A DNA stretch of 64,000 nucleotides from Burkholderiales bacterium. GTDB taxonomy: Bacteria > Pseudomonadota > Gammaproteobacteria > Burkholderiales > JACQAP01. The translations under genes and the position numbers were made by a program. Positions 1 through 64,000 of the stretch are shown piece by piece. The notes under the pieces are model-generated. The model made no database searches, was not told the origin of the DNA, and saw only the letters and a list, made by a program, of their open reading frames with translations. Location: positions 2,735 through 66,734 of the forward strand of contig DASZQJ010000092.1 of assembly GCA_035549715.1 (NCBI GenBank), written 5' to 3'. How positions within the stretch are numbered: position 1 is the stretch's first letter; each line of letters starts with the position of its first letter.

Positions 1-3000
1 GGCGCGGGCAGCGACGTCACCATCAATGCCGATTCGAACGACGACATCTCTTCCCTGGCCGTGACCTTCGCCGCCAGCGGCGGCAACGTCGCCGTCAGCG
101 GCTCCATCGGCGTCCAGGTCGTGACGACCAAGACCGAGGCCTCGATCGAGGACAGCGCGGTGGCGGGCGGGACGATCAAGGCCGGCGGCAATGTCGACGT
201 CACAGCCAACAGTGACCTGAAGGCCCTGATGATCGCAGGCGCGGTCGGCGCCAGCGCCGGCAGCGTCGGCGTGGGCGTCTCGAACACCACGCTGGTGCAC
301 ACCGACACGGTGACGGCGCGGATCGGCGATCGCGCCACGGTCACGTCCGGCGGCGCTTCCGGCATCGATGTCGAGGCGACCTCGACCGAGGAAGTCATCG
401 CCATCACGGTGGCCGGTGGCGTCTCCACCTCCGTGGCGGTAGCGGTATCCCCGACCATCAACATCCTGGACGAGACCACTTCCGCGTCCATCGGCCGGCT
501 GGCCACGACGAACACCACCGGGGCGCTGGGAACCTCGGACCTCGACGTCAAGGCCTCCGACGACACGACCATCGTCTCCGTGGCGGGTTCCATCGCCGCG
601 GCAAGCACCGCCGGCGTGGGCGTCGGCGCGGACGTCCTGTACCTGGTCAAGGACACCACCGCCTACATCGATTCCGGCGTGACCGCGACGGTCAACGGCG
701 ACATCGACGTCTCGGCGAACAACAGCGAGGACATCACATCCGTCGCGGCCGGCCTCGCGGCCGGCGGCACCGCGGGCGTCGGCCTGAATGCCGGCGTCCA
801 CGTGCTGGAAATGAATACGCGCGCCTTCATCGGCGACGACGCCGGCGGCCTGGCGTCGGCCGGCGCCGGCAACGTCCACGCCAAGGGTTCCGTGCGCGTG
901 GCGGCGGATGACCGTACCGAACTCGACAAGTTCGCCGCGACGGTGGCGGTGGGCGGCACGGCCGGCATCGGCGCGGCGGCGACCGTGACCACGATCAACA
1001 AGACAACCGAGGCCTTCATCGGCAACGGTGCCATCGTCTCGGGCGATGGCGTGACGGGCGGCCTGACGGCCGCCACCGGCAACTTCATCATCGGCAACGT
1101 GGCGGAAGCCGCCGGCGCCGACGGCATCGAGGCGCAGGGCGCCAACAAGCAGTCCGCCAGCAGCCTCAAGAGCTCGGGCGAAGTGAAGGCGCCGGACGTC
1201 GAGGGCATCGATACCGACGGCAACAAGAGCACTGACGTCAATCCCGCCGCCTCGGGGTCCCGGACGCTGCAACTGGACACGCAACTGGTCAACGGCGTGG
1301 CGGTGACTGCCACGAACCGCGACGACATCGAAACCTACTCGGCTGCCCTTGGCGCTGCCACGGTGGGCGTTGGCGTCGCGGCGGCGGTCAACGTGATCAA
1401 TACGGACACCCAGGCCTACATCGGCCAGGGCGCGCAGATCAACAAGGATTCCGCCACGGATGGCGGCGCGAACCAGGATGTCGTGGTGGCCGCGGGCAAT
1501 GACTTCCACCACGTGGCGCTGGCCGCGGGTGCCGGCTTCGGTGCCGTGGGTGTGGCGCCGGGAGTGGATGTCACGGTCCTGACGGCCAACACCGGCGCAA
1601 CGATCGGTGCCGGCACGGTGAAGGCCAAGAACGACGTGCGCGTGAACGCGCAATCCTCCGAGGACATCCTGCTGGTCGGCATGGGCATCGCCGCCGGCAC
1701 GGTAGGCGTCGGCGGGGGCGTCAGCGTGCTGTCGCTGACCATCGATACCACGGCCTCGATCCTCGGCAACGTCTCGGCCGGAGGCGATGTGTCGGTCATG
1801 GCTTCCGATGACACCAACGTCTCCGTGATCGCGGGCGCCCTGGGCGCCGGCTTCGTCGGCGTCGGCGCTTCGGTCGGCGTCATGGTGATCGACAAGGACA
1901 CGTCCGCCTTCGTGGCCGATGGTGCCACGGTCAATGCGCTGGGCAATGGCGTCGTGGGGGTGGATGGCGTGCTGGCCGGCACCCTGACCGGCGGCGACGC
2001 CGCCAACGGCTTCGACACCGCGCAGCGCCACGGGCTGGTGGTCCAGGCGGACAGCAGCGAGAAGGTCCTGCAGGTGGGTGTTGCCGCAGGCGCGGGCTTC
2101 GTCGGGGTTTCCGGCGCGGCGAGCGTGAGCGTGATCGACTCCGATACGCAGGCCTTCATCGGTAACGCGGACATCAACCAGGGCGGCAACGCCGGCGCCA
2201 GCGCCTCGCAGGGCGTGTACGTGGGCGCCAGCAACGAGGCCCGGATCACGACGTTCACCGGCGCGATCGCCGGCGGTTTCGTGGGCGTGGGCGGCGCGGT
2301 CAACGTCGGCGTGCTCAAGAACGACGTCAACGCGAAGATCAAGTCCGGTGCGGCGGTCACGGCCCGCGACGACATCCAGGTCAACGCGATGGCCATCAAG
2401 GAGATCGATTCCTTCGTGATCAGCGGCGCCGGCGGTTTCGTCGGCGTGGCCGGCGCGGTGTCGGTCTGGTCGGTCGGCTCGACGCTGGAACGCAACTACA
2501 CCGACGCCGACGGAAATTCCGGCAATTCCCTGGAACGCGAGAAGGAAGACGAAACCACGGATACGGCGGACGCCGATGCGGCGCGCCAGGGCAAGGCGGC
2601 TTCCGACCAGGTGGGCAGCAACCTGAACGCGCTGGGCGAGGGCGACAACGCCTCGGACAGCCAGAGCAAGAAGAGCAGCGACCGCATGCGCGTCATTGCC
2701 GACACGGGCGCAGGCAAACTGAACGCGGCCGCACCTTCGGCTTCGGCGATCACGGGCAAGATCGCGGAGGCGGAACCGGTCAACACCGGCACCGCGGCGA
2801 CGATCGAAGGCGCGACGGTGACGAGCACCAGCGGCGACATCGTCGTCAACGCCAACGAGGACGTCGAGTTCGACACGAAGATGGGTGGTGTCGCCGGCGG
2901 TGTCGTCGGTGTGGGCGCCTCCATCGGCATCCTGACGCTTTCCTCGAACGTGACGGCCACTGCGGCCGGCACGCTGAATGCAGGCGGCCAGGTGGCGGTC

Positions 3001-6000
3001 AAGACCAAGCTCGATGAGGATGTCGGCATCCTGTCGGTGGCGGGCGCCACCGGCTTCGTCGGCCTCGGCGCCGCGGTCATCGTCATCAGTGACGACAGCA
3101 CCAGCCACGCGAAGATCGAGGACGGCACGAGCGTGCAGCGGGCAAGCTCGGTGGTGGTTTCCTCGACTTCCAACCAGACAATCTCCGGCCAGACCGTCGG
3201 CGTTTCCGTCGGCGCGGTCGGGGCAGGTGCGTCCTTCATCAAGATCGATGTCGACGGGGGCACGGATGCCACCATCGGCAACAACGCCAATATCGGCGGG
3301 ACCGATTCCGTCGGCTCGGTGAGCATCAGCGCCAGCTCGACGGTCGACGCGCAGGCCGACGTCTTCGCGATTGCGGGCGGGGCCGCGGCCTTCAACTTCA
3401 ACTTCGCCTTCATCGATGTGGATCCGACCGTCGCGGCCGGCATCGGCTCGGGGACGATCGTCAACGCCGACGGCAATGTCGCCATCTCGGCCGCCACGAA
3501 CCACGATGCGGATGGCAGCGTGTTCAGCGTCAGCACCGGCGGCCTGGCGGCCGGCGCGACCTGGATCGACGTCAAGGTTCGCCCAACCGTCGACGCCTAC
3601 ATCGGCACCAATGCGGCGGTGACTGCGGGCGGCGCGATCTCGCTGCTGGCCGTGCACAACCGAAATGTGGTGACCTTCGCCCCGCTGACGACCAACTGGA
3701 ACTACCTCGGCAATGACGGCGCGCCCGAGTCGGTGAGCGTCAACCGCGGCGCGCGCGCCTACGGCGAAGCGCCGTCGGTGGGCGGCATCGTCGCCCAGGG
3801 CAACATCGTGCGCGCCACGTCGGCGGCGAACGTCGAGACCCACGTGGACGACAATGCCCGCCTGAAGGCCGGCGGCGCCGTGAGCCTCGAGGCCCGCACC
3901 GTCAATGACGCACGCGTCCGCGCCCAGGCCGAATCGCTGTCCTTCGCGAGCTTCGGCGGCATTTTCGCGACCGCGCGCTCGGAAGGCGTGACCCGCGCCC
4001 AGCTCAATGGCGACGTACGCAACCCGAGCGGCGCCCTGAGCGCGGCCAGCAGCGTCACCGTCCGTGCCCAGACGCTCGACATTGCCAACTCGGAAGGCCG
4101 CACCACCAACGGCAGCATCGGCGGCGACGCCACGGACACGGAAGCCAAGGCCTTCGTGACGCCGACCATCGAGGCGTCCATCGGCGCCGGGTCGATCGTG
4201 CGGGCCAGCGGCACCATCCTGGTGAGCGCGGAATCCCAGGCTTCGTCGTACGTGATCGGCCGCGGCACGGCCATCGGCCTCGGCGGCAGCTTCGGCGCCG
4301 CCTCCGCCACCTCCACCATCGACTCCAACGTCGATGCCAAGGTCGGCAACAACGCGACGTTGTCCGGCGGCAATGTGACCGTCCAGGGCTACCACAACTA
4401 CACCACCGGCGGCTCGTCCATCGACCAGGGCGCGCGTTCCGACACGTTCGCCCCCGGCGGCGCGATCGCGGCCATCAAGGTCACGACTGCCACCGCCACG
4501 TCGAACGCCGACGTCGACGCCGGCATCGGCAGCGGTTCCACCATCGCCGCCACTGGTGCGGTGACCGTGCGTGCCTTCAACCACAACAAGGCGCAATCCG
4601 ACTCACGCGGCCTCGGCTTCGGCGCCGTCGCCGTCGGTGTCACGGTGACGAATTCCACCGCCAACGGCTCGACGACCGCCTATCTGGATGGCAACGTGAC
4701 CAGCGGCAGCAGCGTGGAAGTGAATGCCGAGCAGCGCAGCACGGCGCTCGCCAATACGCGCGCCGTGGCCGGCGGCCTGTTCGTGGCCGCCTCCGGCAAT
4801 GTCGCCAATGCGACCGCAAATCCGACGGTCAAGGCCTCCATCGGCCCGAACACCAGCATCTCGGTCAGCGGCCAGGTCGCGGTGAAGGCCAACGGCATCG
4901 TCGCCTCCAGCGCCCAGACCGAAGGCATCAGCGCCGGCAGCATCGGCATCGGCGTCTCGGAAGCGACGGCCAACGCTTCGCCGAACGTCACGGCCTCCGT
5001 CGGCAGCCCGACCAGCTCGGGCTCCGGCAACGTGACCATCAATGCCGGCTCGCTGCTCGTGAACGCCAAGACCACGCTCCCGGGCGGCAGCAACAACTAC
5101 TCCGCCTTCGCCAAGTCCACCGGCTCCAGCGGCGGTCTCGTGGCGGTCGATTCCACCGTCACGCATGCGACCGTGAACTCCACGGTGAACAGCTACGTTG
5201 CGGACGGCTCGACGCTGACCATCAACGGCGCCAGCACGGTCACGGCTAACAACAACACCCGCACCAAGGCCAATTCCGACAGCAATTCGTTCGGCATCGT
5301 GGGCGCGGGCGTGAGCCGCTCGTACGCGACCTCCAACACGACCACCAACGCCTTCCTGGGCAACAACGTGGCGCTCGCCGGCAGGAGCCTCAGCATCGGG
5401 GCCTACGGCGTCGACGACAACTTCGCCGATACGGTGGCGGGCTCCGCCGGCCTGATCGCGGGCAACTCGGCGCATTCCGAGACCACCAACAACAGCTCCA
5501 CCACGGCGGAAATCCGCAATCGCACGCTCGCGGGCCGGACCATCGACCTGACGAACAGCGGCGGCAGCGGGGCGCTCAACATCACCGCCGAGCACACCGC
5601 CCAGTTCAACAGCCGCGTGCAGACCTTCGCGGGCGGCCTGCTGGCCGGCACAGGTGCGGGCATCGACAACAACATGGACGGCGACGTCAGGGCGGGCGTG
5701 GGCAGCAACGCCATCGTCAAGGCCAAGAACATCGTCATCCAGGGCGTCAACCACGTCTTCAAGCCGCTGCTCAGCACCCCGAACGTCGACGGCACCACGG
5801 GCGGCTTCATTTCCGGCGGCGGCGCTGACAGCGACACCAACCTGCACCTGAACACCCAGGTCGTGATCGGCGGCGGTGCATCGATCAGCCTGCTGGGCGA
5901 TGCCAACCTGCCCGGCGACTTCATCATCAGGACGCTCAACGACATCGTCGCCAAGGACAAGGTGGCCTTCACCGCCGGCGGCGCGCTGGCGGGCCTGGTG

Positions 6001-6450
6001 GCCAACACTTCGATCCGCACCTTCGAGGACCTTTCCAAGGTCCAGATCGGCGCGGGTGCGAACCTGTACAGCGTCGGCGACATCAACATCTCGGCCCGCG
6101 GGCAGGGCGACGTGGCGGCCACCGTCGAGGCGGAAGCCTACGGCGTGGGCACCTACACCGGCGCCCTGGCGGAAGCCATCATCACCCCGGACAACACCAT
6201 CGAGATCCTGGGGGATGGCTCGAACACCAACAGCACGGCGACCGACACGGTCATCCGCGCCCGCGGGGACGTGAACCTGTCGACCGGCACGGACACCGAC
6301 TTCAACCGCGACGCGTATCGCATCGACGCGCGCAGCGACACCTTCGCCGGCAGTGCGATCCCCATCGACGACGTCAATTCGACCACGTACCTGCTGACGG
6401 ACAACACCATCACGACGGCGGCGGGCTCGCGCATCGAATCCGCCGGCACC
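1..6450 (+). other. Beta-helix-like rung region of the giant protein (Gly/Ala/Val-rich units with the recurring pattern T-x-A-[YF]-IG ... V-x-V-x-A)
   Basis: Visible periodic pattern, e.g. TTAYIDSGVTATVNGDIDVSA, TRAFIGDDAG, TEAFIGNGAIVSG, TQAYIGQGAQINK, TSAFVADGATVNA, TQAFIGNADINQ. It resembles filamentous haemagglutinin/leukotoxin-type adhesin repeats (from memory, not searched). Confidence 0.5.
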
Positions 6451-9400
6451 GTGCGCCTGCACGCGGACCGCAAGGGCCTCGCCGACCTCTCGGGCTCGGC
6501 CAAGGCCACGAGCTGGGTCAGCGAAGTGCAGGATTTCCTGAACGGCGCGGCCGCGGCCAAGATGAACGACGCGGCGATCCACCAGGAAGGCCACGGGATC
6601 GTGCAGGTGGACGGCACGGTCCAGACCGGCACCGAACGCCACAAGACCCTCACCCTGACCGCATGGAATGATGCGACCGGAACGGTCACCGGCTACACGC
6701 AGACCGGCTGGGACGACACCGACGAGCCCAACGACGGCATCTTCTCGTCGAGCGTTCAGGTGGTGCAGTCCGACCTCATGGACGACCTCGACTTCGCCAA
6801 GGACCAGTTGCGCCTGTACGGGGACGTCAACGCCACGCTGCGGGCCTTCTACCAGACGGAAATCACCCGCATCCAGGGTGAACTGGCCAAGGCGGGGCTG
6901 TTCGAGTTCCGCGCCATCACCCTCAATGGCCACGGCCTGAACACGGGTGACGTGGTGGTCTACCACAGCGCCTCTCCGGGCGCGGCCGGCGACATCGGCG
7001 GCCTGGTCGACGGGCAGTCCTACATCGTCCGCAAGCTGAGCGCGAACAAGTTCGCGCTGCAATCGGTGGCGGGCGGCGTGGCCAACGACATCAAGTTCCT
7101 GCCCAAGAACACGTCGGACTTCAGCCAGAGCCTGACGCGGGGCAGCACGGTGGTGAATTTCAACCTGTCGAACCTGGACGGCGTGGCCGTGGGCCAGTAC
7201 GCCATCACGGTGACGGTCAATCCGATCCGGGCCGAAGCCGGCCCGATCGACGTGCGCACCGACCAGTTGCAGGGCAGCGGCAAGTTCATCGCCCCGGGCG
7301 ACGCCAGCGTGACGATCCTGAACCACACGCCCGCGTTCCTGAAGATCATGGGCATCGAGATCCCGGAATCCACCGGCGGCCTGTACCTGAACGGCACGCC
7401 GGTGACGACGAACGGCGAGATTTTCACCTCCAACAAGGCGGCGCGCGACGACGACAACCGCAACCAGGTGCCCGGGGAAACCATCTCGGTCGCGCTGAAC
7501 CCGACGTTCAACCCGATCCCGGACACGGCCACGAACCCGGATCCCTTCATCATCGTCAACAACGACTTCGTGGCAGGGCCGCAGGGCAACGGCAAGTTCT
7601 ACCCGTGGCCGAGCATCACGGTGATGGGCACGATCACCAACCTGGGCGGCAGCGTCACGCTGCAGACGCACCCCGCGGGCGAGGGCAGCGTCGTCATCAA
7701 GGCGACGGTCGAGGCCAAGAACATTTCCGTCATTGCGGGCGGCACGGTGTTCATCACCGGCGTCACCAAGTACGACGTGCTGGGCGACCCGGCGGCGATG
7801 TGGATGAGCATCACCAAGGGAACGGTGCCCAACGACGACAGCGGGACGGTCTACGAAGGCGTCGGCCAGGCGAGCGTTGCCGACATCAATGCCATGCTGG
7901 CGGCGCAGCCGCCGGAGGGGTCGGGCGTCATCGGCAGCCGCGTGATCATCGATGCCGAGTTCATCAACGTGAACGGCATCATCCAGTCCGGCAAGGACAG
8001 CTACTCGGTGAACATCGGCGGTTCGGCGGTGCTGAACGAGATCGCGGGGATCGATCCGTCCGATGGCACGCTGGTGGTGCTGAACACGGTGTCGAACAAG
8101 GACGTCATCGTCCGCTTCAACACCATCACCAACCAGATCGAGGTGGATCCGCTGCGCGTGCGCGGCGGCTACGTCGACCTGACCGGCCACATCCTGAACG
8201 CGGGCAACGGCATCATCAAGGTGCTGGGCGGCTTTGCCGACTTCAACATCGTCAATACCACGAGCTACGCGCTGGTGGTGAACCGCATCGACGACTCGCA
8301 GCCTGGGCAGGGCACCCTGATCATCAAGGACAAGGCCAAGGGCTCGCCGACCAATCCGTACGTCACGCTCTACCAGAAGACCGGTGACACGATCGTCAAG
8401 ACGGAGGACGACGGCGCCGGCGGCTTTGCCGGAACCAAGGTCTCGAACGTCGGCAGCAATTCGATCTACACGCCCGAAAGCGGCTGGCGTTACGGCTGGA
8501 CCGTCGGCGTGGAAACCAAGGAGTACTACTACTACCACCACGACACGACGGCCTGGATCGGCATCGACTGGCTGGCGGCGGACCCGGATACCATTGAGTG
8601 GGACAACACCGAGTTGCTGGGCACGCCCAAGCTGCTCGATGACAGCAACTACTTCTACCGCGACGTCGGCCTGGACGGCGTCAACTACACCTACAAGCAC
8701 GAATCCATCGCGCAGAGCGAGAAGGTCGTCCACATCATCGACGACCGCGTCGAGACGTCGTGGTACGGCACGACGACCTACCACAACGAGGTGGAGGCCG
8801 AGCAGCGCAAGCTCGAGCTGTTCACGCACTCGATCGAGGCCGACCGCGACATCGCGATCCAGTACATCGGCAAGACCAGTGCGACGGTCGACATCGATTC
8901 GACGGGCTCGGTTGTGTTGCGCGGGCCGATCATCAACCAGAACGGCACGGTCAACATCGACACGAACGGCAACATCACGCAGTCGGGTGACGAGGCGTAC
9001 ATCGCCGCGAAGAACATCAACCTGACGGCGAAGACCGGCATCGGTTCCGACAAGGCGATCCGCACGGACGTTTCCGACCTGTCCGGCGCGAGCGTCAAGG
9101 CGGTCACCAACGCCGGCGCCGTGAAGATCGACGAAATCATCGGTGACCTGTACGTCGACCAGATCGCCAGCAAGCACAACATCTTCGGCAGCGGCGGGGC
9201 GGTCAGCGTGACGTCCCAGGGCGACATCCTGGTGGCGAGCGGCAAGAGCGGCCTGGTCGAGGGCGGGGCGGTCACACTGACCGCGGAGGGCGGCATCGGC
9301 TCCAGCGGCGCCTTCCTCAAGACCGACGCGGGCACCTTCATGTGGGACAAGGTCAACATCGACGCCAAGGGCAACGTCTACGTCTCCGAGCAGTCGGGCA

Positions 9401-12400
9401 GCCTGAACGTGGAGTCGATCAAGACCACGGGCGACGCGCATATCAACGTCGTCAACGGCGGCATCCGGGATGCCAACGAGAACGAGGCGCGCGACGAGCG
9501 CACCTATGAAGAGCTGCTGGGCGGCGTGTGGCACGACCTCCAGCTCACGGATACCACCGGGGCGGGCGGCAAGGTCCAGGAGGCGAAGGACACCCTGGCG
9601 GCCCTGAAGGAGCAGGAATACCGGCAGTACTGGGTCTACCGCGGCACGCAGCCGGACGGCGGCGTCGCCTACGATCCTGACTTCGAGGTCAGCCTGTCCG
9701 CGGCAGAGGAGGCGAACTACCGCGCCTACTACGCCGGCCTGGGTTACTCGACGGGCGAAATCGACGCAGCCATCACCACGCTGCAGAACTCGCGCACGGA
9801 CCAGTACCACGTCCTGCACGCGCAGTACGGCAGCCTGACGTCCACCTACGATCCGGACTTCGAGTACGAACTGACCGATGACGAGAACGATGCGGTCGAG
9901 GCCAGCATCCACGTCTACACCGAGGACGAGCTGCTGTACACGATCAGCACGGGCCTGCTGAAGAACGTCTCCGATACCCAGGCGACGGTGGAAGACCCGA
10001 ACATCGAGGCCAAGAACATCTACCTGACCACCTCGGGCGGCATCGGCCAGGCCACCGGTGAGACGGTCATCGACATCACGGGCGGACCGGCCAGCCTGAC
10101 GCCGGACGAGCGCGTCGCCCTGGCGGCAGCCGAGCGCACCGACGTGTTCTACCTTGGGGCGGACAAGTCCGCGACGGTGAACTTCAGCTCCGGCGGGACC
10201 ATCACGCGCACCGACGGCGGCAGCTGGCTCAGCGACGGCTTCACGGCCGGCACGCGCATCCACATTTCCGGGGCCGGCGTCACGAACGCCACGGGCACCG
10301 GCGAGTACTACACGATCCAGGGCGTGACCGCGGGCACCATCACCCTGGTGCCGGGGGCCGGCCTGGTCAACGAAGCCGGCAAGGCGGTGAAGGTGACCGC
10401 CGAGATCAACGATCCGCTCGCGCCCGGCGCCGCCGCGCAGATCAAGAAGATCGTCATCGACAACCGCGAGGACGTCGACATCGAGATCACCAGCGCGACG
10501 GGCACGGTGAACGTCACGGCGCACGACAGCGTCTACCTCGGTTCGGAGGACAACGACCTGCGCCTGGGCCTGATCCAGACCGACTCGACCGACGCCATCC
10601 GCCTCAAGAGCGGCAAGGGCATCGTGAGCACGCTGGCGCCGATGGCCGTGAACGTGATTGGCGGCGACACCATCCTTGAGGCCGCGGATGGCGCCATCGG
10701 CACGGCAGCCAAGCCGATCGTGACCAACCTGGGGTCGAACGCGACCCTGACGGTCCGCGCCCAGAACGACATCCACGTCTTCGAAAGCGCGGGCAACATG
10801 AACCTGGAGACGGCGTTCTCCGAGTTCGGCAACATCTACCTGACCGCACAGGGCTCCATCGTCGACGGCCTGAATACCGAGTTCGCCAAGATCGCCGCGG
10901 ACCACGTCGAGCTGACCGCGCAAACCGGGTCCATCGGCGAGCCGGGCGACTACCTGGAGATGGACCTGCGCGGCACCGGCACCATCGTGGCCAGCGCGGC
11001 GGGCGACATCCGCCTGGCCGAAACCTTCGGCAACATGTACGTCGAGAACGTCAACTCGACGGGCGGAACCGTCGACCTGCGCGCCCAGGCGTCCATCCTG
11101 GATGCACAGAACGACATCGCGGCCGAGATCTTCGGCAACAGCGTGGTCCTGACCGCGCTGGCCGGCGGCATCGGCGTGTCGGGCAACGACCTCGACATCG
11201 ACACCCATGGCGGCACCCTGACGGCCACCACCAGCGTGGCGAACATCTACATCACCGAGACCATCGGCGACGTGCGCCTGAACCAGGTCGGCACGGGCGC
11301 GGCCTACACCGCGTTCATCAACGCGCTCACCGGCAGCATCTACAACGGCGCGGCCCCGGGCGTGTCGAACGTCACCTCGGGCAACGTGCGCCTGTACGCG
11401 GCCAACAACATCGGCCAGTCCGGCAACGTCCTGACGACGACCGTCGGCAACCTGCAGGGCAAGGCGACCACGGGGAGCACCTGGATCACCAACCTGGGCG
11501 CGTTGAACGTCACGACGGTCAACCAGGAAGGCAACAACTCCAGCGACTCCGAGAACGGGGTCGAGTCCGGCGGCACGATCAACATTTCGACCACGAGCCC
11601 GATCACCGTGTCCTCGGACATCGTGTCGCTCGGCGGGCCGATCACGATCACGTCCGGTGACAGTGCCTCGCCCAACGGGGACTCCATCGTCGTGCTGAGC
11701 GGCGTGACCATCGAGGCGCAGAAGTCCTCGGTGCTGATCCGCTCCGGGGACAACATCGACATCAATGCGGGTGCGACCGTCAAGGCAGCCACGTCCATCG
11801 AGCTGGCGGTCGACTACAACAGCGCGGATGCCAATGGCGCCAAGATGACGATCAATGGCAGCCTCATCGCGCCGGAGATCATCCTGCGCGGCGGCGGCAC
11901 CACCGACACGATCATCATCGACTCGCAGGGCGCCGGCAACGGCGTTGACGGACACGTCCAGGTCAAGGCAGGCGGTGGCGACGACGTCATCATCGTCAAC
12001 CGGCTGCAGGACCATGACTTCGCCCACAAGTACGTGGCGCCGGGCGGCACGCCGGCGTCCCTGGTCACCGGGCGCATCGGCGACACCCGCCGCGACACCG
12101 TCGACCTCGACGGCGAAGGCGGGGCCGACCAGTACATCATCAACACCAGCGGCGACTCGGACTACATCATCAACGCCCACGATTCGGGCGCGCCGAACGA
12201 CGGCGGCGACTGGCTGACGATCAACGGCTCCTCGGCCGATGACGTCTTCCTGCTGCGCAAGGACTTCGTGACGCGCATGCAGCAGACGGGCACGGATGCG
12301 AACGGCAACCCGACCTTCGGGCCCAAGTACGAGCGCATCAACTACGATTCGACCATCAACGGCCGCCTGCAGGTCAACGGCGGGGCGGGCGACGACCGCT

Positions 12401-15400
12401 TCTACGTCGACGACAACGCCACCATCACCACCCTGGATGGCGGCGCCGGCGACGACTTCTTCCAGTTCGGCCAGGTGTTCGGCAACCAGCGCGCCACGCC
12501 CAATGTCGCGCCCGGAGACGAGTTGGAGACGGTCGAGACGACGGTCGGCTTCCTGAGCCGCGGCATCAGCTACTCGACCACCGTGTTCGCCGGGGACGGC
12601 AACGACGACATGGTCGTGTACAGCAACAAGGCACTGCTCAAGCTGTTCGGCGAGGACGGCAACGACAACTTCATCGTCCGTGCCTTCGCCATCGTCGGCA
12701 CCGGCGAACTGGCCACCAAGGACACGGTGGTCAACGGCGGCAAGGGCGACGACCACGTCGAGTACAACATCAACGCCCCCCTGAGCATCGACGGCGGGGC
12801 CGGCGCCGACACCCTGGTGGTGATCGGCACCGAGAAGGACGACCACTTCGTGGTCACCCGCGACGGGGTGCAGGGCGCAGGCCTGAACATCGACTTCACC
12901 GGCATCGAGAAGCTGGAACTCGACGGCATGGAGGGTGACGACCACTTCTACATCCTGAGCACCAAGCAGGACCTGGTCACCACCATCATCGGTGGCCTCG
13001 GCAGCGACACCTTCGACGTGGGTGGCGACGTGCCGGCCAACACGATCGTGGCGCAGTCCGTCGAGGGCGACAGCGGCTTCATCAACCACAGCATGACCAG
13101 CGCCGATCCGACGTTCAACGGCATCTTCGCCGAAGGGATCAGGCTCAACGTGGCCGGCAGCAACACCGGCAAGGTCATCGTCACGCCGACGGACGGCGAG
13201 ACCATGGTGGTCGAGAACAGCGGCGTCAACGACAGCTACAAGGTCAAGATGTCCGAGCTGGCGGCTTCGGTCACCCCGGGCACCGTGGCATACCTGACGG
13301 TCTCCGCGGCCCTGTCCTCGTCCAAGGATGCGGCGCTCGGCGGCAAATCCGTGGAAGTCTCGCTGGACGGAACGAACTTCGCGCAGTCCGTGGTCCTGAC
13401 CTTCGACTCGACGGTCGCGGCCAACTGGCAGGCGGAGCGCACGATCTACGTCCGCGCGAGCAGCGACGGCGCGGCGGAAGGCGAGCGCACGGTGGTGATC
13501 AGCCACTCGATCGTCACCAGCAACCACAACCAGGAGTACGACGGCGCCCTGATCTCCAACGTCGAAGTGTCGGTCATCGACAACGACAAGGCCGGACTGA
13601 TCGTGCGCGAATCCGGCGGCAAGACCAATGTCACGGAAGGCACGTCCAATGACACGTACACGATCGCCCTGAACAAGGCGCCGGCGACCGGCGAGATCGT
13701 GACCGTCAAGCTGAATCTGGACGCCAACCAGATCGACGCCATCTCCGGCACGACCATCTCGTTCCCGACCTTCTGGTCGCTCTGGTTCGGCCTGCCGTCC
13801 AGCATCACCATCCCCGACGGCCGTCTCGACCCGGTGAACCACACCATCACCTTCGACTCGACCAACTGGAACGTGCCGGTCAACGTGTTCCTCAGCGGCC
13901 ATGACGACTCGGTCGCCGAGAACCGCTCGACACAGCGCATCTCGCACGAGATCACGAGCAACCTCTCGGACGGCGTGTATACCGGCGCGACGGACGATGC
14001 GGAGATCGAGATCGACCTGCGCGACAACGACGCCGGCGGCCTGGTGATCGCGGAAAGCGACGGCTCGACCATCGTCTCCGAATCGCATCCCGATTCCTAC
14101 GCCATCAAGCTCACCAAGGCCCCGACCGCGCCGGTGACGGTCAGCATCATGACCGACGGCAAGACGATCGCCTCGGCGGACCCGGCTGGCGAGCAGCCCG
14201 GCCGCTTCAGCATCGTGGACGGCGTGCCCAAGGTCACGTTCGACGCGACCAACTGGGACATCCCGTTCGTGGTCAAGCTCAACGTGGGCGAGAACGCGGG
14301 CGGCGGCGGCCAGCCGGTCCAGAATTACCCGGCGCAACCGCACATCGTGTCGGGCCAGATCGAGGGACCGCTGGTCATCGAAGGCAGCTTCATCCCGGGC
14401 AAGGACCGCTCCCTCAAGATCGCCGTCACCCTGCCGAGCGAAATCAATGCCCCGCTGCCGGTGCTCGACATCAACGTCGACGAGAACACCCAGGTCGACA
14501 AGCTCAACGTCTACAACGACGGCAGCATCGCCAACAACCACGGGATGCTCGCGAACCCCGACCATGCGAGCGGGCTGGAAGCCATCTATGACGTGGCCCC
14601 CGGCAAGCTCAACCTGTCCGAGTTCAAGAACATTTCCGGGCTGGGCATGGGCGGCACGGCCATCGACCAGGCCAACGGCGGCGACCTGACGATCAATTTC
14701 GGCACGTCGACCACTCCGGACCTGCGCACGTTCGACGGCGGCATCACCTACCGCGGCATCGAGACGACCGAGATCTTCCTCGGCACGGGCGACGACACCT
14801 TCCACGTGTCCAACACGGCGGAACGGGTCGACGACCCGTCCACCCCGGACGTCAACGAGGCCTTCCGCACGGTCACGATCCTGAACACCGGTGCGGGCAA
14901 CGACCATGTCACGGTCTCCACCGCGGCGGACGGCAACGGCCTGCTGGCGGTGAACCTGGAGGAGGGCGACGACTACTTCAGCGCGGCAGGCGACGGCAAG
15001 CTGCCGGCAGCCACCCTGCAGCTCGTGATCTTCGGCGGGGAGGGCAGCGACACGATCCTCGGCGGCCAGGCGGCCGACGGGATCTTCGGCGACAAGGGCC
15101 AGGTCGATTACTACGACGCGAACGGCAACCTGGTGACCCGCCTGGGCCTGGGCCTGCACGAGCGTTCCGACAACCCGATTGCCTCGAATTACGTGCCGGA
15201 AAAGCAGACCGACGGCGGCTTCGGCCAGGCGCGCAAGTTCGTCAGCCGCGAATTCGACGTCGGGGGCAATGACGTCATCGACGGCGATGCCGGCAACGAC
15301 GTCATCTTCGGCGGCGCCGGCGACGACCTGATCACCGCGCTCAAGGGCGGCAAGATCATCCTAGGCGACAACGGCCAGGCCAACCTCGCCCTCACCACCA

Positions 15401-18400
15401 ACGACGTGTTCACCATCGACTTCGACCGGCAGCAAGGCCCGGTCGGCGGCAATGACACGATCATCGGCGGCGAGGACGGCATCGGCAACATCATGCTGGG
15501 CGGCGGCGGCAACGACATCCTGCGCGGCGGCTCCGGCAACGACGTCATCCTGGGCGACGGCGGCTACGTCTACCGCAATGCCGCCTCGATCGTGACCCGC
15601 GTCGAGACCCGGTCCCCGGGCATCGGCGGCGTGGACGACATCGAAGGTGGCGCCGGCACGGACGTGATCATGGGCGGCGCCATGGGCGACACGATCAATG
15701 CGCCCTCCGGTGGCAAGATCATCCTGGGCGACAACGGCGTGGCGGTCCTCGACGGCGACAACCGTGACGTCTACAGCACCGACTACGACATCGGCGGCGA
15801 CGACGAGATCCGTGGCGGTGAGGACGGCCTGGGCAACATCATCATCGGCGGCGCCGGCAACGACACCAAGCTGTTCGGCGGCTCCGGCGACGACGTGATC
15901 CTGGGCGACAACGGCTACGTGCAGCGCGCGGCCGACGGCACGCTGATCCAGGTGCGCACCATCGCCCCGGGCATCGGCGGCGCCGACATCATCGAAGGCG
16001 GCGCGGGCACGGACGTGATCATGGGCGGCGCGATGGGCGACAAGATCACCGCGCCTTCCGGCGGCAAGATCATCCTGGGCGACAATGGCGTGGCCAACTT
16101 CGCCGGCGACGATCGCGACGTCTACTCGACCGATCCCGACATCGGCGGGGCGGACGAGATCATCGGCGGCGCCGATGGCGTGGGCAACATCATCATCGGC
16201 GGCGCGGACAGCGACACCAAGCTGTTCGGCGGCTCCGGCGACGACGTGATCCTGGGTGACAGCGGCTATGTGCAGCGTGCGGCCGACAAGTCGCTGGTCA
16301 AGGTCTACACCATCGCCCCGGGCGTGGGTGGCAAGGACGTGATCGAGGGCGGCGCCGGGACCGACGTCATCATGGGTGGTGCCGACGACGACAGGATCAC
16401 CGCCCCGACCGGCGGCAAGATCATCCTGGGCGACAACGGGGTGGCGAACTTTGCCGGCCCGGACCGCGACGTCTACTCCACGGACGAGGACATCGGCGGC
16501 GTCGACCTGATCATCGGCGGTGCCGACGGGGTGGGCAACATCCTGATCGGCGGCGCCAAGGGCGACACCATCAGCGGCGGCACGGGCGATGACGTCATCC
16601 TGGGCGACAGCGGCTATGTCCGCCGCGACGCGACCCGCAAGCTCGTGGAAGTGCACACGACGGCCCCGGCCATCGGCGGCGCGGACCACATCGAGGGCGG
16701 TGCCGGCTTCGACATCATCATGGGCGGCGCGGACGGCGACTTCATCAATGCGCCCACCGGCGGCAAGATCATCCTGGGCGACAACGGCCAGGCAAACCTC
16801 GCCGGCCCGGATCGCAATGTGTTCTCCACGGACGAAGCGATCGGCGGCGTCGACATCATCGTCGGCGGCAAGACGGGCGAGGGCAACATCATCATCGGCG
16901 GCGCAATGGGCGACGAGATCTCCGCGGGCACGGGAGACGACGTCATCCTTGGCGACAGCGGCCGCGTGGTGCGCCGGGCCGACGAGACCCTGGTGCGCGT
17001 CGAGACGACCGCCCCGGGCATCGGCGGGGCGGACAACATCCAGGCCGACGACGGCTTCGACGTGGTCTTCGGCGGCGCCGACGGCGACAACATCCAGGCG
17101 GGCCTCGACGCCAGCCGCGACGTGGTCGTGGGCGACAATGGCTACGCGGTGTTTGACGCCGGCGAGGTGCTCACCGAGATCCGCAGCACGGACGAGAACA
17201 TCGGCGGCGACGACAACATCCTCGTCGGCGACGGTGACGACTTCGTGATCGGCGGCATCGGCAGCGACTACATCAACATGGACCGCGCCACCGGCCTGCC
17301 GATCGGCAGCGACAACGGCAAGGACACGATCATCGGCGACAACGGCTACGCCCGCTTCGACTCCGTCGGCGGCAAGAGCCTGATCCGGGAGATCCGCACC
17401 ACCGCACCGCAGTACGGCGACCGCGACTTCATCTTCGCGGGCAACGGCCAGGACGTGGTGCTGGGCGGCAGCGGCGGGGACTTCATCGACGCGGGCATCG
17501 ACGGCAGCCGCGACATCGTGCTGGGCGACAATGGGGAGGCGTTCTTCAGCCCGACCGAGGTGCTGCTCACCATCCGCACCACGGACCCGACTTTCGGGGG
17601 CGACGACGACATCCGCACCGGCGACGGCGCGGACATCGTGCTGGGCGGTGCTGGCAACGACCTCATCCTGGCGAGCGGGGCGACCGGCTTCCAGGACGCA
17701 CGCGACCTGATCGCCCAGGGCAAGTACAACCAGCTGGATCCGGGTGATGCCGTGCGCGACATCGTGCTCGGCGACAACGGCGAAGCCAACTTCAACGCGG
17801 CCGGCGTGCTGCAGAACGTGAAATCCACCGATACCACGATCGGCGGCGATGACACCATCGTCACCGGCCGCGGCGACGACATCGTGATCGCCGGCATGGG
17901 CAGCGACAAGGTGCTGGCCGATGGCGGCGACGAGGTCCCGGACATGGTCATCGGCGACAGCGGCTACGCGACCTTCGACGGCAGCGCGGCCTTCCTGCCG
18001 GGCGAGGACGAGAAGATCCTGAGCTTCAATTTCACGGGTGCCGACAAGGGCGTGCTGACCGGCGTGGCCGGTGCCGGCGCCGCCCGGGCGGGCAACTGGA
18101 ACAACCTCAACGGCGGCGGCTATCGCGTCTACGGCGACGATGCGGGCGAAATCCTGTACTTCGACGACGGCTCGATTGCCCCCGGCATCGGCATCCAGTG
18201 GGGCGCGGACCTCGATTCGACGTCCAGGCACGACCCGAACAAGCTGCACCTGGAGGACCACCACCAGATCAACCCGGGTTCCAACCAGGACAAGACGCTG
18301 TTCGACGGCTACCTGACGTCCAACTCCAACGACACCGTGGGCGTGGACATCAGCGGCCTCAGCAGCCACTTCAAGTCCTACGACGTCTATGTCTACCTGG

Positions 18401-21400
18401 ACATGGACGACAGTGACAGCAAGTCCGGCACGTCCGTGCGCAGCATCGACGGCAACGGCCTCAAGTACTACCTGAACGACCCGGATGGCAACACGTTCAC
18501 GGGCACGTATGTCGAGGTGACGTCGACCACCGCCAGCGGCGCCCAGAAGGGCAACTACGTGGTGTTCCGGAACGTGACTTCGGACACGTTCAAGATCCGC
18601 ATCGACGACATCGACCCGAGGAACCAGGGCAACAAGCCCGGCGTCACGGGCGTGCAGGTGGTGGGCAGGAGCAACCCGATCGACCGCATCGAATCCATCG
18701 ATTCGGCCTCGGGCGGTGACGACATCATCCTCACGGGGGGTGGAGACGACATCGTGTTCGGCGGCGCCGGCAACGACATCATCAAGACGGCCGGCAACGC
18801 GGCCTACGGTGCCATCGACAACGACATCGTGGCGGGCGACGACGCGCGGGCGACGTTCATGAACGGCGAGTTGCGCAGCCTCGTCACGCTGGATGCCGAG
18901 ACCAATGCCAACGGCCCGGCCGGACGCTTCAATGACACGATCTGGACCGGCAACGGCGACGACGTGGTCATCGGCGGCAACGGCTCCGATTTCATCAATA
19001 CCACGGTGACGGCCGACGATTACGACTACGGCAACGTGTCGGTGATCAGCATGAAGTTCAACAGCCAGGTCGACCAGGGCGGCGTCACGGGCACCGCGGG
19101 TGCGGTGGCGGCCGACAACTGGAACAACCTGGCGAGCGCCGGCAAGGGCGCACAGGCCGGTCTGCTCGATGACGACGGCGGTTCGACGGGCGTCAAGGTC
19201 ACCTGGGGCGAGGAGCAGTACAACTACAAGACCAAGTCCTACGAGCTCACGGCGACGACCGACCGCGACACGCACGACCTGATCGACCCGTCTTCGCAGA
19301 ACGAACGCCTGTTCGAAAGCTCCATCGAGCGCGACGACTGCACGCTGGGTGTGGACCTGACGGGCCTGGGCTCGCTGGGAACCTACGACGTCTACGTGTA
19401 CTTCGACAGCGACGAGGCCGACAACCGCAACCAGGGCACCGCCGCGATGAAGATCACCGCGGGCGGCGTCAGCTACTACGTCAACGACCCGAAGGGCAAC
19501 ACCTTCGACGGGGAGTTCGTCGACGCGACGTCGACTGACAGGTACGCGCCGGGCGTGGGCAACTATGTCGTGTTCCGCGGCCTCACGCTCGACCAGCTCA
19601 AGATCCGCATCTCTGGAGACGAGTCGCTCGGGCGCTTTGCGGACGGACGGCCCACCATTTCCGGGATCCAGATCGTGTCCGGGGCCGACCGCGCCGGCGT
19701 CATCGACCAGCCGGCCGGCAAGATCGGTGGCGATTTCGACAACGACGTGGTGCTGGGCGACAACGCCGCCATCAACTGGTTCCATGGCCAGATGTACGAG
19801 GTCACGGCCACGAACCCGGTGGCGACGGTCCCCGATTCCGGCTTCCAGGCCGACACGATCGAAACGGGCGTGGGGGCGGACGTCGTCATCGGCGGCAACG
19901 GCGACGACAAGATCAAGGGTGGCGAGGGCAACGACCTGCTGCTCGGGGACAATGCCCACCTGCTGATGGACAACTCCCTGCTGCTCGGCCTGGGCGACTT
20001 CGACGAGGACAACTGGGACGACGGGCACCACCACCACGACCACTGGCACCACCATGACCACTGGCACCACCATCACTCGCACTTCAACCCCTACGACATC
20101 ATGGGGGTCGAACTGCTCAACGAGGACATCGGCGGCAACGATACGATCGAAGGCGGCCAGGACGACGACCTGATGTACGGCCAGGCCGGCGCCGACACCT
20201 TCGTGTTCGCGGGCTCGGAGCTGGGCGAGGATGCGGTGGTCGAGGCCGGCACGGACTTCCACGGCGATGACCATTGGGACTGGAACTTCGACTTCTGGCA
20301 CTGGGGCTATGACGCCCATGGCCATGACCATCATGACCACGATTACCACGGTCCCAACGACGTGGGTGACACGCTCGACTTCAGCCAGTTCAGCGGCCCG
20401 ATCAGCGTCGACCTGGGTGTTTCGCACGAGCAGACCGTCAGCGCGGGCAACCTCAAGCTGACGCTGTTCCACGGCGATGCCATCGAGAACGTGATCGGCA
20501 GTGAGTTCGCCGACTGGATCGACGGCAACGACCGCGACAACGTCATCCTCGGCCTGGGCGGCAATGACAGGATCAACGGCCAGGACGGCTACGACTTCAT
20601 CGACGGCGGCGACGGCGCCGATGAGATCAATGGCGGCGGTTACGGCAAGGGCCACTACGGGCACCAGTACTGCCACAGCTACTTCTACCTGTACGGCCAC
20701 TATTGGTATCGCGACGGGGATGAATCCGACGTGCTGCTGGGCGGCGCAGGCAATGACAAGATCTGGGGCGCCGGCGGCAACGACACCATCGAGGGTGGCG
20801 ACGGCGACGACCTGATCTATGGCAACGGCGGCGCCGACAGGATGTACGGCGGGGCCGGCAACGACAGGATGTACGGCAACGCCAGCGACGACTGGATGGA
20901 CGGCGGCGACGGCAACGACTGGCTGTATGGCGATGGCGGCAACGACACGCTCTACGGCGGTGCCGGCAACGATGTCATCTACGGCCAGAGCGGCAACGAC
21001 TGGATGGACGGCGGCGACGGCAACGACACGCTTTGGGCGGACGGCGGCAACGACGTCCTGCTCGGCGGTGCCGGCGACGACCTGCTGTACGGCCAGAGCG
21101 GCGACGACCTCATGGACGGCGGCGACGGCAACGACCAGCTGTGGGGCGACACCGGCCGCGACATCCTCAAGGGCGGCAGCGGCAACGACAAGCTCTACGG
21201 CGGCCGCGACGACGACGTGCTCAACGGCGGTGATGGCGACGACTACCTCGACGGCGAAGGCGATGACGACATCCTGCTCGGCGGTGCCGGAAACGACACC
21301 CTGAAGGGCAACGACGGTGACGACGTGATCCTCGGCCAGGACGGCAACGACACGGTCGACGGCGGCTGCGGCCGTGACCTCGTCGACGGCGGCGATGGCG

Positions 21401-22683
21401 ACGACACGCTGCGCGGCGGGGACGACAACGACATCGTCCTGGGCGGCCTCGGCAACGACAAGGTGTACGGCGACGACGGCAACGATGTGCTCGACGGGGA
21501 GGATGGCGATGACACCCTCTACGGCGGCAACGGCGACGACATCCTGATCGGTGGCGACGGCATCGACTGGCTGAGCGGCGACGCCGGCAAGGACAAGCTG
21601 GAAGGCGGCCTGGGCGTCGACACGCTGAAGAGCGACAGCAAGGACGCCGTGGTGCAGCAGGAGACGGTTGCCGGTTCCCTGGGCCTGAAGTCGTACTTCT
21701 CGTCCTTCGGCTACAAGCACGGCCTGGCCGGGTTCTTCTACAAGGATCCGACCAACGGCAGCTCGACCGCCAACGACCGGCCGCTGCGCTCCTGGATTGC
21801 GGACTACGAGTCCGGCATCCAGTCCAACCCCGACTACATGGTGGCCGCGAAGCCCGCGGCGGGCGGCGGCCTGGCGTACAGCATCGACAGCACGGTGCTG
21901 GCGCCGGTGGTGGATGCCGCGATCGACCTGTGGACCCAGGCCCTGGGGGCGAACGATCCGCGCCTGGCGGCCCTGGCCGACATGGTCGTCGGGATCGGCA
22001 ACCTGGGCGGGCTGGCACTGGGTTCGACGGAAGGCAGCGTCGTCACCATCGACGCCGACGCGGCGGGCCATGGCTGGTTCGTGGACGCCTCGCCGGCGGG
22101 CAGCAGCGAGTTCAAGCTGGGCCTGGACTACGTCCTGCGCGCCGGACCGGGCAGCGAAGCCTTCCATCGGATGGACCTGCTGACCGTGGTGGCGCACGAG
22201 ATCGGGCACGTGCTCGGTTTCGATCACACCGACGCAGGTGCCCATCCGGTGATGAAGGAGGTCCTCGAGGCCAGCCAGCGCCTGGCGGTGAAGAGCGAGC
22301 TGCTGGCGCTCGACAAGGCGGAGGCGGCCGACCTGCGCATCGAGGAGCGCATCGCGGAGTTCGAGGCCTGGGCCGAGAAGCTGGCGACCATCAAGGGCGC
22401 GGCGGGCAAGCCTGCCATCGACTTCGACAAGCTCATCGGGCCGGCAGGCGGCGGCAGCAGCAACGGCGTGAACTGGTCCGGCGCGCTGGACAAGGCGTGG
22501 GATCGCTTCTCGCCGTTCGGCAAGACGGAGAAGGCCGCCTCCAACCTGTCCGACTTCCTGTCCTCCTTCCTGGGCGGGGATGACGACAAGGAAGCGGGTG
22601 GCTTCGACCAGATGGGGACGTCGCTGAACGAGACGGCCCGGAAGGATTCGGGCAAGGCCGGCAACGCCTCGAAGCACAACTGA
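1..22683 (+). CDS. Giant secreted adhesin/RTX-family protein, 5' end outside the window (>7,560 codons visible). Contains beta-helical rungs, Calx-beta-like modules, ~117-aa tandem repeats, His-rich inserts, an RTX nonapeptide block and a C-terminal metzincin-type motif.
   Basis: One uninterrupted frame-1 ORF. The track starts it at GTG 61, but codons 1-60 (GAGSDVTINADSNDDISSLA) are open and continue the same repeat pattern, so the gene begins upstream of the window. Stop TGA 22681-22683. Strong third-position G/C bias, many GGxGxDxxx nonapeptides, and HEIGHVLGFDH at 22195-22227. Confidence 0.9.
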   Translation, partial: GAGSDVTINADSNDDISSLAVTFAASGGNVAVSGSIGVQVVTTKTEASIEDSAVAGGTIKAGGNVDVTANSDLKALMIAGAVGASAGSVGVGVSNTTLVHTDTVTARIGDRATVTSGGASGIDVEATSTEEVIAITVAGGVSTSVAVAVSPTINILDETTSASIGRLATTNTTGALGTSDLDVKASDDTTIVSVAGSIAAASTAGVGVGADVLYLVKDTTAYIDSGVTATVNGDIDVSANNSEDITSVAAGLAAGGTAGVGLNAGVHVLEMNTRAFIGDDAGGLASAGAGNVHAKGSVRVAADDRTELDKFAATVAVGGTAGIGAAATVTTINKTTEAFIGNGAIVSGDGVTGGLTAATGNFIIGNVAEAAGADGIEAQGANKQSASSLKSSGEVKAPDVEGIDTDGNKSTDVNPAASGSRTLQLDTQLVNGVAVTATNRDDIETYSAALGAATVGVGVAAAVNVINTDTQAYIGQGAQINKDSATDGGANQDVVVAAGNDFHHVALAAGAGFGAVGVAPGVDVTVLTANTGATIGAGTVKAKNDVRVNAQSSEDILLVGMGIAAGTVGVGGGVSVLSLTIDTTASILGNVSAGGDVSVMASDDTNVSVIAGALGAGFVGVGASVGVMVIDKDTSAFVADGATVNALGNGVVGVDGVLAGTLTGGDAANGFDTAQRHGLVVQADSSEKVLQVGVAAGAGFVGVSGAASVSVIDSDTQAFIGNADINQGGNAGASASQGVYVGASNEARITTFTGAIAGGFVGVGGAVNVGVLKNDVNAKIKSGAAVTARDDIQVNAMAIKEIDSFVISGAGGFVGVAGAVSVWSVGSTLERNYTDADGNSGNSLEREKEDETTDTADADAARQGKAASDQVGSNLNALGEGDNASDSQSKKSSDRMRVIADTGAGKLNAAAPSASAITGKIAEAEPVNTGTAATIEGATVTSTSGDIVVNANEDVEFDTKMGGVAGGVVGVGASIGILTLSSNVTATAAGTLNAGGQVAVKTKLDEDVGILSVAGATGFVGLGAAVIVISDDSTSHAKIEDGTSVQRASSVVVSSTSNQTISGQTVGVSVGAVGAGASFIKIDVDGGTDATIGNNANIGGTDSVGSVSISASSTVDAQADVFAIAGGAAAFNFNFAFIDVDPTVAAGIGSGTIVNADGNVAISAATNHDADGSVFSVSTGGLAAGATWIDVKVRPTVDAYIGTNAAVTAGGAISLLAVHNRNVVTFAPLTTNWNYLGNDGAPESVSVNRGARAYGEAPSVGGIVAQGNIVRATSAANVETHVDDNARLKAGGAVSLEARTVNDARVRAQAESLSFASFGGIFATARSEGVTRAQLNGDVRNPSGALSAASSVTVRAQTLDIANSEGRTTNGSIGGDATDTEAKAFVTPTIEASIGAGSIVRASGTILVSAESQASSYVIGRGTAIGLGGSFGAASATSTIDSNVDAKVGNNATLSGGNVTVQGYHNYTTGGSSIDQGARSDTFAPGGAIAAIKVTTATATSNADVDAGIGSGSTIAATGAVTVRAFNHNKAQSDSRGLGFGAVAVGVTVTNSTANGSTTAYLDGNVTSGSSVEVNAEQRSTALANTRAVAGGLFVAASGNVANATANPTVKASIGPNTSISVSGQVAVKANGIVASSAQTEGISAGSIGIGVSEATANASPNVTASVGSPTSSGSGNVTINAGSLLVNAKTTLPGGSNNYSAFAKSTGSSGGLVAVDSTVTHATVNSTVNSYVADGSTLTINGASTVTANNNTRTKANSDSNSFGIVGAGVSRSYATSNTTTNAFLGNNVALAGRSLSIGAYGVDDNFADTVAGSAGLIAGNSAHSETTNNSSTTAEIRNRTLAGRTIDLTNSGGSGALNITAEHTAQFNSRVQTFAGGLLAGTGAGIDNNMDGDVRAGVGSNAIVKAKNIVIQGVNHVFKPLLSTPNVDGTTGGFISGGGADSDTNLHLNTQVVIGGGASISLLGDANLPGDFIIRTLNDIVAKDKVAFTAGGALAGLVANTSIRTFEDLSKVQIGAGANLYSVGDINISARGQGDVAATVEAEAYGVGTYTGALAEAIITPDNTIEILGDGSNTNSTATDTVIRARGDVNLSTGTDTDFNRDAYRIDARSDTFAGSAIPIDDVNSTTYLLTDNTITTAAGSRIESAGTVRLHADRKGLADLSGSAKATSWVSEVQDFLNGAAAAKMNDAAIHQEGHGIVQVDGTVQTGTERHKTLTLTAWNDATGTVTGYTQTGWDDTDEPNDGIFSSSVQVVQSDLMDDLDFAKDQLRLYGDVNATLRAFYQTEITRIQGELAKAGLFEFRAITLNGHGLNTGDVVVYHSASPGAAGDIGGLVDGQSYIVRKLSANKFALQSVAGGVANDIKFLPKNTSDFSQSLTRGSTVVNFNLSNLDGVAVGQYAITVTVNPIRAEAGPIDVRTDQLQGSGKFIAPGDASVTILNHTPAFLKIMGIEIPESTGGLYLNGTPVTTNGEIFTSNKAARDDDNRNQVPGETISVALNPTFNPIPDTATNPDPFIIVNNDFVAGPQGNGKFYPWPSITVMGTITNLGGSVTLQTHPAGEGSVVIKATVEAKNISVIAGGTVFITGVTKYDVLGDPAAMWMSITKGTVPNDDSGTVYEGVGQASVADINAMLAAQPPEGSGVIGSRVIIDAEFINVNGIIQSGKDSYSVNIGGSAVLNEIAGIDPSDGTLVVLNTVSNKDVIVRFNTITNQIEVDPLRVRGGYVDLTGHILNAGNGIIKVLGGFADFNIVNTTSYALVVNRIDDSQPGQGTLIIKDKAKGSPTNPYVTLYQKTGDTIVKTEDDGAGGFAGTKVSNVGSNSIYTPESGWRYGWTVGVETKEYYYYHHDTTAWIGIDWLAADPDTIEWDNTELLGTPKLLDDSNYFYRDVGLDGVNYTYKHESIAQSEKVVHIIDDRVETSWYGTTTYHNEVEAEQRKLELFTHSIEADRDIAIQYIGKTSATVDIDSTGSVVLRGPIINQNGTVNIDTNGNITQSGDEAYIAAKNINLTAKTGIGSDKAIRTDVSDLSGASVKAVTNAGAVKIDEIIGDLYVDQIASKHNIFGSGGAVSVTSQGDILVASGKSGLVEGGAVTLTAEGGIGSSGAFLKTDAGTFMWDKVNIDAKGNVYVSEQSGSLNVESIKTTGDAHINVVNGGIRDANENEARDERTYEELLGGVWHDLQLTDTTGAGGKVQEAKDTLAALKEQEYRQYWVYRGTQPDGGVAYDPDFEVSLSAAEEANYRAYYAGLGYSTGEIDAAITTLQNSRTDQYHVLHAQYGSLTSTYDPDFEYELTDDENDAVEASIHVYTEDELLYTISTGLLKNVSDTQATVEDPNIEAKNIYLTTSGGIGQATGETVIDITGGPASLTPDERVALAAAERTDVFYLGADKSATVNFSSGGTITRTDGGSWLSDGFTAGTRIHISGAGVTNATGTGEYYTIQGVTAGTITLVPGAGLVNEAGKAVKVTAEINDPLAPGAAAQIKKIVIDNREDVDIEITSATGTVNVTAHDSVYLGSEDNDLRLGLIQTDSTDAIRLKSGKGIVSTLAPMAVNVIGGDTILEAADGAIGTAAKPIVTNLGSNATLTVRAQNDIHVFESAGNMNLETAFSEFGNIYLTAQGSIVDGLNTEFAKIAADHVELTAQTGSIGEPGDYLEMDLRGTGTIVASAAGDIRLAETFGNMYVENVNSTGGTVDLRAQASILDAQNDIAAEIFGNSVVLTALAGGIGVSGNDLDIDTHGGTLTATTSVANIYITETIGDVRLNQVGTGAAYTAFINALTGSIYNGAAPGVSNVTSGNVRLYAANNIGQSGNVLTTTVGNLQGKATTGSTWITNLGALNVTTVNQEGNNSSDSENGVESGGTINISTTSPITVSSDIVSLGGPITITSGDSASPNGDSIVVLSGVTIEAQKSSVLIRSGDNIDINAGATVKAATSIELAVDYNSADANGAKMTINGSLIAPEIILRGGGTTDTIIIDSQGAGNGVDGHVQVKAGGGDDVIIVNRLQDHDFAHKYVAPGGTPASLVTGRIGDTRRDTVDLDGEGGADQYIINTSGDSDYIINAHDSGAPNDGGDWLTINGSSADDVFLLRKDFVTRMQQTGTDANGNPTFGPKYERINYDSTINGRLQVNGGAGDDRFYVDDNATITTLDGGAGDDFFQFGQVFGNQRATPNVAPGDELETVETTVGFLSRGISYSTTVFAGDGNDDMVVYSNKALLKLFGEDGNDNFIVRAFAIVGTGELATKDTVVNGGKGDDHVEYNINAPLSIDGGAGADTLVVIGTEKDDHFVVTRDGVQGAGLNIDFTGIEKLELDGMEGDDHFYILSTKQDLVTTIIGGLGSDTFDVGGDVPANTIVAQSVEGDSGFINHSMTSADPTFNGIFAEGIRLNVAGSNTGKVIVTPTDGETMVVENSGVNDSYKVKMSELAASVTPGTVAYLTVSAALSSSKDAALGGKSVEVSLDGTNFAQSVVLTFDSTVAANWQAERTIYVRASSDGAAEGERTVVISHSIVTSNHNQEYDGALISNVEVSVIDNDKAGLIVRESGGKTNVTEGTSNDTYTIALNKAPATGEIVTVKLNLDANQIDAISGTTISFPTFWSLWFGLPSSITIPDGRLDPVNHTITFDSTNWNVPVNVFLSGHDDSVAENRSTQRISHEITSNLSDGVYTGATDDAEIEIDLRDNDAGGLVIAESDGSTIVSESHPDSYAIKLTKAPTAPVTVSIMTDGKTIASADPAGEQPGRFSIVDGVPKVTFDATNWDIPFVVKLNVGENAGGGGQPVQNYPAQPHIVSGQIEGPLVIEGSFIPGKDRSLKIAVTLPSEINAPLPVLDINVDENTQVDKLNVYNDGSIANNHGMLANPDHASGLEAIYDVAPGKLNLSEFKNISGLGMGGTAIDQANGGDLTINFGTSTTPDLRTFDGGITYRGIETTEIFLGTGDDTFHVSNTAERVDDPSTPDVNEAFRTVTILNTGAGNDHVTVSTAADGNGLLAVNLEEGDDYFSAAGDGKLPAATLQLVIFGGEGSDTILGGQAADGIFGDKGQVDYYDANGNLVTRLGLGLHERSDNPIASNYVPEKQTDGGFGQARKFVSREFDVGGNDVIDGDAGNDVIFGGAGDDLITALKGGKIILGDNGQANLALTTNDVFTIDFDRQQGPVGGNDTIIGGEDGIGNIMLGGGGNDILRGGSGNDVILGDGGYVYRNAASIVTRVETRSPGIGGVDDIEGGAGTDVIMGGAMGDTINAPSGGKIILGDNGVAVLDGDNRDVYSTDYDIGGDDEIRGGEDGLGNIIIGGAGNDTKLFGGSGDDVILGDNGYVQRAADGTLIQVRTIAPGIGGADIIEGGAGTDVIMGGAMGDKITAPSGGKIILGDNGVANFAGDDRDVYSTDPDIGGADEIIGGADGVGNIIIGGADSDTKLFGGSGDDVILGDSGYVQRAADKSLVKVYTIAPGVGGKDVIEGGAGTDVIMGGADDDRITAPTGGKIILGDNGVANFAGPDRDVYSTDEDIGGVDLIIGGADGVGNILIGGAKGDTISGGTGDDVILGDSGYVRRDATRKLVEVHTTAPAIGGADHIEGGAGFDIIMGGADGDFINAPTGGKIILGDNGQANLAGPDRNVFSTDEAIGGVDIIVGGKTGEGNIIIGGAMGDEISAGTGDDVILGDSGRVVRRADETLVRVETTAPGIGGADNIQADDGFDVVFGGADGDNIQAGLDASRDVVVGDNGYAVFDAGEVLTEIRSTDENIGGDDNILVGDGDDFVIGGIGSDYINMDRATGLPIGSDNGKDTIIGDNGYARFDSVGGKSLIREIRTTAPQYGDRDFIFAGNGQDVVLGGSGGDFIDAGIDGSRDIVLGDNGEAFFSPTEVLLTIRTTDPTFGGDDDIRTGDGADIVLGGAGNDLILASGATGFQDARDLIAQGKYNQLDPGDAVRDIVLGDNGEANFNAAGVLQNVKSTDTTIGGDDTIVTGRGDDIVIAGMGSDKVLADGGDEVPDMVIGDSGYATFDGSAAFLPGEDEKILSFNFTGADKGVLTGVAGAGAARAGNWNNLNGGGYRVYGDDAGEILYFDDGSIAPGIGIQWGADLDSTSRHDPNKLHLEDHHQINPGSNQDKTLFDGYLTSNSNDTVGVDISGLSSHFKSYDVYVYLDMDDSDSKSGTSVRSIDGNGLKYYLNDPDGNTFTGTYVEVTSTTASGAQKGNYVVFRNVTSDTFKIRIDDIDPRNQGNKPGVTGVQVVGRSNPIDRIESIDSASGGDDIILTGGGDDIVFGGAGNDIIKTAGNAAYGAIDNDIVAGDDARATFMNGELRSLVTLDAETNANGPAGRFNDTIWTGNGDDVVIGGNGSDFINTTVTADDYDYGNVSVISMKFNSQVDQGGVTGTAGAVAADNWNNLASAGKGAQAGLLDDDGGSTGVKVTWGEEQYNYKTKSYELTATTDRDTHDLIDPSSQNERLFESSIERDDCTLGVDLTGLGSLGTYDVYVYFDSDEADNRNQGTAAMKITAGGVSYYVNDPKGNTFDGEFVDATSTDRYAPGVGNYVVFRGLTLDQLKIRISGDESLGRFADGRPTISGIQIVSGADRAGVIDQPAGKIGGDFDNDVVLGDNAAINWFHGQMYEVTATNPVATVPDSGFQADTIETGVGADVVIGGNGDDKIKGGEGNDLLLGDNAHLLMDNSLLLGLGDFDEDNWDDGHHHHDHWHHHDHWHHHHSHFNPYDIMGVELLNEDIGGNDTIEGGQDDDLMYGQAGADTFVFAGSELGEDAVVEAGTDFHGDDHWDWNFDFWHWGYDAHGHDHHDHDYHGPNDVGDTLDFSQFSGPISVDLGVSHEQTVSAGNLKLTLFHGDAIENVIGSEFADWIDGNDRDNVILGLGGNDRINGQDGYDFIDGGDGADEINGGGYGKGHYGHQYCHSYFYLYGHYWYRDGDESDVLLGGAGNDKIWGAGGNDTIEGGDGDDLIYGNGGADRMYGGAGNDRMYGNASDDWMDGGDGNDWLYGDGGNDTLYGGAGNDVIYGQSGNDWMDGGDGNDTLWADGGNDVLLGGAGDDLLYGQSGDDLMDGGDGNDQLWGDTGRDILKGGSGNDKLYGGRDDDVLNGGDGDDYLDGEGDDDILLGGAGNDTLKGNDGDDVILGQDGNDTVDGGCGRDLVDGGDGDDTLRGGDDNDIVLGGLGNDKVYGDDGNDVLDGEDGDDTLYGGNGDDILIGGDGIDWLSGDAGKDKLEGGLGVDTLKSDSKDAVVQQETVAGSLGLKSYFSSFGYKHGLAGFFYKDPTNGSSTANDRPLRSWIADYESGIQSNPDYMVAAKPAAGGGLAYSIDSTVLAPVVDAAIDLWTQALGANDPRLAALADMVVGIGNLGGLALGSTEGSVVTIDADAAGHGWFVDASPAGSSEFKLGLDYVLRAGPGSEAFHRMDLLTVVAHEIGHVLGFDHTDAGAHPVMKEVLEASQRLAVKSELLALDKAEAADLRIEERIAEFEAWAEKLATIKGAAGKPAIDFDKLIGPAGGGSSNGVNWSGALDKAWDRFSPFGKTEKAASNLSDFLSSFLGGDDDKEAGGFDQMGTSLNETARKDSGKAGNASKHN
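8880..11930 (+). other. Second beta-helical (FhaB-like) repeat region, interrupted by an acidic/aromatic non-repeat linker at about 9450-9990
   Basis: Recurrent motifs such as GDILVASGKSG, AVTLTAEGGIGSSG, NIYLTTSGGIGQATG, HVELTAQTGSIGEPG, VVLTALAGGIGVSGNDLDI. The linker carries two YDPDFE motifs (9670-9687 and 9847-9864). Confidence 0.45.
13150..14290 (+). other. Calx-beta-like beta-sandwich modules inside the giant protein
   Basis: Module ends of the Calx-beta type: VEVSVIDNDKAGL (IDND at 13576-13587) and EIEIDLRDNDAGGL (RDND at 14020-14031). Each follows a stretch of the form ...ERTVVISHSI.../...TQRISHEI.... Assignment is by motif memory only. Confidence 0.5.
15250..17110 (+). repeat. Five in-frame tandem coding repeats of about 350-360 bp (116-121 aa) in the giant gene. 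Degenerate half-units continue to about 17950.
   Basis: The anchor string AAGATCATCCT(G/A)GGCGACAA recurs at 15352, 15715, 16066, 16417 and 16765. Spacings are 363, 351, 351 and 348 bp, all multiples of 3. The protein unit reads ...GGKIILGDNGVANFAG.DRDVYSTD.DIGG.D.I.GG.DG.GNI.IGGA..D...GG.GDDVILGD.GYV.R.......V.T.AP.IGG.D.IEGGAG.DVIMGGA.GD.I.AP. Confidence 0.9.
18016..18666 (+). other. Module A of a duplicated ~215-aa non-RTX domain (putative beta-sandwich or carbohydrate-binding-like) in the giant protein
   Basis: Sequence LSFNFTGADKGVLTGVAGAGAARAGNWNNL...SYDVYVYLDMDDSDSKSGTS...YYLNDPDGNTFTGTYVEV...GNYVVFRNVTSDTFKIRI...VTGVQVVG is colinear with module B. The fold assignment is a guess. Confidence 0.6.
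19036..19680 (+). other. Module B, paralogue of the 18016-18666 module
   Basis: Sequence ISMKFNSQVDQGGVTGTAGAVAADNWNNL...TYDVYVYFDSDEADNRNQGTA...YYVNDPKGNTFDGEFVDA...GNYVVFRGLTLDQLKIRI...ISGIQIVS shows the same motif order as module A. Confidence 0.6.
20026..20082 (+). other. His/Trp-rich low-complexity insert 1 (HHHHDHWHHHDHWHHHHSH)
   Basis: Read directly from codons CAC/CAT/TGG/GAC at 20026-20082 in the giant ORF frame. Confidence 0.95.
20260..20349 (+). other. His/Trp/Asp-rich insert 2 (HGDDHWDWNFDFWHWGYDAHGHDHHDHDYH)
   Basis: Read directly from the sequence. A third aromatic/His insert (YGKGHYGHQYCHSYFYLYGHYWY) lies at about 20641-20715, inside the RTX block. Confidence 0.95.
20497..21630 (+). 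repeat. RTX (haemolysin-type Ca2+-binding) nonapeptide repeat block
   Basis: Continuous run of GGxGxDxLx units, e.g. GGAGNDKIWGAGGNDTIEGGDGDDLIYGNGGADRMYGGAGNDRMYG...GGNGDDILIGGDGIDWLSGDAGKDKLEGG. Confidence 0.9.
22195..22227 (+). other. Metzincin-type zinc-binding motif HEXXHXXGXXH (HEIGHVLGFDH) in the C-terminal domain of the giant protein
   Basis: Codons cac gag atc ggg cac gtg ctc ggt ttc gat cac. A Met (HPVMKE) follows 8 residues downstream and is a possible Met-turn. The upstream context VTIDADAAGHGWFVDASP...EF resembles matrixin-like modules seen at the ends of large exoproteins (from memory). Confidence 0.75.
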
Positions 22684-22695
22684 TGGCCTGGATGT

Positions 22696-22718
22696 CCCGC
22701 CGCCGTCCTGGCGGCGGG
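22696..22718 (+). terminator. GC-rich hairpin 13 nt after the giant-gene stop (CCCGCCGCC-gtcct-GGCGGCGGG)
   Basis: Perfect 9-bp stem with a 5-nt loop. There is no following U-tract, so function as an intrinsic terminator is uncertain. Confidence 0.4.
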
Positions 22719-22730
22719 GCGCCGGAGGGC

Positions 22731-22755
22731 GGCAGGCGGCGCGCAGCCGCCTGCC
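22731..22755 (+). terminator. Second GC-rich hairpin (GGCAGGCGGC-gcgca-GCCGCCTGCC)
   Basis: Perfect 10-bp stem with a 5-nt loop and no U-tract. Confidence 0.4.
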
Positions 22756-22880
22756 CGCGACCGGCGCGTCCCGCGGCACACATGGCCCCAGGCGAACCGC
22801 GCACGCCGTGCCCGGTCAGCCGATTCGTGTTCTAATTGCGCCTGTTTGCACGGGCAAACCGTCTGATTTCAGGAGAGAAA

Positions 22881-23189
22881 ATGGCTGAGTCCAAGAACCA
22901 GGAAGTGAAGGGCGCCGAAGGCACCAAGATCAAGTGGGATGACTCGAACATGAAGAGCGCCTACGCCAACGTCTGCAACGTCACCAGCACGCGCGAGGAA
23001 GTCGTGATGCTGTTCGGCATCAACCAGGCCTGGAACCGCGGCCAGAAGGAAGTCACGATCCAGCTCACGGACCGGATCATCATCAGCCCGTACGCGGCCA
23101 AGCGCCTGGCCATGCTGCTGGACGGCGTGATGAAGGAGTACGAATCCCGCTTCGGCGCATTGCCGGTCGAACCGGTCGCCGCCAAGTAG
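22881..23189 (+). CDS. Small DUF3467-like protein (102 aa)
   Basis: ATG 22881 lies 4 nt after AGGAGAG (22871-22877). The core YANVCNVTSTREEVVMLFGINQAW...IISPYAAKRLAMLL matches my recollection of DUF3467. The track's earlier start at 22836 has no RBS. Confidence 0.75.
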   Translation: MAESKNQEVKGAEGTKIKWDDSNMKSAYANVCNVTSTREEVVMLFGINQAWNRGQKEVTIQLTDRIIISPYAAKRLAMLLDGVMKEYESRFGALPVEPVAAK

Positions 23190-23197
23190 CAGGGATC

Positions 23198-23216
23198 GAC
23201 GGCGCCCCGCGCCGTC
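23198..23216. terminator. Hairpin between convergent genes (GACGGCGC-ccc-GCGCCGTC)
   Basis: 8-bp stem located between the DUF3467 stop (23189) and the methyltransferase stop (23224). It could act as a bidirectional terminator. Confidence 0.4.
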
Positions 23217-23223
23217 CGGCGCC

Positions 23224-24807
23224 TCAGGCGTCCTGCGCCCGCAGGAAGGCCTGGGCGCCGAGGTTCACCAGGACCTTTTCCAGGGCGGAGCCCAGCAGTT
23301 CGCGTACCGCTTTCTCGTCGGTGACCGGCGCGCCGCCGGCATCGGCCTTCAGCAGGAATTCCCTCGAGTTCACCGCCGCCATCATCGAATCCAGGATCTG
23401 GCCCGCATCGCGGCTGCCGTCGAGCAGCTTCAGGGTCTGGCGATGGATTTCGTCGAGGTTGATGGCCTCGCCCCGCAGGTTCGTCGCCTGGTAGCCCTGG
23501 ATGGCCTGCCAGCGCGCCAGGGGGCTGGTCGTGGGCCTGGCCGGGGCCACCCGGGTCAGGGCGAGGGGTGCCACGCGCATTTCCACCACTCCGGCGCCGA
23601 TCGCCGTCAGGATCTCGCTGGCCAGGAACTCGTCCACCGGCTCGTCGGCGGAAACCTTCTCCAGCGCGAGCTCTTCCCGGCACTTGTGCAGCAGCTCCTG
23701 GTAGCTGATCGGCACCGGCCATTCCCGCTGCAGCACCCGCATCGCCAGCTTGGTGACGGGCGCCTTGCAGACGATGCGCGAGCCGCTCGGCGTCTGGTAG
23801 GTCACCCGCACGGCGGGATCCAGCTGCGCGGGCTCCACGGGTGTGGCCGCCGAGGCCAGCCAGAACTGCCGCACCACGCCCGAGTCGATGGCGCGGTTCA
23901 GGCGGATGCCGTTGTGGCAAATGAGGGTCTTGCGGAAATAGCGGCAGCGCACGAAGTCCATGTACTGCTCCATGCGGACGATGTCATGTGCGCCCAGCTC
24001 GTGCAGCGTCTTGGCGGTATCGGCCGAGAAATTGGTCGAGATCATGGACGAGAACTCGGCGTCCCCGAGGTACTGCAGTCCGTTCACTGCCAGGCGCTGG
24101 GCGAACTCGTGGAAGTACATCGGCTGGTTGTGCTCTTCCAGGTATTCGTGGTGCAGGTAGTAGTCCGTCATCTTGTCGAGCTGCTTGAGCTCGGACTGGA
24201 GCAGGCGCTGGTAGGGCGTGTCGGATTTCGAAGTCGCCTGCGCGGCGAAGGCCACCAGGGACTTGGCCTGCTCCAGGCGCGTGTTGGCGTCGGCGAACTG
24301 GGCGCCGCGGTAGAACATCATGTCGCGCACGATGCCGCGGATGTGCCAGCCGGGGTAGACGTTGTAGCTGATGTAGGCCACGCCGTCGGGCGCGAGGTGG
24401 CGCTGCACGATCTCCAGCATCTTGGCCTGCACGCGCGGCGGCACCCACGAGTAGACGCCGTGGCTGATGATGTAATCGAACTGCCCGAGGCTGTCGTCGA
24501 CGTCGAGGATGTCCATGTGGCGCAGCTGGACGTTCTTGATGCCCAGGGCATGGATGGTCTTCCACCCCTCCGCGATCTGGTGCGACGAGAAATCCAGCCC
24601 CACGCACTGTGCGCCGGGGTGGATCTGCGAGATGGCCACCAGGTTGCCGCCCATGGAGCAGCCCAGCTCGAGAATCCGGGCCCCGTCGGCCGGTGGCGAT
24701 TGCAGGCCGAAGATCCTGGCGATCGCGGACAACCTCGCGGGGTGGGTTTCCGGGAAGGAAATGCTGGGGTAGGGAATGGCGTCGTAGGATTTTTGCAGGG
24801 TGTTCAT
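23224..24807 (-). CDS. Class I SAM-dependent methyltransferase with a long C-terminal 'methyltransferase regulatory' type domain (527 aa)
   Basis: The N-terminus YDAIPYPSISFPETHP and motif I ILELGCSMGGN are followed by about 300 aa typical of this two-domain family (from memory). The ORF has a clean start (CAT 24805-24807) and stop. Confidence 0.85.
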   Translation of the reverse strand: MNTLQKSYDAIPYPSISFPETHPARLSAIARIFGLQSPPADGARILELGCSMGGNLVAISQIHPGAQCVGLDFSSHQIAEGWKTIHALGIKNVQLRHMDILDVDDSLGQFDYIISHGVYSWVPPRVQAKMLEIVQRHLAPDGVAYISYNVYPGWHIRGIVRDMMFYRGAQFADANTRLEQAKSLVAFAAQATSKSDTPYQRLLQSELKQLDKMTDYYLHHEYLEEHNQPMYFHEFAQRLAVNGLQYLGDAEFSSMISTNFSADTAKTLHELGAHDIVRMEQYMDFVRCRYFRKTLICHNGIRLNRAIDSGVVRQFWLASAATPVEPAQLDPAVRVTYQTPSGSRIVCKAPVTKLAMRVLQREWPVPISYQELLHKCREELALEKVSADEPVDEFLASEILTAIGAGVVEMRVAPLALTRVAPARPTTSPLARWQAIQGYQATNLRGEAINLDEIHRQTLKLLDGSRDAGQILDSMMAAVNSREFLLKADAGGAPVTDEKAVRELLGSALEKVLVNLGAQAFLRAQDA

Positions 24808-25069
24808 GGGTCGCCGGGCGGATGTTGGGGTCTTGGGTTCGGGCCGGCGCCTAGTATATGCCCTGAATCTTGCTTTTTCCCTCTGCGAAAGTGGCTCCGG
24901 CGGATGCCGTGCATGGCGCCGGCCCGCCGCGGGCGCCCCGCTTTTGCCTATACAGGGCGGGCCCGAACGTGATGTAATTTCCGAGGATTCTCACCCTGGA
25001 TGAGCAGCCATCGGGCCGGGCGGTCGGCACCCTGGTCGACGGGGCAAGCGGGCCGCAGCGCGGCATAAA

Positions 25070-26986
25070 TTGCCCATTAGCGACATGAATACGCAACCTG
25101 AGCCCCTGGACCCGCGGCCGCGTTCCCACGTCGCCGAGTTGCGCCGCACCGAACCCACGGTCGCGGACTGGCGCGCCTTTTCCGAAGCCTCCTCGCCGGA
25201 GGCCTATTGCCAGAGCTGGCTCAACCTGCAGTGCCTGATGATCCCGGGCTGCCTGGAAGGCGTGGTCGTGCTGCAGAAGCCCGGCGCCCAGGAATTCGTG
25301 CCCGCCGCATTCTGGCCCGCCGACGATCGCCGCAACCGCAGCCACCTCGCGGAAGTGACCGAGCGCACCCTGAAGGAAGGCCGCGGCGTCTTCAGCTCGC
25401 GCGAAGTGCCGTCCACGCTCGACCCGGAACGCATGCAGACGCGCTACCAGCTTGCCTACCCGGTGAAGCTCGACGGGGCGCTGCGCGGCGTGGTCACCGT
25501 GGAAATCGACCAGCGCCCGGAGAGCCAGGTCGAGGGCGTGATGCGCCAGCTGCAGTGGGGTGCCGGCTGGCTCGAGGTGATGCTGCGCCGGGGGCAATTC
25601 GACCCCGGCGAGATCGCGCGCAAGCGCCTCGCCTTCGTGGTGGAGCTGCTGTCCACCTTCCTCGAGCAGTCCAATTTCGAGGCGGCGGCCGCGGCCTGCG
25701 TGACCGAGCTCGCCGCCTTCCTCGGCTGCGACCGCGTCTCGCTGGGCGTGCTCGAGCGCCGCCGCATCCGCATGGTCGCCCTGTCCCACGCCACGCAGTT
25801 CGACCGCCACTCCAACCTGGCGCGCGCCATCGAGGCGGCGATGGAGGAGGCCGTCGACCAGCGCGAGACCATCCTCTACCCGGACGGCATGAGCGGTCGC
25901 CCCACGGTCGACCAGGCCCATGCGGCGCTGGCGACGGGCTTCGGCTCCGGGGTGGTCCTGACCCTGCCGCTCACCTCGCGCAGCCAGGTGGTGGGCGCGC
26001 TGTGCATGGAGCGGGCGGGCAACTATCGCTTCGAGCGGCCCGCGCTCGAACTGGCCGAAGGCGTGGCGGCCCTGATCGGTCCGCTCGCGGACATGCAGCG
26101 CGGCAACGAGCGCGCGCTGCCGGCGCACCTGGCCACCAGGGCGAGCGGCTTCTGGGAACGCCTCGCGGGGCCGCGCAATGCCGGGCTCAAGGTCGTCCTC
26201 CTGCTGGTCCTGGCGGTCATCGCCTACGTCAGCATCGCCAGCGGCACCTACCGGATCACCGCCGAGACCAACGTCGAGGGTTCGGTGCAGCGTGTGGTGG
26301 CCGCGCCCTTCCAGGGCTTCATCGCCGAGGCGAAGGTGCGGCCGGGCGACACGGTGAAGGCGGGCGACCTGGTCGCGCGCCTCGACGACCGCGACCTGCG
26401 CCTCGAGCGCCTCAAGACGCTCGCGCAGCGCGAGCAGTATTCCAAGCAGTACCGCGAGGCGATGGCCAAGGGCGATCGCGCGCAGATCAAGATCCTCGGC
26501 ACCCTGGTGGAGCAGCAGGACGCGCAGGTGCAGCTGCTCGACGAGCAGCTGTCGCGCACGACCATCGCAGCCCCGTTCGACGGCGTCGTGGTGAGCGGCG
26601 ACCTGAGCCAGCAGCTCGGGGCGCCGGTGGAACGCGGCCAGGTGCTGTTCGAGATCGCGCCCCTCGACAGCTACCGCGTGGTCCTGCAGGTGAACGAGCG
26701 CGACATCGCCGACGTTGCGGTCGGCCAGGCCGGCAAGCTGACGCTGTCCTCGCTGCCGGGGGAGAAGATCGACTTTCGCGTCGCCAAGATCACGCCCGTG
26801 AACACGCCCAAGGAGGGCCGCAACTTTTTCCGCGTCGAGGCGGCCCCGCTGGGAGGGATCGACCGCGTGCGCCCCGGCATGGAAGGGGTGGGCAAGATCG
26901 AGGTCGACGAGCGCCGCCTGATCTGGATCTGGACCCGCGACCTCGTGAACTGGGCCCGCCTGTGGGTCTGGTCGTGGATGCCCTGA
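25070..26986 (+). CDS. GAF-like sensor region fused to a HlyD-type membrane fusion protein (periplasmic adaptor)
   Basis: The track start is TTG 25070 and the first ATG is 25085. The ~370-aa cytoplasmic N-terminal region is GAF-like (...CVTELAAFLGCDRVSLGVLERRRIRMVALSHA...). One TM segment follows (GLKVVLLLVLAVIAYVSIA), then barrel-sandwich halves flanking a short coiled coil (VVAAPFQGFIAEAKVRPGDTVKAGDLVARLDD ... TTIAAPFDGVVVSGD). Confidence 0.8.
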   Translation: MPISDMNTQPEPLDPRPRSHVAELRRTEPTVADWRAFSEASSPEAYCQSWLNLQCLMIPGCLEGVVVLQKPGAQEFVPAAFWPADDRRNRSHLAEVTERTLKEGRGVFSSREVPSTLDPERMQTRYQLAYPVKLDGALRGVVTVEIDQRPESQVEGVMRQLQWGAGWLEVMLRRGQFDPGEIARKRLAFVVELLSTFLEQSNFEAAAAACVTELAAFLGCDRVSLGVLERRRIRMVALSHATQFDRHSNLARAIEAAMEEAVDQRETILYPDGMSGRPTVDQAHAALATGFGSGVVLTLPLTSRSQVVGALCMERAGNYRFERPALELAEGVAALIGPLADMQRGNERALPAHLATRASGFWERLAGPRNAGLKVVLLLVLAVIAYVSIASGTYRITAETNVEGSVQRVVAAPFQGFIAEAKVRPGDTVKAGDLVARLDDRDLRLERLKTLAQREQYSKQYREAMAKGDRAQIKILGTLVEQQDAQVQLLDEQLSRTTIAAPFDGVVVSGDLSQQLGAPVERGQVLFEIAPLDSYRVVLQVNERDIADVAVGQAGKLTLSSLPGEKIDFRVAKITPVNTPKEGRNFFRVEAAPLGGIDRVRPGMEGVGKIEVDERRLIWIWTRDLVNWARLWVWSWMP

Positions 26987-26993
26987 GCGCCCG

Positions 26994-29144
26994 ATGGCGG
27001 CCAACGACATCTTCAGTGCGTCCTGGCACCGCGTCAGCGGCCTGAGGCCGCGCCTGCGCGGCCACGCGCAGATGTCGCGGCACTTCTACCGCGGCCAGCT
27101 CTGGTACGTGCTGCAGGACCATTCCTCGCGACGCGTGCACCGGTTTGCCCCGACGGCCTATACGGTGATCGGCCTCATGGACGGCCACCGCACCGTCGGG
27201 GAGATCTGGGACGCGGCCTGCTCGAAGCTGGGCGACGATGCGCCCACCCAGGAGGAGATCATCCGCCTGCTCGCCCAGCTGCACGGCGCCGACATCCTGC
27301 AGTGCGAGATCCCGCCGGACGTGGACGAGATGCTGCGGCGGCGGGACAAGCTGCGCAGCATGAAGCTGATCGCACTGCTGATGAGTCCGCTGTCGATGAA
27401 GTTCCCGCTGTTCGACCCGGAACGCTTCCTCAATGCGACCGTCGGCCTCGTGCGGCCGCTGTTCACCTGGTACGGGGCGCTGCTCTGGCTGGCGATCGTG
27501 GCCGGCGCGGTGGTGGAGGCGGGTCTGCACTGGCCCGAGCTCACCAAGGACATCACCGACCGCGCGCTCGCCCCGCAGAACCTGCTGCTGATCTGGCTCA
27601 CGTTCCCGGTGCTCAAGGCCTTCCACGAGTTCGGCCACGCCTACGCGGTCAAGCGCTGGGGCGGGGAGGTGCACGAGATGGGCATCATGCTGCTGGTGTT
27701 CATGCCGGTGCCCTACGTGGATGCCTCCGCCGCGTCGGCCTTCCGCGAGAAGTACCCGCGCGTCGTGGTGGGCTCGGCCGGAATGCTGGTGGAGGCGGTG
27801 GTGGCCGCGCTGGCGGTGTTCGTATGGGTGAACGTGGAGCCGGGCCTGGTGCGCTCGGTCGCCTACAACGTGATCCTCATCGCCGGCGTCTCGACCCTGG
27901 TCTTCAACGCCAACCCGCTGCTGCGCTTCGACGGCTATTACATCTTTGGCGACCTCATCGAGATCCCCAACCTGCGGGCCCGCGCCAACCGCTATTTCAT
28001 GTACCTGGTCGAGCGCCACCTGCTCGGCATGGCCGAGAGCCAGGAGCCCGAAGGAACGCCGTCGGAAAAGCGCTGGATGCTGGCCTTCGCCATCAGCTCG
28101 TTCATCTACCGGATGTTCGTCACCTTCGCCATCGTCATGCTGGTGGCCGGCAAGTACTTCATCTTCGGCGTGATCCTCGCCGGCTTCGCCCTGGTGGGCG
28201 CGCTGGTGCTGCCGCTCGTGAAGGGCATCGCCTTCCTGCTCTACAGCCCGCGCCTGCGCCGCATGCGCCTGCGCGCGGCGGTGAGCACCACCCTTTTCGT
28301 GGGTGTACTCGGCGCGCTGGTCTTCCTGGTGCCGGCGCCCATGTGGACCCGGGCCGAAGGGGTGATCTGGGTCCCCGAGCAGGCGATCGTGCGCCCGGGC
28401 ACCGAGGGCTTCGTCGCCGAGGTGGTGGCGCGCCCGAACTCGCAGGTCAGGCCGGGCGATCCCATCCTGAAGCTCGACGAGCCGCTGCTGTCGGCGCACA
28501 TCCGGGTGCTGCGGGCGAAGGTCGAGCAGTACGAGGCGCAGTACCGTTCCGAGCGCTACGACGAGCACGGGCAGGTGCGCGCGGAACTGACCCTGGAGAC
28601 GCTGCGCTCCACGCAGGCCGAGCTCGCGCGCGCGCTCGAAAAGGCCGCGGCGCTGGAAGTCCGGGCGCCCGTGGAAGGCCGCCTGGTGCTGGCGCGCGCC
28701 GACGACCTGCCGGCGCGCTTCGTGCGCCAGGGCCAGGACGTGGCCTACATCGTCGACGGCAAGCAGATGACCGCGCGCGTGGTGGTCCCGCAGCAGGACA
28801 TCGACCTGGTGCGCAGCCGCACCCGCGCGATCGAAGTGCGCCTCACGGAGGACGTCGGCGTGGTGCTGCCGGCCAGGGTCCGGCGCGAAGTCCCGGCGGC
28901 GACGGCCGAGCTGCCCAACCTCGCGCTCGCGATGGACGGCGGCGGCAAGGTGGCGCTGGATCCGCGCGAGAAGACCCCGCGGGCGCTGCAGAAGTTCTTC
29001 GACTTCGAGCTGAGCCTGCCGGTGCGCGAGAACGTGCACATCGGCAGCCGCATCTACGTCCGCTTCGACCATGGCTCCGAGCCGCTGGCCTTCCAGTGGT
29101 ACCGCAGCCTGCGCCAGGTCTTCCTCAAGCAGCTGAATGTCTGA
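26994..29144 (+). CDS. Site-2-protease (peptidase M50) domain fused to a HlyD-type membrane fusion domain (716 aa)
   Basis: HEFGH at 27624-27638 and the second S2P motif NPLLRFDG at 27912-27935 sit within a polytopic hydrophobic region. The C-terminal half reads ...IVRPGTEGFVAEVVARPNSQVRPGDPILKLDE..coiled coil..EVRAPVEGRLVL. The start is 7 nt after the upstream stop. Confidence 0.85.
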   Translation: MAANDIFSASWHRVSGLRPRLRGHAQMSRHFYRGQLWYVLQDHSSRRVHRFAPTAYTVIGLMDGHRTVGEIWDAACSKLGDDAPTQEEIIRLLAQLHGADILQCEIPPDVDEMLRRRDKLRSMKLIALLMSPLSMKFPLFDPERFLNATVGLVRPLFTWYGALLWLAIVAGAVVEAGLHWPELTKDITDRALAPQNLLLIWLTFPVLKAFHEFGHAYAVKRWGGEVHEMGIMLLVFMPVPYVDASAASAFREKYPRVVVGSAGMLVEAVVAALAVFVWVNVEPGLVRSVAYNVILIAGVSTLVFNANPLLRFDGYYIFGDLIEIPNLRARANRYFMYLVERHLLGMAESQEPEGTPSEKRWMLAFAISSFIYRMFVTFAIVMLVAGKYFIFGVILAGFALVGALVLPLVKGIAFLLYSPRLRRMRLRAAVSTTLFVGVLGALVFLVPAPMWTRAEGVIWVPEQAIVRPGTEGFVAEVVARPNSQVRPGDPILKLDEPLLSAHIRVLRAKVEQYEAQYRSERYDEHGQVRAELTLETLRSTQAELARALEKAAALEVRAPVEGRLVLARADDLPARFVRQGQDVAYIVDGKQMTARVVVPQQDIDLVRSRTRAIEVRLTEDVGVVLPARVRREVPAATAELPNLALAMDGGGKVALDPREKTPRALQKFFDFELSLPVRENVHIGSRIYVRFDHGSEPLAFQWYRSLRQVFLKQLNV

Positions 29145-31071
29145 CCGCGGACTGGCCGCGTCGGCCGACGCCTACCCCGAGCGCGAGGAGCGGCGCCCGT
29201 CCATGGTCGAAAAGGTGCTGCTCTCGCTCGCCTACCTGCCCCAGTCGCTGCTGGCGCGGGCGCCGTCCCCGTCGACCGTCGCGGGCGTCCAGGCCCGGGC
29301 GAAACTGCCGGCCGACTTCGCCGCGCGGGTGCGCGACCTGCGCTACGAGTTGCGCCGCACCGGGCTCGGCAGCGCCGGCCTGGAGCAGGCGGTCGCGCTG
29401 GCCGCGGCGCAGGTGCACGCGCAACTCGGCATCAAGCCCGGCCCGGGGCCGATTTGCGCCGCGCTGGCGCTGGCCCGGGGCGGCCGCTGTGTCGAGGCCA
29501 CCGACGTGGGTGACTGGCCGCTGGCCGTGGCGCTGGCCGCCGTGGCGGTGGCGCTGGCCGGCATCCCGGTGCACGTCATCACGGTGACCGCACATCTGGC
29601 GCGGCGCGACGCCGAGGCGATGCGCCCCCTGTACGCCGCGTTCGGCCTGTCGGTGGGCGTGGTCGAGGAAACCACGCAGGAGGCGGACCGGCGCCAGGCC
29701 TACGGCGCCGACGTCGCCTACTGCGTGCATCGCGAGGTGGCGCTCGATTACCTGCGCGATCGCCTGGTGCTCAAGGGCCGCCCGCGCGCGCTGCGACTGC
29801 GCACCGAGGCGCTCACGTCCCCGAACCCGCGCGCCCAGCACCTGATGCTGCGCGGCCTGCAGTGCGCCATCGTTTGCGAGGGGGAAACCATCCTGGTCGA
29901 CGCCGCCCAGACCCCGATCACGATTTCCGGGCATGCCAGCGCATCGCAGGAGGCCGCCTGGCTCGTCCAGGGCCTGCAGATGGCGCGGGCGCTCGTGCCC
30001 GGCGCCGAATACGAGATCCCCGAAATCGGTCTGGCGCGGCTGACCGACGCGGGCCGCGCCAGGCTGGCGCAGATGGCCCGCCAGCTGCCCGGGGTCTGGC
30101 AGGGGGCGCGCCGGCGGGAGGAGATCGTGCAACTCGCGCTGGTGGCCGAGCGCATGCTGGAAAAGGACCGGCACTACGAAGTGGCGGGCGAAAGCCTGAC
30201 GGTGGCCGAGGAGGTCCTGCGCCAGCACGCCGGCGACGCGGGCAACGCCAGGCTGCTGCGGCTGCTGCTCGAGAGCAAGGAGAACTGCGCCCTGAGCGGG
30301 GCGCGGGAGACGCTGGCGCGCATCGGCTACCAGCGCTTCTTCCGCCGCTACCTGCGGCTGTCGGCGCTGAGCCTGGGGGCGCGGCAGGTGAGCCGCGAGC
30401 TGTGGGGGATCTACCGGCTGCGGCGCGTCGTCGCGGCCCCGGGCGAGCCGGCGCTGGGCGTACGGCTGCCGGATCGCTTCTATGCCGACAAGGCGAGCGG
30501 CGCAGAAGCGGTGCTGGCACGGGTTCGCGAGTTGCGCGCCCACGGGCACCCGGTGCTGGTCGTCACGCGCACGCCACAGGCCGCGGCGGCCTGGTCACAG
30601 CTGCTGGAAACCGGCGGCGTGCCCAACCAGCGCCTGGCGGGCAGCCAGGACGCGAAGGAGGAGGAAGCCTTCGGGCAGGTCTGCGCGCCGGGAAGGGTCA
30701 CGGTCGCACCGTATTTCGCCGCGCGCGGCAAGCGCGCGGAGGTCATGGCGGCCTCCGCGGACAAGGGCGGCTTGCGGATCATCCAGGTGCAGCCGCTCGC
30801 CTATGGCCGCCAGCTGCAGTATCTGGTGGAGCGGGGCATCCCGCGCGGGTCCAGCGGCAGCGTGCAGCGCATGGTGGTGATGGACGACGACCTGGTGGGC
30901 ATCTACGTGCCGGGGTGGTGGGTGCGCTGGCGCGGGATGCCGCTGCGCCGGGCGATGCTGCGCTACTGCCAGTGGGCTGCCGCGCGCGACCACGCCCAGG
31001 CGCGCAGCGAATTGCTGCGGGTGGAGGATTACCTCGGGGACGTGTTCGCCTTCTCGGGCCGGCAGGGCTGA
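29137..31071 (+). CDS. SecA-like protein (NBD1-PPXD-NBD2 only, 644 aa) with degenerate ATPase motifs
   Basis: Colinear with E. coli SecA as I remember it: [31 protein letters not shown] vs [46 protein letters not shown] vs [30 protein letters not shown]...[20 protein letters not shown] vs GGLHIIGTERHESRR...GSSRFYLSMEDALMRIF. The Walker A equivalent is ATDVGDWP (29494-29523 region) instead of MRTGEGKT. The DEVD equivalent is CEGE (29875-29886). ATG 29137 overlaps the upstream stop (29142-29144). Confidence 0.8.
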   Translation: [644 protein letters not shown]

Positions 31072-31075
31072 GCGG

Positions 31076-31885
31076 TCAGAGCAGGCGGACCCGGCACTTC
31101 ACCCCCGCCGGGATGCGGTTGCCGGGATTGGGAAGCTGCAGGCGCACGCCGAACGTGCCGCTCGCCGCGTCGATGACGCGATCCACCACCTTCACCGAAG
31201 CCTCGTGCCGGCCCCCGATGGGCTGCTCCGGCGTGACCTGGGCGCGCATGCCGACCTTGATCCTGCCGTAGAGCGTCACGGGCAGGATCACTTCCACGTT
31301 GAGCGGGTCGATTTCCGCCAGCTTGGCGATGGGCTGCTTCACGTCGTTGGTGGTGGCGAACTCGCCGGGCTTCTGCTGCACGTCGACCACCACGCCGGTG
31401 AGGGGGCTGCGGATCGTGCGCAGCGCCAGCACTTCCTCGCTGCGCTTGACCTCCAGCTCCGCCAGCTTCTGGTTCTCGCGCGCCTGGCGCAGCTGCTCGC
31501 TCGCGAACTGGTACTCCGCCACGGCCTCGTCCTTGGCATTCACGGACACGAAGTTCTGCTTGTACAGCTCCTCGGCGCGGACCATCTTCTTCTGCGCGAG
31601 GTCCAGGCGCGCCTCGGCGGCCTTGATCTCGCCCTGCATGTTGGCGCGCGATTTGGCCAGGTCGAGCGCCGCGCGCTCCGGGCCGGATTCGAGCGTGGCG
31701 ATGACCTGGCCGCGCTTGATGGTCTCCCCGCGCTGGATGAGCACCGACTCGATCACGGCTTCCACCGGGCTGCGGATCTCGATCTGCTGGCGGGCCTCGA
31801 TCAGGCAGTCGTACTCGTCGGCGGCGGAGGCTGCGCCGGCTGCCGCCAGCGCCAGGGCGCAGAGCGGACGGAAGGAGGGAGTCAT
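31076..31885 (-). CDS. Short periplasmic adaptor (RND/HlyD-type MFP, 269 aa) with a signal peptide
   Basis: The likely start is ATG at 31885 (MTPSFRPLCALALAAAGAASA signal); the track start at 32017 is less likely. It has a lipoyl-like half (IRSPVEAVIESVLIQRGETIKRGQVIATLE), a coiled coil, a second half (IRSPLTGVVVDVQQKPGE) and a beta-barrel. It is convergent with the SecA-like gene, with 4 nt between the stop codons. Confidence 0.8.
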   Translation of the reverse strand: MTPSFRPLCALALAAAGAASAADEYDCLIEARQQIEIRSPVEAVIESVLIQRGETIKRGQVIATLESGPERAALDLAKSRANMQGEIKAAEARLDLAQKKMVRAEELYKQNFVSVNAKDEAVAEYQFASEQLRQARENQKLAELEVKRSEEVLALRTIRSPLTGVVVDVQQKPGEFATTNDVKQPIAKLAEIDPLNVEVILPVTLYGRIKVGMRAQVTPEQPIGGRHEASVKVVDRVIDAASGTFGVRLQLPNPGNRIPAGVKCRVRLL

Positions 31886-32316
31886 CGGCGAAGGCCCAGG
31901 CGGGAAATCCTTGAACAGCGCGGGATTGTATCCAATTGCGGGGTCCCGGGGGGGATGGCCGCCAGGGCCGTCCGGCAGCCTCGCCGCTGCCCATAAGGCC
32001 TTGTTAATTGGAGGCAAGTTTGGGGGTCAGCAGCGCACGGGGCGGGCCCGGGCGGTGGGTGGCGCGGCGCACTATAAGACCAAACCTGACAAGCGGCTTT
32101 ACTTTTGTCTGCGAAAATGTAATAAAAACAATGTAGAGTACGTCGTTCTTAATGGGGAATGCGCAAACCGCCGCCGGGGGTGGCGGGGCGCAGGGCGAGA
32201 AAAACCGAACCATGACAACAATGGGGCCGCACCGCCAGGCGCACCGCTGGCGGGCCGATGATGCTTCGCGCCGCGATTTCGCGCGGCACCGCGCCAGCCA
32301 GGGGCGGGACTGACCC

Positions 32317-34053
32317 ATGCGCACCGGACCGTTCGAACGCTCCCCGCGCGACCGCCGCCGCGGCGACAGCATGCAGGAAAGCGAGGCCCGCTTCCGCGCG
32401 CTGGTGCAGAATTCCTTCGACATCATCACCATCCACGACGAGAGCGGCCTCACCCATTACGAATCGCCGGCTGCCTCGCGCATCCTCGGCTACCCGCCGG
32501 GGTCGCTGATCGGCAAGACGCCGTTCGAGACCGTGCATCCCAAGGACGTGGCCCGCGCGCGCGACGCCTTCGGCGCCGTGCTCAAGGGCGAAGTCTCGCC
32601 GCTGCCGACGGTGCTGCGCTTTCGCCATGCCGACGGCTCCTGGATCCACCTCGAGGTGCTGGGCAACAACCTGCTCGACCATCCCGGCATCCGCGGCATC
32701 GTGCTCACCTCGCGCGACGTCAGCGAGCGCAAGCGCGCCGAGCAGCGTGCCCAGTACCTCGCCAACTACGACGTGCTCACCGGCCTGCCGAACCGCTTCC
32801 TCGTGCAGGACCGCCTGACCCAGGCCGTGGCCCAGGCCCACCGCAACAAGCTGCGCGTGGGCCTGATGCACATCGACCTCGATCGCTTCAAGCTGGTCAA
32901 CGAGACCCTCGGGCACTACGTGGGCGATGCGCTGCTCAAGCAGGCGGCCGACCGCATCCGCAAGCTGGTGCGCGAAGGCGACACCGTGGCGCGGGTGGGG
33001 GGCGACGAGTTCACCATCGTCTATCCGAACGTGAGCAACCTGCCGGCGCTGTCGATCACCGCCGAACGCCTGCTCGAGGACCTGGCGCGGCCCTTCCCGA
33101 GCGAGGGGCAGGACCTGTTCGTCTCGGCCTCCCTGGGCATCAGCCTGTATCCCGACGACGCGGGCAGCGTCGACGAGCTCATCAAGCACGCCGACGCGGC
33201 GATGTACAGCGCCAAGCACCTGGGCCGCAACAACTACCAGTTCTTCACGACGGACCTCAATCGCGAAGTGCAGGAGCGCATGATGATCGAGGCGGGCCTG
33301 CGCACCGCCATCCACCGCAACGAGCTGTCGCTGGTGTTCCAGCCCAAGATCGACCTCGCCACCCGGCGGGTGTTCGGCGCCGAGGCCCTGCTGCGCTGGA
33401 ACCATCCCAAGCTGGGCCTGATCTCGCCGGCGCGCTTCGTGCCCGTGGCGGAGGAGGCGGGCCTGGTCGGGGCGATCGGGGAATGGGTGCTGCGCACGGC
33501 CTGCAGGCAGATCCGCCAGTGGCAGGACGCGGGCTTCCCCATGCAGGTCGCGGTCAACGTTTCCGCGCGCCAGTTCCAGCAGTACGACGTCGCGGACCTG
33601 GTGCTGGGCATCATGCGCGAGTCCGGCGTGCGCGCCGAGCACCTCGAGGTGGAGCTCACCGAGAGCGCGGTCATGAACGACGCCGAGAGCTCCATCGTGA
33701 CGCTGGAGCGCCTGGCCGATTCCGGCGTGCAGATCGCCATCGACGATTTCGGCACCGGCTACTCGAGCCTGTCGTACCTGAAGCGCCTGCCGCTCGACGT
33801 GCTCAAGATCGACCAGTCGTTCGTGCGCGACATCTCTTCCGACCCGAACGATGCGGCAATCGTGCGCGCCATCATCACGCTCGCGCGCAGCCTGGGCATC
33901 AAGGTGATCGCGGAAGGGGTGGAGAACGAGGCCCAGCTCGCCTTCCTCAACGCCTACGGGTGCCAGTACGCGCAGGGCTACCTGTTCGGCAAGCCGCTCA
34001 CCTCGGCGGAGTTCGAGCAGCTGCTCGGCGCGACCTCCGCCGCCGGCGCCTGA
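32317..34053 (+). CDS. PAS-GGDEF-EAL signalling protein (c-di-GMP turnover)
   Basis: PAS (SEARFRALVQNSFDIITIHD), GGDEF (RVGGDEFTIV) and EAL (GAEALLRW ... DDFGTGYSSLSYL ... KIDQSFV). The start is ATG 32317 or ATG 32371. Confidence 0.9.
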   Translation: MRTGPFERSPRDRRRGDSMQESEARFRALVQNSFDIITIHDESGLTHYESPAASRILGYPPGSLIGKTPFETVHPKDVARARDAFGAVLKGEVSPLPTVLRFRHADGSWIHLEVLGNNLLDHPGIRGIVLTSRDVSERKRAEQRAQYLANYDVLTGLPNRFLVQDRLTQAVAQAHRNKLRVGLMHIDLDRFKLVNETLGHYVGDALLKQAADRIRKLVREGDTVARVGGDEFTIVYPNVSNLPALSITAERLLEDLARPFPSEGQDLFVSASLGISLYPDDAGSVDELIKHADAAMYSAKHLGRNNYQFFTTDLNREVQERMMIEAGLRTAIHRNELSLVFQPKIDLATRRVFGAEALLRWNHPKLGLISPARFVPVAEEAGLVGAIGEWVLRTACRQIRQWQDAGFPMQVAVNVSARQFQQYDVADLVLGIMRESGVRAEHLEVELTESAVMNDAESSIVTLERLADSGVQIAIDDFGTGYSSLSYLKRLPLDVLKIDQSFVRDISSDPNDAAIVRAIITLARSLGIKVIAEGVENEAQLAFLNAYGCQYAQGYLFGKPLTSAEFEQLLGATSAAGA

Positions 34054-34096
34054 GGCCCGGCGCGCACCCGGCTCGCGGCCGCGTGGCGGGGACGTA

Positions 34097-34672
34097 ATGG
34101 CCATCAGGATCGTCAGCTTCGCGGGCAGCCTGCGCTCCGCGTCCTTCAACCGGAAGCTCGTCCGCATCGCCGCCGCCGGTGCCCGCGCCGCCGGGGCGCA
34201 GGTCACGGAGGTCGACCTGCGCGACCTGCCCATGCCGCTGTACGACGGCGACATCGAGCGCGAGCACGGCCTGCCCCCCAATGCCAAGGTGTTCAAGCGC
34301 CTGCTGGTCGAGCACCACGGCATGCTGATCGCCTCCCCCGAGTACAACAGCGCTTTTTCCGCCGTGCTCAAGAACGCCATCGACTGGGCCTCGCGACTGG
34401 AGCCGGGCGAGACGCCGCTGCGGGCGTTCAAGGGCAAGGTGGCGGGGCTGATGGCCGCCTCCCCCGGCAACCTCGGCGGGGTGAGGGGACTCGCCGCACT
34501 GCGCCTGGTGCTGGGAAACATCGGCACCATCGTGGTTCCCACCCAGCTCGCCATCCCGCGGGCCGCCGAGGCCTTCGAGGAGGACGGCAGCCTGAAGGAC
34601 GAGCGCCAGCAGGCCGCCATCGAGGCCATCGCCGCCGAAGTCGTGCGCTTCGCGCAACGCCTGTCGGACTGA
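34097..34672 (+). CDS. NAD(P)H-dependent FMN reductase family protein
   Basis: MAIRIVSFAGSLRSASFNRKL...LIASPEYNSAFSAVLKNAIDWASR is a typical signature of this family. Confidence 0.85.
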   Translation: MAIRIVSFAGSLRSASFNRKLVRIAAAGARAAGAQVTEVDLRDLPMPLYDGDIEREHGLPPNAKVFKRLLVEHHGMLIASPEYNSAFSAVLKNAIDWASRLEPGETPLRAFKGKVAGLMAASPGNLGGVRGLAALRLVLGNIGTIVVPTQLAIPRAAEAFEEDGSLKDERQQAAIEAIAAEVVRFAQRLSD

Positions 34673-34853
34673 ACCGCCGTCGCGTTTGCGTCCTCGCCGC
34701 CCGCCGCGGAACAGGGACAACAGCAACAATAGCCGCAAGGTTCCGGGCACGGCGCATCGGAGTGCTGCCTGACGCCGTGTGGCGACACCGCCACGGCTGG
34801 ACGGGGGCGGCGCCGGCGGCTATCGTGTCCGTCGGGCCACCACCGGAGTGCGA

Positions 34854-35258
34854 ATGAAGCCGATCCTGCCTGCCGTCCTGCTGCTTGCCGCATGGCCCGC
34901 CCTGGCGACCGAATGGATCGAGGTGGGCGCGGATACCGAAGCGAAGTACTACGTCGACGTCGATTCGATCCAGGTCGATGGCGAGAACGTCCGCGTGGCC
35001 AAGAAGGGCGTCTACACCCACGTCCTCACCGACAACTTCGGCGGCAGGAGCGCGACGTTCCGCGAGACGCTGGGCGTCGTGGAAATCGACTGCGGCCGGC
35101 GGATCAACCGCATCACACGGATCGACATGATCGGCGAGGACGGCACCGTGGTCTGGTCTTCCGGACCCATGCCGCGCCAGGCCTGGGAAGAGGTCAGGTC
35201 CCAGGGGCACTCATGGAGCACGCTCGAACTGGTCTGCTCGCGGGTGCACAAGACGTAA
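34854..35258 (+). CDS. Small secreted protein (134 aa), possibly surface-adhesin-E-like fold
   Basis: ATG 34854 follows GGAG. Signal peptide MKPILPAVLLLAAWPALA. The mature part (EWIEVG...KYYVDVDSIQVDGENVRV...EIDCGRR...) recalls the Adhesin_E family. The functional call is weak. Confidence 0.65.
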   Translation: MKPILPAVLLLAAWPALATEWIEVGADTEAKYYVDVDSIQVDGENVRVAKKGVYTHVLTDNFGGRSATFRETLGVVEIDCGRRINRITRIDMIGEDGTVVWSSGPMPRQAWEEVRSQGHSWSTLELVCSRVHKT

Positions 35259-35260
35259 GT

Positions 35261-35358
35261 CGTGAGGGGTGATGCGGGAAGCGAGGGGAGGGTGAAGTCG
35301 CGCCCGGCGCCTGCTTCGCCGCCTTTTCCCCCTCACGCTTCAATCCTCACGCCTCACG
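35261..35358. repeat. Long imperfect inverted repeat built from CGTGAGG / CCTCACG motifs, starting 3 nt after the preceding stop codon
   Basis: The left arm CGTGAGGGGTGATGCGGGAAGCGAGGGGAGGGTGAAG pairs imperfectly with the right arm ...CCTTTTCCCCCTCACGCTTCAATCCTCACGCCTCACG (outer 7 bp perfect, several internal blocks). A short GCTTTT...AAAAGC hairpin follows at 35359-35381. Confidence 0.5.
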
Positions 35359-35460
35359 GCTTTTCCCGCCCGGGCAAAAGCCCCCGGTTTTGCACAATCC
35401 GGCGCGCGGGATGGCCTAAGATGGCTCGGCCGTGACAATGCGGCATCCGGGAGGAATCCA

Positions 35461-38400
35461 ATGAGGTCAGTGGCGCGGGCCCGCCTGGGCCTGGTCGTCG
35501 GCCTGTTGCTCGCCGCATCCGCCGGCGCAGCGCAGGTCGAGCGGTTTTCCCCGCAGGGCGAGGCCAGGGGCGTGCGCCAGGTGGCGGTGCGCTTCACCGA
35601 ACCCATGGTCGCCTTCGGCGATCCGCGTCTGCCGCAACCCTTCGACATCGAGTGCGCCGAGGCGGGCACCGGCCGCTGGGCCGATCCCCGGAACTGGGTC
35701 TACGATTTCGACCGCGACCTGCCCGCCGGCGTGCGCTGCCGCTTCACCCTCAAGCCCGGCCTGACCACGGCCGCCGGCGCGGCGATGGAAGGCGCGCCGG
35801 CCTATGAATTCAGCACCGGCGGGCCGGCCGTGCTGCAGAGCCTGCCCTACGAAGGCGCCGAGATCGACGAGGGGCAGGTCTTCCTGCTCGGGCTGGAGGC
35901 CCCCGCCGACGAAGCCTCGGTGGCCGAGCACGCGTGGTGCGACGTCAAAGGCGTGGCGGAGCGCATCGGCGTGCGCGTGCTCTCCGGCGAGGCGCGCCAG
36001 GCGATCCTGGAGGCCCGCAGGGACTTCGTGCAGCGCCTGGGGCGCGTCCTGGGCGCGGACTCGCGGTCCGCGGCGGGCAGCCGCGCCGGACTTGCGGTGG
36101 TGGCCCTCGAGTGCGCGCGGCGCCTGCCCAACGATGCGCCGGTGCGCCTGGTCTGGGGCCGGGGCATCGCGTCGACGAGCGGCGTCGAAACCGCACAGGA
36201 CCAGGTGCTGGCCTTCCAGGTGCGCGGCACGTTCCAGGCGCGCTTTTCCTGCGAGCGCGCCAACCGGGACGCGCAATGCCTGCCGATGCTGCCCATGCAG
36301 CTGTCGTTCTCGGCGCCCGTGCCGCGCGCGCAGGCGGAAAAAATCGTGCTGCGCCCGGCGCGCGGCGGCCCCATCGCCGCGAAGCTCCCGCCCCCCGCCC
36401 AGGCCGGCGAATTCGTCGACCGGGTGAGCTTCGAGGGGCCGTTCGCGGAGCGCGCCCAGTACAGCCTCGAGCTGCCCGCCGGCCTTGCGGACGACGCGGG
36501 CCGCAAGCTGGTCAACCAGAAGCGCTTCCCGCTGGCGGTGCACACCGACGAGTTCCCGCCGCTGGCGAAATTCCCCGCGCGCTTCGGCATCATCGAACTG
36601 AAGGGCGACGGCATGCTCCCGGTGACGCTGCGCAACCTGGAAGCCATGGTGCAGGCGCGCATCGCCGCGACAGGGCGCCAGGACGACCCGCGCGGGCCGC
36701 TGGCCGACAGGGCCGACGAGGCCATCCACTGGCTGAAGAGGAAGCTCGACGAATCGAAGCATGACGAGGCCCCGGGCGTGCCGGCCGCCTACTCGCGGGT
36801 GGCCGACGGCGACGTCATGGCCATGCTGGGCTGGATGAAGCGCATGCGCGAGATGGAGCGCGATCGCTGGCGCTACGACGAGGCGACGCAACAGAGCGTG
36901 CCGGAATACCGCAGCGGCCAGTCGTCGATCTTCGTCGAAGGCGACAGGGTGCGGCGCCTGGACGTGCCCAAGCCGCAGGGCGCGCGCGCCTTCGAGGTGG
37001 TCGGCATCCCGCTGCGCAAGCCGGGGTTCTACGTGGTGGAGCTGGCGAGCCCGCGCCTGGGCGCGGCGCTGTTCAACCAGCGCGCGCCGTACTACGCGCA
37101 GGCGTCCGCGCTGGTGACCAACCTGGCGGTGCACCTGAAGTGGGGGCGCGAGGCGTCCCTGGTGTGGGTGACGGCGCTCGACACCGGCCTGCCCGTGGCG
37201 AAGGCGCACGTGGCGATCCAGGATTGCGCGGGCAAGGTCTATTTCCGCGGCCAGACGGATGCGCAGGGGCGCGCGCGGGTGCCGGTCGCGCTGCCGAACC
37301 GCGACAAGCTGCCGGGCTGCCTCGACGCCTACGACCGGCAACTGGTCGCTTCCGCCCGCGCCGGCGAGGACCTGTCGTTCGTGATGTCCGAATGGAACGA
37401 GGGCATCGCGCGCTGGCGCTACAACCTGCGCGACGCGCAATGGTCCGGCCCGTTCATCGCGACCACCGTCTTCGACCGCCCGCTCCTGCGCGCAGGCGAG
37501 ACCGTGGGCATGAAGCACTACTACCGCCGCCACGGCATGAAGGGCTTCTCCTTCGTGCCGGCGGACGCGCTGCCGAAAAAGATCGTCATCCAGCACCAGG
37601 GCTCCGAGGAAAAGTACGAGCTCCCGGTCGCCTGGGACAGCCGCAACAGCGCCGAGTCGCGCTGGAAGATCCCGGAAGGCGCGAAGAAGGGCGCCTACAC
37701 GGTCCTGATGACCGACACGCTCGAGGCGCGGCCCGGCGCGCGCGGCAACACCCGCGTGAGCGGAAGCTTCCGCGTGGGGGAGTTTCGCGTGCCGCTCATG
37801 AAGGCGGAGGTGGCCGGCCCGAAGGTGGCGCAGGTCAACCCCGGATCGGTGGCCCTCGACCTCGGCCTGCGCTACCTCTCGGGCGGCGGTGCCGGCAACG
37901 CGCCGGTCCGCCTGCGCAGCGTGGTGCGTCCGAAGGCGGTCGACTTCCCGGCCTACGACGGCTTCGCCTTCGCCAACGGCGCGGTGAAGGCGGGCGTCGA
38001 GGCACAAGGCGAGGCCGGGCCGTTCTCCGGCGAGTATGCGTTCGACGACGAGGAAGGCGAACCGGCGACGCCCGTGGCGCCGGGGGTGCGGCCGCTGAAG
38101 ACCGTGACCACCCGCCTCGATGCCGCCGGCGTTGCCCGCGTGCGCGTAACCGACCTGCCGGCGCTCGACAGTCCCCAGGAGCTCAATGCGGAGATGGAGT
38201 ATGCCGACCCGAACGGCGAGCTGCTGACCGCATCGACCCGCGTCAGCCTTTGGCCCGCGCGCGTGATCCTGGGCATCAAGCCCGATGCCTGGGCGATGTC
38301 GCCCGGGCAGCTCAAGTTCCAGGTGCTGGCCCTGGACCTCGCGGGCAAGCCGGTCAGGGGCCAGGCGGTGAAGGTGCAGCTCTACGTGCGGGAAACCTAC

Positions 38401-41301
38401 AGCCATCGCAAGCGCCTGGTCGGCGGTTTCTACGGCTACGAAAGCGGCGCCGAGGTGAAAAAGGTCGATGCCGCGTGTGAGGGCGCCACCGATGAACGCG
38501 GGCGCCTCGCCTGCGCGGTGCAGCCGCCGGTGTCGGGCAACCTGCTGATGTCGGCCGAGGCGCGCGACCGCGACGGCAACCTGGCGCATGCGAACGCCTC
38601 CGCCTGGGTGGCGGGCAAGGACGCCTGGTGGTTCGACCAGGGCAACGACGATCGCATGGACGTCATCCCGGAACGCAGGCGCTACGAGCCCGGCGAGACG
38701 GCGCTGTTCCAGGTGCGCATGCCTTTCCGGGAGGCCACCGCGCTGGTGACGGTGGAGCGAGAGGGCGTGATCGAGTCCTTCGTCCAGCCGCTGTCCGGCA
38801 GCGCCCCGGTCGTCAAGGTGCCGGTCAAGGGCGGGCACGCGCCCAACGTGTTCGTGTCGGTGCTCGCGGTGCGCGGGCGCGTCTCCGGCGTCGCGCCCAC
38901 GGCGCTGGTGGACCTGGGCAAGCCGGCGTTCCGGATGGGCGTGGCGGAAATCAGCGTCGGCTGGAAAGCGCACGAGCTGGGCGTGAAAGTGTCGACGGAC
39001 AAGGCCGTCTACAAGGTGCGCGACCGGGCGAAGGTCAGGGTGCAGGTCAGCCATCGCGCCACGGGCAGGCCCGCCGCGGGCGGCGAGGTCGCCATCGCCG
39101 CCGTCGACGAAGGGCTGCTCGAGTTGCTGCCCAATGATTCCTGGAAGCTGCTCGACGCCATGATGCAGCCGCGTGGCATCGAGGTGGACACCGCCACGGC
39201 GTCGATGCAGGTCGTGGGCAAGCGCCACTACGGCCGCAAGGCGCTCCCCCAGGGCGGAGGCGGGGGGCGTGAGACACGCCGCGAGCTGTTCGACACGCTG
39301 CTGCTGTGGAAGGGGCGCGTGGCGCTGGACGCCAGGGGCCGCGCCACGGTGGACATCCCGCTCAACGACTCGCTCACGACCTTCCGCATCATCGCCGTGG
39401 CGGACGCGGCCCAGGGGAGCTTCGGCACCGGCCAGGCCTCGATCCGCGCGACCCAGGACCTCATGCTGCTCTCCGGCCTGCCGCCGCGGGTGCGCGAAGG
39501 CGACCGCTTCGAGGCCCGCTTCACCGTGCGCAACGCGTCGGACCGCGCCATGCAGGTCGAGGTGAACGGCAAGGTGGAAGGGCAGGCGCTGCCGGCCACG
39601 CGCCTGCAGCTCGCGGCCGGCGAGGCCGCGGACGCGAAATGGGAGGCCAGCGTGTCCGCCGACACGAGCCGGTTGCGCTGGGAGATGGCGGCGGCCGAGG
39701 TCGGCGCATCGGGCGTGCCAGCGGCCGATCGCCTGAAGGTGGAGCAAACGGTCGCGGCCTCGATCCCGGTGCGAACCTACCAGGCCACGCTCGCGCAGCT
39801 CGAGCAGCCTTTCGAGATGTCGGTGGGCCTCCCGGCCGATGCGGTGCCCGGACGGGGCGGCGTTCGCGTAAACCTGCTGCCGCGGCTGGGCGACGGGCTC
39901 GCGGGCGTGCGGGAATACATGGGCGCCTATCCGTACACGTGCCTGGAGCAGCGCGTGTCGCGCGCGGTCGCGCTGCGCGATGCGGCGGCGTGGGAACGCC
40001 TCATGAACGAGCTGCCGTCCCATCTCGACCGGGAGGGGTTCGCGCGCTATTTCCCGTCGATCCGCGAGGGCAGCGACACGCTCACAGCCTACGTGCTGGC
40101 CGTGGCGAACGAGGCGGGATGGACCATTCCCGAGGCGCCGCGCGCGCGCATGCAGGAGGCGCTGCGCAAGTTCGTCGCCGGCCGCGCCGGCCGCGACTCG
40201 CCGCTGCCGGCCGCGGACCTCACCCTGCGCAAGGTCGCGGCGCTGGACGCGCTCACGCGCTACGGCCCCATCGAGCCCGGGATGCTGGATTCCCTGGAGA
40301 TCGCGCCGGACCTGTGGCCGACCTCCGCGGTGCTCGACTGGCAGGGCGTGGTTCGCCGCAGCGATGCCGTCAAGGATCGCGCGCAGCGGCTGGCCGAGGC
40401 CGCGCAGATCGTGCGTTCACGCCTGAACTTCCAGGGCACGACGATGGGATTCTCGACCGGGGACGGCGACTACCTGTGGTGGCTCATGGTGTCCGGCGAC
40501 GTCAACGCCAACCGCGTGCTGCTCGCCGCCCTGGACGACCCGGCCTGGCGCGAGGACGTCCCGCGCCTGGTGCGCGGCACGCTCGGGCGCCAGCAGCGCG
40601 GGCGCTGGAACACCACGGTCGCCAATGCCTGGGGCGTGCTCGCGCTCGAGAAGTTTTCCGCGGCCTTCGAAGCCGGGCCGGTGGCGGGGCAGGCGAGGGC
40701 GGGCCTGGACCACCAGCGCCAGGCGCTCGACTGGGGGGGAAAGCCGGAGGGCGGCGTTCTCGACTTCCCCTGGCCGGCGGCGGCCGCGCCGCTTTCCGTG
40801 GTCCAGGAAGGCGCCGGCAAGCCCTGGGTCATGGTGCAAAGCCGGGCCGCGATCCCGCTCAAGGCCCCGCTTTCCAGCGGTTACCGCATCCAGCGCACCG
40901 TGACGCCCGTCGAGGCGAAGGTGCCGGACGAACTCGTGCGCGGCGACACCGTGCGGGTGCGCCTGGAGATCGAGGCGCAGTCCGACATGGCCTGGGTGGT
41001 GGTGGATGACCCGGTGCCGGCGGGTGCGGCGATCCTCGGCACCGGGCTCGGGCGCGATTCGCAGATTCTCGCCTCCGGCGAGGCGGCACCGGGTCTGCTC
41101 CGGCCCGCCTTCGAGGAGCGGACCCTCGACGCGTTCCGCGCCTACTACCGCTTCGTGCCCAGGGGCCGCTGGAGCGTCGAGTACACGATGCGCCTCAACA
41201 ACCCGGGCCGGTTCGAGCTGCCGCCGACGCGGGTCGAGGCGATGTACGCGCCGGAGATGTTCGGCGAACTGCCCAACTCGGCCGTGATGGTGAATCCGTG
41301 A
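35461..41301 (+). CDS. yfhM: Bacterial alpha-2-macroglobulin family protein (1946 aa) with a thioester motif
   Basis: RBS GGGAGGA precedes ATG 35461. Signal peptide present. CLEQ thioester motif at 39940-39951 (YPYTCLEQRVSR). It lies immediately upstream of pbpC, as in the YfhM-PbpC pair. Confidence 0.9.
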   Translation: MRSVARARLGLVVGLLLAASAGAAQVERFSPQGEARGVRQVAVRFTEPMVAFGDPRLPQPFDIECAEAGTGRWADPRNWVYDFDRDLPAGVRCRFTLKPGLTTAAGAAMEGAPAYEFSTGGPAVLQSLPYEGAEIDEGQVFLLGLEAPADEASVAEHAWCDVKGVAERIGVRVLSGEARQAILEARRDFVQRLGRVLGADSRSAAGSRAGLAVVALECARRLPNDAPVRLVWGRGIASTSGVETAQDQVLAFQVRGTFQARFSCERANRDAQCLPMLPMQLSFSAPVPRAQAEKIVLRPARGGPIAAKLPPPAQAGEFVDRVSFEGPFAERAQYSLELPAGLADDAGRKLVNQKRFPLAVHTDEFPPLAKFPARFGIIELKGDGMLPVTLRNLEAMVQARIAATGRQDDPRGPLADRADEAIHWLKRKLDESKHDEAPGVPAAYSRVADGDVMAMLGWMKRMREMERDRWRYDEATQQSVPEYRSGQSSIFVEGDRVRRLDVPKPQGARAFEVVGIPLRKPGFYVVELASPRLGAALFNQRAPYYAQASALVTNLAVHLKWGREASLVWVTALDTGLPVAKAHVAIQDCAGKVYFRGQTDAQGRARVPVALPNRDKLPGCLDAYDRQLVASARAGEDLSFVMSEWNEGIARWRYNLRDAQWSGPFIATTVFDRPLLRAGETVGMKHYYRRHGMKGFSFVPADALPKKIVIQHQGSEEKYELPVAWDSRNSAESRWKIPEGAKKGAYTVLMTDTLEARPGARGNTRVSGSFRVGEFRVPLMKAEVAGPKVAQVNPGSVALDLGLRYLSGGGAGNAPVRLRSVVRPKAVDFPAYDGFAFANGAVKAGVEAQGEAGPFSGEYAFDDEEGEPATPVAPGVRPLKTVTTRLDAAGVARVRVTDLPALDSPQELNAEMEYADPNGELLTASTRVSLWPARVILGIKPDAWAMSPGQLKFQVLALDLAGKPVRGQAVKVQLYVRETYSHRKRLVGGFYGYESGAEVKKVDAACEGATDERGRLACAVQPPVSGNLLMSAEARDRDGNLAHANASAWVAGKDAWWFDQGNDDRMDVIPERRRYEPGETALFQVRMPFREATALVTVEREGVIESFVQPLSGSAPVVKVPVKGGHAPNVFVSVLAVRGRVSGVAPTALVDLGKPAFRMGVAEISVGWKAHELGVKVSTDKAVYKVRDRAKVRVQVSHRATGRPAAGGEVAIAAVDEGLLELLPNDSWKLLDAMMQPRGIEVDTATASMQVVGKRHYGRKALPQGGGGGRETRRELFDTLLLWKGRVALDARGRATVDIPLNDSLTTFRIIAVADAAQGSFGTGQASIRATQDLMLLSGLPPRVREGDRFEARFTVRNASDRAMQVEVNGKVEGQALPATRLQLAAGEAADAKWEASVSADTSRLRWEMAAAEVGASGVPAADRLKVEQTVAASIPVRTYQATLAQLEQPFEMSVGLPADAVPGRGGVRVNLLPRLGDGLAGVREYMGAYPYTCLEQRVSRAVALRDAAAWERLMNELPSHLDREGFARYFPSIREGSDTLTAYVLAVANEAGWTIPEAPRARMQEALRKFVAGRAGRDSPLPAADLTLRKVAALDALTRYGPIEPGMLDSLEIAPDLWPTSAVLDWQGVVRRSDAVKDRAQRLAEAAQIVRSRLNFQGTTMGFSTGDGDYLWWLMVSGDVNANRVLLAALDDPAWREDVPRLVRGTLGRQQRGRWNTTVANAWGVLALEKFSAAFEAGPVAGQARAGLDHQRQALDWGGKPEGGVLDFPWPAAAAPLSVVQEGAGKPWVMVQSRAAIPLKAPLSSGYRIQRTVTPVEAKVPDELVRGDTVRVRLEIEAQSDMAWVVVDDPVPAGAAILGTGLGRDSQILASGEAAPGLLRPAFEERTLDAFRAYYRFVPRGRWSVEYTMRLNNPGRFELPPTRVEAMYAPEMFGELPNSAVMVNP

Positions 41302-41443
41302 AGGGCCGTGAATACCGTGAATATCGTGAATAACGTGAATATCGAGGAAGCAGGTTTGACGCGACGCCTTCGCCCGCATCGGGCAGTCGTCATTGCGACA
41401 TTCACGGCATTCACGTTATTCACGATATTCACGGTATTCACGG
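41283..41443. repeat. Inverted repeat made of 9-bp tandem units (CGTGAATAN x4-7 versus NTATTCACG x5), with perfect 35-bp arms at 41306-41340 and 41409-41443 and a 68-bp spacer
   Basis: The left arm CCGTGAATACCGTGAATATCGTGAATAACGTGAAT is the exact reverse complement of ATTCACGTTATTCACGATATTCACGGTATTCACGG. Degenerate extra units overlap the last yfhM codons. The right arm encodes the (X-F-T)x5 segment of the PbpC membrane anchor. Confidence 0.95.
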
Positions 41444-43584
41444 CAACCGCAGGCAACGCGATCGCCGACGTTCCGACATTCGCCGATGTGAAGTCGAACT
41501 GGAAGAGCACCGAAGGCATGCTGCTCGACCGCAACGGCGTCCCCATCCACGAGCTGCGCGTCGGCAACCAGGGCCGGCGCCTGCCCTGGGTGCGGCTGGA
41601 GGACATCTCGCCGGCGGCGCTCGCGACCATCGTGCGCGCCGAGGACAAGCGCTTCTACCGGCACGAGGGCGTGGACTGGCTCGCGGTCACCGATGCCGCC
41701 CTGGACACGCTGCTGTTCTCCCGGCCGCGCGGGGCCTCCACGATTTCCATGCAGGTCGCGGCCCAGCTCGATCCGCACCTGAAGGCCGGCCGCCACCAGC
41801 GCACGCTGGCGCAGAAGTGGGACCAGATCCGCGCGGCGCAGGCGCTCGAGGCGCGCTGGACCAAGCGCCAGATCCTCGAGGCCTACCTGAACCTGTCGAG
41901 CTACCGCGGCGAGGTGCAGGGCATCGGCGCCGCCGCCCGCGCCCTGTTCGGCAAGCAGGCGAGCGGCCTCGATGCGCGCGAATCGCTGCTGCTCGCGGTG
42001 CTGTTGCGCGGACCCAATGCCAGCCCGGAGAAAGTGCGGGCGCGCGCCTGCGCGCTCGGCCGCGGGATGGACGCAGGGGCCGATTGCGCCGGCATCGAGC
42101 GCCTGGCGCGCCAGGTCCTCGCGGCCGAGCCTGCGCTCGCGCCCGCGGTGGCCCTGGCGCCGCACCTGGCGCGCGAGCGGCTCTCGCCGGAGCGCCCCCG
42201 CGTGCAGACCACGCTCGACGGGACCCTGCAAGCCCATGCGGCCGGCCTGCTGCGCCAGCAGCTCGCGGCGCTCGCCGACCGCCATGTGGCCGACGGCGCG
42301 ATCCTCGTGGCCGACAACCGCAGCGGGGAGGTGCTGGCGTACGTGGGCAACGGCGGGGAAGGGGCGAGCGCCTGGTACGTCGACGGCGTGCAGGCGCCGC
42401 GCCAGGCCGGCTCGACGCTCAAGCCCTTCCTGTACGAGATGGCGATCGGGCAGCGGCTGCTCACCGCGGCCTCGCTCGCGGACGATTCGCCCGTGAACCT
42501 GCTCACGCCCTCGGGCTTCTACGTGCCGCAGAATTACGACCGCGAGTTCCGCGGCCTCACCAGCGTGCGTACCGCGCTCTCGTCCTCGCTCAACGTGCCG
42601 GCCGTGCGCACGCTGATGCTGGTCGGGGCCGAGCCCTTCGTCGAACGCCTGCGCGAGCTGGGCTTCACGCACGTCACCGGCGACGGCGACTTCTACGGCT
42701 ACTCCCTGGCGCTGGGCTCGGCCGAGGTGAGCCTGTGGGAGCTCGCCAACGCCTACCGCACGCTGGCCAACGGCGGCCGGCAGTCGCCGCTGCGGGTGGA
42801 GCCGGGGACGTCGGCGGCGCATCCGGTGCTGGATCCGGAGGCGGCCTACGTGATCGCCGACATCCTCTCGGACCCGGTCGCGCGCAGCGTCTCCTTCGGC
42901 CTGGAGAATCCGCTGTCCTCGCGCCACTGGGCCGCCGTGAAGACCGGCACCAGCAAGGACATGCGCGACAACTGGTGCGTGGGCTTCACCGGGCGCTACA
43001 CCGTGGCCGTGTGGGTGGGCAACTTCGACGGCAGCCCGATGCACGATGTCTCCGGCGTGACCGGCGCCGCCCCCGTCTGGCTGGAACTCGTGAACTACCT
43101 GCACCGCCACGTGCCGTCGACCCGTCCGCCCGCGCCGCCGGGGCTGGTGAGCGCGCAAGTGTCCTTCGAGGCCGCCATCGAGCCGCCACGCGCCGAGTGG
43201 TTCCTCGCCGGGACCGAGACGGACCGCGTCGCGCGCAAGGCGCCGGAGGCGGCCGCGGCCGCGATCGCCTATCCCGCCAGCGGCACGATCCTCGCGCTCG
43301 ATCCCGACATCCCGCCGGCGGCGCAGCGCGTGCGCCTGCTCGCCTCGGGCGCCGGCGCCGGGCATCGCTTCCGCCTCGATGGCGAGGACGCCGGCGCCGC
43401 GGCGGGTGGCGCCTTCTGGGCGCCCCAGCCCGGGGTGCACGTGCTCGAACTGGTCGATGCCGCGGGAGCGGTGGTGGAGGCCGTGCGCTTCGAGGTCCGG
43501 GGCGCCGCGCTGCACTCGCGCCTGCCCCAGGCCGCCCGCGCCACCCGTTTCGCCGCGGTCCTGCGGGCGATTGCCGCCGCCTGA
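41308..43584 (+). CDS. pbpC: Penicillin-binding protein 1C (transglycosylase/transpeptidase)
   Basis: Transglycosylase motifs (RAEDKRFYRHEGVDW, RKxxE-like KWDQIRAAQALE), a transpeptidase SxxK (GSTLKP) and KTGTS. The track start GTG 41308 lies inside the repeat. A more plausible start is TTG 41356, 5 nt after GAGGAAG, which gives the signal-anchor LTRRLRPHRAVVIATFTAFTLFTIFTVFTATAG. Confidence 0.9.
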   Translation: MNTVNIVNNVNIEEAGLTRRLRPHRAVVIATFTAFTLFTIFTVFTATAGNAIADVPTFADVKSNWKSTEGMLLDRNGVPIHELRVGNQGRRLPWVRLEDISPAALATIVRAEDKRFYRHEGVDWLAVTDAALDTLLFSRPRGASTISMQVAAQLDPHLKAGRHQRTLAQKWDQIRAAQALEARWTKRQILEAYLNLSSYRGEVQGIGAAARALFGKQASGLDARESLLLAVLLRGPNASPEKVRARACALGRGMDAGADCAGIERLARQVLAAEPALAPAVALAPHLARERLSPERPRVQTTLDGTLQAHAAGLLRQQLAALADRHVADGAILVADNRSGEVLAYVGNGGEGASAWYVDGVQAPRQAGSTLKPFLYEMAIGQRLLTAASLADDSPVNLLTPSGFYVPQNYDREFRGLTSVRTALSSSLNVPAVRTLMLVGAEPFVERLRELGFTHVTGDGDFYGYSLALGSAEVSLWELANAYRTLANGGRQSPLRVEPGTSAAHPVLDPEAAYVIADILSDPVARSVSFGLENPLSSRHWAAVKTGTSKDMRDNWCVGFTGRYTVAVWVGNFDGSPMHDVSGVTGAAPVWLELVNYLHRHVPSTRPPAPPGLVSAQVSFEAAIEPPRAEWFLAGTETDRVARKAPEAAAAAIAYPASGTILALDPDIPPAAQRVRLLASGAGAGHRFRLDGEDAGAAAGGAFWAPQPGVHVLELVDAAGAVVEAVRFEVRGAALHSRLPQAARATRFAAVLRAIAAA

Positions 43585-43596
43585 GCCCTCCCGGGG

Positions 43597-43610
43597 TTGA
43601 CCTTTGTCAA
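43597..43610 (+). promoter_or_regulatory. FNR/Anr-type box TTGAC-CTTT-GTCAA
   Basis: Palindromic match to TTGAY-N4-RTCAA, 54 nt upstream of the DUF2892 ATG (43664), at the head of the DUF2892-ccoI-ccoS unit. Confidence 0.65.
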
Positions 43611-43663
43611 TCCCGGCCGCAGAGCCCGGCCCTAGCATGGGGGCCTTGCAAACGGAGGAAACC

Positions 43664-43870
43664 ATGGAAACCAACGTGGGCACTACCGATCGTGTCGTCC
43701 GGATCGTGGCGGGGCTGGTCCTGCTCGGCGCGGTCTTCCTGCTCGATTCACCGCAACGCTGGCTGGGCCTGATCGGCATCGTGCCGCTCGCCACGGGCCT
43801 GGTGCGCTGGTGCCCGGCCTATGCGCTGTTCGGCATCGACACCTGCGGCCGCCCGGGCAAGGCCGGCTGA
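43664..43870 (+). CDS. DUF2892 (YgaP C-terminal-like) small membrane protein
   Basis: RBS GGAGGA precedes ATG 43664. METNVGTTDRVVRIVAGLVLLGA...GIVPLATGLVRWCPAYALFGIDTC is the typical DUF2892 pattern. Confidence 0.8.
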   Translation: METNVGTTDRVVRIVAGLVLLGAVFLLDSPQRWLGLIGIVPLATGLVRWCPAYALFGIDTCGRPGKAG

Positions 43871-43887
43871 GGGTCCGGCTGCAATCC

Positions 43888-46350
43888 ATGCAAGGCGCCG
43901 GCCTCCTGTCCGCCCTGGCCGCGCCTGCGCCTTCCGGTGCCGCGCTGCGCTGCTTCCATTGCGGCGAGGCGTTGCCGGCCGGCGCCCGTTACGAGGCGGT
44001 GGTGCGGGGCGCCGCCCGGCCGATGTGCTGCGCGGGCTGCGCCGCCGTGGCCGAGGCCATCGTGCAGGCCGGCTGCGAGTCCTACTACGAGCGCCGCAGC
44101 GAGTTCGCGCAACCCGGGCGGGACGCACCCGCCGATCCCCTGGCGCGGCTGCGGGTCTACGACCGCGAGGAGATCCAGCGCGCGTTCGTGAGCGCCCCGG
44201 CGCCGCACGAGCGCGAAGCGGCGCTCATCCTCGAAGGCATCCGCTGCCCCGCGTGCGTCTGGCTCAACGAGACCCGCCTCGCCAGGCTCGACGGCGTGGT
44301 CGCCGTCGACATCAACTATGGCTCGCGCCGCGCCCGCGTGCGCTGGGACGAGCGCCGCACCCGGCTGTCCGACCTCCTGGCGGCCGTGGAGGCGATCGGT
44401 TACCGGGCGTATCCCTATGACCCCGCGGCCATGGAGCAGAGCCGCCGGCGCGAGCGCCGCGATGCGCTGCTGCGCCTGGCCGTCGCCGCCCTGGGCATGA
44501 TGCAGGTCATGATGTACGCCTTTCCGGCCTACGTGGCGGGGGCTGCCGAGTTGCAGCCCGCCGACGCCAGGCTCCTGCAGTGGGCGAGCCTGCTGTTGAC
44601 GTTGCCGGTCGTGACGTTCTCGGCCTGGCCGTTTTTCCGCGGCGCCTGGAGCGATCTGCGCGCCCGGCGCCTGGGCATGGACGTGCCCGTGGCGCTGGGC
44701 ATCGGCACGGCGTTCCTGGCGAGTGTGGCGGCGACCTGGCGCGGACGCGGCGACGTGTATTTCGATTCGGTCACCATGTTCGTGTGCCTGCTGCTCGGGG
44801 CCCGCTACCTGGAGTTGCGCGCGCGCCAGCGCGCCGCCGAGCACCTCGAGTTCCTGGCGCGAGCCCTGCCCGCGACGGCGGAGCGGTGCAGCGGCACGGA
44901 TGAGCAAACCGAGGCGGTGCCGGCGGCGAGCCTGCAGGCCGGCGACGAGGTGCTGGTGCGCCCGGGTGCGGTATTTCCGGCCGACGGCCGCATCGTGCGC
45001 GGGAGCACCGAAGTCGACGAATCGCTGCTCACCGGCGAAAGCCTGCCGTGCCGCCGCACCGAGGGCGAGGCGGTCGTCGGCGGCGCCGTCAACCGCGGCA
45101 ATCCCGTGCGGGTGTGCATCGAGCGCGTGGGCGGGCAGACGCTGCTCTCGGGCATCGCCCGCCTGATGCAGCGCGCGGCCGCCGATCGCCCGCGGCTGCA
45201 GCAGCTGGCCGACCGCACCGCCGCCGGCTTCATCGCCTTCATCCTGCTGGCGGCCGCGGTTGCGTGCGCCTGGTGGCTCGTCGTCGACCCCTCGCGCATG
45301 CTCGCGGTGGTGGTATCGGTCCTGGTGGTCACCTGTCCCTGCGCGCTGTCCCTCGCCGTGCCGATGGTGGCTGCCGTGGCGCAGGCGGCGCTGGCGCGGC
45401 GGGGCATCATCGCCACCAACGGGCAGGCCGTGGACGCCCTGGCGCGCGCGACCCACTTCGTGTTCGACAAGACCGGCACGCTGACGGAGGGCCGGTTGCG
45501 CGTGACGGCCGTGGAACCGCTGCGCGACCTCGACCGGGCGCGGGTGCTGGCATTTGCGGGCGCGCTGGAGATCGCCTCGGAGCACCCGATCGGCCACGCG
45601 CTGGCGGCCGCCGCCGGGCCCGGGCCGGTGCGGGCGTCGGCGCTGCGCAACCACCCGGGACTCGGGGTGGAGGGCGTGGTCGAGGGCCGCCGGCTGCGCC
45701 TGGGCCGGCGCGACTTCGCGGCGGAACTCTCGCGCACGGCCTTCATCACGGCGGCCGGCGACCCGGACACCGCGGCCTGGCTCGGCGACGAGTCGGGATT
45801 GCTCGCACGCATCGAGCTGCAGGACGCGGTGCGGCCGGACGCGGCGGCCCTGGTGGCGGAGCTGCGCCGGCGGGGCCGGGCCGTCCTGCTGCTGTCGGGC
45901 GACGGCGAGGCGGCCGTGCGGGCGGTCGCGGCGCAGACCGGCATCGCCTGCTGGCGCGCGCGCATGCGCCCGGAACAGAAGCAGGCGGCGGTGCGCGACC
46001 TGCAGGCGCAGGGCGCCGTCGTGGCGATGGTGGGCGACGGCGTCAACGATGCGCCGGTGCTGGCGCAGGCGCAGGTCTCCATCGCCATGGGCAGCGGGGC
46101 GGCGCTGGCGCAGGGCGCCGCGGATTTCGTGCTGCTGTCCTCGCGGCTCCCGGACATCGCCCGCGGCTTGCGGCTGGCGCGCAAGGCGCGCCGCGTCGTG
46201 CGCGAGAACCTCGCCTGGGCCTTTGCCTACAACGTCGTGGCGCTGCCGCTGGCGATGGGCGGGTGGCTCACGCCATGGATGGCGGGCGCCGGCATGTCGG
46301 CGAGCTCGCTGCTGGTCGTGCTCAACGCCCTGCGCCCGGCGCGCGATTGA
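43888..46350 (+). CDS. ccoI: Cu-translocating P1B-type ATPase for cbb3 oxidase maturation (CcoI/FixI)
   Basis: Cys-rich N-terminus (CFHCGEALP...CCAGCAAVAEAI), CPC (VTCPCALSL), DKTGTLT and GDGVNDAP, and the gene is followed directly by ccoS. The start ATG 43888 is chosen over the track's 43810, which overlaps the DUF2892 gene. Confidence 0.9.
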   Translation: MQGAGLLSALAAPAPSGAALRCFHCGEALPAGARYEAVVRGAARPMCCAGCAAVAEAIVQAGCESYYERRSEFAQPGRDAPADPLARLRVYDREEIQRAFVSAPAPHEREAALILEGIRCPACVWLNETRLARLDGVVAVDINYGSRRARVRWDERRTRLSDLLAAVEAIGYRAYPYDPAAMEQSRRRERRDALLRLAVAALGMMQVMMYAFPAYVAGAAELQPADARLLQWASLLLTLPVVTFSAWPFFRGAWSDLRARRLGMDVPVALGIGTAFLASVAATWRGRGDVYFDSVTMFVCLLLGARYLELRARQRAAEHLEFLARALPATAERCSGTDEQTEAVPAASLQAGDEVLVRPGAVFPADGRIVRGSTEVDESLLTGESLPCRRTEGEAVVGGAVNRGNPVRVCIERVGGQTLLSGIARLMQRAAADRPRLQQLADRTAAGFIAFILLAAAVACAWWLVVDPSRMLAVVVSVLVVTCPCALSLAVPMVAAVAQAALARRGIIATNGQAVDALARATHFVFDKTGTLTEGRLRVTAVEPLRDLDRARVLAFAGALEIASEHPIGHALAAAAGPGPVRASALRNHPGLGVEGVVEGRRLRLGRRDFAAELSRTAFITAAGDPDTAAWLGDESGLLARIELQDAVRPDAAALVAELRRRGRAVLLLSGDGEAAVRAVAAQTGIACWRARMRPEQKQAAVRDLQAQGAVVAMVGDGVNDAPVLAQAQVSIAMGSGAALAQGAADFVLLSSRLPDIARGLRLARKARRVVRENLAWAFAYNVVALPLAMGGWLTPWMAGAGMSASSLLVVLNALRPARD

Positions 46351-46355
46351 GGCCC

Positions 46356-46520
46356 ATGGAGATCCTCTACCTGCTCGTGCCCCTGTCCGTCGCGCTCGCG
46401 TGGCTCATCGGCGCTGCCTTCTGGTGGAGCGTGAAAAGCGGCCAGTTCGACGACCTCGAGGGACCATCGCACCGCATCCTCGACGACGACGAAACCGAGG
46501 CGGACCGCCCCCCGCCTTGA
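46356..46520 (+). CDS. ccoS: cbb3 oxidase maturation protein CcoS/FixS (54 aa)
   Basis: MEILYLLVPLSVALAWLIGAAFWWSVKSGQFDDLEGPSHRILDDD is the canonical CcoS sequence pattern. In the track it is hidden in the tail of a long spurious ORF. Confidence 0.9.
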   Translation: MEILYLLVPLSVALAWLIGAAFWWSVKSGQFDDLEGPSHRILDDDETEADRPPP

Positions 46521-46530
46521 GGCAGGTCAA
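46517..46530 (+). promoter_or_regulatory. FNR-like box TTGAG-GCAG-GTCAA (one mismatch)
   Basis: The left half-site contains the ccoS stop codon (46518-20). It lies 56 nt upstream of the tandem-USP ATG. Confidence 0.45.
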
Positions 46531-46585
46531 GCAAGCGGCCGCGGCGTGGGCGAGAATGTCCATGACCCTACGGAGGACGGCGGAC

Positions 46586-47458
46586 ATGGATGTGGCCAAA
46601 CGTTACAAATATTTGCTGGCGATGGACGGCTCGGTGCATGCGCACCGTGCGGCGCAGTTCCTGGCGCGCCGCGCCGCCGCATTGCGGCCGGCGGAGGCAA
46701 TCATCGTGAACGCGCTGCACGGCGCGCCGGCCCCGGACAAGGGGCCGTTCGAAGCCGATGCGGCCGCCGCCCAGGCGGCGCGGATGCTGGAAGCCGCGGG
46801 CGTGCCCGCGACGGTGCTGACCCCCCTCGGCGATCCGGCCCGGATGATCGTCGAAGCGTCGCAGACGAACGGCTGTGACGAGATCGTGCTGGGCAGCCGG
46901 GGCGCGGGCGCGATGGAGAATTTCGCCATCGGCTCGGTGGCCTACAAGGTGGCGCACCTGGCGCCGGTGCCCGTCACCATCGTCCCGAATCCGTTCGGCA
47001 GCGCCGAGCTGGAACTGGAGGATTCGGGGGGGACGCACCGGATCCTGCTGGCCGCGGACGGCTCGGCCTACGCCACGCGGGCGGCCGACTATGTCTGCCG
47101 GCTGAAGGGCGCGCGCGTGCCCCTGGCCGTCTGCCTGCTCAACGTGCAGTTGCCGATCGTCTCGCGCCAGGTGGGCCGCTATGTATCCAAGGCCACGATG
47201 GACGCCTTCCTCGAGGAGGAGGGCAAGGAGGCGCTGGCTGGCGCGGCCGCGGTGCTGGCCGCCGCAGGCCTGCAGGCCGAAACCCGGGTGCGCATCGGCC
47301 AGGTGGCGCGCACCATCGTCCACGAGGCGGGCCTGATCGGCGCCACCCGCATCGTCCTCGGCAGCCGGGGCCTGGGGGCGCTGGCGGGCATGATGCTTGG
47401 CTCCACCGCCCTGCAGGTCATGCACCTGGCCGAACTGCCCGTGACCCTGGTGAAGTGA
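46586..47458 (+). CDS. Tandem-domain universal stress protein (UspA family, 290 aa)
   Basis: RBS GGAGGA precedes ATG 46586. There are two USP domains, each with G-2x-G-9x-G(S/T) (GSRGAGAMENFAIGSVAYKV and GSRGLGALAGMMLGSTALQV). Confidence 0.85.
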   Translation: MDVAKRYKYLLAMDGSVHAHRAAQFLARRAAALRPAEAIIVNALHGAPAPDKGPFEADAAAAQAARMLEAAGVPATVLTPLGDPARMIVEASQTNGCDEIVLGSRGAGAMENFAIGSVAYKVAHLAPVPVTIVPNPFGSAELELEDSGGTHRILLAADGSAYATRAADYVCRLKGARVPLAVCLLNVQLPIVSRQVGRYVSKATMDAFLEEEGKEALAGAAAVLAAAGLQAETRVRIGQVARTIVHEAGLIGATRIVLGSRGLGALAGMMLGSTALQVMHLAELPVTLVK

Positions 47459-47492
47459 GGCGGGCGCGCGGCAGGCGCGCCGGGCCCGCCGG

Positions 47493-50051
47493 ATGAATCC
47501 GATCGGCACGCCACAGGTCGACCGGACGGGCCTCGACGAAGCCGAGGCCGCGCGGCGGCTGCGGCGCGACGGCCCCAACGAGCTGCCGGCGGCCGCGAGC
47601 CGCGGGCTGGGTGCGATCGTGCTCGGCGTCCTGCGCGAGCCCATGTTCCTGCTCCTGGCGGCGGGCTGCGCCATTTACCTCGCGCTCGGCGACCGCACCG
47701 AGGCCCTGGTGCTGCTGGGCTCCCTGCTGGTCGTCGTCGGCATCACTGCCTACCAGGAACGCAAGACGGAGCGGGCGCTCGAGGCGCTGCGCGACCTGTC
47801 GAGCCCGCGCGCGCTCGTGATCCGGTCCGGCCGGCGCCGCCGCATCCCCGGCCGGGAGGTCGTGGCCGGGGACCTGGTGCTGCTGGGCGAAGGCGATCGC
47901 GTGCCGGCCGATGGCAGCGTGATCGACTGCGAGGCCCTCGCGGCGGACGAATCGCTGCTCACGGGCGAATCGCTGGCGGTGGCCAAGCGCGCCGTGCAAG
48001 GGCAGGCGGTTGCGATGCCCATGCCGATGCCGGGCGGCACCGATACGCCGTTCGTGTATTCCGGGACCCTGGTGGTCTCGGGACACGCCACCGTCCGGGT
48101 GCAGGCGATCGGGCGCGACTCCCACATCGGCCGCATCGGCGTCGCGCTGCAGTCCATCGCCCCGGAACAGACGCCGCTGCAGGCGCAGACGGCGCGCGCG
48201 GTGCGCGTGTTCGCGGCCATCGGCCTTTCGGCGTGCGCGCTCGCGGTCGCCTTGCACGTCCATGCGGGCAGCGGCTGGCTGCAGGCGCTGCTCGCGGGCA
48301 TCACGCTCGCCATGGCCGCGCTTCCGGAGGAATTCCCGGTCGTGCTCACCGTGTTCCTCGCCCTGGGCGCCTGGCGCATCTCCCGGCACAAGGTGCTGAC
48401 GCGGCGCATGCCGGCGATCGAGACCCTGGGGTCGGCGACGGTGCTGTGCGTGGACAAGACCGGCACCCTGACCCAGAACCGCATGGCCGTGGCCGAACTG
48501 GCCGCGGGCGACCGGCGCCATGACGCGGGCGGCGGGCCGCCGCCCGCCGCGTTCGGGCCGCTGCTGCAGGCCGCCGCGCTCGCGTGCGAGCGCGATCCCT
48601 ACGACCCCATGGAACAGGCCATCGTGGGGTACGCGCAGGCGCACGACGCGGACATCGCCGCGGCGAGGAGCGGTGCGCTGGTCCGTGACTACGAGCTGAC
48701 GCGGGACTTGCTCGCGGTGACGCACTGCTGGCAGCTGCCTGGCGAAACGGCCCTGCGCGTCGCGGTCAAGGGCGCGCCCGAGCACGTGGCCGACCTGTGC
48801 CGGGCCGATGCCGCGCTGCGCGCCTGGATCCTGGCGCAGACCGGGCACATGGCGAGCCGCGGCTGCCGCGTGCTCGGGGTGGCCACCGGCGCCTGGACGG
48901 GGGACGGATTCCCCGACAGCCCGCGCGGCTTCGAACTGGAATTCCTGGGCCTGCTGGGCCTCGCCGACCCGGTGCGGCCGGGCGTGGCGCAGGCGCTGCG
49001 TGAATGCGATGAGGCCGGCATCCGCGTGGTGATGATCACGGGCGATTACCCGGGCACCGCCCTGGCCATCGCCGATGCGATCGGACTGCGTTCCCCGGGG
49101 GGCGTCCTGACGGGGGCGGAGCTCGGCGCGCTCGACGCGGGCGCGCTGCGCGCCAGGGCGGCGCGGGTCAATGTCTTCGCCCGCGTGCTTCCCGAGCAGA
49201 AGCTGGCGTTGGTCGAGGCGCTCAAGGCCGACGGCCAGATCGTGGCCATGACCGGCGACGGGGTCAACGACGCGCCCGCGCTGAAGGCGGCCCACATCGG
49301 CGTGGCGATGGGGGGGAGGGGAACCGACGTCGCGCGGGAGGCGGCTTCGCTGGTGCTGCTCGAGGACGACTTCGGTTCGATCGTGCAGGCGGTGCGGCTG
49401 GGGCGGCGCATCTACGACAACATCCGGCATGCGATGAGCTACCTGATCGCCGTGCACGTGCCCATCGCCGGGATGGCGCTGCTGCCGCTTGTCTTCGGCT
49501 GGCCGCCGCTGCTCGCCCCGGTGCACATCGTCTTCCTCGAGTTCGTCATCGACCCGGCCTGCGCGGTGGCGTTCGAGGCCGAGCCCGAGCATCCCGACAC
49601 CATGCGGCGCCCGCCGCGCGATCCCGGCCAGCCCCTGTTCGGACCGCGGCTGCTGGCGCAGGCCCTGCTGCAGGGCCTGCTGGTGCTCGCGGTCGTGGCG
49701 GTGCTCTACCACGTCGCGATCGCGTCGGGTTACGAGGCGGAACGCGCCCGGGCCGTGGCTTTCGCCGCCCTGGTGCTGGCCAACGCCGCGCTGATCCTGG
49801 CCAACCGCTCGCGCAGCCGCGATCCCCTGCAGACGCTGCGCATGCCCAACGCCGCGCTTTGGTGGGTGATCGCCGGCGCCCTGGCCGGCCTGGCAGCCGC
49901 CCTCGGCCTGGCTCCGCTGCGGGCGGTGTTCGGATTCGCAGCCCCGGGCATCGCGGACCTCGCGCTGGCCGCGCTGCCCGCCCTGGCCGTCCTGGCCTGG
50001 GCCACCGCCAGCCGCCGCCTCAGGACCGCCATCGCCCGCTCCCGGGTTTGA
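47493..50051 (+). CDS. Cation-transporting P-type ATPase (P2-like, Ca2+/unknown cation)
   Basis: N-terminal [52 protein letters not shown] and a 10-TM-type C-terminus. Confidence 0.85.
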
Positions 50052-50061
50052 TCCACGTCAA
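50048..50061 (+). promoter_or_regulatory. FNR/Anr-type box TTGAT-CCAC-GTCAA upstream of ccoN
   Basis: The left half-site contains the ATPase stop codon (50049-51). The site is centred about 97 nt upstream of the ccoN ATG. Confidence 0.7.
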
Positions 50062-50151
50062 CGGGCGGCGCATCCCCCCCCGATAGCATGCGATGGCTGG
50101 CCGGACCCGCCACCCGCGGTCCGGGACGGCAACTTCCTCGAAGGGGCGGGC

Positions 50152-51579
50152 ATGAAAGAAGAAACGACCTACAACTACACCGTGGTGCGCCAGTTCGCGC
50201 TGATGACCGTGGCCTGGGGCATCGTCGGCATGGCGGTGGGCGTGCTGATTGCCGCCCAGCTCATGTTCCCCGACCTGACGCAGGGGATATCCTGGCTTTC
50301 CTACGGCCGCTTGCGGCCGCTGCACACCAATGCCGTCATCTTCGCCTTCGGCGGGTCGGCGCTGTTCGCCACCTCCTACTTCGTGGTCCAGCGCACCTGC
50401 CACGTGCGCCTGTTCTGCGGACGCCTGGCGGCCTTCACCTTCTGGGGCTGGCAGGCGGTCATCGTGCTGGCCGCCGTCACGCTGCCGCTCGGGATCACGA
50501 CCAGCAAGGAGTACGCCGAGCTCGAGTGGCCCATCGACATCCTGATCACCCTGGTCTGGGTCGCCTACGCGGTGGTGTTCTTCGGCACCCTGGCCCGGCG
50601 CCGGGTGCGGCACATCTACGTCGCCAACTGGTTCTTCGGCGCCTACATCCTGACCGTGGCCCTGCTGCACGTGGTCAACAGCGCCGAGATGCCCGTCACG
50701 TTGTGGAAGTCCTACTCGGCCTATGCCGGGGTGCAGGATGCCATGGTGCAATGGTGGTACGGCCACAACGCGGTGGGCTTTTTCCTCACCGCCGGCTTCC
50801 TGGGGATGATGTACTACTTCGTGCCCAAGCAGGCCAACCGGCCGGTCTACAGCTACCGCCTGTCGGTGGTGCACTTCTGGGCCCTCATCTTCACCTACAT
50901 GTGGGCGGGGCCGCACCACCTGCACTACACGGCACTGCCCGACTGGACGCAATCGCTGGGCATGGTGTTCTCGCTCATCCTGCTGGCGCCGTCCTGGGGC
51001 GGCATGATCAACGGGATCATGACCCTGTCGGGGGCCTGGCACAAGCTGCGCACCGACCCGATCCTGAAGTTCCTGATCGTCTCGCTGTCCTTCTACGGCA
51101 TGTCGACCTTCGAGGGGCCGATGATGTCGATCAAGACGGTCAACTCGCTTTCGCACTACACGGACTGGACCATCGGCCACGTGCATTCCGGCGCGCTGGG
51201 CTGGGTGGCATTCATCACGATCGGCAGCCTCTATTACCTGATCCCGCGCCTGTTCGGCCGCACCCAGATGCACAGCGTGCGCATGATCACGGCGCATTTC
51301 TGGATCGCCACCATCGGCGTGGTGCTGTACATCGCCGCCATGTGGATCGCCGGCGTGATGCAGGGCCTGATGTGGCGCGCGGTCAACGCCGACGGCACGC
51401 TCACCTACACCTTCGTCGAGAGCGTCAAGGCGACCTATCCGTTCTACGCCATCCGCCTGCTCGGCGGCATCCTGTTCCTGGCCGGCATGCTGCTGATGGC
51501 CTGGAACACCTGGAAGACCGTCGCGGCCGGCAGGGCGGTCGAGGCCGTGATCCCGATGCCCGCCGCGGCCCACGCCTGA
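50152..51579 (+). CDS. ccoN: cbb3-type cytochrome c oxidase subunit I
   Basis: 475 aa, polytopic, with the conserved His ligands (HTNAVIF..., [20 protein letters not shown]) and the expected gene order ccoNOQP. Confidence 0.95.
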
Positions 51580-51588
51580 GGACAGACC

Positions 51589-52209
51589 ATGAGCCAAGCC
51601 AGCCTGCAAGAGAAAATCGAGAACAACGTCACGCTGCTCATCGTGCTGAGCCTGCTGGTGGTCGCCGTCGGCGGCCTGGTGGAGATCGTGCCGCTGTTCT
51701 TCCAGCGCTCGACCACCGAGCCGGTCGCGGGCCTCAAACCCTATCCGGCGCTCGCGCTCGAGGGCCGTGACGTCTACATCCGCGAGGGCTGCTACAACTG
51801 CCACTCGCAGATGATCCGGCCGCTGCGCGCCGAGACCGAGCGCTACGGCCACTATTCGGTCGCGGGCGAATACGTCTACGACCACCCGTTCCAGTGGGGC
51901 AGCAAGCGCACCGGCCCGGACCTGGCGCGGGTGGGCGGGCGCTACAGTGACGAATGGCACCGCCTGCACCTGATGCAGCCGCGCGACGTGGTGCCCGAGT
52001 CGAACATGCCGTCCTACGCCTGGCTCGCCGGCGCCCGGGTGGACGCCGCCGTCACCCCGGCCAAGATGCGCGCGCTGCGGCGCATCGGCGTGCCCTACAC
52101 CGACGAGGACATCGCCGGGGCCGCCGAAACGGTGAAGGACAAGACCGAGATGGAGGCGCTGATCGCCTACCTGCAGGGCCTGGGCACGGCCATCAAGACG
52201 GTGAGGTGA
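51589..52209 (+). CDS. ccoO: cbb3-type cytochrome c oxidase subunit II (monohaem)
   Basis: N-terminal TM segment, haem motif CYNCH, and conserved [16 protein letters not shown]. Confidence 0.95.
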
Positions 52210-52213
52210 GGAC

Positions 52214-52387
52214 ATGGACATCGGACTGAACGAGTTGCGCACCGCGGTCACCGTGGCCGCCTTCCTGACGTTCCTGGGCATCATCGCCTGGGCCTACAGC
52301 GGGCGGCGCAGGAACCACTACGAACAGGCGGCGCGCATGGCGCTCGAGGACGATCCCGCGGAAACGGCAAAGGAGCAGGCAAAGTGA
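52214..52387 (+). CDS. ccoQ: cbb3 oxidase small subunit CcoQ (57 aa)
   Basis: Not in the ORF track because it is shorter than 60 aa. ATG 52214 gives MDIGLNELRTAVTVAAFLTFLGIIAWAYSGRRRNHYEQAARMALEDD.... The stop TGA 52385-87 overlaps the ccoP GTG (GTGA). The position between ccoO and ccoP is canonical. Confidence 0.8.
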   Translation: MDIGLNELRTAVTVAAFLTFLGIIAWAYSGRRRNHYEQAARMALEDDPAETAKEQAK

Positions 52388-53286
52388 GCGATTTCACGCA
52401 CGACCTGTGGAGCTGGTACGTCGGCATCGTCACGGTGGTCAGCATCGCCGCCTGCGGGCTGTTGCTGTGGTCGATGAGCACCCGGCGCGTCCCGGGGCAG
52501 AAGGTCGAGACCATGGGCCACGTCTGGGACGAGGACCTCGCCGAGTACAACAACCCGCTGCCCAACTGGTGGCGCTGGATGTTCTACCTCACCATCGTGT
52601 TCGGCATTGCCTACCTGGCGCTGTATCCCGGCCTGGGCCGCTTCGCCGGCGCCTTCGGCTGGACCTCGCTGGGGCAGTACGACGGCGAGCAGCAGAAGGC
52701 CGCCCAGGATTACGGCCCGTTGTTCGCGAAATACGCCGCCATGGAGGTGCCGGCGGTGGCCGCCGATCCCCAGGCCCGCGAGATCGGGCAGCGGTTGTTC
52801 CTGAACTACTGCTCCCAGTGCCACGCGTCGGATGCGCGCGGCGGCAGGGGCTTTCCCAACCTCGCCGACGGCGACTGGCTCTACGGTGGCGACCCCGCCA
52901 CCATCGAGGCCACCATCACCGCGGGACGCAACGGGATCATGCCGCCGTTCGGACCGGTGCTGGGCGAGGAGGGCGTCAAGGACGCCGCGAACTACGTTCG
53001 CTCGCTCTCCGGCGAGGCGCACGATGCGGCCGCGGCCGCGAAGGGCAAGGCCGTGTTCGCCGCCAGTTGCGCCGTCTGCCACGGCGCGGACGGCAGGGGC
53101 AATCCCATGCTGGGCGCCCCGAACCTCACCGACAAGACCTGGCTCTACGGGGGCAGCGAAGCCACCATCGCCGAGACCATCCGCGGCGGGCGCAACAACC
53201 AGATGCCTGCGTGGGGCGAGTTCCTCGGCAAGGAGAAGACCCGCGTGGTCGCCGCCTACGTCTGGGGGCTGTCGAATGGCAAATAA
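52384..53286 (+). CDS. ccoP: cbb3-type cytochrome c oxidase subunit III (dihaem)
   Basis: N-terminal TM segment and two haem c motifs, CSQCH and CAVCH. Confidence 0.95.
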   Translation: MSDFTHDLWSWYVGIVTVVSIAACGLLLWSMSTRRVPGQKVETMGHVWDEDLAEYNNPLPNWWRWMFYLTIVFGIAYLALYPGLGRFAGAFGWTSLGQYDGEQQKAAQDYGPLFAKYAAMEVPAVAADPQAREIGQRLFLNYCSQCHASDARGGRGFPNLADGDWLYGGDPATIEATITAGRNGIMPPFGPVLGEEGVKDAANYVRSLSGEAHDAAAAAKGKAVFAASCAVCHGADGRGNPMLGAPNLTDKTWLYGGSEATIAETIRGGRNNQMPAWGEFLGKEKTRVVAAYVWGLSNGK

Positions 53287-53863
53287 TGAGGCCGGATCCG
53301 GGGCGGGCGCCGCAAGCGCATGGCGCCATGGCGGCCACCGCTACTCGGGCTGGACGATCGCCCTGCATTGGGTGACCCTGCTGCTGCTCGCGGCCGTCTA
53401 TGCCTGCATCGAACTGCGTGAGCTGTTTCCCCGCGGCAGCGATCCGCGGGAACTGCTCAAGGCCTTGCACTATTCGCTCGGCCTGGCCGTCCTCGCCTTC
53501 CTGTGCCTGCGCTTCGCGGCGCTCGCCGCGGGCGGGGCGCAACCCCCCGTGCGGCCGGCCCTGCCGGGCTGGCAGCGGATGGCGTCGCGGCTGGTACACC
53601 TGATGCTGTACGTCTTCCTGGCGGCGATGCCGGTCCTGGGCTGGCTGATGCTGGGGCTGGAGGGCAAGCCGGTGCTCTTCTTCGGCCTCGAGCTGCCGCC
53701 GCTGGCATCGCCGCATCCCGATCTGGGCAAGGCGGTCGAAGAGATCCATGAAACCCTCGGTGTGGCCGGTTACTGGCTGATCGGCCTGCATGCCGGCGCG
53801 GCGCTGTTCCACCACTACGGGCGGCGCGACGACACGCTGCGCCGCATGCTCCCCTTGCGCTGA
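53276..53863 (+). CDS. Cytochrome b561 family protein (CybB-like, 195 aa)
   Basis: ATG 53276 overlaps the end of ccoP by 11 nt. Four TM helices carry the conserved His residues (ALHWV, ALHYSLG, RLVHLMLY, GLHAGAALFHH). Confidence 0.8.
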   Translation: MANNEAGSGAGAASAWRHGGHRYSGWTIALHWVTLLLLAAVYACIELRELFPRGSDPRELLKALHYSLGLAVLAFLCLRFAALAAGGAQPPVRPALPGWQRMASRLVHLMLYVFLAAMPVLGWLMLGLEGKPVLFFGLELPPLASPHPDLGKAVEEIHETLGVAGYWLIGLHAGAALFHHYGRRDDTLRRMLPLR

Positions 53864-53865
53864 CG

Positions 53866-55293
53866 ATGGCGGCGGACGCAAAAGGGGCGGCCGCGGCGGG
53901 TGCCGCCGACGGCGCCGACGTCGAGCAGGCCCTCTACGAGGTCCGCCGCAAGATCTATCCGCGTGCGGTGACCGGCAGGTTCGCCCTGTGGCGCTGGTTC
54001 TTCGTCTGGGCCACCCAGCTCGTCTTCTACGGACTGCCGTGGCTTTCCTGGAACGACCGCCAGGCGGTGCTGTTCGACCTGGTGCACCGCAAGTTCTACA
54101 TCTTCGGCCTGGTGTTCTGGCCGCAGGACATCGTCTACCTCGCGGTGCTGCTCATCATCAGCGCCTACTCGCTGTTCCTGTTCACGGCGGTCGCGGGGCG
54201 GCTGTGGTGCGGCTTCGCCTGCCCGCAGACGGTCTACACGGAGATCTTCCTGTGGATCGAGAAGGTGATCGAGGGGGATCGCCTGCGGCGCATGAAGCTC
54301 GACCAGTCGCCGCTGTCGGCGCGCAAGGTTGGCCTCAAGGCCGCCAAGCACGGGGTCTGGATCGCCGTGGCGCTGTGGACGGGGTTCACCTTCGTCGGCT
54401 ACTTCACCCCCATCCATACCCTGGGCGCCGGGGTGCTCGGCGCCGGCCTCGGCCCCTGGGAAACCTTCTGGATCCTGTTCTACGGCTTCGCGACCTACGG
54501 CAACGCCGGCTGGATGCGCGAGCAGGTGTGCAAGTACATGTGTCCGTACGCGCGCTTCCAGAGCGTGATGTTCGACCGCGACACCCTGATCATCACCTAC
54601 GACCGCGAGCGCGGCGAGCCGCGGGGCGCGCGCGGCCGCAAGGTGGACGCGAAGGCCCGCGGGCTGGGCGATTGCGTGGACTGCGGGATCTGCGTGCAGG
54701 TTTGTCCCACGGGCATCGACATCCGCGACGGCCTGCAGTACGAGTGCATCGGCTGCGCCGCCTGCATCGACGGCTGCAACCAGGTGATGGACAAGATGAG
54801 CTACCCGCGCGGCCTGATCCGCTACTCGAGCGAGAACGCCCTGCACGAGCACCTGGGCTTCGGACGCATGCTGCGGCGCGTGCTGCGGCCGCGGGTGCTG
54901 CTCTACACGGCCATCCTCTGGGCGATCATCCTCGCTGCGGGCGTGGCGCTGTACGAGCGCGTCCCCGTCAAGGTCGACGTGATCCGCGACCGCGTGGCGA
55001 GCCGCCAGGATTCGGACGAGGCCGAGAACGTCTACCGCCTGCAGGTCATGAACACCACCGAGGCGCCGCGGCGTTTCGTGATCTCGGTGGCCGGGCTCGA
55101 GGACATCGAGATCGAGGATGGCGACCCGCAGGTGGACATCGGCCCCGCGAGCTCGCGCATGATCCCGGTCCGCGTCGAGGTGGATCGCGAGCACGCCCGC
55201 AAGGGCGCCAACCCGATCGTGTTCACCGTGCGCACCGTGGACGACGGCCCGCCCGTCGTCATCACGGAAAAGGCAAGCTTCGTGGTCCAGTGA
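53866..55293 (+). CDS. ccoG: cbb3 oxidase accessory protein CcoG/FixG (polyferredoxin-like)
   Basis: CGFACPQT, CKYMCPYARFQ, CVDCGICVQVCPTGIDIR and CIGCAACIDGCN. Confidence 0.9.
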   Translation: MAADAKGAAAAGAADGADVEQALYEVRRKIYPRAVTGRFALWRWFFVWATQLVFYGLPWLSWNDRQAVLFDLVHRKFYIFGLVFWPQDIVYLAVLLIISAYSLFLFTAVAGRLWCGFACPQTVYTEIFLWIEKVIEGDRLRRMKLDQSPLSARKVGLKAAKHGVWIAVALWTGFTFVGYFTPIHTLGAGVLGAGLGPWETFWILFYGFATYGNAGWMREQVCKYMCPYARFQSVMFDRDTLIITYDRERGEPRGARGRKVDAKARGLGDCVDCGICVQVCPTGIDIRDGLQYECIGCAACIDGCNQVMDKMSYPRGLIRYSSENALHEHLGFGRMLRRVLRPRVLLYTAILWAIILAAGVALYERVPVKVDVIRDRVASRQDSDEAENVYRLQVMNTTEAPRRFVISVAGLEDIEIEDGDPQVDIGPASSRMIPVRVEVDREHARKGANPIVFTVRTVDDGPPVVITEKASFVVQ

Positions 55294-55316
55294 AATTCAT
55301 GCCGGCCCTCGCCCCA

Positions 55317-55454
55317 GGGGACACGGAGGACGCAGAGGAGGAATGGAGAACATGAAATGAGAGATCGGGAACCGTCACCGGATTCCGGGCATTCGATTGC
55401 ACCCGCCATCGGGTCGGGCTTTCTTCGCCTTCCCCCTGCGTCCTCCGCGTCCCC
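55317..55454. repeat. Long-range inverted repeat in the ccoG-ccoH spacer (19-bp arms, one mismatch, ~100-nt lower-GC interior)
   Basis: GGGGACACGGAGGACGCAG (55317-55335) versus CTGCGTCCTCCGCGTCCCC (55436-55454). Confidence 0.7.
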
Positions 55455-55507
55455 TGCGGCTGGCGCCGGGTCCGGCAACCGTGGCGCAGGGAAATAAGGA
55501 GGTGAGC

Positions 55508-56008
55508 ATGCATACGACGTCGCCGATTCGCTGGTACCGGGAACCCTGGCCCTGGCTGCTCATGGCGGGCCCGGTGGGGGTGGTCGCCGCCGGGGTCTTC
55601 ACGACGTGGATCGCCTTCACGCACGAGGACGGGCTGGTGGCCGACGATTACTACAAGCAGGGGCTGGCGATCAACCGGGTGATCGCCCGTGACGCGGCCG
55701 CCGCCGCGGGCAAGGTCGCGGCGCAGGTGCGCTTCAGCGCCGGCACCGTGCACGTGCGCCTCTCGGGCGACAGCCCGCGCGCCCTGGTGGTGTCGCTGGT
55801 GCACCCGACGCGCTCCGGCCTGGACCGCGTGGCGCGCCTGGAGGCCGCGGGAGGGGGCGCCTACGAAGGCGTGCTCGAGATCCCGGTGGGCGGGCGCTGG
55901 CACGTGATGCTGGGCGACGCCGACGGGCGCTGGCGGCTCACGGGCGAGTGGTCTCCCGCCCAGGGACCGTCATTGCCCCTCACGCCCGCGTTGTCCGCCC
56001 GGCCATGA
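55508..56008 (+). CDS. ccoH: FixH/CcoH family cbb3 assembly protein
   Basis: RBS AAGGAGG precedes ATG 55508. IRWYREPWPWLLMAGPVGVVAAGVFTTWIAF...DDYYKQGLAINR is a typical FixH N-terminus. Confidence 0.8.
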   Translation: MHTTSPIRWYREPWPWLLMAGPVGVVAAGVFTTWIAFTHEDGLVADDYYKQGLAINRVIARDAAAAAGKVAAQVRFSAGTVHVRLSGDSPRALVVSLVHPTRSGLDRVARLEAAGGGAYEGVLEIPVGGRWHVMLGDADGRWRLTGEWSPAQGPSLPLTPALSARP

Positions 56009-56304
56009 CGTTCAAGCCGATCTGGATCCTGTGGCCGTCCTTCCTCACGGCGGCGGCCGCCACCGGCGTGTTCTTCACCCTGGTCGATCCCGTCGAACTG
56101 GTGGTCTTCGGCCATCCGGTCGAGCTCGGCCGCATGGCGGCCTATACCGTGGGATTCTTCGGCTTCTGGCTGCTGGGCGCCGCGAGCAGCCTGATGACCT
56201 GTTTCCTGCAGCGCACCGCCGCGCAGATCAATCGCTGCCCGCTGCCGCCCCGCGAGCGTCCGCCGGGCTGTCCGAAGCGGGAGGAGGAGGGCGGTTGTTG
56301 CTGA
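56005..56304 (+). CDS. Small membrane protein (99 aa) with a Cys-rich C-terminal tail, function unknown
   Basis: It has an ATGA overlap with the ccoH stop, 2-3 predicted TM helices (IWILWPSFLTAAAATGVFFTL, AAYTVGFFGFWLLGAASSLM) and the tail RCPLPPRERPPGCPKREEEGGCC. Confidence 0.6.
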   Translation: MTFKPIWILWPSFLTAAAATGVFFTLVDPVELVVFGHPVELGRMAAYTVGFFGFWLLGAASSLMTCFLQRTAAQINRCPLPPRERPPGCPKREEEGGCC

Positions 56305-56507
56305 AGGACGCGCCGGCAGCGCAGCGGCGTCCCCGCAACGTCGATGCCGCGGATCGTGCGGCGAGGATCATCGTCGGCCTGGCGCTGCTCGCCGCGATGC
56401 TGCTGGTTCCGTCTGCCTGGCGCTGGTTCGGACTGCTGGGCCTGGTGCCGCTCGCCACCGGCATCGCCGGATGGTGTCCGCTCTATGCCTGGTTCGCGCG
56501 CGATTGA
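56295..56507 (+). CDS. Second DUF2892 small membrane protein
   Basis: There is no ATG. TTG 56295/56298 follows GAGGAGGAGG (56281-90). RNVDAADRAARIIVGLALLAA...GLVPLATGIAGWCPLYAWF parallels the 43664 copy. It overlaps the preceding gene by 10 nt. Confidence 0.65.
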   Translation: MLLKDAPAAQRRPRNVDAADRAARIIVGLALLAAMLLVPSAWRWFGLLGLVPLATGIAGWCPLYAWFARD

Positions 56508-56527
56508 GCGCAGGGGCTGAGCAGGCG

Positions 56528-57907
56528 ATGCGCGTGGCCCAATCGCCGCTGGAGCTGACCTTCCTCGGTGCCACCGGCACCGTCACGGGATCGAAGACCC
56601 TGGTGGCGGCCGGCGGCCGCCGGCTGCTCGTCGATTGCGGCCTGTTCCAGGGCCTCAAGGCGCTGCGCCTGCGCAATCGCGCCCCGCTGCCCGTGGCACC
56701 GTCCAGCCTGGACGCGGTGCTCCTCACCCATGCCCACCTCGACCACAGCGGCTACCTGCCGCTGCTCGCGCGCGACGGATTCCGCGGCCGCATCTATTGC
56801 AGCGATGCCACGCGCGACCTGTGCGCGATCCTGCTGCCGGACTCGGGGCACCTGCAGGAGGAGGAGGCCGAGTACGCCAACCGCGGCGGCTTTTCGCGCC
56901 ACCATCCCGCCCTGCCGCTGTACACGGAGGAGGATGCCCGGCGCTGCCTGGCGCAGTTCCATCCGGTGCCCTTCGGCACGCCGATCGACCTCGGCGCGGC
57001 GGGAACGGCTCGGCTGCGCCGCGCGGGCCACATCCTCGGAGCAGCCATGGTGGAGCTGCAGTCGGGCGGCCGGCGCATCCTGTTCTCCGGGGACCTCGGC
57101 CGTCCGCGCGATGCGCTGATGCCGGCGCCGGAGGCCGCCGGCGACGTCGACTACCTGGTCCTCGAATCGACCTACGGCGACCGGCGCCACGAGCCCGGCG
57201 ATCCCGGGGACCGGCTGGCGGACATCATCGGCCGCACGGCCGCGCGCGGGGGCGTGGTGGTCGTGCCCACCTTCGCCGTCGGCCGGGCGCAGCAGCTCAC
57301 GTTCCACCTGCACCGCCTCAAGCGCGAACGGCGCATCCCCGACATTCCCATGTACCTGAACAGCCCGATGGCCGTGGACGCGAGCACGATCTTTCGCGCG
57401 CATCCGGCCGACCACCGGCTCTCGCCGCCGGACTGCGCGGCGATGTTCGCCGACGTGCAGATCGTCAACACGGTGGAACAGTCCCGGCGCCTGAACCAGA
57501 GTCGCGGCCCGATGATCATCCTCGCCGCCAGCGGCATGGCCACCGGCGGGCGGGTCGTCCACCACCTCAAGGCCTTCGCGCCGGATCCGCGCAACACCAT
57601 CCTGCTCGCGGGCTTCCAGGCGGCGGGGACGCGCGGCGCGGCGCTCCAGGCCGGTGCGCGCGCCATCAAGATCCACGGCCAGTACGTCCCGGTGAACGCG
57701 CAGGTGGAAGTGCTGGACAGCCTCTCGGCCCACGCCGACACCGACGAGATCCTCGAGTGGCTGGGCGGCTTCGCGCGCGCGCCGCGGCGCACCTTCCTCA
57801 ACCACGGGGAGCCGGTCAGCGCCGACACCTTGCGCCGGCGCATCGAGGAGGACAAGGGCTGGGAGGTGACGGTGCCCGACTACCGCGAGGCGTTCGAGCT
57901 GCCATGA
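56528..57907 (+). CDS. MBL-fold metallo-hydrolase of the beta-CASP (RNA-metabolising) type
   Basis: LTFLGATGTVTGSK, HAHLDHSG, a beta-CASP region and C-terminal HGE (FLNHGEP); 459 aa. Confidence 0.85.
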   Translation: MRVAQSPLELTFLGATGTVTGSKTLVAAGGRRLLVDCGLFQGLKALRLRNRAPLPVAPSSLDAVLLTHAHLDHSGYLPLLARDGFRGRIYCSDATRDLCAILLPDSGHLQEEEAEYANRGGFSRHHPALPLYTEEDARRCLAQFHPVPFGTPIDLGAAGTARLRRAGHILGAAMVELQSGGRRILFSGDLGRPRDALMPAPEAAGDVDYLVLESTYGDRRHEPGDPGDRLADIIGRTAARGGVVVVPTFAVGRAQQLTFHLHRLKRERRIPDIPMYLNSPMAVDASTIFRAHPADHRLSPPDCAAMFADVQIVNTVEQSRRLNQSRGPMIILAASGMATGGRVVHHLKAFAPDPRNTILLAGFQAAGTRGAALQAGARAIKIHGQYVPVNAQVEVLDSLSAHADTDEILEWLGGFARAPRRTFLNHGEPVSADTLRRRIEEDKGWEVTVPDYREAFELP

Positions 57908-58374
57908 GTGCGCCGGCCCCCGTGCCTGTGAACCTGCTGGTGCCGGTCGACGGCTCGGAGGATGCCGAGGCCGCCGTGGGCGAGCTCATCCGGCGTGGCG
58001 GCGGGATGCCGATCCACGCACACCTGCTGCACGTCCAGGCCGGCATGATGGCGGACGAACTGGTCGCCCACCTGCCGCAGAAGGCGGTGGACGCCTGGTA
58101 TGCGCGCGAGGGCGGGGACGCGCTGGCCCAGGCCGCCGCGCGGCTGCAGGCGGCGGGCATCCCGCATACCCTGCATCGCCTGTCGGGCCCGGTGGTGCAG
58201 ACGATCGTGGAGCAATCCCGGCTACTGGGTTGCGAAGGGATCGTCATGGGCACCCGCGGCCGCGGGCGCCTGGTGGGCGCCTTGCTCGGCTCCGTGGCGG
58301 CCGGCGTGGCCGGGCTCGCGCCGGTGCCGGTGACGCTGGTCAAGGCGGGGCGGCGCCCGGACGCGTCCGCCTAG
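57904..58374 (+). CDS. Universal stress protein
   Basis: ATGA overlap with the MBL gene stop. NLLVPVDGSEDA...GTRGRGRLVGALLGSVAAGV. Confidence 0.85.
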   Translation: MSAPAPVPVNLLVPVDGSEDAEAAVGELIRRGGGMPIHAHLLHVQAGMMADELVAHLPQKAVDAWYAREGGDALAQAAARLQAAGIPHTLHRLSGPVVQTIVEQSRLLGCEGIVMGTRGRGRLVGALLGSVAAGVAGLAPVPVTLVKAGRRPDASA

Positions 58375-58958
58375 GCGGCGCGCCGCCCCAGGTCGCGCAT
58401 GCGGCGCAGCCAGCGTTGGCGCCGCGCGGGACGCGGGGACTCGACGCCGCCGAACAGGCAGGCGGACACCGGCCCGACGCCGCTGAAGGCGAGGATGTTG
58501 CGCTGGAGCACGCGCAGGCCGTGGGCGCGGAAAATCCAGCGGTACACGAAAGCCGGCATGCCCATGGTCACCACCACGCGCGCCGAACGGCCGGCGAGGC
58601 GCCTGCGCCAGCCGGTGGCCCTGCCGGTGCGATCCGCGGCGAAACCCGGCCGCAGCGCCTGCTCGAAAAAGGCCTTGAGCAGGGCGGGCATGCACCCGAG
58701 CCACAGCGGATAGAGGATCAGCAGGTGCGTGGCCCAGGCCAGGGTGTCCTGCGCCTGGGCGATGTCCGGCGCGGGCAGCCCGTCCTCCCACTCGTCCCGG
58801 GTCCGCAGGACGGGAAACTGCAGGCGGGCAACCTCGATGCGCCGGAGCTCGTGGCCGGCCGCCAGCGCGGCCTCGGCGTAGGCATCGGCGAGCGCGTGGC
58901 CCAGATGGCCGCCGCGCGCATCCGGGTGGCCCTGGATCAGCGCAATGCGCGCGCCCAT
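58371..58958 (-). CDS. Flavodoxin-like-fold NAD(P)H dehydrogenase (quinone) family protein
   Basis: The start at 58958 gives MGARIALIQGHPDARGGHLGHALADAY...LLILYPLWLGCMPALLKAFFEQ (Flavodoxin_2-like). The track's longer N-terminus is Arg/Cys-rich and implausible. Confidence 0.75.
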   Translation of the reverse strand: MGARIALIQGHPDARGGHLGHALADAYAEAALAAGHELRRIEVARLQFPVLRTRDEWEDGLPAPDIAQAQDTLAWATHLLILYPLWLGCMPALLKAFFEQALRPGFAADRTGRATGWRRRLAGRSARVVVTMGMPAFVYRWIFRAHGLRVLQRNILAFSGVGPVSACLFGGVESPRPARRQRWLRRMRDLGRRAA

Positions 58959-58968
58959 GCGGCGCCCT

Positions 58969-59280
58969 TCAATCGCGCCGCAGGAGCAGGCCCACCAGCA
59001 GCCCGGCGGCGGCGGCGAGGCCGGCCGCGCCCCAGGGATGCAGGCGCACCTGGCGGTCGGCCGCGTCCATCGCGTCCCGGGCCCGATGCGCCGCATCCGC
59101 TTCCACGGCCTGGACCTGGGCCTTGAGGGAACGCACCCGCTCCTGCAGGCGCTCGCGCAGGCCATTCGCCTGCTCGCCGGCATCCGCCGCCTTCAGGCGC
59201 AGCAGGTCCTCGACGTCGGTGATCATTGCGCGCACGTCCTGCGCCAGCTTCGCGCGGACGGCATCCGTGAGGTCGCTCAT
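58969..59280 (-). CDS. DUF883/ElaB-YqjD-like membrane-anchored stress protein (103 aa)
   Basis: MSDLTDAVRAKLAQDVRAMITDVEDLLRL...HPWGAAGLAAAAGLLVGLLLRRD. This is the 3' tail of an 890-aa track ORF, the remainder of which is antisense to mgtA. Confidence 0.8.
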   Translation of the reverse strand: MSDLTDAVRAKLAQDVRAMITDVEDLLRLKAADAGEQANGLRERLQERVRSLKAQVQAVEADAAHRARDAMDAADRQVRLHPWGAAGLAAAAGLLVGLLLRRD

Positions 59281-59338
59281 GTCGATGCTCCCTGTCGATG
59301 TAGTCGGAACACTCTGCGCCGGGGACGCGGCGCGGGGG

Positions 59339-59352
59339 TTGACACAGATCAA
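59339..59352. promoter_or_regulatory. FNR/Anr-type box TTGAC-ACAG-ATCAA in a divergent intergenic region
   Basis: Perfect half-sites, 59 nt from the elaB-like start (minus strand) and 100 nt from the mgtA-like start (plus strand). A weaker second site, TTGAT-CCAG-GACAA, lies at 59378-59391. Confidence 0.7.
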
Positions 59353-59451
59353 CGGCCGCCCGTCCCGTGGCCGCCCCTTGATCCAGGACAAACCACGGCG
59401 CGCCACCGGGTCCAGCATCCCGACCCATCCACTCGACGAGCGCGACGCCGC

Positions 59452-61968
59452 ATGCACGCAGCAAGTTCCAGGGGGCCGGAGGCCGCGGCCGAGATTCCGC
59501 TGCCGGGGCTGACCACCGCGCAGGCGCGGCGCCTGCTGCGCGAGCACGGCCACAACGTGCTGGAGGATCCCGAGCGCTTCGTCGTCCCGCGCGAGCTGCT
59601 GCGCCGCTTCGCCAATCCGCTGGTGCTCGTCCTGCTCGGGGCGAGCCTGGTGGCGGGGCTGACCGGCGAGATGACGAGCTTCGTGCTGATCGTGGCCATG
59701 GTCGCGGGCAGCGTGGGCCTGGATTTTTTCCAGGAGTTCCGGGCGCGCAAGGCCTCCGAGCAGCTGCGCAAGTCGGTGCAGTTGCGCGTGGATGCCGTGC
59801 GCGACGGGGCCCGGCACCGCCTCCTGGCCACCAGCCTCGTGCCCGGCGACCTCGTCCTGCTCCAGGCGGGCAGCCTCATCCCGGCCGACGGCCGCCTGGT
59901 GCGGGGCCTGCACCTGTTCGTCAACCAGGCGGCCATGACCGGGGAGCCGTACCCGGTCGAAAAGCGCCCGGCGGGCCCCGAAGGGCCGGGCGACGACGAA
60001 CTGCTCATGGGATGCTCGGTCGTGAGCGGCTCGGGCCTGATGCGGGTCGAACGCACCGGCGCGCGCACCGCGCTGGGCAAGCTGTCCGGGGCGCTGTCCC
60101 GGCGTCCGCCGCCGAGCGCCTTCGAGGCCGGGACGCGCCGATTCGGCTTCCTGGTCATGCGGGTGACGCTGCTCATGGTGCTCTTCGTCCTGCTCGCGAG
60201 CACGGCCGCGCACCGGCCGCTGCTGGAGACCTTGCTGTTCGCGCTGGCGCTGGCGGTCGGGCTCACCCCCGAGCTGCTGCCGATGGTGCTGACCGTGACG
60301 CTGGCGCGCGGCGCGATGCGCCTGGCGGGCCGGGGCGTCATCGTCAAGCGGCTCGCCGCCCTGCACGACCTGGGCACCATGGACGTGCTGTGCACCGACA
60401 AGACGGGCACCCTCACGCGCGCGCGCATCCGCCTCGAGCGCAGCGTCGATGCGGCGGGGCGCGACGAGCCCGGCGTGTTCGAACTGGCCTGGCTCAACAG
60501 CCGCTTCGAAACCGGCATCCGCAACACCCTGGATGAGGCGATCCTGGACGCGCCTGCGCCGCCGGCGGGGTCGTGGCGCAAGATCGACGAGCTGCCGTTC
60601 GACTTCGAGCGCAAGCGGGTGTCCGTGCTGCTCGACGACGGGCAACGGCGGCTGCTCATCGTCAAGGGCGCCCCGGAGGACGTCCTCGCGCTGTGCGCCA
60701 CCGGGACCCGGGGAGGGGAGGGTGCGATGCCCTGGGACGAGGCGGCGCGCGCGCTCGCCGAGGGCACGCGCCGCGCGCTCGAAGGCGCCGGCTTTCGCGT
60801 GCTGGCCGTGGCCTGCCGCAGCCTGCCGCGCACGCACGAACGCGCCCGCCCCGATGACGAGTCGGGACTGGCGTTGCGCGGCTTCCTTGCCTTCCTCGAT
60901 CCGCCCAAGGCGACGGCGGGCGAGGCGGTGGCGCTGCTGCGCGAGGGCGGCGTCGAACTCAAGATCCTGACCGGCGACAGCGACCAGGTCACGCGCCACC
61001 TGTGCGGGCAGCTCGGCATCCCGGTGGCGGGCGTGCTTACCGGGCGCGACATCGACGCCATGGGGGACGATGCGCTGGCGGCCGCGGCCGCCGGGGCCAA
61101 CCTGTTCTGCCGCGTCACGCCCGCGCAGAAGAACCGCATCATCCTCGCGCTCAAGGGCCGGCGGCGCGTGGTGGGCTACCTGGGCGACGGGATCAACGAC
61201 GCCCCGGCCCTGCATTCGGCCGATGTCGGCCTGTCGGTCGACGACGCGGCGGACGTGGCCAGGGAAGCGGCCGACCTGATCCTCACCCGCGGCGACCTGC
61301 GCGTCGTGCACGAGGGCGTCCTCGAGGGCCGGCGCACCTTCGCCAACGTGCGCAAGTACGTGATGATGGTCACCAGCTCCAACTTCGGCAACATGTTCAG
61401 CATGGCGGCGGCCGTCACGTTCCTGCCGTTCCTGCCGATGCTGCCGCTGCAGGTGCTGCTCAACAACGTGCTCTACGACCTGTCCGAACTGGCCCTGCCG
61501 CTCGACCGCGTCGATGCCGAGGATGTCCGGCAGCCGCAGGCCTGGGACCTGCGCCAGGTGTCGGGTTTCATGCTGGTCATGGGGCTGGCGAGCTCGCTGT
61601 TCGACTTCCTGACGTTTTTCGTGATGCTCCACCTGCTGCATCTGCCCGAGGCGCTGTTCCAGACCGGCTGGTTCGTCGAATCCCTCGCGACCCAGGTGCT
61701 CGTGGTGTTCGTGATCCGCACGCGGCGCAGCCCGTTCGCAAGCCGTCCCGCCCCGGCGCTCGCGGCCGCATGTCTGGGCGTGGTCGCGTTCGCCTGCCTG
61801 CTACCCTGGCTGCCCTGGTCCGCCGCCTTCGGCTTCGCGCCGTTGCCGGTCAGCCTGTGCCTCGCCATCGCCGCCCTGGTGGCGGCCTACCTCGGGGTCG
61901 CGGAATTCGCCAAGCGCCTGTTCTATCGGCGGTCGTCGCGTCGGCCGCCGGGCGTGTCCGCCGGTTGA
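59452..61968 (+). CDS. mgtA: Mg2+-importing P-type ATPase (MgtA family)
   Basis: DKTGTLTRARI, GDGINDAPAL and the family-specific C-terminal stretch NFGNMFSMAAAVTFLPFLPMLPLQVLLNNVLYDLSELALPLDRVD. Start chosen at ATG 59452 (838 aa). Confidence 0.85.
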   Translation: MHAASSRGPEAAAEIPLPGLTTAQARRLLREHGHNVLEDPERFVVPRELLRRFANPLVLVLLGASLVAGLTGEMTSFVLIVAMVAGSVGLDFFQEFRARKASEQLRKSVQLRVDAVRDGARHRLLATSLVPGDLVLLQAGSLIPADGRLVRGLHLFVNQAAMTGEPYPVEKRPAGPEGPGDDELLMGCSVVSGSGLMRVERTGARTALGKLSGALSRRPPPSAFEAGTRRFGFLVMRVTLLMVLFVLLASTAAHRPLLETLLFALALAVGLTPELLPMVLTVTLARGAMRLAGRGVIVKRLAALHDLGTMDVLCTDKTGTLTRARIRLERSVDAAGRDEPGVFELAWLNSRFETGIRNTLDEAILDAPAPPAGSWRKIDELPFDFERKRVSVLLDDGQRRLLIVKGAPEDVLALCATGTRGGEGAMPWDEAARALAEGTRRALEGAGFRVLAVACRSLPRTHERARPDDESGLALRGFLAFLDPPKATAGEAVALLREGGVELKILTGDSDQVTRHLCGQLGIPVAGVLTGRDIDAMGDDALAAAAAGANLFCRVTPAQKNRIILALKGRRRVVGYLGDGINDAPALHSADVGLSVDDAADVAREAADLILTRGDLRVVHEGVLEGRRTFANVRKYVMMVTSSNFGNMFSMAAAVTFLPFLPMLPLQVLLNNVLYDLSELALPLDRVDAEDVRQPQAWDLRQVSGFMLVMGLASSLFDFLTFFVMLHLLHLPEALFQTGWFVESLATQVLVVFVIRTRRSPFASRPAPALAAACLGVVAFACLLPWLPWSAAFGFAPLPVSLCLAIAALVAAYLGVAEFAKRLFYRRSSRRPPGVSAG

Positions 61969-61978
61969 CGTGGATCAA
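61965..61978 (+). promoter_or_regulatory. FNR/Anr-type box TTGAC-GTGG-ATCAA
   Basis: Perfect half-sites. The left half contains the mgtA stop (61966-68). It lies 85 nt upstream of the USP ATG at 62063. Confidence 0.7.
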
Positions 61979-62062
61979 CCCCTGTCCGGGGCGAATGGGA
62001 TGAAATGGGTCCATTACGCAACCGACGCCCGGCCGATGGCCGCGGCACCGCAAGGAGGACGC

Positions 62063-62530
62063 ATGCGCAGGATCCTGTTGCCGGTGGACGGATCGCTTGA
62101 ATCGCTGGGGGCCGTGAACCAGGCGATCCTGGAGGCGCGCGCGCCGGAAGGCGTCGAGGTGCACCTGATCAACGTCCAGCCGCGCACCATCCCGGAGGAA
62201 TCGATGGTGGCCATCCCGGCGGAGGACGTGGATACCTACTATTACCGGCGCAGCGTGGCGGCGCTCGAATGCGCCGAGCGCTGCCTGCATGACGCCGGCG
62301 TGAATTTCGTGTCCCACCACGTCGTCGGGCCGGTGGCCGAGCGCATCCTCGAGAAGCAGCGCGAGCTCGGCTGCGACTCGATCCTCATGAGCACCCACGG
62401 GCACGGCCGCGTGGCCAACGCCTTGCTCGGCTCCGTCTCGGCCCGCGTCATGCGCACGGCAAGGGTGCCCGTGGTGCTCGTCAAGGCGCGCGAGGTCCCG
62501 GACTTCACGGGACGCCTGGGCGCGACCTGA
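62063..62530 (+). CDS. Universal stress protein
   Basis: RBS AAGGAGG precedes ATG 62063. RILLPVDGSLES...STHGHGRVANALLGSVSARV. Confidence 0.85.
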   Translation: MRRILLPVDGSLESLGAVNQAILEARAPEGVEVHLINVQPRTIPEESMVAIPAEDVDTYYYRRSVAALECAERCLHDAGVNFVSHHVVGPVAERILEKQRELGCDSILMSTHGHGRVANALLGSVSARVMRTARVPVVLVKAREVPDFTGRLGAT

Positions 62531-62625
62531 GGCCGCGCCGGCCGGATCGAGGTGAAGTACGGGGGGCGACGAGTGCCTGGCACGGGTCCGGTGGACGCGC
62601 TGACGCCCCCGCAGCACGACGCCCC

Positions 62626-63264
62626 GTGATGTTCGCCGACCGCCTCGATGCCGCCCGTCGCCTGGCGGCCGCGCTCGCCGCCTATCGCGGGCGCCATCCG
62701 CTGGTGCTCGCGGTCCCGCGCGGCGCGGTGGGCATGGGCAGGGTCATTGCACAGGCGCTCGGCGGCGAGCTCGATGTCGTCCTGGTCCGCAAGCTGCGAT
62801 CGGCCTGGAACCCGGAGTTCGCCATCGGCGCGATCGACGAATCGGGCTGGACGCACGTGAACGCCGGGGCCGGGGGCGCGGGTGCGGACGCGCGCCACCT
62901 GGACGCGGAGAAACGCGCGCAGCTCGAGACGCTGCGGCGGCGGCGCGAGCGCTATACGCCTTCGCGCACGCCGGCTGATCCGGCGGGGCGCATCGTGATC
63001 GTCGTCGACGACGGCCTCGCCACCGGGGCCAGCATGGTCGCCGCGCTGCATGCGGTGCGCGCCCGCCACCCCGCGCGCCTGGTCTGCGCGGTGCCCGTGG
63101 CCGCCCCCGAGGGCCTGGAAAGGGTGCGGACGCTTGCGGACGAGGTGGTCTGCCTCGAGGCGCCGGCGGCGTTCCACGCGGTCGGCCAGTTCTATCGCGA
63201 ATTTCCCCAGGTCGAGGACGAGGAAGTGGTCGCGGCGCTGGCGCCACCCGGCGCATTGACCTGA
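62626..63264 (+). CDS. Phosphoribosyltransferase-family protein
   Basis: FADRLDAARRLAAALAAYRGRHPLVLAVPRGAVGMG... and the PRPP loop IVIVVDDGLATGASM. The start is GTG 62626 or ATG 62629. Confidence 0.8.
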   Translation: MMFADRLDAARRLAAALAAYRGRHPLVLAVPRGAVGMGRVIAQALGGELDVVLVRKLRSAWNPEFAIGAIDESGWTHVNAGAGGAGADARHLDAEKRAQLETLRRRRERYTPSRTPADPAGRIVIVVDDGLATGASMVAALHAVRARHPARLVCAVPVAAPEGLERVRTLADEVVCLEAPAAFHAVGQFYREFPQVEDEEVVAALAPPGALT

Positions 63265-63269
63265 ATCAA
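63256..63269 (+). promoter_or_regulatory. FNR/Anr-type box TTGAC-CTGA-ATCAA
   Basis: Perfect half-sites. The spacer contains the PRTase stop (63262-64). It lies 81 nt upstream of the USP ATG at 63350. Confidence 0.7.
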
Positions 63270-63349
63270 GGCGGCGTGGCCGCGCGTTCCCATACTGCAA
63301 CCAGCGCCCGGGGCGTTTCCCGGGGCGACCAACGGCGAAGGAGCCTTCC

Positions 63350-63796
63350 ATGTACAAGCACATCCTGGCGGCAACGGACGGATCGAGGCTGTCCGACAAG
63401 GCGATCAACACGGCGATCGAGCTGGCCCGCACCCTGGGTGCGAAGCTCACCGTCTTCCATGCCACCGAGCCGTATCCGGTGGGCATGTATTCCGAGTACG
63501 CCATGCTGAGCGACGCGGCAACCCCGGGCGCGTGGGCGAAGACCCAGAAAAAGCGCGCCGATGCCATCCTCGAGAAGGTCCGCGCGAAGGCCGCGAAGGC
63601 GGGCGTGGACGTCGCCGGCGCCACGTCGGAAACCATGGATCCCTACGACGCGATCCTGGCGACGGCGAAGAACAAGCGCTGCGACCTCATCGTCATGTCC
63701 TCGCATGGCCGCCGCGGCCTGGAGGGCATGATCCTGGGCAGCGAGACGCACAAGGTGCTCACCCACGGCAGGCTGCCGGTGCTCGTATGCCGCTAG
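63350..63796 (+). CDS. Universal stress protein
   Basis: RBS GAAGGAG precedes ATG 63350. MYKHILAATDGSRLSDKA...SSHGRRGLEGMILGSETHKV. Confidence 0.9.
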   Translation: MYKHILAATDGSRLSDKAINTAIELARTLGAKLTVFHATEPYPVGMYSEYAMLSDAATPGAWAKTQKKRADAILEKVRAKAAKAGVDVAGATSETMDPYDAILATAKNKRCDLIVMSSHGRRGLEGMILGSETHKVLTHGRLPVLVCR

Positions 63797-64000
63797 GGCA
63801 AGCCCGCCGGGGCGGCGCGGTCCTGGTGACCGTGAACCTGGTGGTGAGCGGCTGCGCCACCGAAGCGGACCTGCGCAACGTGGGCGGCGCGCTCCGATGC
63901 ATCCGCGGGGTCGCCAGTGCCGAGCCGGCGGCCGACGGCGGGCATGTCACGGTGGCCTACGATGCCGACAAGGTCATCCCGGTGCAGCTCGAGCGGGCGG
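63787..64000 (+). CDS. Partial ORF running off the window (>=71 codons), possibly an HMA-like ferredoxin fold lacking the CxxC motif
   Basis: ATG 63787 overlaps the USP stop by 10 nt. MPLGQARRGGAVLVTVNLVVSGCATEADLRNVGGALRCIRGVASAEPAADGGHVTVAYDADKV... shows high GC3 and a beta-alpha-beta-beta pattern like heavy-metal-associated domains, but with a single Cys where GMTCxxC would be. Confidence 0.35.
   Translation, partial: MPLGQARRGGAVLVTVNLVVSGCATEADLRNVGGALRCIRGVASAEPAADGGHVTVAYDADKVIPVQLERA

What the first reader, a model, noticed from the sequence alone, without database searches (positions are those of the whole stretch)
25070..31885. Pump-less envelope module: GAF-MFP, S2P(M50)-MFP fusion, degenerate SecA paralogue and an orphan MFP
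Three plus-strand genes are tightly coupled (a 7-nt gap, then an 8-nt ATG/TGA overlap). A convergent fourth gene ends 4 nt from the third. Together they encode three different HlyD-type membrane-fusion paralogues. The window contains no ABC, RND or MFS inner-membrane pump and no TolC-like outer-membrane factor.

Instead, the adaptor modules are fused to a cytoplasmic GAF-like sensor region (gene 1) and to a polytopic site-2-protease domain with both signature motifs intact (gene 2: HEFGH 27624-27638, NPLLRFDG 27912-27935). They are translationally coupled to a SecA-like NBD1-PPXD-NBD2 protein whose ATPase motifs are degenerate (gene 3).

I know of no characterised machine with this composition. 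It reads like an intramembrane-protease-gated processing, export or signalling assembly that borrows a SecA-like substrate-binding scaffold. It is my top candidate for an undescribed system in this window.
Basis: partly seen in the sequence, partly recalled or inferred. Interest (0 to 1): 0.85.

Follow-up and report, generated by a model that had tools for sequence, protein, structure and literature searches.

The report
ABC-less secretion-like module beside giant adhesin
The four genes are real and belong to a widespread envelope gene module, described only by computer analysis in 2015 and never tested, that most likely exports the giant surface protein encoded next to it; in this bacterium's lineage its SecA-like motor has lost every ATP-hydrolysis motif.

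Summary
The 64-kb window has no ABC, RND, MFS or TolC gene.

The module is not undescribed. Kamneva, Poudel and Ward (PLoS One 2015, PMC4452313) reported the same four-gene locus from sequence analysis alone. I found no experimental follow-up.

In 80 related genome loci the order g1-g2-g3 is nearly invariant (69/69 and 68/70 evaluable). An ABC-like ATPase appears in 2 of 80. A TolC-like gene follows in 15 of 40.

Features that paper does not discuss:
- The M50 fusion starts with a PqqD-like peptide-recognition domain and resembles RiPP intramembrane proteases.
- A ~105-aa DUF3467 protein (window 22881-23189) accompanies the module in 47 of 64 loci.
- A giant RTX, cadherin or PKD protein usually lies directly upstream (window 61-22683, 7,540 aa).
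- The SecA-like ATPase is intact in most lineages. It is dead in a betaproteobacterial clade of about 30 protein clusters that includes this window.

Best reading: a type-I-like, ABC-less secretion and processing machine for the neighbouring giant protein. Mechanism is inferred, not shown.

The parts
61..22683 (+). Giant RTX protein (7,540 aa), the candidate cargo. It has 42 GGxGxD motifs (aa 4107-7182) and a C-terminal metzincin-like domain (HEIGHVLGFDH at nt 22195-22227). No obvious N-terminal signal peptide.
   Evidence: Pfam HemolysinCabind 328 bits in 19 stretches; Peptidase_M10 25.7 bits. Sequence. Homologous giants lie directly upstream of the module in about 24 of 47 evaluable loci, and a same-strand ORF of at least 700 aa in about 30 of 47.
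22881..23189 (+). DUF3467 small protein (102 aa), a conserved accessory of the module and of giant genes. Possible chaperone or adaptor.
   Evidence: Pfam DUF3467 82 bits. An aggagag RBS precedes the ATG. Present in 47 of 64 evaluable loci, sometimes in two copies. Flanked by giant genes in L085 and L087.
23224..24807 (-). PKMT-type (protein-lysine) methyltransferase-like gene. A lineage-specific companion.
   Evidence: Pfam MethyTransf_Reg 88 bits, PKMT_2nd 75 bits, Methyltransf_25. Syntenic in L001, L004 and L081.
25070..26986 (+). g1: cytoplasmic GAF region (nt 25676-26080), one TM helix (26180-26236) and a periplasmic MFP domain (26258-26923). The likely start is the ATG at 25085.
   Evidence: Pfam GAF, HlyD_3 and HlyD_D23. 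Hydropathy. Found immediately upstream of g2 in 69 of 69 evaluable loci.
26994..29144 (+). g2: PqqD-like RRE domain (27105-27299), S2P/M50-like polytopic core with HEFGH and NPLLRFDG (27441-28331), and a periplasmic MFP domain with an alpha-hairpin (28341-29141).
   Evidence: Pfam and NCBIfam. Motif conservation at least 95% in 78 sequences. AF2 model pLDDT 83.6. Foldseek top hits are MexA, AcrA, MacA and EmrA for the C-terminal part. The best PDB sequence hit is T1SS HlyD in 8DCK, E 1.8e-5.
29137..31071 (+). g3: short SecA-like protein (NBD1-PPXD-NBD2, no scaffold, wing or two-helix finger) with all ATPase motifs degenerate. Degenerate motifs: VGDWP 29506-29520, CEGE 29875-29886, SLG 30370-30378, AARGKRA 30718-30738, ERGIPRGSSG 30829-30858.
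   Evidence: Pfam SecA_DEAD 166 bits. Aligned with B. subtilis SecA residues 77-546, E 1.6e-40. Motif census. Found directly after g2 in 68 of 70 loci.
31076..31885 (-). g4: periplasmic RND-type MFP with an N-terminal signal peptide. Convergent here and co-directional in most other lineages.
   Evidence: NCBIfam RND_mfp 121 bits, above the 94.9 cutoff. Present within 3.5 kb of g3 in 47 of 55 loci, 34 on the same strand and 13 convergent.
32317..34053 (+). PAS-GGDEF-EAL protein. A lineage-specific neighbour and possible c-di-GMP input. Membership of the system is uncertain.
   Evidence: Pfam EAL 277 bits, GGDEF 166 bits, PAS. Syntenic next to g4 in L081 and L082 and, by antisense tblastn, in L032, L055 and L060.

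Best explanation
The locus is the betaproteobacterial form of a widespread conserved envelope module. The module most likely works as a type-I-like secretion and processing machine that lacks an ABC transporter. Its probable cargo is the giant, signal-peptide-less surface protein encoded beside it, here the 7,540-aa RTX/metzincin protein at 61-22683.

Shown here: gene content, order and tight coupling; conservation across phyla; domain identities; intact protease motifs; the dead ATPase in this lineage.

Inferred working model:
- The cargo is made in the cytoplasm and handled by the DUF3467 protein and by the clamp (PPXD) of the SecA-like protein.
- The PqqD-like domain of g2 docks a recognition segment of the cargo or of DUF3467.
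- The S2P-like membrane core of g2 is the inner-membrane gate and probably clips the cargo, since its catalytic motifs are conserved.
- The MFP domains of g1 and g2 (membrane-anchored) and g4 (periplasmic) form the periplasmic duct to a TolC-type channel. That channel is encoded in cis in many lineages and must be elsewhere in this genome.
- The GAF region of g1 gates the system in response to a cytoplasmic ligand.
- In most lineages the SecA-like protein supplies ATP energy. In this lineage it is a pseudo-ATPase kept as a scaffold or receptor. Energy must then come from elsewhere, for example a trans ATPase, proton-motive force, or Ca2+-driven folding of RTX repeats outside the cell. The last option is my own speculation from general knowledge of RTX secretion.
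For: - Conserved order g1-g2-g3(-g4): 69/69, 68/70 and 47/55 evaluable loci, from Burkholderiales, Nitrospira, Desulfobacterota, Gammaproteobacteria, Planctomycetota, Omnitrophota, Rokubacteria and others.
- The g2 family has more than 7,000 protein clusters.
- The upstream neighbour on the same strand is an ORF of at least 700 aa in about 30 of 47 loci. It is RTX-type and homologous to the window giant in about 24, and PKD, Ig or cadherin-type in others.
- An OEP/TolC gene follows g4 in 15 of 40 loci.
- ABC-like ATPase ORFs occur in only 2 of 80 loci, and none is HlyB-sized.
- The MFP fold of the g2 C-terminal part, with an alpha-hairpin, matches MexA, AcrA and MacA. Its TM and lipoyl part matches T1SS HlyD.
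- ATPase motifs are canonical in 90 of the 120 best g3 homologues and absent in the 30 closest. The degenerate proteins keep their length (638-644 aa) and family-specific motifs: YPER, DYLRDR, EVKEG, PRFFRRYL, LLAFSG.
- g2 catalytic motifs are at least 95% conserved.
- Kamneva et al. 2015 independently proposed a secretion-related role, with SecA_DEAD as the ATPase and M50 as the pore.
Against: - There are no experimental data anywhere. Cargo assignment rests on synteny only.
- About a third of loci have no giant gene directly upstream.
- No OMF is in this window.
- An S2P-like core is not known to form a protein-conducting channel.
- The ATPase-dead state here leaves the energy source unexplained, or may mean the machine no longer translocates anything.
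- The closest curated relatives of the g2 N-terminal 400 residues are RiPP leader peptidases. That points to small-peptide substrates.
- The giant protein could use a canonical T1SS encoded elsewhere in the genome.
Confidence: 0.5

Rival explanations
1. RiPP-like peptide maturation and export system. The PqqD-like RRE of g2 binds the leader of a small precursor, perhaps DUF3467 itself or an unrecognised peptide. The M50-like core removes the leader, and the MFPs with an OMF export the product. The giant genes are bystanders.
For: - The best curated match for g2 residues 39-408 is the daptide biosynthesis intramembrane metalloprotease (E 3.6e-43). YydH/LiaK epipeptide protease also matches.
- PqqD domain.
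- DUF3467 occurs in tandem copies in L004, L060, L065 and L072, as precursor genes often do.
Against: - The score (148 bits) is far below the equivalog cutoff of 300.
- No RiPP tailoring enzyme family is among the neighbour clusters found in at least 6 loci.
- The window's intergenic regions match nothing in the related loci apart from one weak 38-nt hit, so no conserved small ORF shows up there.
- DUF3467 is highly conserved over its whole folded core, with 16 invariant residues across phyla. That is unlike a precursor core.
- A SecA-like protein with a preprotein clamp has no role in known RiPP pathways.
Confidence: 0.13
2. Post-secretion control of the giant adhesin, analogous to LapD/LapG. 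The giant protein leaves by a canonical T1SS elsewhere. This module senses a cytoplasmic nucleotide through GAF, with the local PAS-GGDEF-EAL as input, and uses the intramembrane protease to cut, release or anchor the adhesin at the envelope.
For: - A GAF sensor is fused to an envelope-spanning protein.
- PAS-GGDEF-EAL is syntenic in this lineage.
- Protease motifs are conserved.
- The ATPase is dispensable in this clade.
- Giant adhesin genes are adjacent.
Against: - The GGDEF-EAL neighbour is restricted to some Burkholderiales loci.
- In most lineages the SecA-like ATPase is intact and translationally coupled. That argues for cytoplasmic polypeptide handling.
- The cis-encoded OMF and three MFPs look like a duct rather than a sensor.
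Confidence: 0.15
3. Regulated intramembrane proteolysis for signalling. The S2P-like domain cleaves a membrane-tethered regulator, and the rest is accessory.
For: S2P-type motifs HExxH and NPxxxxDG. This is the classical role of M50 proteases, from general knowledge.
Against: No anti-sigma, sigma or transcription-factor gene is among the conserved neighbours. Fusion to MFP and PqqD domains and coupling to a SecA-like protein are unexplained by this reading.
Confidence: 0.05
4. Decayed remnant of a tripartite efflux pump or T1SS that has lost its inner-membrane transporter, with no current function.
For: No pump gene in the window. The SecA-like ATPase motifs are destroyed here.
Against: - All four ORFs are intact and tightly coupled.
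- The same pump-less architecture is conserved in hundreds of species genomes, and the g2 family alone has more than 7,000 protein clusters.
- Protease motifs are conserved.
- The dead-ATPase proteins keep full length over 48-99% identity.
Confidence: 0.02

Closest known systems
Conserved 'secondary SecA_DEAD / T1SS-related' locus of Kamneva, Poudel and Ward, PLoS One 2015 (PMC4452313)
   Same: The same four proteins in the same order: GAF-HlyD, Peptidase_M50-HlyD, SecA_DEAD lacking the wing and scaffold domains, and a HlyD/biotin-lipoyl protein. An OEP gene is sometimes present and no ABC transporter. The window proteins align collinearly with the published Ca. Nitrospira defluvii locus.
   Different: That paper is computational only. 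It does not mention the PqqD domain, RTX or giant neighbours, or ATPase-motif status. A 'conserved hypothetical' at the DUF3467 position appears only in its S2 Table. The window belongs to a clade in which the SecA-like protein is a pseudo-ATPase, and it carries lineage-specific PKMT-like and PAS-GGDEF-EAL neighbours.
Canonical type I secretion systems (HlyBD-TolC, LapBCE)
   Same: Membrane-anchored MFPs with a cytoplasmic N-terminus. A TolC-type OMF, in cis in many relatives. An adjacent RTX or giant adhesin without a Sec signal. The g2 TM and lipoyl region matches HlyD of PDB 8DCK.
   Different: No ABC transporter. Instead there is a soluble SecA-derived NBD1-PPXD-NBD2 protein and an S2P-like membrane domain fused to an MFP. 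There are three different MFPs rather than one.
RRE-HExxH intramembrane proteases of RiPP pathways (daptide protease; YydH/LiaK of epipeptides)
   Same: An N-terminal PqqD-like recognition domain followed by an M50-like polytopic HExxH core. Significant sequence similarity (E 3.6e-43).
   Different: The score is below the equivalog cutoff. g2 adds a C-terminal TM helix and MFP domain. No precursor or tailoring genes are conserved nearby.
Accessory SecA2 systems of Gram-positive bacteria and mycobacteria
   Same: A SecA paralogue dedicated to a special cargo set, often large surface glycoproteins or adhesins. Kamneva et al. place the clade next to actinobacterial SecA2.
   Different: SecA2 keeps the scaffold and two-helix finger and works with SecYEG or SecY2. 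g3 lacks these domains, sits in a Gram-negative MFP/OMF context, and is catalytically dead here.
Peptidase-containing ABC transporters (PCATs) and two-adaptor pumps such as TriABC-OpmH
   Same: Functional analogy only. PCATs combine a cargo-clipping protease with an exporter. TriABC uses two different MFPs in one duct. Both points come from general knowledge.
   Different: There is no homology of the energy or channel component. The protease class differs: zinc S2P-like here, cysteine C39 in PCATs.

Membership tests
Kamneva-Ward secondary SecA_DEAD / T1SS-related locus | SecA_DEAD protein lacking the wing and scaffold domains | tested here: met
   SecA_DEAD 166 bits and P-loop_SecA. NCBIfam SecA profiles match only positions ~106-553 of ~790. 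The protein is 644 aa.
Kamneva-Ward secondary SecA_DEAD / T1SS-related locus | Adjacent Peptidase_M50-HlyD fusion, GAF-HlyD protein and a separate HlyD/biotin-lipoyl protein | tested here: met
   Pfam and NCBIfam domain hits for g1, g2 and g4. Gene order is conserved.
Kamneva-Ward secondary SecA_DEAD / T1SS-related locus | Sequence homology and collinearity with a published member | tested here: met
   Window g1-g4 align in order with Ca. Nitrospira defluvii FP929003.1 (L121): g2 45% identity, E 1.7e-166; g3 34%; two g4-like MFPs, as in NIDE2719 and NIDE2721. Locus tags themselves could not be read.
Canonical type I secretion system | HlyB-type ABC transporter | tested here: not met
   None in the window. 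ABC-like ATPase ORFs occur in 2 of 80 related loci, and both are small.
Canonical type I secretion system | Membrane fusion protein with TM anchor and periplasmic lipoyl, hairpin and barrel domains | tested here: met
   g1 and g2: HlyD_3 and HlyD_D23, single or terminal TM helix. The AF2 model of g2 matches MexA, AcrA and MacA. HlyD of 8DCK, E 1.8e-5.
Canonical type I secretion system | TolC-family outer-membrane factor | tested here: not met
   Not in the 64-kb window. An OEP gene (198 bits) follows g4 in 15 of 40 related loci. Whether this genome encodes one elsewhere cannot be tested.
Canonical type I secretion system | Cargo with C-terminal RTX repeats and no N-terminal Sec signal | tested here: inconclusive
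   The neighbouring giant has 19 HemolysinCabind stretches and no obvious signal peptide. That it is the cargo of this module is inferred from synteny only.
SecA preprotein translocase ATPase | Walker A and B and helicase motifs III, V and VI | tested here: not met
   All five are degenerate in the window and in its 30 closest relatives. They are canonical in the next 90 homologues.
SecA preprotein translocase ATPase | Helical scaffold with two-helix finger, wing domain and C-terminal tail | tested here: not met
   Alignment to SecA structures ends at about residue 546-590 of SecA. Only about 55 residues follow NBD2.
Site-2 protease (Peptidase M50) | HExxH and NxxPxxxxDG motifs in membrane helices | tested here: met
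   HEFGH (aa 211-215) and NPLLRFDG (aa 307-314) lie in predicted helices and are at least 95% conserved in 78 sequences.
Site-2 protease (Peptidase M50) | Pfam PF02163 above the gathering score | tested here: not met
   17.3 bits against a cutoff of 27.2 for the window protein. PF02163 is on record for at least 20 of the 120 best homologues.
Site-2 protease (Peptidase M50) | S2P fold of the membrane core | tested here: inconclusive
   The AF2 model is confident (pLDDT 83.6). The 50 Foldseek matches listed were all MFPs matching the C-terminal part, and the core could not be searched alone.
RiPP RRE-HExxH intramembrane protease (daptide / YydH-LiaK type) | Equivalog-level match and a precursor plus tailoring-gene context | tested here: not met
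   148 bits against a cutoff of 300, and 29 against 225. No conserved tailoring enzymes and no conserved match to the window's intergenic regions.
RND-type periplasmic adaptor (g4) | TIGR01730 above its cutoff | tested here: met
   121.3 bits against 94.9.

The most novel reading that the evidence does not exclude
A distinct, experimentally untouched class of Gram-negative protein secretion system. A SecA-derived cytoplasmic motor, an S2P-like membrane protease fused to an adaptor, two further adaptors, a DUF3467 accessory protein and a TolC-type channel together export giant adhesin-like proteins without any ABC transporter. In one betaproteobacterial clade, which includes this window, the motor has become a pseudo-ATPase while the machine persists. 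That implies a second, ATP-independent way of driving or using the duct.
Probability: 0.4. Interest if true: 0.85.

Novelty: new variant of a known kind. Interest (0 to 1): 0.62.

Why it matters
The module is common. Its M50-MFP protein has more than 7,000 clusters at 90% identity, and relatives occur in at least ~385 of 185,579 species genomes, in nitrifiers, sulfate reducers, methylotrophs, Accumulibacter and Bordetella/Achromobacter relatives. Yet it appears in none of the reviews or experimental papers I could search.

If it is a secretion route for giant adhesins, it would be an alternative to the ABC-driven type I pathway. It would also be the first use of a SecA-type motor outside the Sec translocon in Gram-negative bacteria.

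The points added here each turn the 2015 gene-neighbourhood observation into a direct experiment: candidate cargo, the DUF3467 partner, the peptide-recognition domain, conserved protease chemistry, and a natural ATPase-dead clade.

Tried and rejected
1. The 914-aa ORF 32149-34893 (-) next to g4 had no Pfam or NCBIfam hit and an antisense-like composition. The real genes are PAS-GGDEF-EAL and FMN reductase on the + strand.
2. DUF3467 fold. AF2 with the only permitted, shallow alignment gave pLDDT 53, which is unusable. A profile search of PDB sequences found nothing significant.
3. The search for related loci with g3 alone found no relatives. With the alignment of degenerate g3 proteins it had no usable conserved stretch.
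4. Foldseek of full-length g2 listed only MFP structures among its 50 shown matches, so the S2P and RRE parts could not be fold-tested. The PDB profile search gave only MFP hits.
5. blastn and tblastx of the three intergenic regions of the window against all loci gave only one weak 38-nt blastn match, so there is no sign of a hidden conserved precursor peptide.
6. The promoter and terminator scan was at or below chance.
7. Eight literature searches covered SecA/HlyD/M50/GAF, SecA_DEAD, the paper's title phrase, DUF3467, locus tags of published carriers and SecA-like/T1SS terms. They gave only the 2015 paper, one self-citation, and a 2026 preprint that mentions a horizontally acquired secA in Chlorobium chlorochromatii without describing the module.

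Full report
**1. What is in the sequence.**

The window is about 70% G+C. Its closest relatives are Burkholderiales metagenome-assembled genomes.
- g1, 25070-26986 (+). The likely start is the ATG at 25085.
- g2, 26994-29144 (+), after a 7-nt gap.
- g3, 29137-31071 (+), with an 8-nt overlap.
- g4, 31076-31885 (-), 4 nt from the g3 stop. It has a signal-peptide-like N-terminus.

Profile searches confirm the domain calls:
- g1 has a GAF domain (47.9 bits), one TM helix and a HlyD-type adaptor.
Residues 39-408 match NCBIfam 'daptide biosynthesis intramembrane metalloprotease' at E 3.6e-43. The score is below that model's equivalog cutoff.
- g3 is SecA_DEAD plus P-loop_SecA.
- g4 is an RND-type adaptor above its cutoff.

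HEFGH and NPLLRFDG sit at the stated coordinates and are at least 95% conserved in 78 family members, as is a GGEVHEMGIMLL block.

An AlphaFold2 model of g2 is confident (pLDDT 83.6). It shows an N-terminal alpha/beta domain, a helical membrane core and a C-terminal adaptor with an alpha-hairpin. The adaptor part matches MexA, AcrA, MacA and EmrA by Foldseek. The TM and lipoyl part matches the T1SS adaptor HlyD in PDB 8DCK by sequence profile.

**2. The SecA-like protein.**

g3 aligns with B. subtilis SecA residues 77-546, which cover NBD1, PPXD and NBD2 (E 1.6e-40). Only about 55 residues follow, so the scaffold with its two-helix finger, the wing domain and the C-terminal tail are absent.

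Every ATPase motif is destroyed: GEGKT to VGDWP, DEVD to CEGE, TGT to SLG, TNMAGRGTDI to PYFAARGKRA, GRSGRQGDPG to ERGIPRGSSG.

This is a lineage feature and not a family feature.
- Among 65 copies from related loci, 56 are fully canonical.
- Among the 120 best database homologues, the 30 closest (48-99% identity, all betaproteobacterial metagenome proteins of 638-644 aa) are all degenerate. The remaining 90 are all canonical.
- Decay is graded. Basal members still have DEAD in Walker B but have lost the Walker A lysine.
- The dead proteins keep their length, overall conservation (0.62-0.73 against 0.72-0.80 per-column majority frequency) and family-specific N- and C-terminal motifs YPER and LLAFSG. 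They are therefore maintained by selection as something other than an ATPase.
- On a tree of g2, the dead-ATPase loci form two betaproteobacterial groups beside an intact Burkholderiales group.

**3. Conservation and context.**

The g2 family has more than 7,000 clusters at 90% identity. It was found in 370-385 species genomes by exact-peptide scans, which is a lower bound.

In 80 loci, counting only those with enough flanking sequence to judge:

| Feature | Loci |
|---|---|
| g1 immediately before g2 | 69 of 69 |
| g3 immediately after g2 | 68 of 70 |
| g4-type adaptor within 3.5 kb | 47 of 55 (34 co-directional, 13 convergent as here) |
| OEP/TolC gene after g4 | 15 of 40 |

The OEP identification is from Pfam (198 bits). 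Only 2 of 80 loci contain any ABC-ATPase-like ORF, and both are small. Six other large neighbouring ORFs that I scanned were peptidase, PKD, Ig, cadherin or Hsp70-like proteins, and none was an RND pump. The window's remaining genes are unrelated: PAS-GGDEF-EAL, FMN reductase, alpha-2-macroglobulin with PBP1C, P-type ATPases, cbb3 oxidase with FixGHI, Usp proteins and a beta-CASP RNase. The 'pump-less' observation therefore holds here and generally.

**4. Two further conserved partners.**

Clustering all ORFs of the loci revealed a ~105-aa protein just upstream of g1 in 47 of 64 evaluable loci, sometimes in two copies. It is DUF3467 (82 bits). The window copy is at 22881-23189, preceded by an RBS. 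It has 16 invariant residues across phyla.

Directly upstream on the same strand there is an ORF of at least 700 aa in about 30 of 47 loci, often running off the 10-kb flank.
- About 24 of these are homologous to the window's 7,540-aa RTX protein (61-22683).
- Thirteen share its C-terminal metzincin-like domain (HEIGHVLGFDH).
- Others are PKD, Ig, PPC or cadherin giants.

DUF3467 also sits between or next to giant genes when these are displaced (L085, L087). A giant of at least 10,095 aa follows g3 in L084.

In a relative with only 48% g3 identity (L081), the whole arrangement of the window is kept: RTX giant, DUF3467, PKMT-like methyltransferase (-), g1, g2, g3, g4 (-), PAS-GGDEF-EAL, FMN reductase.

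**5. Prior knowledge.**

[quoted passage not shown] These sit in a conserved neighbourhood with an M50-HlyD protein, a GAF-HlyD protein and a HlyD/biotin-lipoyl protein, sometimes an OEP protein, and no ABC transporter. The authors proposed that SecA_DEAD supplies ATPase activity and that the M50 protein may form the pore. They stated that the biological role is completely unknown.

Their S2 Table lists carriers that include M. extorquens AM1, R. pomeroyi, B. avium, A. xylosoxidans, N. multiformis and Ca. N. defluvii. It also lists, without discussion, a 'conserved hypothetical' at the DUF3467 position and SapC-family proteins. The paper does not mention PqqD, RTX, Walker motifs or DUF3467.

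The window proteins align collinearly with the Ca. N. defluvii chromosome locus, so membership is direct.

I found no experimental follow-up in 8 million open papers and preprints. A 2021 comprehensive review of tripartite and type 1 systems does not mention the module in the part of its text that is held. Subscription-only literature was not searchable.

**6. Interpretation.**

The most economical reading is a type-I-like secretion and processing machine for the adjacent giant, Sec-signal-less surface protein. It has adaptors and an OMF as in T1SS, but a SecA-derived motor and an S2P-like membrane domain in place of the ABC transporter. A PqqD-like domain and DUF3467 would act as cargo-recognition or chaperone elements, and the GAF domain as a cytoplasmic gate.

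All mechanistic steps are inferred from domain identity and synteny. None is shown.

In the window's clade the motor is dead. Either energy comes from elsewhere or the machine has shifted to a scaffold, receptor or processing role. This is the least understood point.

The rivals are each less consistent with the conserved gene set. They are weighed in the rival-explanation section:
- RiPP-like peptide maturation and export.
- LapD/LapG-like control of adhesin retention.
- Signalling by intramembrane proteolysis.
- A decayed pump.

**7. Verdict.**

The system is not undescribed, but it is uncharacterised.

The window adds a natural ATPase-dead variant. The comparison adds candidate cargo, DUF3467 and the recognition domain.

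I rate it a new variant of a known, computationally described kind, with moderate to high interest.

Noticed in passing
window 61-22683 (+): Giant 7,540-aa RTX protein with 42 GGxGxD motifs. It has an unusual C-terminal metzincin-type zinc motif (HEIGHVLGFDH, nt 22195-22227) after the RTX block, and a short conserved C-terminal motif (G-F/Y-D-x-M/L-G-x-A/S-L) shared with betaproteobacterial homologues. Long antisense shadow ORFs inside it (4603-15159, 15361-22779) are high-GC artefacts.
   Followed up: partly
window 23224-24807 (-): Methyltransferase with MethyTransf_Reg and PKMT C-terminal winged-helix domains, the architecture of rickettsial protein-lysine methyltransferases that modify a surface protein (from general knowledge). 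It lies between the DUF3467 gene and g1 and is syntenic in L001, L004 and L081. It could methylate the giant protein.
   Followed up: partly
window 32149-34893 (-) versus 32317-34053 (+) and 34097-34672 (+): The 914-aa minus-strand ORF is spurious. The real genes are a PAS-GGDEF-EAL protein and an FMN reductase on the plus strand. Both are syntenic beside g4 in L081 and L082, which suggests a c-di-GMP link to the module in this lineage.
   Followed up: partly
window 35461-43584 (+): Classic bacterial alpha-2-macroglobulin (1,946 aa) and PBP1C pair, preceded by a small Adhesin_E-like gene (34779-35258).
   Followed up: no
window 43810-61968: Three P-type ATPases, one of them FixI-like with HMA. 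Also the cbb3 oxidase genes ccoNOP (50152-53286), FixG and FixH, universal stress proteins and a beta-CASP RNase. This is a microaerobic respiration island unrelated to the finding.
   Followed up: no
L084 4797-14100; L085 1-9913 and 10954-20327: Genes for proteins of more than 10,000 aa (10,095 and 10,228 aa called) lie next to the module or to DUF3467 in related metagenome contigs.
   Followed up: no
L038, L041, L050, L062, L071, L121 (Nitrospira loci): Nitrospira versions carry two tandem g4-type adaptors followed by an OEP gene. This matches NIDE2719 and NIDE2721 of the 2015 paper.
   Followed up: partly
bioRxiv 10.64898/2026.03.19.712371: In Chlorobium chlorochromatii, the Chlorobi species known for giant symbiosis proteins, a horizontally acquired secA (Cag_1676) is mentioned. 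The 2015 paper lists one Chlorobi species with the secondary SecA_DEAD locus. A link between that locus and the giant symbiosis proteins was not examined.
   Followed up: no

Follow-up and report, generated by a model that had tools for sequence, protein, structure and literature searches.

A SecA_DEAD-family protein with all ATPase motifs replaced is a probable structural subunit of a type-I-secretion-like envelope module in uncultured Burkholderiales

The window analyzed here, a 64-kb stretch of 69.6% GC, opens with a gene for a giant RTX protein of more than 7,540 aa (1..22683, open at the 5' end of the window), which contains numerous RTX nonapeptide repeats, has a matrixin-like HExxHxxGxxH domain at its C-terminus and is the presumed cargo of the genes that follow. 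Downstream, and likewise on the plus strand, lie genes for a small, highly conserved DUF3467 protein (22878..23189, E = 3.1e-23), a GAF-TM-HlyD membrane-fusion protein (25070..26986, with ATG 25085 the likely true start), a PqqD (RRE-like)-M50-like membrane metalloprotease-HlyD fusion with six predicted TM segments (26994..29144), and a secondary SecA_DEAD-family protein of 644 aa (29137..31071). Convergent with the latter, on the minus strand, is a gene for a small HlyD-family adaptor with HlyD barrel-sandwich and lipoyl domains (31076..32017); a scan for TM segments called none in this adaptor, and by eye its N-terminus is hydrophobic and signal-peptide-like.

The SecA-like open reading frame translates without interruption, and its GC3 of 0.93 is typical of real genes in this window. 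Its ATG (29137-29139) overlaps the TGA (29142-29144) of the M50-HlyD gene within the 8 nt ATGTCTGA. The overlap, noted already in the first-pass annotation, recurs in five other loci of the same clade, and the SecA-like gene is translationally coupled to the M50-HlyD gene.

The protein matches the Pfam families SecA_DEAD (residues 59–423, E = 1.5e-48) and P-loop_SecA (residues 445–532, E = 1.8e-9, within an NBD2 that spans aa 433–598, 30433..30930), and its residues 97–587 align to residues 64–533 of Bacillus subtilis SecA (phmmer, E = 1.6e-40). It thus consists of NBD1, a strongly diverged preprotein cross-linking domain (PPXD) and NBD2, whereas it lacks SecA's scaffold, wing and C-terminal domains, as originally annotated, with no SecA_SW match in Pfam. 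An alignment to the SecA motor over the whole length, which had also been claimed, holds for NBD1 and NBD2; the PPXD is recognizable by position only, and the terminal segments are family-specific. At the PPXD position (aa 263–392, 29923..30312), the PF01043 match is sub-threshold (E = 0.0088, 17 bits versus a cutoff of 23.5), and the conserved core DE.TGR...DRSW..GLHQ is lost. The first ~58 and the last ~45 residues have no Pfam match: the N-terminal segment (aa 1–58, 29137..29310) carries an MSDRG and a YPER motif, and the C-terminal tail (aa 599–644, 30931..31068) carries EDYLGDVLAFSG. A further 28-aa insertion in NBD1 (29773..29856), which falls opposite a gap in B. subtilis SecA, is found family-wide and is nearly invariant within the clade of the 644-aa protein. 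A single-sequence structure model of the protein has a pLDDT of 40.

All SF2/SecA ATPase motifs are replaced in this protein. At the position of Walker A (aa 120–131, 29494..29529), 12 residues stand in place of EMETGEGKTLTA, such that EM.TGEGKT reads EATDVGDWP, with Trp at the position of the catalytic Lys; motif II (29872..29886) is VCEGE for VDEAD, that is, DEVD/DEAD becomes CEGE at aa 247–250 (29875-29886); motif III (30364..30381), preceded by a conserved 13-residue stem, is ALSLGA for GMTGTA; and, in NBD2, both TNMAGRGTDI of motif V (30706..30744) and GRxGRQGD of motif VI (30826..30858) are replaced. The substitutions listed in the first-pass annotation (Walker A, DEVD, GMTGTA, TNMAGRGTDI and RGRSGRQGD) all match the alignments to SecA. 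Motif II still has its Glu (E248), and motif VI its first Arg (R566). A regex scan of the entire 644-aa protein detected no GxxxxGK[ST], GK[ST] or DExD/H, that is, no canonical Walker A or DExD elsewhere, and the reading as a pseudo-ATPase stands.

This state is common to a clade. In a motif table of 120 homologs, P0001–P0030 are degenerate and P0031–P0120 are intact; the degenerate state is shared by 30 clusters at 47–99% identity to the 644-aa protein, which is not the pattern of strain-specific decay, and intact motifs appear only in relatives that are at most 43% identical to it. All ATPase motifs are kept in ~150 related loci from several phyla, and the uncultured Burkholderiales encompass two degenerate groups (~30 and ~73 clusters at 90% identity) in which the Q motif, motifs I, Ia, Ib, II, III, V and VI, and the PPXD core are replaced. 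Truncation after NBD2 is usual for the secondary SecA_DEAD family and not a peculiarity of the 644-aa protein.

One could imagine that the protein has remained a nucleotide-dependent motor, with a non-canonical active site, given that NBD1 and NBD2 still have recognizable RecA-like folds, that E248 and R566 persist, and that some clade members (P0021–P0030) have kept DEAD and show Arg or Lys where the Walker Lys would stand. We regard this as very improbable: the P-loop glycines, the Lys/Thr, the Asp of motif II, motifs III and V, and the GRQGD arginine fingers are all gone here, no substitute motif was found in the protein by the regex scan, and the replacements differ by sub-clade (W, R or K at the Walker Lys position; xEAE, DEAD or EDAD at motif II), unlike what is expected of a conserved new catalytic site.

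The loss of every catalytic motif would also be expected of a decaying gene, a non-functional remnant kept open by chance or by constraints of translational coupling or polarity, and the rate of evolution partly fits such a scenario. The identities of the SecA-like and M50-HlyD proteins correlate in pairs of intact loci (r = 0.90), and pairs with a degenerate copy lie 6–10 residual standard deviations below the intact–intact line (z = -6 to -10); furthermore, the dN/dS of the SecA-like gene (0.13 for L081 versus L082, the one unsaturated pair, with dS = 0.12, and 0.20–0.45 in other pairs) is about twice that of the adjacent M50-HlyD gene (0.08–0.25). All these values are nevertheless well below 1: the degenerate copies are under purifying selection while evolving much faster than their partner genes, and therefore the gene is not a pseudogene. 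The motifs are missing from more than 100 distinct clusters (90% identity), nearly all of them ~570–647 aa long, and wherever a member of the degenerate clade lies on a complete contig, it has its full length. The alignment of 30 sequences from this clade has 94 invariant columns, among them the N-terminal residues M1, Y13, P14, E15, R20 and S22. Domain by domain, conservation is lost at the catalytic positions and gained in the N-tail (0.62 in the degenerate clade versus 0.48 in intact relatives), the insertion and the C-tail, and new conserved segments specific to the clade have arisen. Conserved in the degenerate copies are the YPER segment, the NBD1 insertion, the 13-residue stem and the C-terminal tail. 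Decay is hence, in our view, a highly unlikely explanation, and the earlier claim of a pseudo-ATPase as opposed to a decaying gene is borne out by the absence of motifs throughout the protein, by the shared state of its close homologs and by the dN/dS of the unsaturated pair. The fast evolution could mean that the gene is perhaps drifting towards loss in some lineages.

The neighborhood of the gene is widely conserved. In 62 of the 64 loci with long flanks, the SecA-like gene directly follows an M50-HlyD gene. GAF-HlyD likewise occurs in 62 of these loci, the small HlyD in 49 and DUF3467 in 42, and RTX-type giant genes are found upstream in 23–25; TolC/OEP genes adjoin some loci (identified by eye). 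DUF3467 is syntenic with the module and, in several loci, 84–88% identical even though the HlyD partners are only ~52% identical. A flanking PAS-GGDEF-EAL gene is a conserved neighbor in Burkholderiales; the GGDEF-EAL and DUF3467 proteins are 75–83% and 70–88% identical, respectively, to their counterparts in the Burkholderiales loci compared, mostly of the intact type. The same synteny is seen in L161, where the RTX-type giant gene upstream encodes 9,639 aa. Presumed cargo genes are retained both in this window and in L161. Both degenerate groups occupy the chromosomal position of the intact orthologs, and thus the degenerate gene is a positional ortholog rather than an extra copy.

Some of these partners would suit a device for regulated intramembrane proteolysis or signaling rather than an RTX exporter, with a GAF sensor, an M50 site-2-type protease, the neighboring c-di-GMP enzyme and a SecA-like shell that, in this lineage, merely presents the substrate to the protease without ATP. 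The M50 catalytic motifs HEFGH (27624-27638) and NPLLRFDG (27912-27935, read from the sequence) are intact, as is HExxH across the degenerate loci; the protease carries a fused PqqD/RRE-like peptide-binding domain, the partner protein contains a GAF domain, and the PAS-GGDEF-EAL gene is a regular neighbor. Against this, three HlyD-type periplasmic adaptors are encoded, TolC/OEP genes adjoin some loci, as also reported previously (PMC4452313), and giant RTX genes recur upstream. Because of these adaptors, outer-membrane components and RTX genes, an envelope-spanning conduit fits better than a signaling protease, which we consider improbable.

Secondary SecA_DEAD proteins and their T1SS-like locus, consisting of GAF-HlyD, PqqD-M50-HlyD, SecA_DEAD and HlyD, have been described by Kamneva, Poudel & Ward (2015, PLoS One; PMC4452313). 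The 644-aa protein clusters with the secondary SecA_DEAD proteins of Proteobacteria, Planctomycetota and Nitrospirota, with which it shares the lack of a wing/scaffold domain and a locus with Peptidase_M50/HlyD, GAF/HlyD, HlyD and, sometimes, OEP. Canonical SecA (B. subtilis SecA, PDB 1M6N/3DL8) is homologous over NBD1, the PPXD position and NBD2, but the 644-aa protein lacks the helical scaffold, wing, two-helix finger and C-terminal linker, has all ATPase motifs replaced, adds the family-specific terminal segments and the NBD1 insertion, and scores 176–185 bits against canonical SecA models with equivalog cutoffs of 800–862. The SecA2 accessory translocases of mycobacteria and Gram-positive bacteria are likewise second SecA-type proteins with a reduced C-terminal region, but SecA2 has preserved its ATPase motifs along with most of the scaffold and lies in another genomic context, and the scores of the 644-aa protein against SecA2 models are low (170 versus a cutoff of 725, and 154 versus 930). 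Kamneva et al. placed the family near actinobacterial SecA2 (PMC4452313). SecA_DEAD/PPXD modules without scaffold and wing are also known from within giant proteins of Omnitrophota and actinobacteria (West-Roberts et al. 2023 preprint, doi 10.1101/2023.11.21.568195), and for them, as for the present family, a part in exporting the giant protein is proposed. Those motor cores, too, are linked to giant proteins, but are fused into them, whereas here a separate degenerate protein is encoded in an HlyD/M50 operon.

No ATPase-type exporter is encoded within the 64-kb window, and such an exporter, if needed, would be located elsewhere. RTX repeats like those of the giant neighbor are a hallmark of ABC-type T1SS substrates, SecA dimerizes, and pseudo-enzyme partners of active paralogs are common. 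The 644-aa protein might therefore act together with an active ATPase encoded elsewhere, be it canonical SecA, an intact secondary SecA_DEAD copy or an ABC exporter, as its regulatory or heteromeric partner, either forming the inactive half of a dimer or serving as a competitive gatekeeper. This we consider rather unlikely, although the least so of the alternatives: the degenerate gene sits where related genomes have the intact one, and in a one-genome-per-species scan, in which intact Burkholderiales copies score well inside the best 80 matches listed, the three MAGs with degenerate copies (L001, L002 and L036) have one locus each among these 80, which is weak evidence given that MAGs are incomplete and that 60 further hits rank below these 80.

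We believe that the 644-aa protein, of the secondary SecA_DEAD family, is probably catalytically dead and kept as a structural or docking subunit of the T1SS-like module; a non-enzymatic role of this kind is the most likely. From the replaced motifs we infer, in line with the first annotation, that the protein may serve binding rather than translocation, and ATP hydrolysis does not seem to be required for the role it has kept. Because the PPXD core is degenerate, a role as a cargo clamp is weakened and a purely structural one is favored, such that preprotein binding is no better supported than a function as an assembly subunit. The C39-like domain (CLD) of HlyB-type T1SS ABC transporters, which lost its catalytic Cys and became a substrate-docking platform, offers a possible functional analogy, a degenerate enzyme domain retained in an RTX secretion apparatus, although fold and component are unrelated and HlyB keeps an active ATPase, whereas none is evident at this locus.

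Under this scenario, the SecA-like protein would be the soluble cytoplasmic component of a conserved type-I-secretion-like envelope module, together with GAF-HlyD, the PqqD-M50 protease-HlyD fusion, the small periplasmic HlyD and DUF3467, joined in some phyla by a TolC-like protein encoded next to them. The SecA-like protein may dock onto the M50-HlyD/GAF-HlyD complex from the cytoplasmic side, and assembly, gating or the delivery of cargo would require it. The energy-requiring step would then be either dispensable or supplied elsewhere; speculatively, candidates include the proton-motive force, Ca2+-driven folding of the RTX repeats outside the cell, or another ATPase. Even for the intact module, a role in secretion is suggested by genomic evidence (PMC4452313). 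Kamneva et al. assumed that secondary SecA_DEAD stands in for an ABC transporter as the supplier of ATPase activity, and make no mention of Walker motifs, inactive variants or RTX cargo (PMC4452313). To their description, the present analysis adds the association of the module with DUF3467 and giant RTX genes, as well as a conserved clade in which, unlike the family as described, every ATPase motif has been lost.

The SecA-like gene (29137–31071, plus strand) is an uninterrupted reading frame of 644 amino acids, with a third-position GC content of 0.93, as in other real genes of the window (overall GC 69.6%). Pfam searches of the product detect the SecA_DEAD domain (residues 59–423, E = 1.5e-48) and the P-loop domain of SecA NBD2 (residues 445–532, E = 1.8e-9), and phmmer aligns residues 97–587 to residues 64–533 of B. 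subtilis SecA (E = 1.6e-40). No Pfam match was obtained for the wing/scaffold domain (SecA_SW) or in the C-terminal tail; the protein stops about 45–57 residues past the last SecA-aligned position (587–600) and lacks the helical scaffold, wing domain, two-helix finger, and C-terminal linker of canonical SecA. The preprotein cross-linking domain (PPXD), which the first-pass annotation included in the alignment, is present positionally, but its Pfam match is sub-threshold (E = 0.0088) and its conserved core is replaced too. The same annotation proposed that the ATPase motifs are altered, and both the alignment to B. subtilis SecA and an alignment of 121 sequences bear this out for each motif listed, at the coordinates that it gave. 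Canonical SecA has GxxxxGKT, DExD, GMTGTA, TNMAGRGTD, and GRxGRQGD, whereas the window protein has none of these: in the Walker A region GEGKT is changed to DVGDW, in motif II DEVD/DEAD to CEGE, in motif III GMTGTA to ALSLGA, and in motif V TNMAGRGTD to APYFAARGK, with motif VI (GRxGRQGD) replaced as well. A pattern scan of the whole protein identified no Walker A, GK[ST], or DExD/H elsewhere. A structure model built from the single sequence reached a pLDDT of 39.9, and no structural claims rest on it.

Scores of the window protein with the NCBIfam SecA and SecA2 models (131–185 bits) fall far below the cutoffs (725–1493), namely, 176–185 bits against equivalog cutoffs of 800–862 for the canonical SecA models TIGR00963 and NF009538, and 131–170 bits against 725–1100 for the SecA2 models TIGR04221, TIGR03714, TIGR04397, and NF012136. 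The best homologues are all truncated members of the secondary SecA_DEAD family, with which the protein shares a SecA_DEAD domain without wing and scaffold, a length within the 630–670 amino acids typical of the family, and the locus partners Peptidase_M50/HlyD, GAF/HlyD, and HlyD, all three of which flank the gene in the window. In a neighbour-joining tree built without a canonical SecA outgroup, the window protein lies inside the Burkholderiales clade of this family (88% bootstrap). A search against a large protein collection yielded 677 relatives, and the best 120 are, with few exceptions, 600–680 amino acids long, so that truncation after NBD2, as described in the first-pass annotation, is a family trait rather than a lesion. 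Modules comprising SecA_DEAD and PPXD without scaffold or wing are also carried by giant Omnitrophota and actinobacterial proteins (doi 10.1101/2023.11.21.568195). The SecA-like protein is, accordingly, not of a new kind but a member of a family and a locus already published in 2015.

In that work, the SecA_DEAD protein was proposed to be a functional ATPase that takes the place of the ABC transporter, and the M50-like membrane protein to form the inner-membrane pore; Walker motifs, inactive variants, and RTX cargo do not figure in the discussion (Kamneva et al. 2015, PMC4452313). A functional ATPase is an assumption of those authors rather than a formal criterion of the family; at the level of sequence, the window protein has lost the requisite motifs. 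We found no experimental work on the secondary SecA_DEAD/M50-HlyD system in the literature, nor anything relevant on DUF3467, and none of the five module proteins matched the anti-phage defence models of PADLOC-DB.

The module includes a GAF-TM-HlyD gene (25070–26986, plus strand), for which the mechanical reading frame begins at TTG 25070, although translation more plausibly starts at ATG 25085 (MNTQPEP...). Next comes the PqqD-M50-HlyD gene (26994–29144, plus strand), whose product has six predicted transmembrane segments and intact HEFGH and NPLLRFDG motifs. As claimed in the first-pass annotation, its stop codon overlaps the start of the SecA-like gene, the ATG at 29137 and the upstream TGA being joined as ATGTCTGA. 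A small HlyD gene (31076–32017, minus strand) is convergent with the SecA-like gene, and its product has an N-terminus that, by eye, resembles a signal peptide. On the other side of the module, a giant reading frame (1–22683, plus strand) extends beyond the window's 5′ edge and encodes more than 7,540 amino acids, with about 20 stretches of RTX Ca-binding repeats in its last third, a matrixin-like domain (HExxHxxGxxH) close to the C-terminus, and no Pfam match in the first 4,000 residues. It is followed by a gene for a small DUF3467 protein (22878–23189, plus strand). A type I secretion system combines an ABC transporter, a membrane fusion protein, and a TolC-family outer-membrane factor, whereas the window has three HlyD-type membrane fusion proteins alone: none of the annotated genes in its 64 kb was identified as an ABC exporter, TolC, or another outer-membrane factor.

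Several further genes adjoin the module. Between the giant RTX and DUF3467 genes and the module lies a gene for a PKMT-type methyltransferase (23224–24807, minus strand; Methyltransf domains, MethyTransf_Reg, and PKMT winged helix), with homologues in five of the related loci (L001, L006, L017, L036, and L161); its product might modify the giant protein. No conserved small reading frame was detected in the 263-nt region upstream of the GAF-HlyD gene; a 66-amino acid frame at this position in L161, considered as a PqqD-bound precursor peptide, is conserved only in L161 and L162 and was rejected. In Burkholderiales, the module is regularly bordered on its right by a PAS-GGDEF-EAL gene (32317–34053, plus strand, in the window); its identity is 75–83% across loci whose module genes share only about 50%, which hints at c-di-GMP control. 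Further downstream, a bacterial alpha-2-macroglobulin gene (product of 1,946 amino acids) is directly followed by that of a PBP1C-type penicillin-binding protein (35461–43584, plus strand), a known pairing unrelated to the SecA-like gene. The region 43810–63264 (plus strand) holds housekeeping genes, including three P-type ATPases, the cbb3 oxidase components COX1, FixO, and FixP, FixG and FixH, a beta-CASP metallo-beta-lactamase-fold protein, a universal stress protein, and a phosphoribosyltransferase, and neither an ABC exporter nor TolC.

Two collection scans yielded 160 related loci, with neighbourhoods delineated by tblastn using the window's own proteins; in the genome scan, loci were recovered with an alignment-based query, and none with a single-protein query. 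They are spread over Burkholderiales, other Beta-, Gamma-, and Alphaproteobacteria, Desulfobacterota, Myxococcota, Nitrospirota, and Planctomycetota, and include those of the cultured strains Desulfogranum mediterraneum DSM 13871, Roseateles albus, and Terrihabitans rhizophilus. Intact orthologues include META1p2400 of Methylobacterium extorquens AM1, a protein named in PMC4452313, and the Roseateles albus protein (L045). Among the 64 loci with long flanks, the PqqD-M50-HlyD and GAF-HlyD genes lie immediately upstream of the SecA-like gene in 62, and the small HlyD gene adjoins it in 49; 42 of these loci include a DUF3467 gene, and 23–25 an RTX-type giant gene resembling that of the window. 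Clustering of all reading frames of the first 80 loci revealed no further widely conserved neighbour and no ABC exporter. In several Desulfobacterota loci, putative TolC/OEP-like proteins, judged so by eye, are encoded after the small HlyD gene (two clusters, in 8 and 6 loci; for example, L023 5469–6878 and L022 13083–14177), in agreement with the OEP proteins noted in some secondary SecA_DEAD loci by Kamneva et al. (PMC4452313). The DUF3467 protein is unusually uniform, with 84–88% identity in several loci where the HlyD partners share about 52%. There are two copies in L024, and L161 carries one copy (2156–2476) along with a 373-amino acid protein bearing the domain (2572–3693). We considered DUF3467 as a SecB-like chaperone and dropped the idea as unsupported: a PDB profile search gave only a chance match (E = 1.1), and hhalign against E. 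coli SecB aligned 3 columns. The single-sequence structure model of DUF3467 (pLDDT 56) was unusable.

Loss of the ATPase motifs is a conserved trait of the window's clade. When homologues of the window protein were clustered at 90% identity, the 90 more distant clusters (P0031–P0120; 33–43% identity) were found to keep the motifs almost without exception, and the 30 closest (P0001–P0030; 47–99% identity) to be degenerate in a graded series. In P0021–P0030, Walker A is lost (mostly with Arg for Lys), as are motifs III, V, and VI, and most members keep DEAD; in P0001–P0020, which include the window gene, DEAD is lost too (xEAE or xDAE) and Trp replaces the Walker Lys. Seven of the 160 loci are degenerate (L001, L002, L036, L081, L082, L083, and L100), and the L036 protein is only 33% identical to that of the window; degenerate-type MAGs include DASVNF01, JANXPQ01, and JBBDIL01. 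A search initiated with L036 retrieved a second, larger and more divergent degenerate group of about 73 clusters (P0121–P0193; about 430–650 amino acids, most 570–650), in all of which Walker A is missing along with motifs III, V, and VI, with DExD kept in a few. A deletion of 4 residues in motif VI sets this group apart, and the 10-residue deletion in the C-tail of the window's clade is absent from it. The group occupies the same Burkholderiales locus (SecA_DEAD genes at 10001–11887 in L036 and 10001–11935 in L161): the gene order in L161 is, as in the window, a 9,639-amino acid giant protein, DUF3467, PKMT methyltransferase, GAF-HlyD, PqqD-M50-HlyD, SecA_DEAD, HlyD, PAS-GGDEF-EAL, and then an FMN reductase. 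The intact Burkholderiales loci L007, L011, L017, and L028 carry the window's flanks as well, with GGDEF-EAL proteins 80–83% identical and, where present (L017 and L028), DUF3467 proteins 84–87% identical to those of the window. Because the flanks are common to both, the dead genes are positional orthologues of the intact ones and not extra copies. With canonical motifs nowhere else in the protein and close homologues degenerate too, the pseudo-ATPase interpretation of the first-pass annotation is supported.

Decay of the gene could produce the same loss of motifs, but this explanation is contradicted by the conservation of the degenerate copies and by the very existence of the second group of about 73 clusters, and we consider it very unlikely. 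For the closest degenerate pair, L081 and L082, the Nei-Gojobori estimate of dN/dS is 0.13 for the SecA-like gene, at an unsaturated dS of 0.12, and 0.08 for M50-HlyD; more distant pairs, in which synonymous sites are partly saturated, give 0.20–0.45 and 0.08–0.25, respectively. The alignment of the 30-sequence clade retains 94 invariant columns, with a mean column identity of 67%. Together, the low dN/dS values and the clade alignment indicate that the gene is maintained by purifying selection. Even so, constraint has clearly relaxed when measured against intact copies. In 1,953 pairs of intact loci, the identities of the SecA-like and M50-HlyD proteins are correlated (r = 0.90, residual SD 2.7 points), whereas pairs with a degenerate copy fall 6–10 SDs under this line; between the window and L001, for example, the SecA-like proteins are 57% identical against an expected 74%, with 87% for GAF-HlyD and 78% for M50-HlyD. 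Judged by its sequence, this is a SecA-derived protein that lacks the motifs for nucleotide binding and hydrolysis, is under selection, and is translationally coupled to the M50-HlyD gene.

Comparison of domain-wise conservation between 37 degenerate and 188 intact sequences separates lost from retained positions. Conservation restricted to intact proteins is seen in the catalytic motifs of NBD1 and NBD2 (Q, I, Ia, Ib, II, III, V, and VI) as well as in the PPXD core DE.TGR..DRSW..GLHQ. The degenerate clade better conserves an N-terminal segment (MSDRG...YPER.ERRPS.VEK), an insertion in NBD1 (residues 213–240), and the C-terminal tail (CQW...RD...AR.ELLR.EDYLGDVLAFSG); YPER, one 31-residue stretch, and LAF.G are common to both groups. 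Loss at catalytic sites combined with gain elsewhere is the pattern expected of a subunit kept for contacts or architecture rather than chemistry, and the N-tail, NBD1 insertion, and C-tail are candidate interaction surfaces. A non-canonical active site is hardly credible as an explanation of the altered motifs, given that the replacement residues vary between sub-clades.

How the dead state arose depends on the tree considered. The neighbour-joining tree of the SecA-like proteins unites the window and L036 types with 100% bootstrap, as a sister group to the intact Burkholderiales copies, a union that long-branch attraction could have produced. In the tree of the partner proteins (M50-HlyD and GAF-HlyD), the window type is basal and L036 groups with intact loci (100%). 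The two types have no indels in common; the less-derived members of both carry Arg in place of the Walker Lys, and Asp in motif III. The dead state could go back to a single ancient loss with later divergence or to two parallel losses.

The rest of the module, protease active site included, looks intact, and the giant RTX gene is retained alongside. We infer that the SecA-like protein probably serves for structure or docking, without catalysis, as a subunit at the cytoplasmic face of the M50-HlyD/GAF-HlyD complex; energy, if needed, might, speculatively, come from the proton-motive force, from extracellular Ca2+-driven folding of RTX repeats, or from another ATPase. Partnership with an active ATPase encoded elsewhere is unlikely; in the scan of one genome per species, each of the three MAGs with a dead copy gave only one locus among the best 80, which argues, weakly, against a second intact copy. 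A role of the whole module in signalling or proteolysis rather than export seems quite improbable. Going beyond the docking role, export or display of the giant RTX protein may continue although the one motor-like cytoplasmic subunit of the module would be unable to use ATP, a proposal that we put forward as rather doubtful. The SecA-like shell would then be a passive docking ring, and translocation through an M50/HlyD/TolC-type conduit would proceed without a cytoplasmic ATPase, powered, for example, by the proton-motive force or by RTX repeats whose Ca2+-dependent folding acts as an external ratchet.

The module is widespread in Proteobacteria, Desulfobacterota, Planctomycetota, Nitrospirota, and Myxococcota, and is often tied to giant RTX proteins, and the sole published hypothesis on its function is that the SecA-like protein substitutes for the ABC transporter as the energy source (PMC4452313). 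A large, selected, catalytically dead clade inside the secondary SecA_DEAD family, which appears not to have been reported before, bears directly on this hypothesis. Because the dead clades have retained the entire module along with its presumed cargo, still under purifying selection, the SecA-like protein probably has an important ATP-independent role, and, given that the motifs are lost while the module is kept, the energy hypothesis is incomplete, at least for the dead lineages. Pairing intact with dead orthologues from a shared chromosomal position offers an experimental handle. If the docking-ring proposal is true, the module would represent a secretion route energized unlike every characterized type I secretion system, with intact and dead lineages providing a natural experiment for dissecting this route.

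Follow-up and report, generated by a model that had tools for sequence, protein, structure and literature searches.

A protein combining an RRE domain, an M50 protease and a periplasmic adaptor belongs to a conserved cassette often found beside giant LEPR-XLL/RTX proteins

What might a bacterium do with a site-2 protease (S2P) and an HlyD-type periplasmic adaptor (MFP) joined in a single polypeptide? The question is raised by an ORF of a Burkholderiales bacterium lying in a window of 64,000 nucleotides, by which we mean the whole stretch of DNA analysed (contig DASZQJ010000092.1). The original prediction had placed both domains in this ORF, and our analyses agreed with it in that the reading frame is uninterrupted, both halves were identified and the peptide strings quoted at the time occur exactly in it. 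The prediction would have fallen if two separate genes had been joined here by a sequencing or assembly frameshift, but this artefact is ruled out, and we leave it virtually no probability. Specifically, a homologue search returned more than 7,100 relatives of the fusion, the best 120 of which are about 689-735 aa long with one exception at 601 aa; 5,927 cluster representatives were found at E < 1e-30, most of them full-length; and the fusion is kept at about 30% identity in relatives from Planctomycetota, Verrucomicrobia and Gemmatimonadota. In addition, independent metagenome contigs from soil and rhizosphere samples cover the region without an insertion or deletion, one (run X3) spanning 26800-29215 with 11 substitutions and no gaps and the other (run X1) spanning 26800-28752 with no differences.

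We found that the protein consists of three modules, RRE, M50 and MFP, and not two; the earlier two-part description was borne out for M50 and MFP but had overlooked the N-terminal PqqD/RRE domain. The match of this domain to PF05402 (PqqD) scored 26.6 bits (Pfam cut-off 23.4) and was also obtained with 40 of the 42 homologues aligned. In the AlphaFold2 model (mean pLDDT 84.6 for the 716-aa protein), the domain contains three strands (residues 25-32, 35-42 and 47-51) and three helices (53-60, 68-82 and 86-98), so that both marks of a RiPP recognition element, the PF05402 match and the three-strand/three-helix winged-helix fold, are present; that it binds a leader is inferred. The NCBIfam model for RRE-S2P daptide proteases, NF041824, aligns with residues 39-408 (E 3.6e-43), but at 148 bits the protein falls short of the equivalog cut-off of 300 and cannot be assigned to that family, and its match to the YydH/LiaK model was weak. 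The N-terminal part of the fusion is nevertheless of the RRE-S2P type, as in RiPP leader peptidases, and an RRE fused to S2P serves as the leader peptidase in daptide biosynthesis (PMC10028931).

In the protease module, HEFGH (residues 211-215, nt 27624-27638) lies within helix 194-221 and NANPLLRFDG (residues 305-314, nt 27906-27935) follows helix 285-305, which fulfils both motif requirements for an M50 protease, HExxH inside a TM helix and NxxPxxxxDG at the end of another. Residues H211, E212, H215, N305, N307, P308 and D313 are invariant in the 42 homologues (NxNPxxxxD for the second motif), and a beta-hairpin (residues 229-242) is located between TM2 and TM3; the HEFGH and NxxPxxxFDG motifs that had been noticed amid TM helices are therefore intact. 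Peptidase_M50 (PF02163) matched residues 203-279 of the 716-aa protein at 17.3 bits, below the cut-off of 27.2, but it was matched by all 42 aligned homologues at E <= 0.01 (best 7.8e-8), and distant relatives of the fusion exceeded the cut-off with 28-39 bits. Structure comparison lent no support to the M50 fold, the top 50 Foldseek matches all being MFPs, and a PDB sequence search with the 716-aa protein returned no M50 chain. Based on the model helices and charge analysis, the predicted topology is of seven TM helices with the N-terminus inside and the C-terminus outside, so that the catalytic site of the protease would lie on the cytoplasmic side of the membrane, and the MFP in the periplasm. 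With such a topology, proteolysis would therefore be physically tied to a periplasm-spanning adaptor, as had been proposed, the proteolytic activity itself being inferred.

The remaining residues, 446-716, satisfy the definition of the MFP fold, a barrel-sandwich with a helical hairpin followed by a beta-barrel: in the model, helices 497-520 and 531-552 form the hairpin, strands 447-495 and 555-565 lie on either side of it, and residues 584-697 make up the barrel. The best PDB matches of the model were MexA, AcrA, MacA and ZneB (Foldseek E 1e-11 to 1e-8, probability 1.0), a PDB profile search with the fusion protein found HlyD (8dck, E 2.3e-5) and also MacA, and HlyD_3 matched residues 556-636 at 33 bits (Pfam cut-off 22.2). 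Profile and structure comparison thus both identify an HlyD-type MFP, and the claim did not founder on a C-terminal half unlike MFPs. The partners expected of an MFP, an ABC, RND or MFS pump together with a TolC-family channel, are not complete, no pump gene having been found at any locus.

Table 1. Features of the window (positions count from the first letter of the window)
Feature	Position	Strand	Remarks
Giant RTX-repeat protein, candidate cargo	1..22683	+	At least 7,560 aa in window; N-terminus off window
DUF3467 protein	22878..23189	+	103 aa; PF11950 E 3e-23
PKMT-type protein methyltransferase	23224..24807	-	MethyTransf_Reg, PKMT_2nd and Methyltransf domains
GAF-TM-MFP	25070..26986	+	GAF 203-337; one TM ~370-392; HlyD_3/HlyD_D23 397-593
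RRE-M50-MFP fusion protein	26994..29144	+	716 aa; ATG start
PqqD/RRE domain	27105..27299	+	aa 38-102; predicted beta3-alpha3 fold aa 25-98
7-TM M50 protease body	27468..28328	+	aa 159-445
Periplasmic MFP domain	28329..29141	+	aa 446-716; lipoyl/barrel-sandwich, alpha-hairpin, beta-barrel
SecA-like protein	29137..31071	+	644 aa; NBD1, insert, NBD2
Periplasmic MFP	31076..31885	-	~269 aa from Met45; TIGR01730 RND_mfp 121 bits (above cut-off); HlyD_D23
PAS-GGDEF-EAL protein	32317..34053	+	Domain matches; adjoins cassette

The gene of the fusion is part of a conserved cassette of five to six genes, encoding a DUF3467 protein, a tandem-GAF-MFP, the RRE-M50-MFP protein, a truncated SecA-like motor, a periplasmic MFP and, often, TolC. 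This order was conserved in 80 genome loci and about 100 further loci, and the taxa include Burkholderiales, Desulfobacterota, Nitrospirota, Gammaproteobacteria, Planctomycetota, Myxococcota and others. Cultured carriers include Achromobacter piechaudii NBRC 102461 (L209), Marinobacter suaedae chi1 (L152) and Pelomonas parva LYH14W (L090). Of the other components, the GAF-TM-MFP accompanies the fusion always, and the DUF3467 protein, the SecA-like motor and the third MFP usually do. The DUF3467 gene, sometimes duplicated, comes first in most loci, and its product, which is cytoplasmic and has no hydrophobic segment, is the most conserved component (homologues 80-99% identical). Its AlphaFold2 model was unusable (pLDDT 50), its only PDB profile match was weak and partial, to a helicase (domain E-value 0.88), and a SecB-like identity found no support (hhalign probability 0.2%, no Pfam SecB match). 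The GAF-TM-MFP, made up of a cytoplasmic GAF sensor region, a single hydrophobic segment and a periplasmic HlyD-type adaptor, is encoded immediately 5' of the M50-MFP gene in 74 of the 80 loci. The short periplasmic MFP, which has a signal-like N-terminal segment, is present in 56 of the 80; its gene is convergent in the window and co-directional in most other taxa. A TolC-family gene follows it in 20 of the 80 loci and an OEP gene in one further case (L203), and no TolC-family gene is adjacent to the cassette in the window. Among the loci examined, the PKMT-type gene was found inserted in the cassette only in two close Burkholderiales loci (L001 and L004) and is a lineage-specific accessory gene. 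The PAS-GGDEF-EAL protein is possibly a lineage-specific regulator; the same architecture is encoded downstream in L055 and L060, and CHASE-PAS-GGDEF-EAL downstream in L199. A scan for promoters and terminators gave nothing above chance.

No ABC, RND or MFS transporter gene was present in the cassette or its flanks at the loci inspected, and no ABC exporter was found within 10 kb at any of them or in the 41 kb of the window downstream. Some ORFs about 600 aa long that follow the cassette were suspected to be ABC pumps but proved to be unrelated genes. The cassette does not qualify as a type 1 secretion system (T1SS): MFPs, TolC and RTX substrates are present, but the ABC component is absent from all inspected loci.

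The ATPase-like member of the cassette is the SecA-like protein, whose gene begins 8 nt before the M50-MFP gene ends. The 644-aa product, which has no C-terminal SecA domains, matched SecA_DEAD (E 1.5e-48) and P-loop_SecA, with all full-length SecA models below their cut-offs. A canonical orthologue aligned to residues 22-617 of Clostridioides difficile SecA2 (6sxh; E 7.6e-147), with which it shares NBD1, PPXD and NBD2; unlike SecA2, however, it stops where the scaffold helix begins and so has none of the C-terminal parts that engage SecY (wing domain, two-helix finger and C-terminal tail), and there is no SecY2. At the Walker A position, the window protein reads ATDVGDWPL where most orthologues have TGEGKT; in the lineage of the window neither Walker motif, A or B, is intact, both being degenerate, and the protein cannot be classed as a SecA or SecA2, for which the full domain set and intact Walker motifs would be needed. 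The gene is also absent from some loci (L069, L074, L113, L123, L152, L164, L169 and L180). Because of these losses and degenerate motifs, the energy source of the system is unresolved, at least in the window's lineage.

If the cassette has a substrate, where is it encoded? Conserved small ORFs or leader-peptide genes had been suggested as something to look for nearby; small precursor genes were not found there, but a leader was, the LEPR-XLL leader of the adjoining giant RTX proteins. We know of no receptor or peptidase for LEPR-XLL, an N-terminal motif carried by many giants, and to our knowledge the bacterial export of ten-thousand-residue proteins is largely unexplained. In the window, the reading frame of the giant ORF is open from base 1; the protein matched RTX families (E 2.7e-53), and after its C-terminal RTX block comes a Peptidase_M10-like domain with the sequence HEIGHVLGFDH. 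Its C-terminal ~280 aa are common to giant ORFs preceding the cassette in many loci, and a homologue search with this C-terminal domain found only fragments named RTX or calcium-binding. The fragment shares 43% identity over 814 aa with the giant ORF of another locus, L205, which has LEPR-XLL (NF012209, 28.1 bits) at its N-terminus. Among the 43 loci whose upstream flank reaches at least 3 kb, 22 carry on the same strand an ORF of 600 aa or more ending no more than 900 nt upstream of the cassette, and on four long contigs giants of 5,415, 4,928, 14,332 and 10,665 aa end just before DUF3467. Nineteen LEPR-XLL N-termini adjoin the cassette, with 3-15 Lys/Arg in the 40 residues preceding the motif (9-15 in 13 of them), and all 12 that were run against NF012209 exceeded its cut-off. 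Where the N-terminus is visible, the leader of these giants is very basic and ends in LEPRxLLSA(D/T). For example, in L024 a complete 792-aa protein with LEPR-XLL and RTX repeats is encoded directly 5' of the cassette. A 2026 preprint places LEPRxLL on Chlorochromatium giant proteins, and the Chlorobium chlorochromatii genome has an extra, horizontally acquired secA co-expressed with LEPRxLL giants. In our scan of that genome with SecA-like patterns, the matches were swamped by the housekeeping SecA.

Taken together, the data may be explained by a model in which the 716-aa protein is the core of an envelope-spanning cassette dedicated to the adjoining giant LEPR-XLL/RTX protein, a reading that we hold to be evenly poised between right and wrong. 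The link between the cassette and the giant rests on gene neighbourhood alone, and leader binding, cleavage and export are all inferred. Under this model, the RRE domain would bind the N-terminal LEPR-XLL leader as RRE domains bind RiPP leaders, and the M50 site would remove it on the inner side of the membrane. Together with TolC, the three MFPs may form a periplasmic duct through which the unfolded giant would exit, the inner-membrane channel being unassigned; the SecA-like clamp and motor might feed the chain where it is intact; and the RTX repeats, driven by Ca2+ to fold once outside, may contribute a pulling force. In its widest form, the model would make the cassette a previously unrecognised diderm secretion system for proteins of 5,000-14,000 residues, working without an ABC transporter or a SecYEG channel, in which LEPR-XLL would serve as the secretion signal and the M50-adaptor fusion would act both as its receptor and as the signal peptidase; this is offered tentatively, and we rather doubt that it holds in full. 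It counts against the model that RTX blocks at the C-terminus typically mark proteins exported C-terminus first by an ABC-type T1SS.

The RTX blocks near the C-terminus of the giants would also fit a role in anchoring and release, in which a conventional ABC-type T1SS encoded elsewhere exports the giant C-terminus first while the RRE-M50-MFP and GAF-MFP proteins only keep its LEPR-XLL leader at the inner membrane, so that the adhesin stays tethered by way of the duct until a signal sensed by GAF or through c-di-GMP leads to cutting of the leader and release, a functional analogue of the action of LapG/LapD on LapA. The GAF sensor fused to one MFP, the PAS-GGDEF-EAL genes adjoining the cassette in Burkholderiales loci and the absence or degeneration of the SecA-like gene in some lineages also agree with such an accessory role. 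However, the lack of an ABC exporter, already described for the inspected loci and for the window downstream, speaks against it. A release switch would also need less than the cassette supplies, namely three MFPs, in many cases TolC and in most an intact SecA-type motor that includes PPXD. We consider such a role unlikely.

The two remaining explanations dispense with the giants. Were the RRE-M50 part to remove the leader of a small ribosomal peptide for export by the MFPs, with DUF3467 or some unannotated short ORF as the possible source, the giants would be unrelated neighbours, but giant LEPR/RTX genes recur beside the cassette across phyla. It is true that, among curated models, the daptide leader peptidase NF041824 comes closest, with YydH/LiaK matched weakly, and that DUF3467 is small and sometimes tandem-duplicated, as precursor genes often are; the NF041824 score is nevertheless far under its cut-off, the cassette has no conserved modification enzymes, and DUF3467 is 80-99% conserved over its whole folded core and lacks a hypervariable core-peptide region. 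We therefore think a RiPP-like pathway very improbable. A generic efflux adaptor serving an unlinked RND or ABC pump, or regulated intramembrane proteolysis of an anti-sigma factor, is scarcely credible: neither accommodates the RRE domain or the SecA-like partner, and the neighbourhood has no conserved gene for a pump, a sigma factor or an anti-sigma factor. In their favour are the database name, 'efflux RND transporter periplasmic adaptor subunit', and the finding that drug-efflux adaptors are the best matches to the MFP fold.

The proposed handling of the giant leader by the fusion protein has partial parallels in known systems. The daptide protease MpaP and the YydH/LiaK proteases (NF041824, NF058609) likewise have an N-terminal RRE/PqqD domain fused to M50 and likely share the job of leader removal at the membrane, but the 716-aa protein has an extra periplasmic MFP domain of 270 aa, is found in diderms and has a putative substrate thousands of residues long, and no daptide or epipeptide biosynthesis genes are conserved near the cassette. 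In type 1 exporters with a peptidase-containing ABC transporter (PCAT), such as colicin V CvaAB-TolC, the ABC pump bears a cytoplasmic cysteine peptidase of the C39 type; as inferred for the cassette, an N-terminal leader is recognised and cut by a protease of the export machine working with an MFP and a TolC-family channel. The cassette, by contrast, has its protease, an M50, on the adaptor, lacks an ABC pump and is associated with a SecA-like ATPase. MexA, AcrA, MacA and HlyD share the fold of residues 446-716, and TolC-family genes are present in a quarter of the cassette loci; in contrast to these adaptors, the fusion is anchored by a 7-TM protease and not by a lipid or single helix, the two helices of its hairpin are short, at about 22-24 residues each, and each system has three different MFPs and no cognate pump. 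PEP-CTERM/exosortase, GlyGly-CTERM/rhombosortase and MYXO-CTERM/myxosortase are pairs of a sorting signal and an intramembrane protease, in which, similarly, many large surface proteins share a short conserved motif at one terminus, matched with a dedicated membrane protease; LEPR-XLL differs in being N-terminal and in having as its candidate protease an M50 fused to an adaptor, a pairing not previously described.

A full-text literature search found no paper on the RRE-M50-MFP fusion or the cassette, the only leads being the daptide RRE-S2P paper and the 2026 LEPRxLL preprint. The fusion is a concrete, testable candidate for both the receptor and the peptidase of LEPR-XLL. If the model is true, an adaptor-borne intramembrane protease, a SecA-type motor and TolC would represent a new design of trans-envelope exporter, and RRE-dependent leader recognition would extend from small natural-product peptides to giant proteins. 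The thousands of members of the family are listed under misleading generic names, and the family is present in cultured strains.

The original prediction read the RRE-M50-MFP protein as a site-2 protease joined to an HlyD-type adaptor. Both parts were recovered from this window, whose G+C content is about 69%, but Pfam searches revealed three modules rather than two: PqqD (residues 38-102, 26.6 bits against a cut-off of 23.4), Peptidase_M50 (residues 203-279, 17.3 bits, under the cut-off of 27.2 for the window's single sequence) and HlyD_3 (residues 556-636, 33 bits against 22.2). The predicted protease motifs, HEFGH and NxxPxxxFDG, are present at residues 211-215 and, as NANPLLRFDG, at 305-314. 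In NCBIfam, the top model was NF041824, the daptide RRE-fused intramembrane metalloprotease, which covered residues 39-408 with an E value of 3.6e-43 and a score far under the curated cut-off, and RND_mfp matched residues 462-637.

Features of the cassette and of its surroundings in the window
Feature	Position	Strand	Remarks
Giant ORF	1..22683	+	open frame of at least 7,560 codons from base 1; stop 195 nt before DUF3467 start
Terminator-like hairpin and T-run	22844..22859		between giant-gene stop and DUF3467 start
DUF3467 protein, 103 aa	probable start 22878		first gene of cassette
PKMT-type protein lysine methyltransferase	23224..24807	-	between DUF3467 and GAF-MFP
GAF-MFP, 638 aa	upstream of RRE-M50-MFP		GAF region, one TM helix, HlyD-type adaptor
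RRE-M50-MFP ORF	26994..29144	+	ATG start, 716 codons
SecA-like protein, 644 aa	29137..31071		downstream of RRE-M50-MFP; SecA_DEAD, E 1.5e-48
Periplasmic MFP	after SecA-like gene		convergent
PAS-GGDEF-EAL protein	32317..34053		adjoins cassette
Alpha-2-macroglobulin, bacterial, 1,946 aa	35461..41301
PBP1C-type penicillin-binding protein	41308..43584		immediately after alpha-2-macroglobulin
P-type ATPases	43810..46350, 47493..50051, 58945..61968		three in 18 kb

An AlphaFold2 model built on the alignment (mean pLDDT 84.6) placed an RRE fold of three strands followed by three helices at residues 25-98, and seven long helices at 159-178, 194-221, 253-280, 285-305, 356-387, 389-417 and 425-445, with HEFGH on the second, the NxNP motif at the end of the fourth and a beta-hairpin (229-242) in the TM2-TM3 interval. 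From residue 447 the model has an adaptor architecture, with strands around a helical hairpin (497-520, 531-552) and then a beta-barrel. The top 50 Foldseek matches in the PDB were MexA, AcrA, MacA, ZneB and EmrA (E 1e-11 to 1e-8, probability 1.0), and a profile search of PDB sequences returned HlyD of the haemolysin T1SS (8dck, E 2.3e-5) and MacA, bearing out the proposal that the C-terminal half is MFP-like. Because MFP matches took up the whole Foldseek list, the M50 fold itself was left without a structure comparison. Basic residues gather at the cytoplasmic helix ends, for example PRLRRMRLR at 418-427, and together with the odd number of helices they indicate an N-in, C-out topology; this model would put the RRE and the active site in the cytoplasm or at the inner leaflet, and the MFP in the periplasm.

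A search of 5.8 billion proteins found more than 7,100 homologues, the best 120 of which were about 689-735 aa long, bar one entry of 601 aa, with query coverage of 96-100% in nearly all. When 1.84 billion cluster representatives were searched exhaustively with a profile, 5,927 matched at E < 1e-30, and almost all of the best 150 were about 715 aa in length. In a 42-sequence alignment H211, E212, H215, N305, N307, P308 and D313 were invariant, and Peptidase_M50, PqqD and HlyD_3 matched 42, 40 and 40 sequences, respectively. Relatives of about 30% identity from Planctomycetota, Verrucomicrobia and Gemmatimonadota were also 700-770 aa long; in those scanned, M50 was over the Pfam cut-off, and six of seven had HlyD or lipoyl-type signals C-terminal to it. 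In addition, the window sequence was found nearly unchanged in at least 20 metagenome runs from soil, root and rhizosphere (ten studies), with one independent contig covering the ORF from end to end, ungapped and with 11 substitutions, and a second spanning 26800-28752 with zero differences. The original prediction would have been refuted by a frameshift joining two separate genes; this did not hold, being excluded by the full-length homologues, the distant fused relatives and the gap-free independent contigs. In databases, members of the family carry generic or misleading names.

The RRE-M50-MFP gene shows translational coupling on both sides: it starts 7 nt beyond the upstream stop, and its own stop overlaps the next start by 8 nt. 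We found the order DUF3467, GAF-MFP, RRE-M50-MFP, SecA-like and MFP wherever the contig was long enough among 80 genome loci (including Burkholderiales, Desulfobacterales, Nitrospira, Gammaproteobacteria, Planctomycetota, Omnitrophota and Deferribacteres), and the identical order in about 100 others. A TolC-family gene lies 3' of the short MFP in 20 of the 80 loci and in L203, a further homologous locus (TIGR01844, E 3.6e-37 in locus L070; PF02321 in L203). The cassette, the flanks that were inspected and the 41 kb of downstream window sequence contained no ABC, RND or MFS pump. RRE-M50-MFP and GAF-MFP share 30% identity across 115 aa. DUF3467 is tandemly duplicated in several loci (L004, L060, L065, L072 and L203), and at L069:3410-4660 (-), a locus without a SecA-like gene, one protein combines a DUF3467-like domain at its N-terminus with about 300 aa of uncharacterised C-terminal sequence. 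The PKMT-type methyltransferase, with MethyTransf_Reg and a PKMT C-terminal winged helix, also occurs in L001 and L004, and L199 has a different methyltransferase and a SapC-family gene at a similar place; the PKMT-type enzyme might act on the giant protein. Terminator-like sites in the scanned region were not above chance in number.

A canonical SecA-like orthologue, that of locus L006, aligned to residues 22-617 of C. difficile SecA2 (E 7.6e-147) and ended at the start of the scaffold helix; it therefore has NBD1, PPXD and NBD2 and lacks the wing domain, two-helix finger and C-terminal tail. The preprotein-binding PPXD (PF01043) was recorded in four long contigs, and Walker A is TGEGKT in most orthologues. 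Walker A is gone from the protein of the window and from those of its closest relatives, L001, L002, L004, L011, L027 and L078; in the window, its position reads ATDVGDWPL and the DEAD box CEGE. Since full length is kept despite this loss, the protein of the window lineage looks, from its motifs, like a pseudo-ATPase that has been kept as a clamp or for some structural role. Minimal cassettes without the SecA-like gene are present in L152 (Marinobacter suaedae chi1), L074, L113, L123, L164, L169 and L180, and in two of these, L074 and L152, the MFP genes are directly followed by a gene for a LEPR-XLL protein.

The placing of a giant ORF ahead of the cassette is usual in other loci too. Of 43 loci whose upstream flank reached 3 kb or more, 22 had an ORF of 600 aa or longer on the same strand that ended no more than 900 nt from the first cassette gene. 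For example, proteins of 5,415, 4,928, 14,332 and 10,665 aa end just 5' of DUF3467 in the gene calls of four long contigs, and a giant RTX ORF abuts the cassette in the cultured Achromobacter piechaudii NBRC 102461. The window giant has a C-terminal RTX block (E 2.7e-53) and, at its end, a Peptidase_M10-like HEIGHVLGFDH domain kept in giant cassette neighbours across orders; its C-terminal 280 aa or so are kept in giant upstream ORFs of taxa that range from Burkholderiales to Desulfobacterales, Nitrospira and Methylococcaceae. Its final RTX block is preceded by stretches rich in histidine, DDGHHHHDHWHHHDHWHHHHSHF and HGHDHHDHDYHG among them. All 19 visible N-termini of large cassette neighbours carry the motif (E/P)xLEPRxLLSA(D/T), preceded within 40 residues by 3-15 Lys/Arg (9-15 in 13 of them), and NF012209 ('LEPR-XLL domain', model name LEPR-8K) was above cut-off in all 12 N-termini run. 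The N-terminus of the window giant lies outside the window; its fragment shares 43% identity across 814 residues with the giant ORF of locus L205, which has an N-terminal LEPR-XLL leader (28.1 bits). In L024, the gene immediately 5' of the cassette encodes a complete protein of 792 aa with both this leader and RTX repeats. A 2026 preprint described LEPRxLL at the N-termini of Chlorochromatium proteins of 20,647 and 36,806 aa, which by its account lack known transport signals and are co-expressed with a horizontally acquired extra secA.

Leader peptides are the ligands of RRE domains, and an RRE-S2P fusion is the proposed daptide leader peptidase (PMC10028931). The RRE segment is among the best-conserved parts of the protein in this family, and LEPR-XLL likewise stays invariant from one phylum to the next. 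From these points we infer an export sequence in which the basic LEPR-XLL leader would be captured by the RRE at the inner face of the membrane and removed at the M50 site, three distantly related MFPs and a TolC-family channel would form a periplasmic duct, and the SecA-like clamp, where intact, would feed the unfolded chain. Everything beyond gene adjacency, that is, leader capture, cleavage, duct and feeding, is inference. The inner-membrane passage is not identified, some lineages, that of the window among them, have a missing or degenerate energy source, and DUF3467 has no assigned role. A further weak point is that RTX-rich C-termini, such as those of the giants, are usually a sign of C-terminus-first ABC export.

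The cassette resembles tripartite MFP/TolC exporters, with a leader peptidase added, and we rate it as a variant of these, export and cleavage both being inferred; the chance that it forms a separate secretion system is substantial. The leading alternative, favoured by the GAF sensor and by the PAS-GGDEF-EAL genes close to the cassette, is that it serves for anchor and release, as an accessory to a T1SS encoded elsewhere. Readings of RRE-M50-MFP as a RiPP-type protein, an efflux adaptor or a signalling protein match the gene context badly. The parts of the proposed exporter, RRE-S2P, MFP, SecA motor and TolC, are already known singly; their combination was found in no curated NCBIfam model, and a full-text search across 8.3 million papers gave no description of it.

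L055 and L060 also have a PAS-GGDEF-EAL protein downstream, and a CHASE-PAS-GGDEF-EAL protein lies downstream in L199; such neighbours are hints of c-di-GMP control in Burkholderiales. Farther along the window, the alpha-2-macroglobulin and PBP1C genes form a classic pair, and the P-type ATPases comprise one heavy-metal type (HMA and ATPase-cat_bd) and two cation types (Cation_ATPase_N and Cation_ATPase_C).
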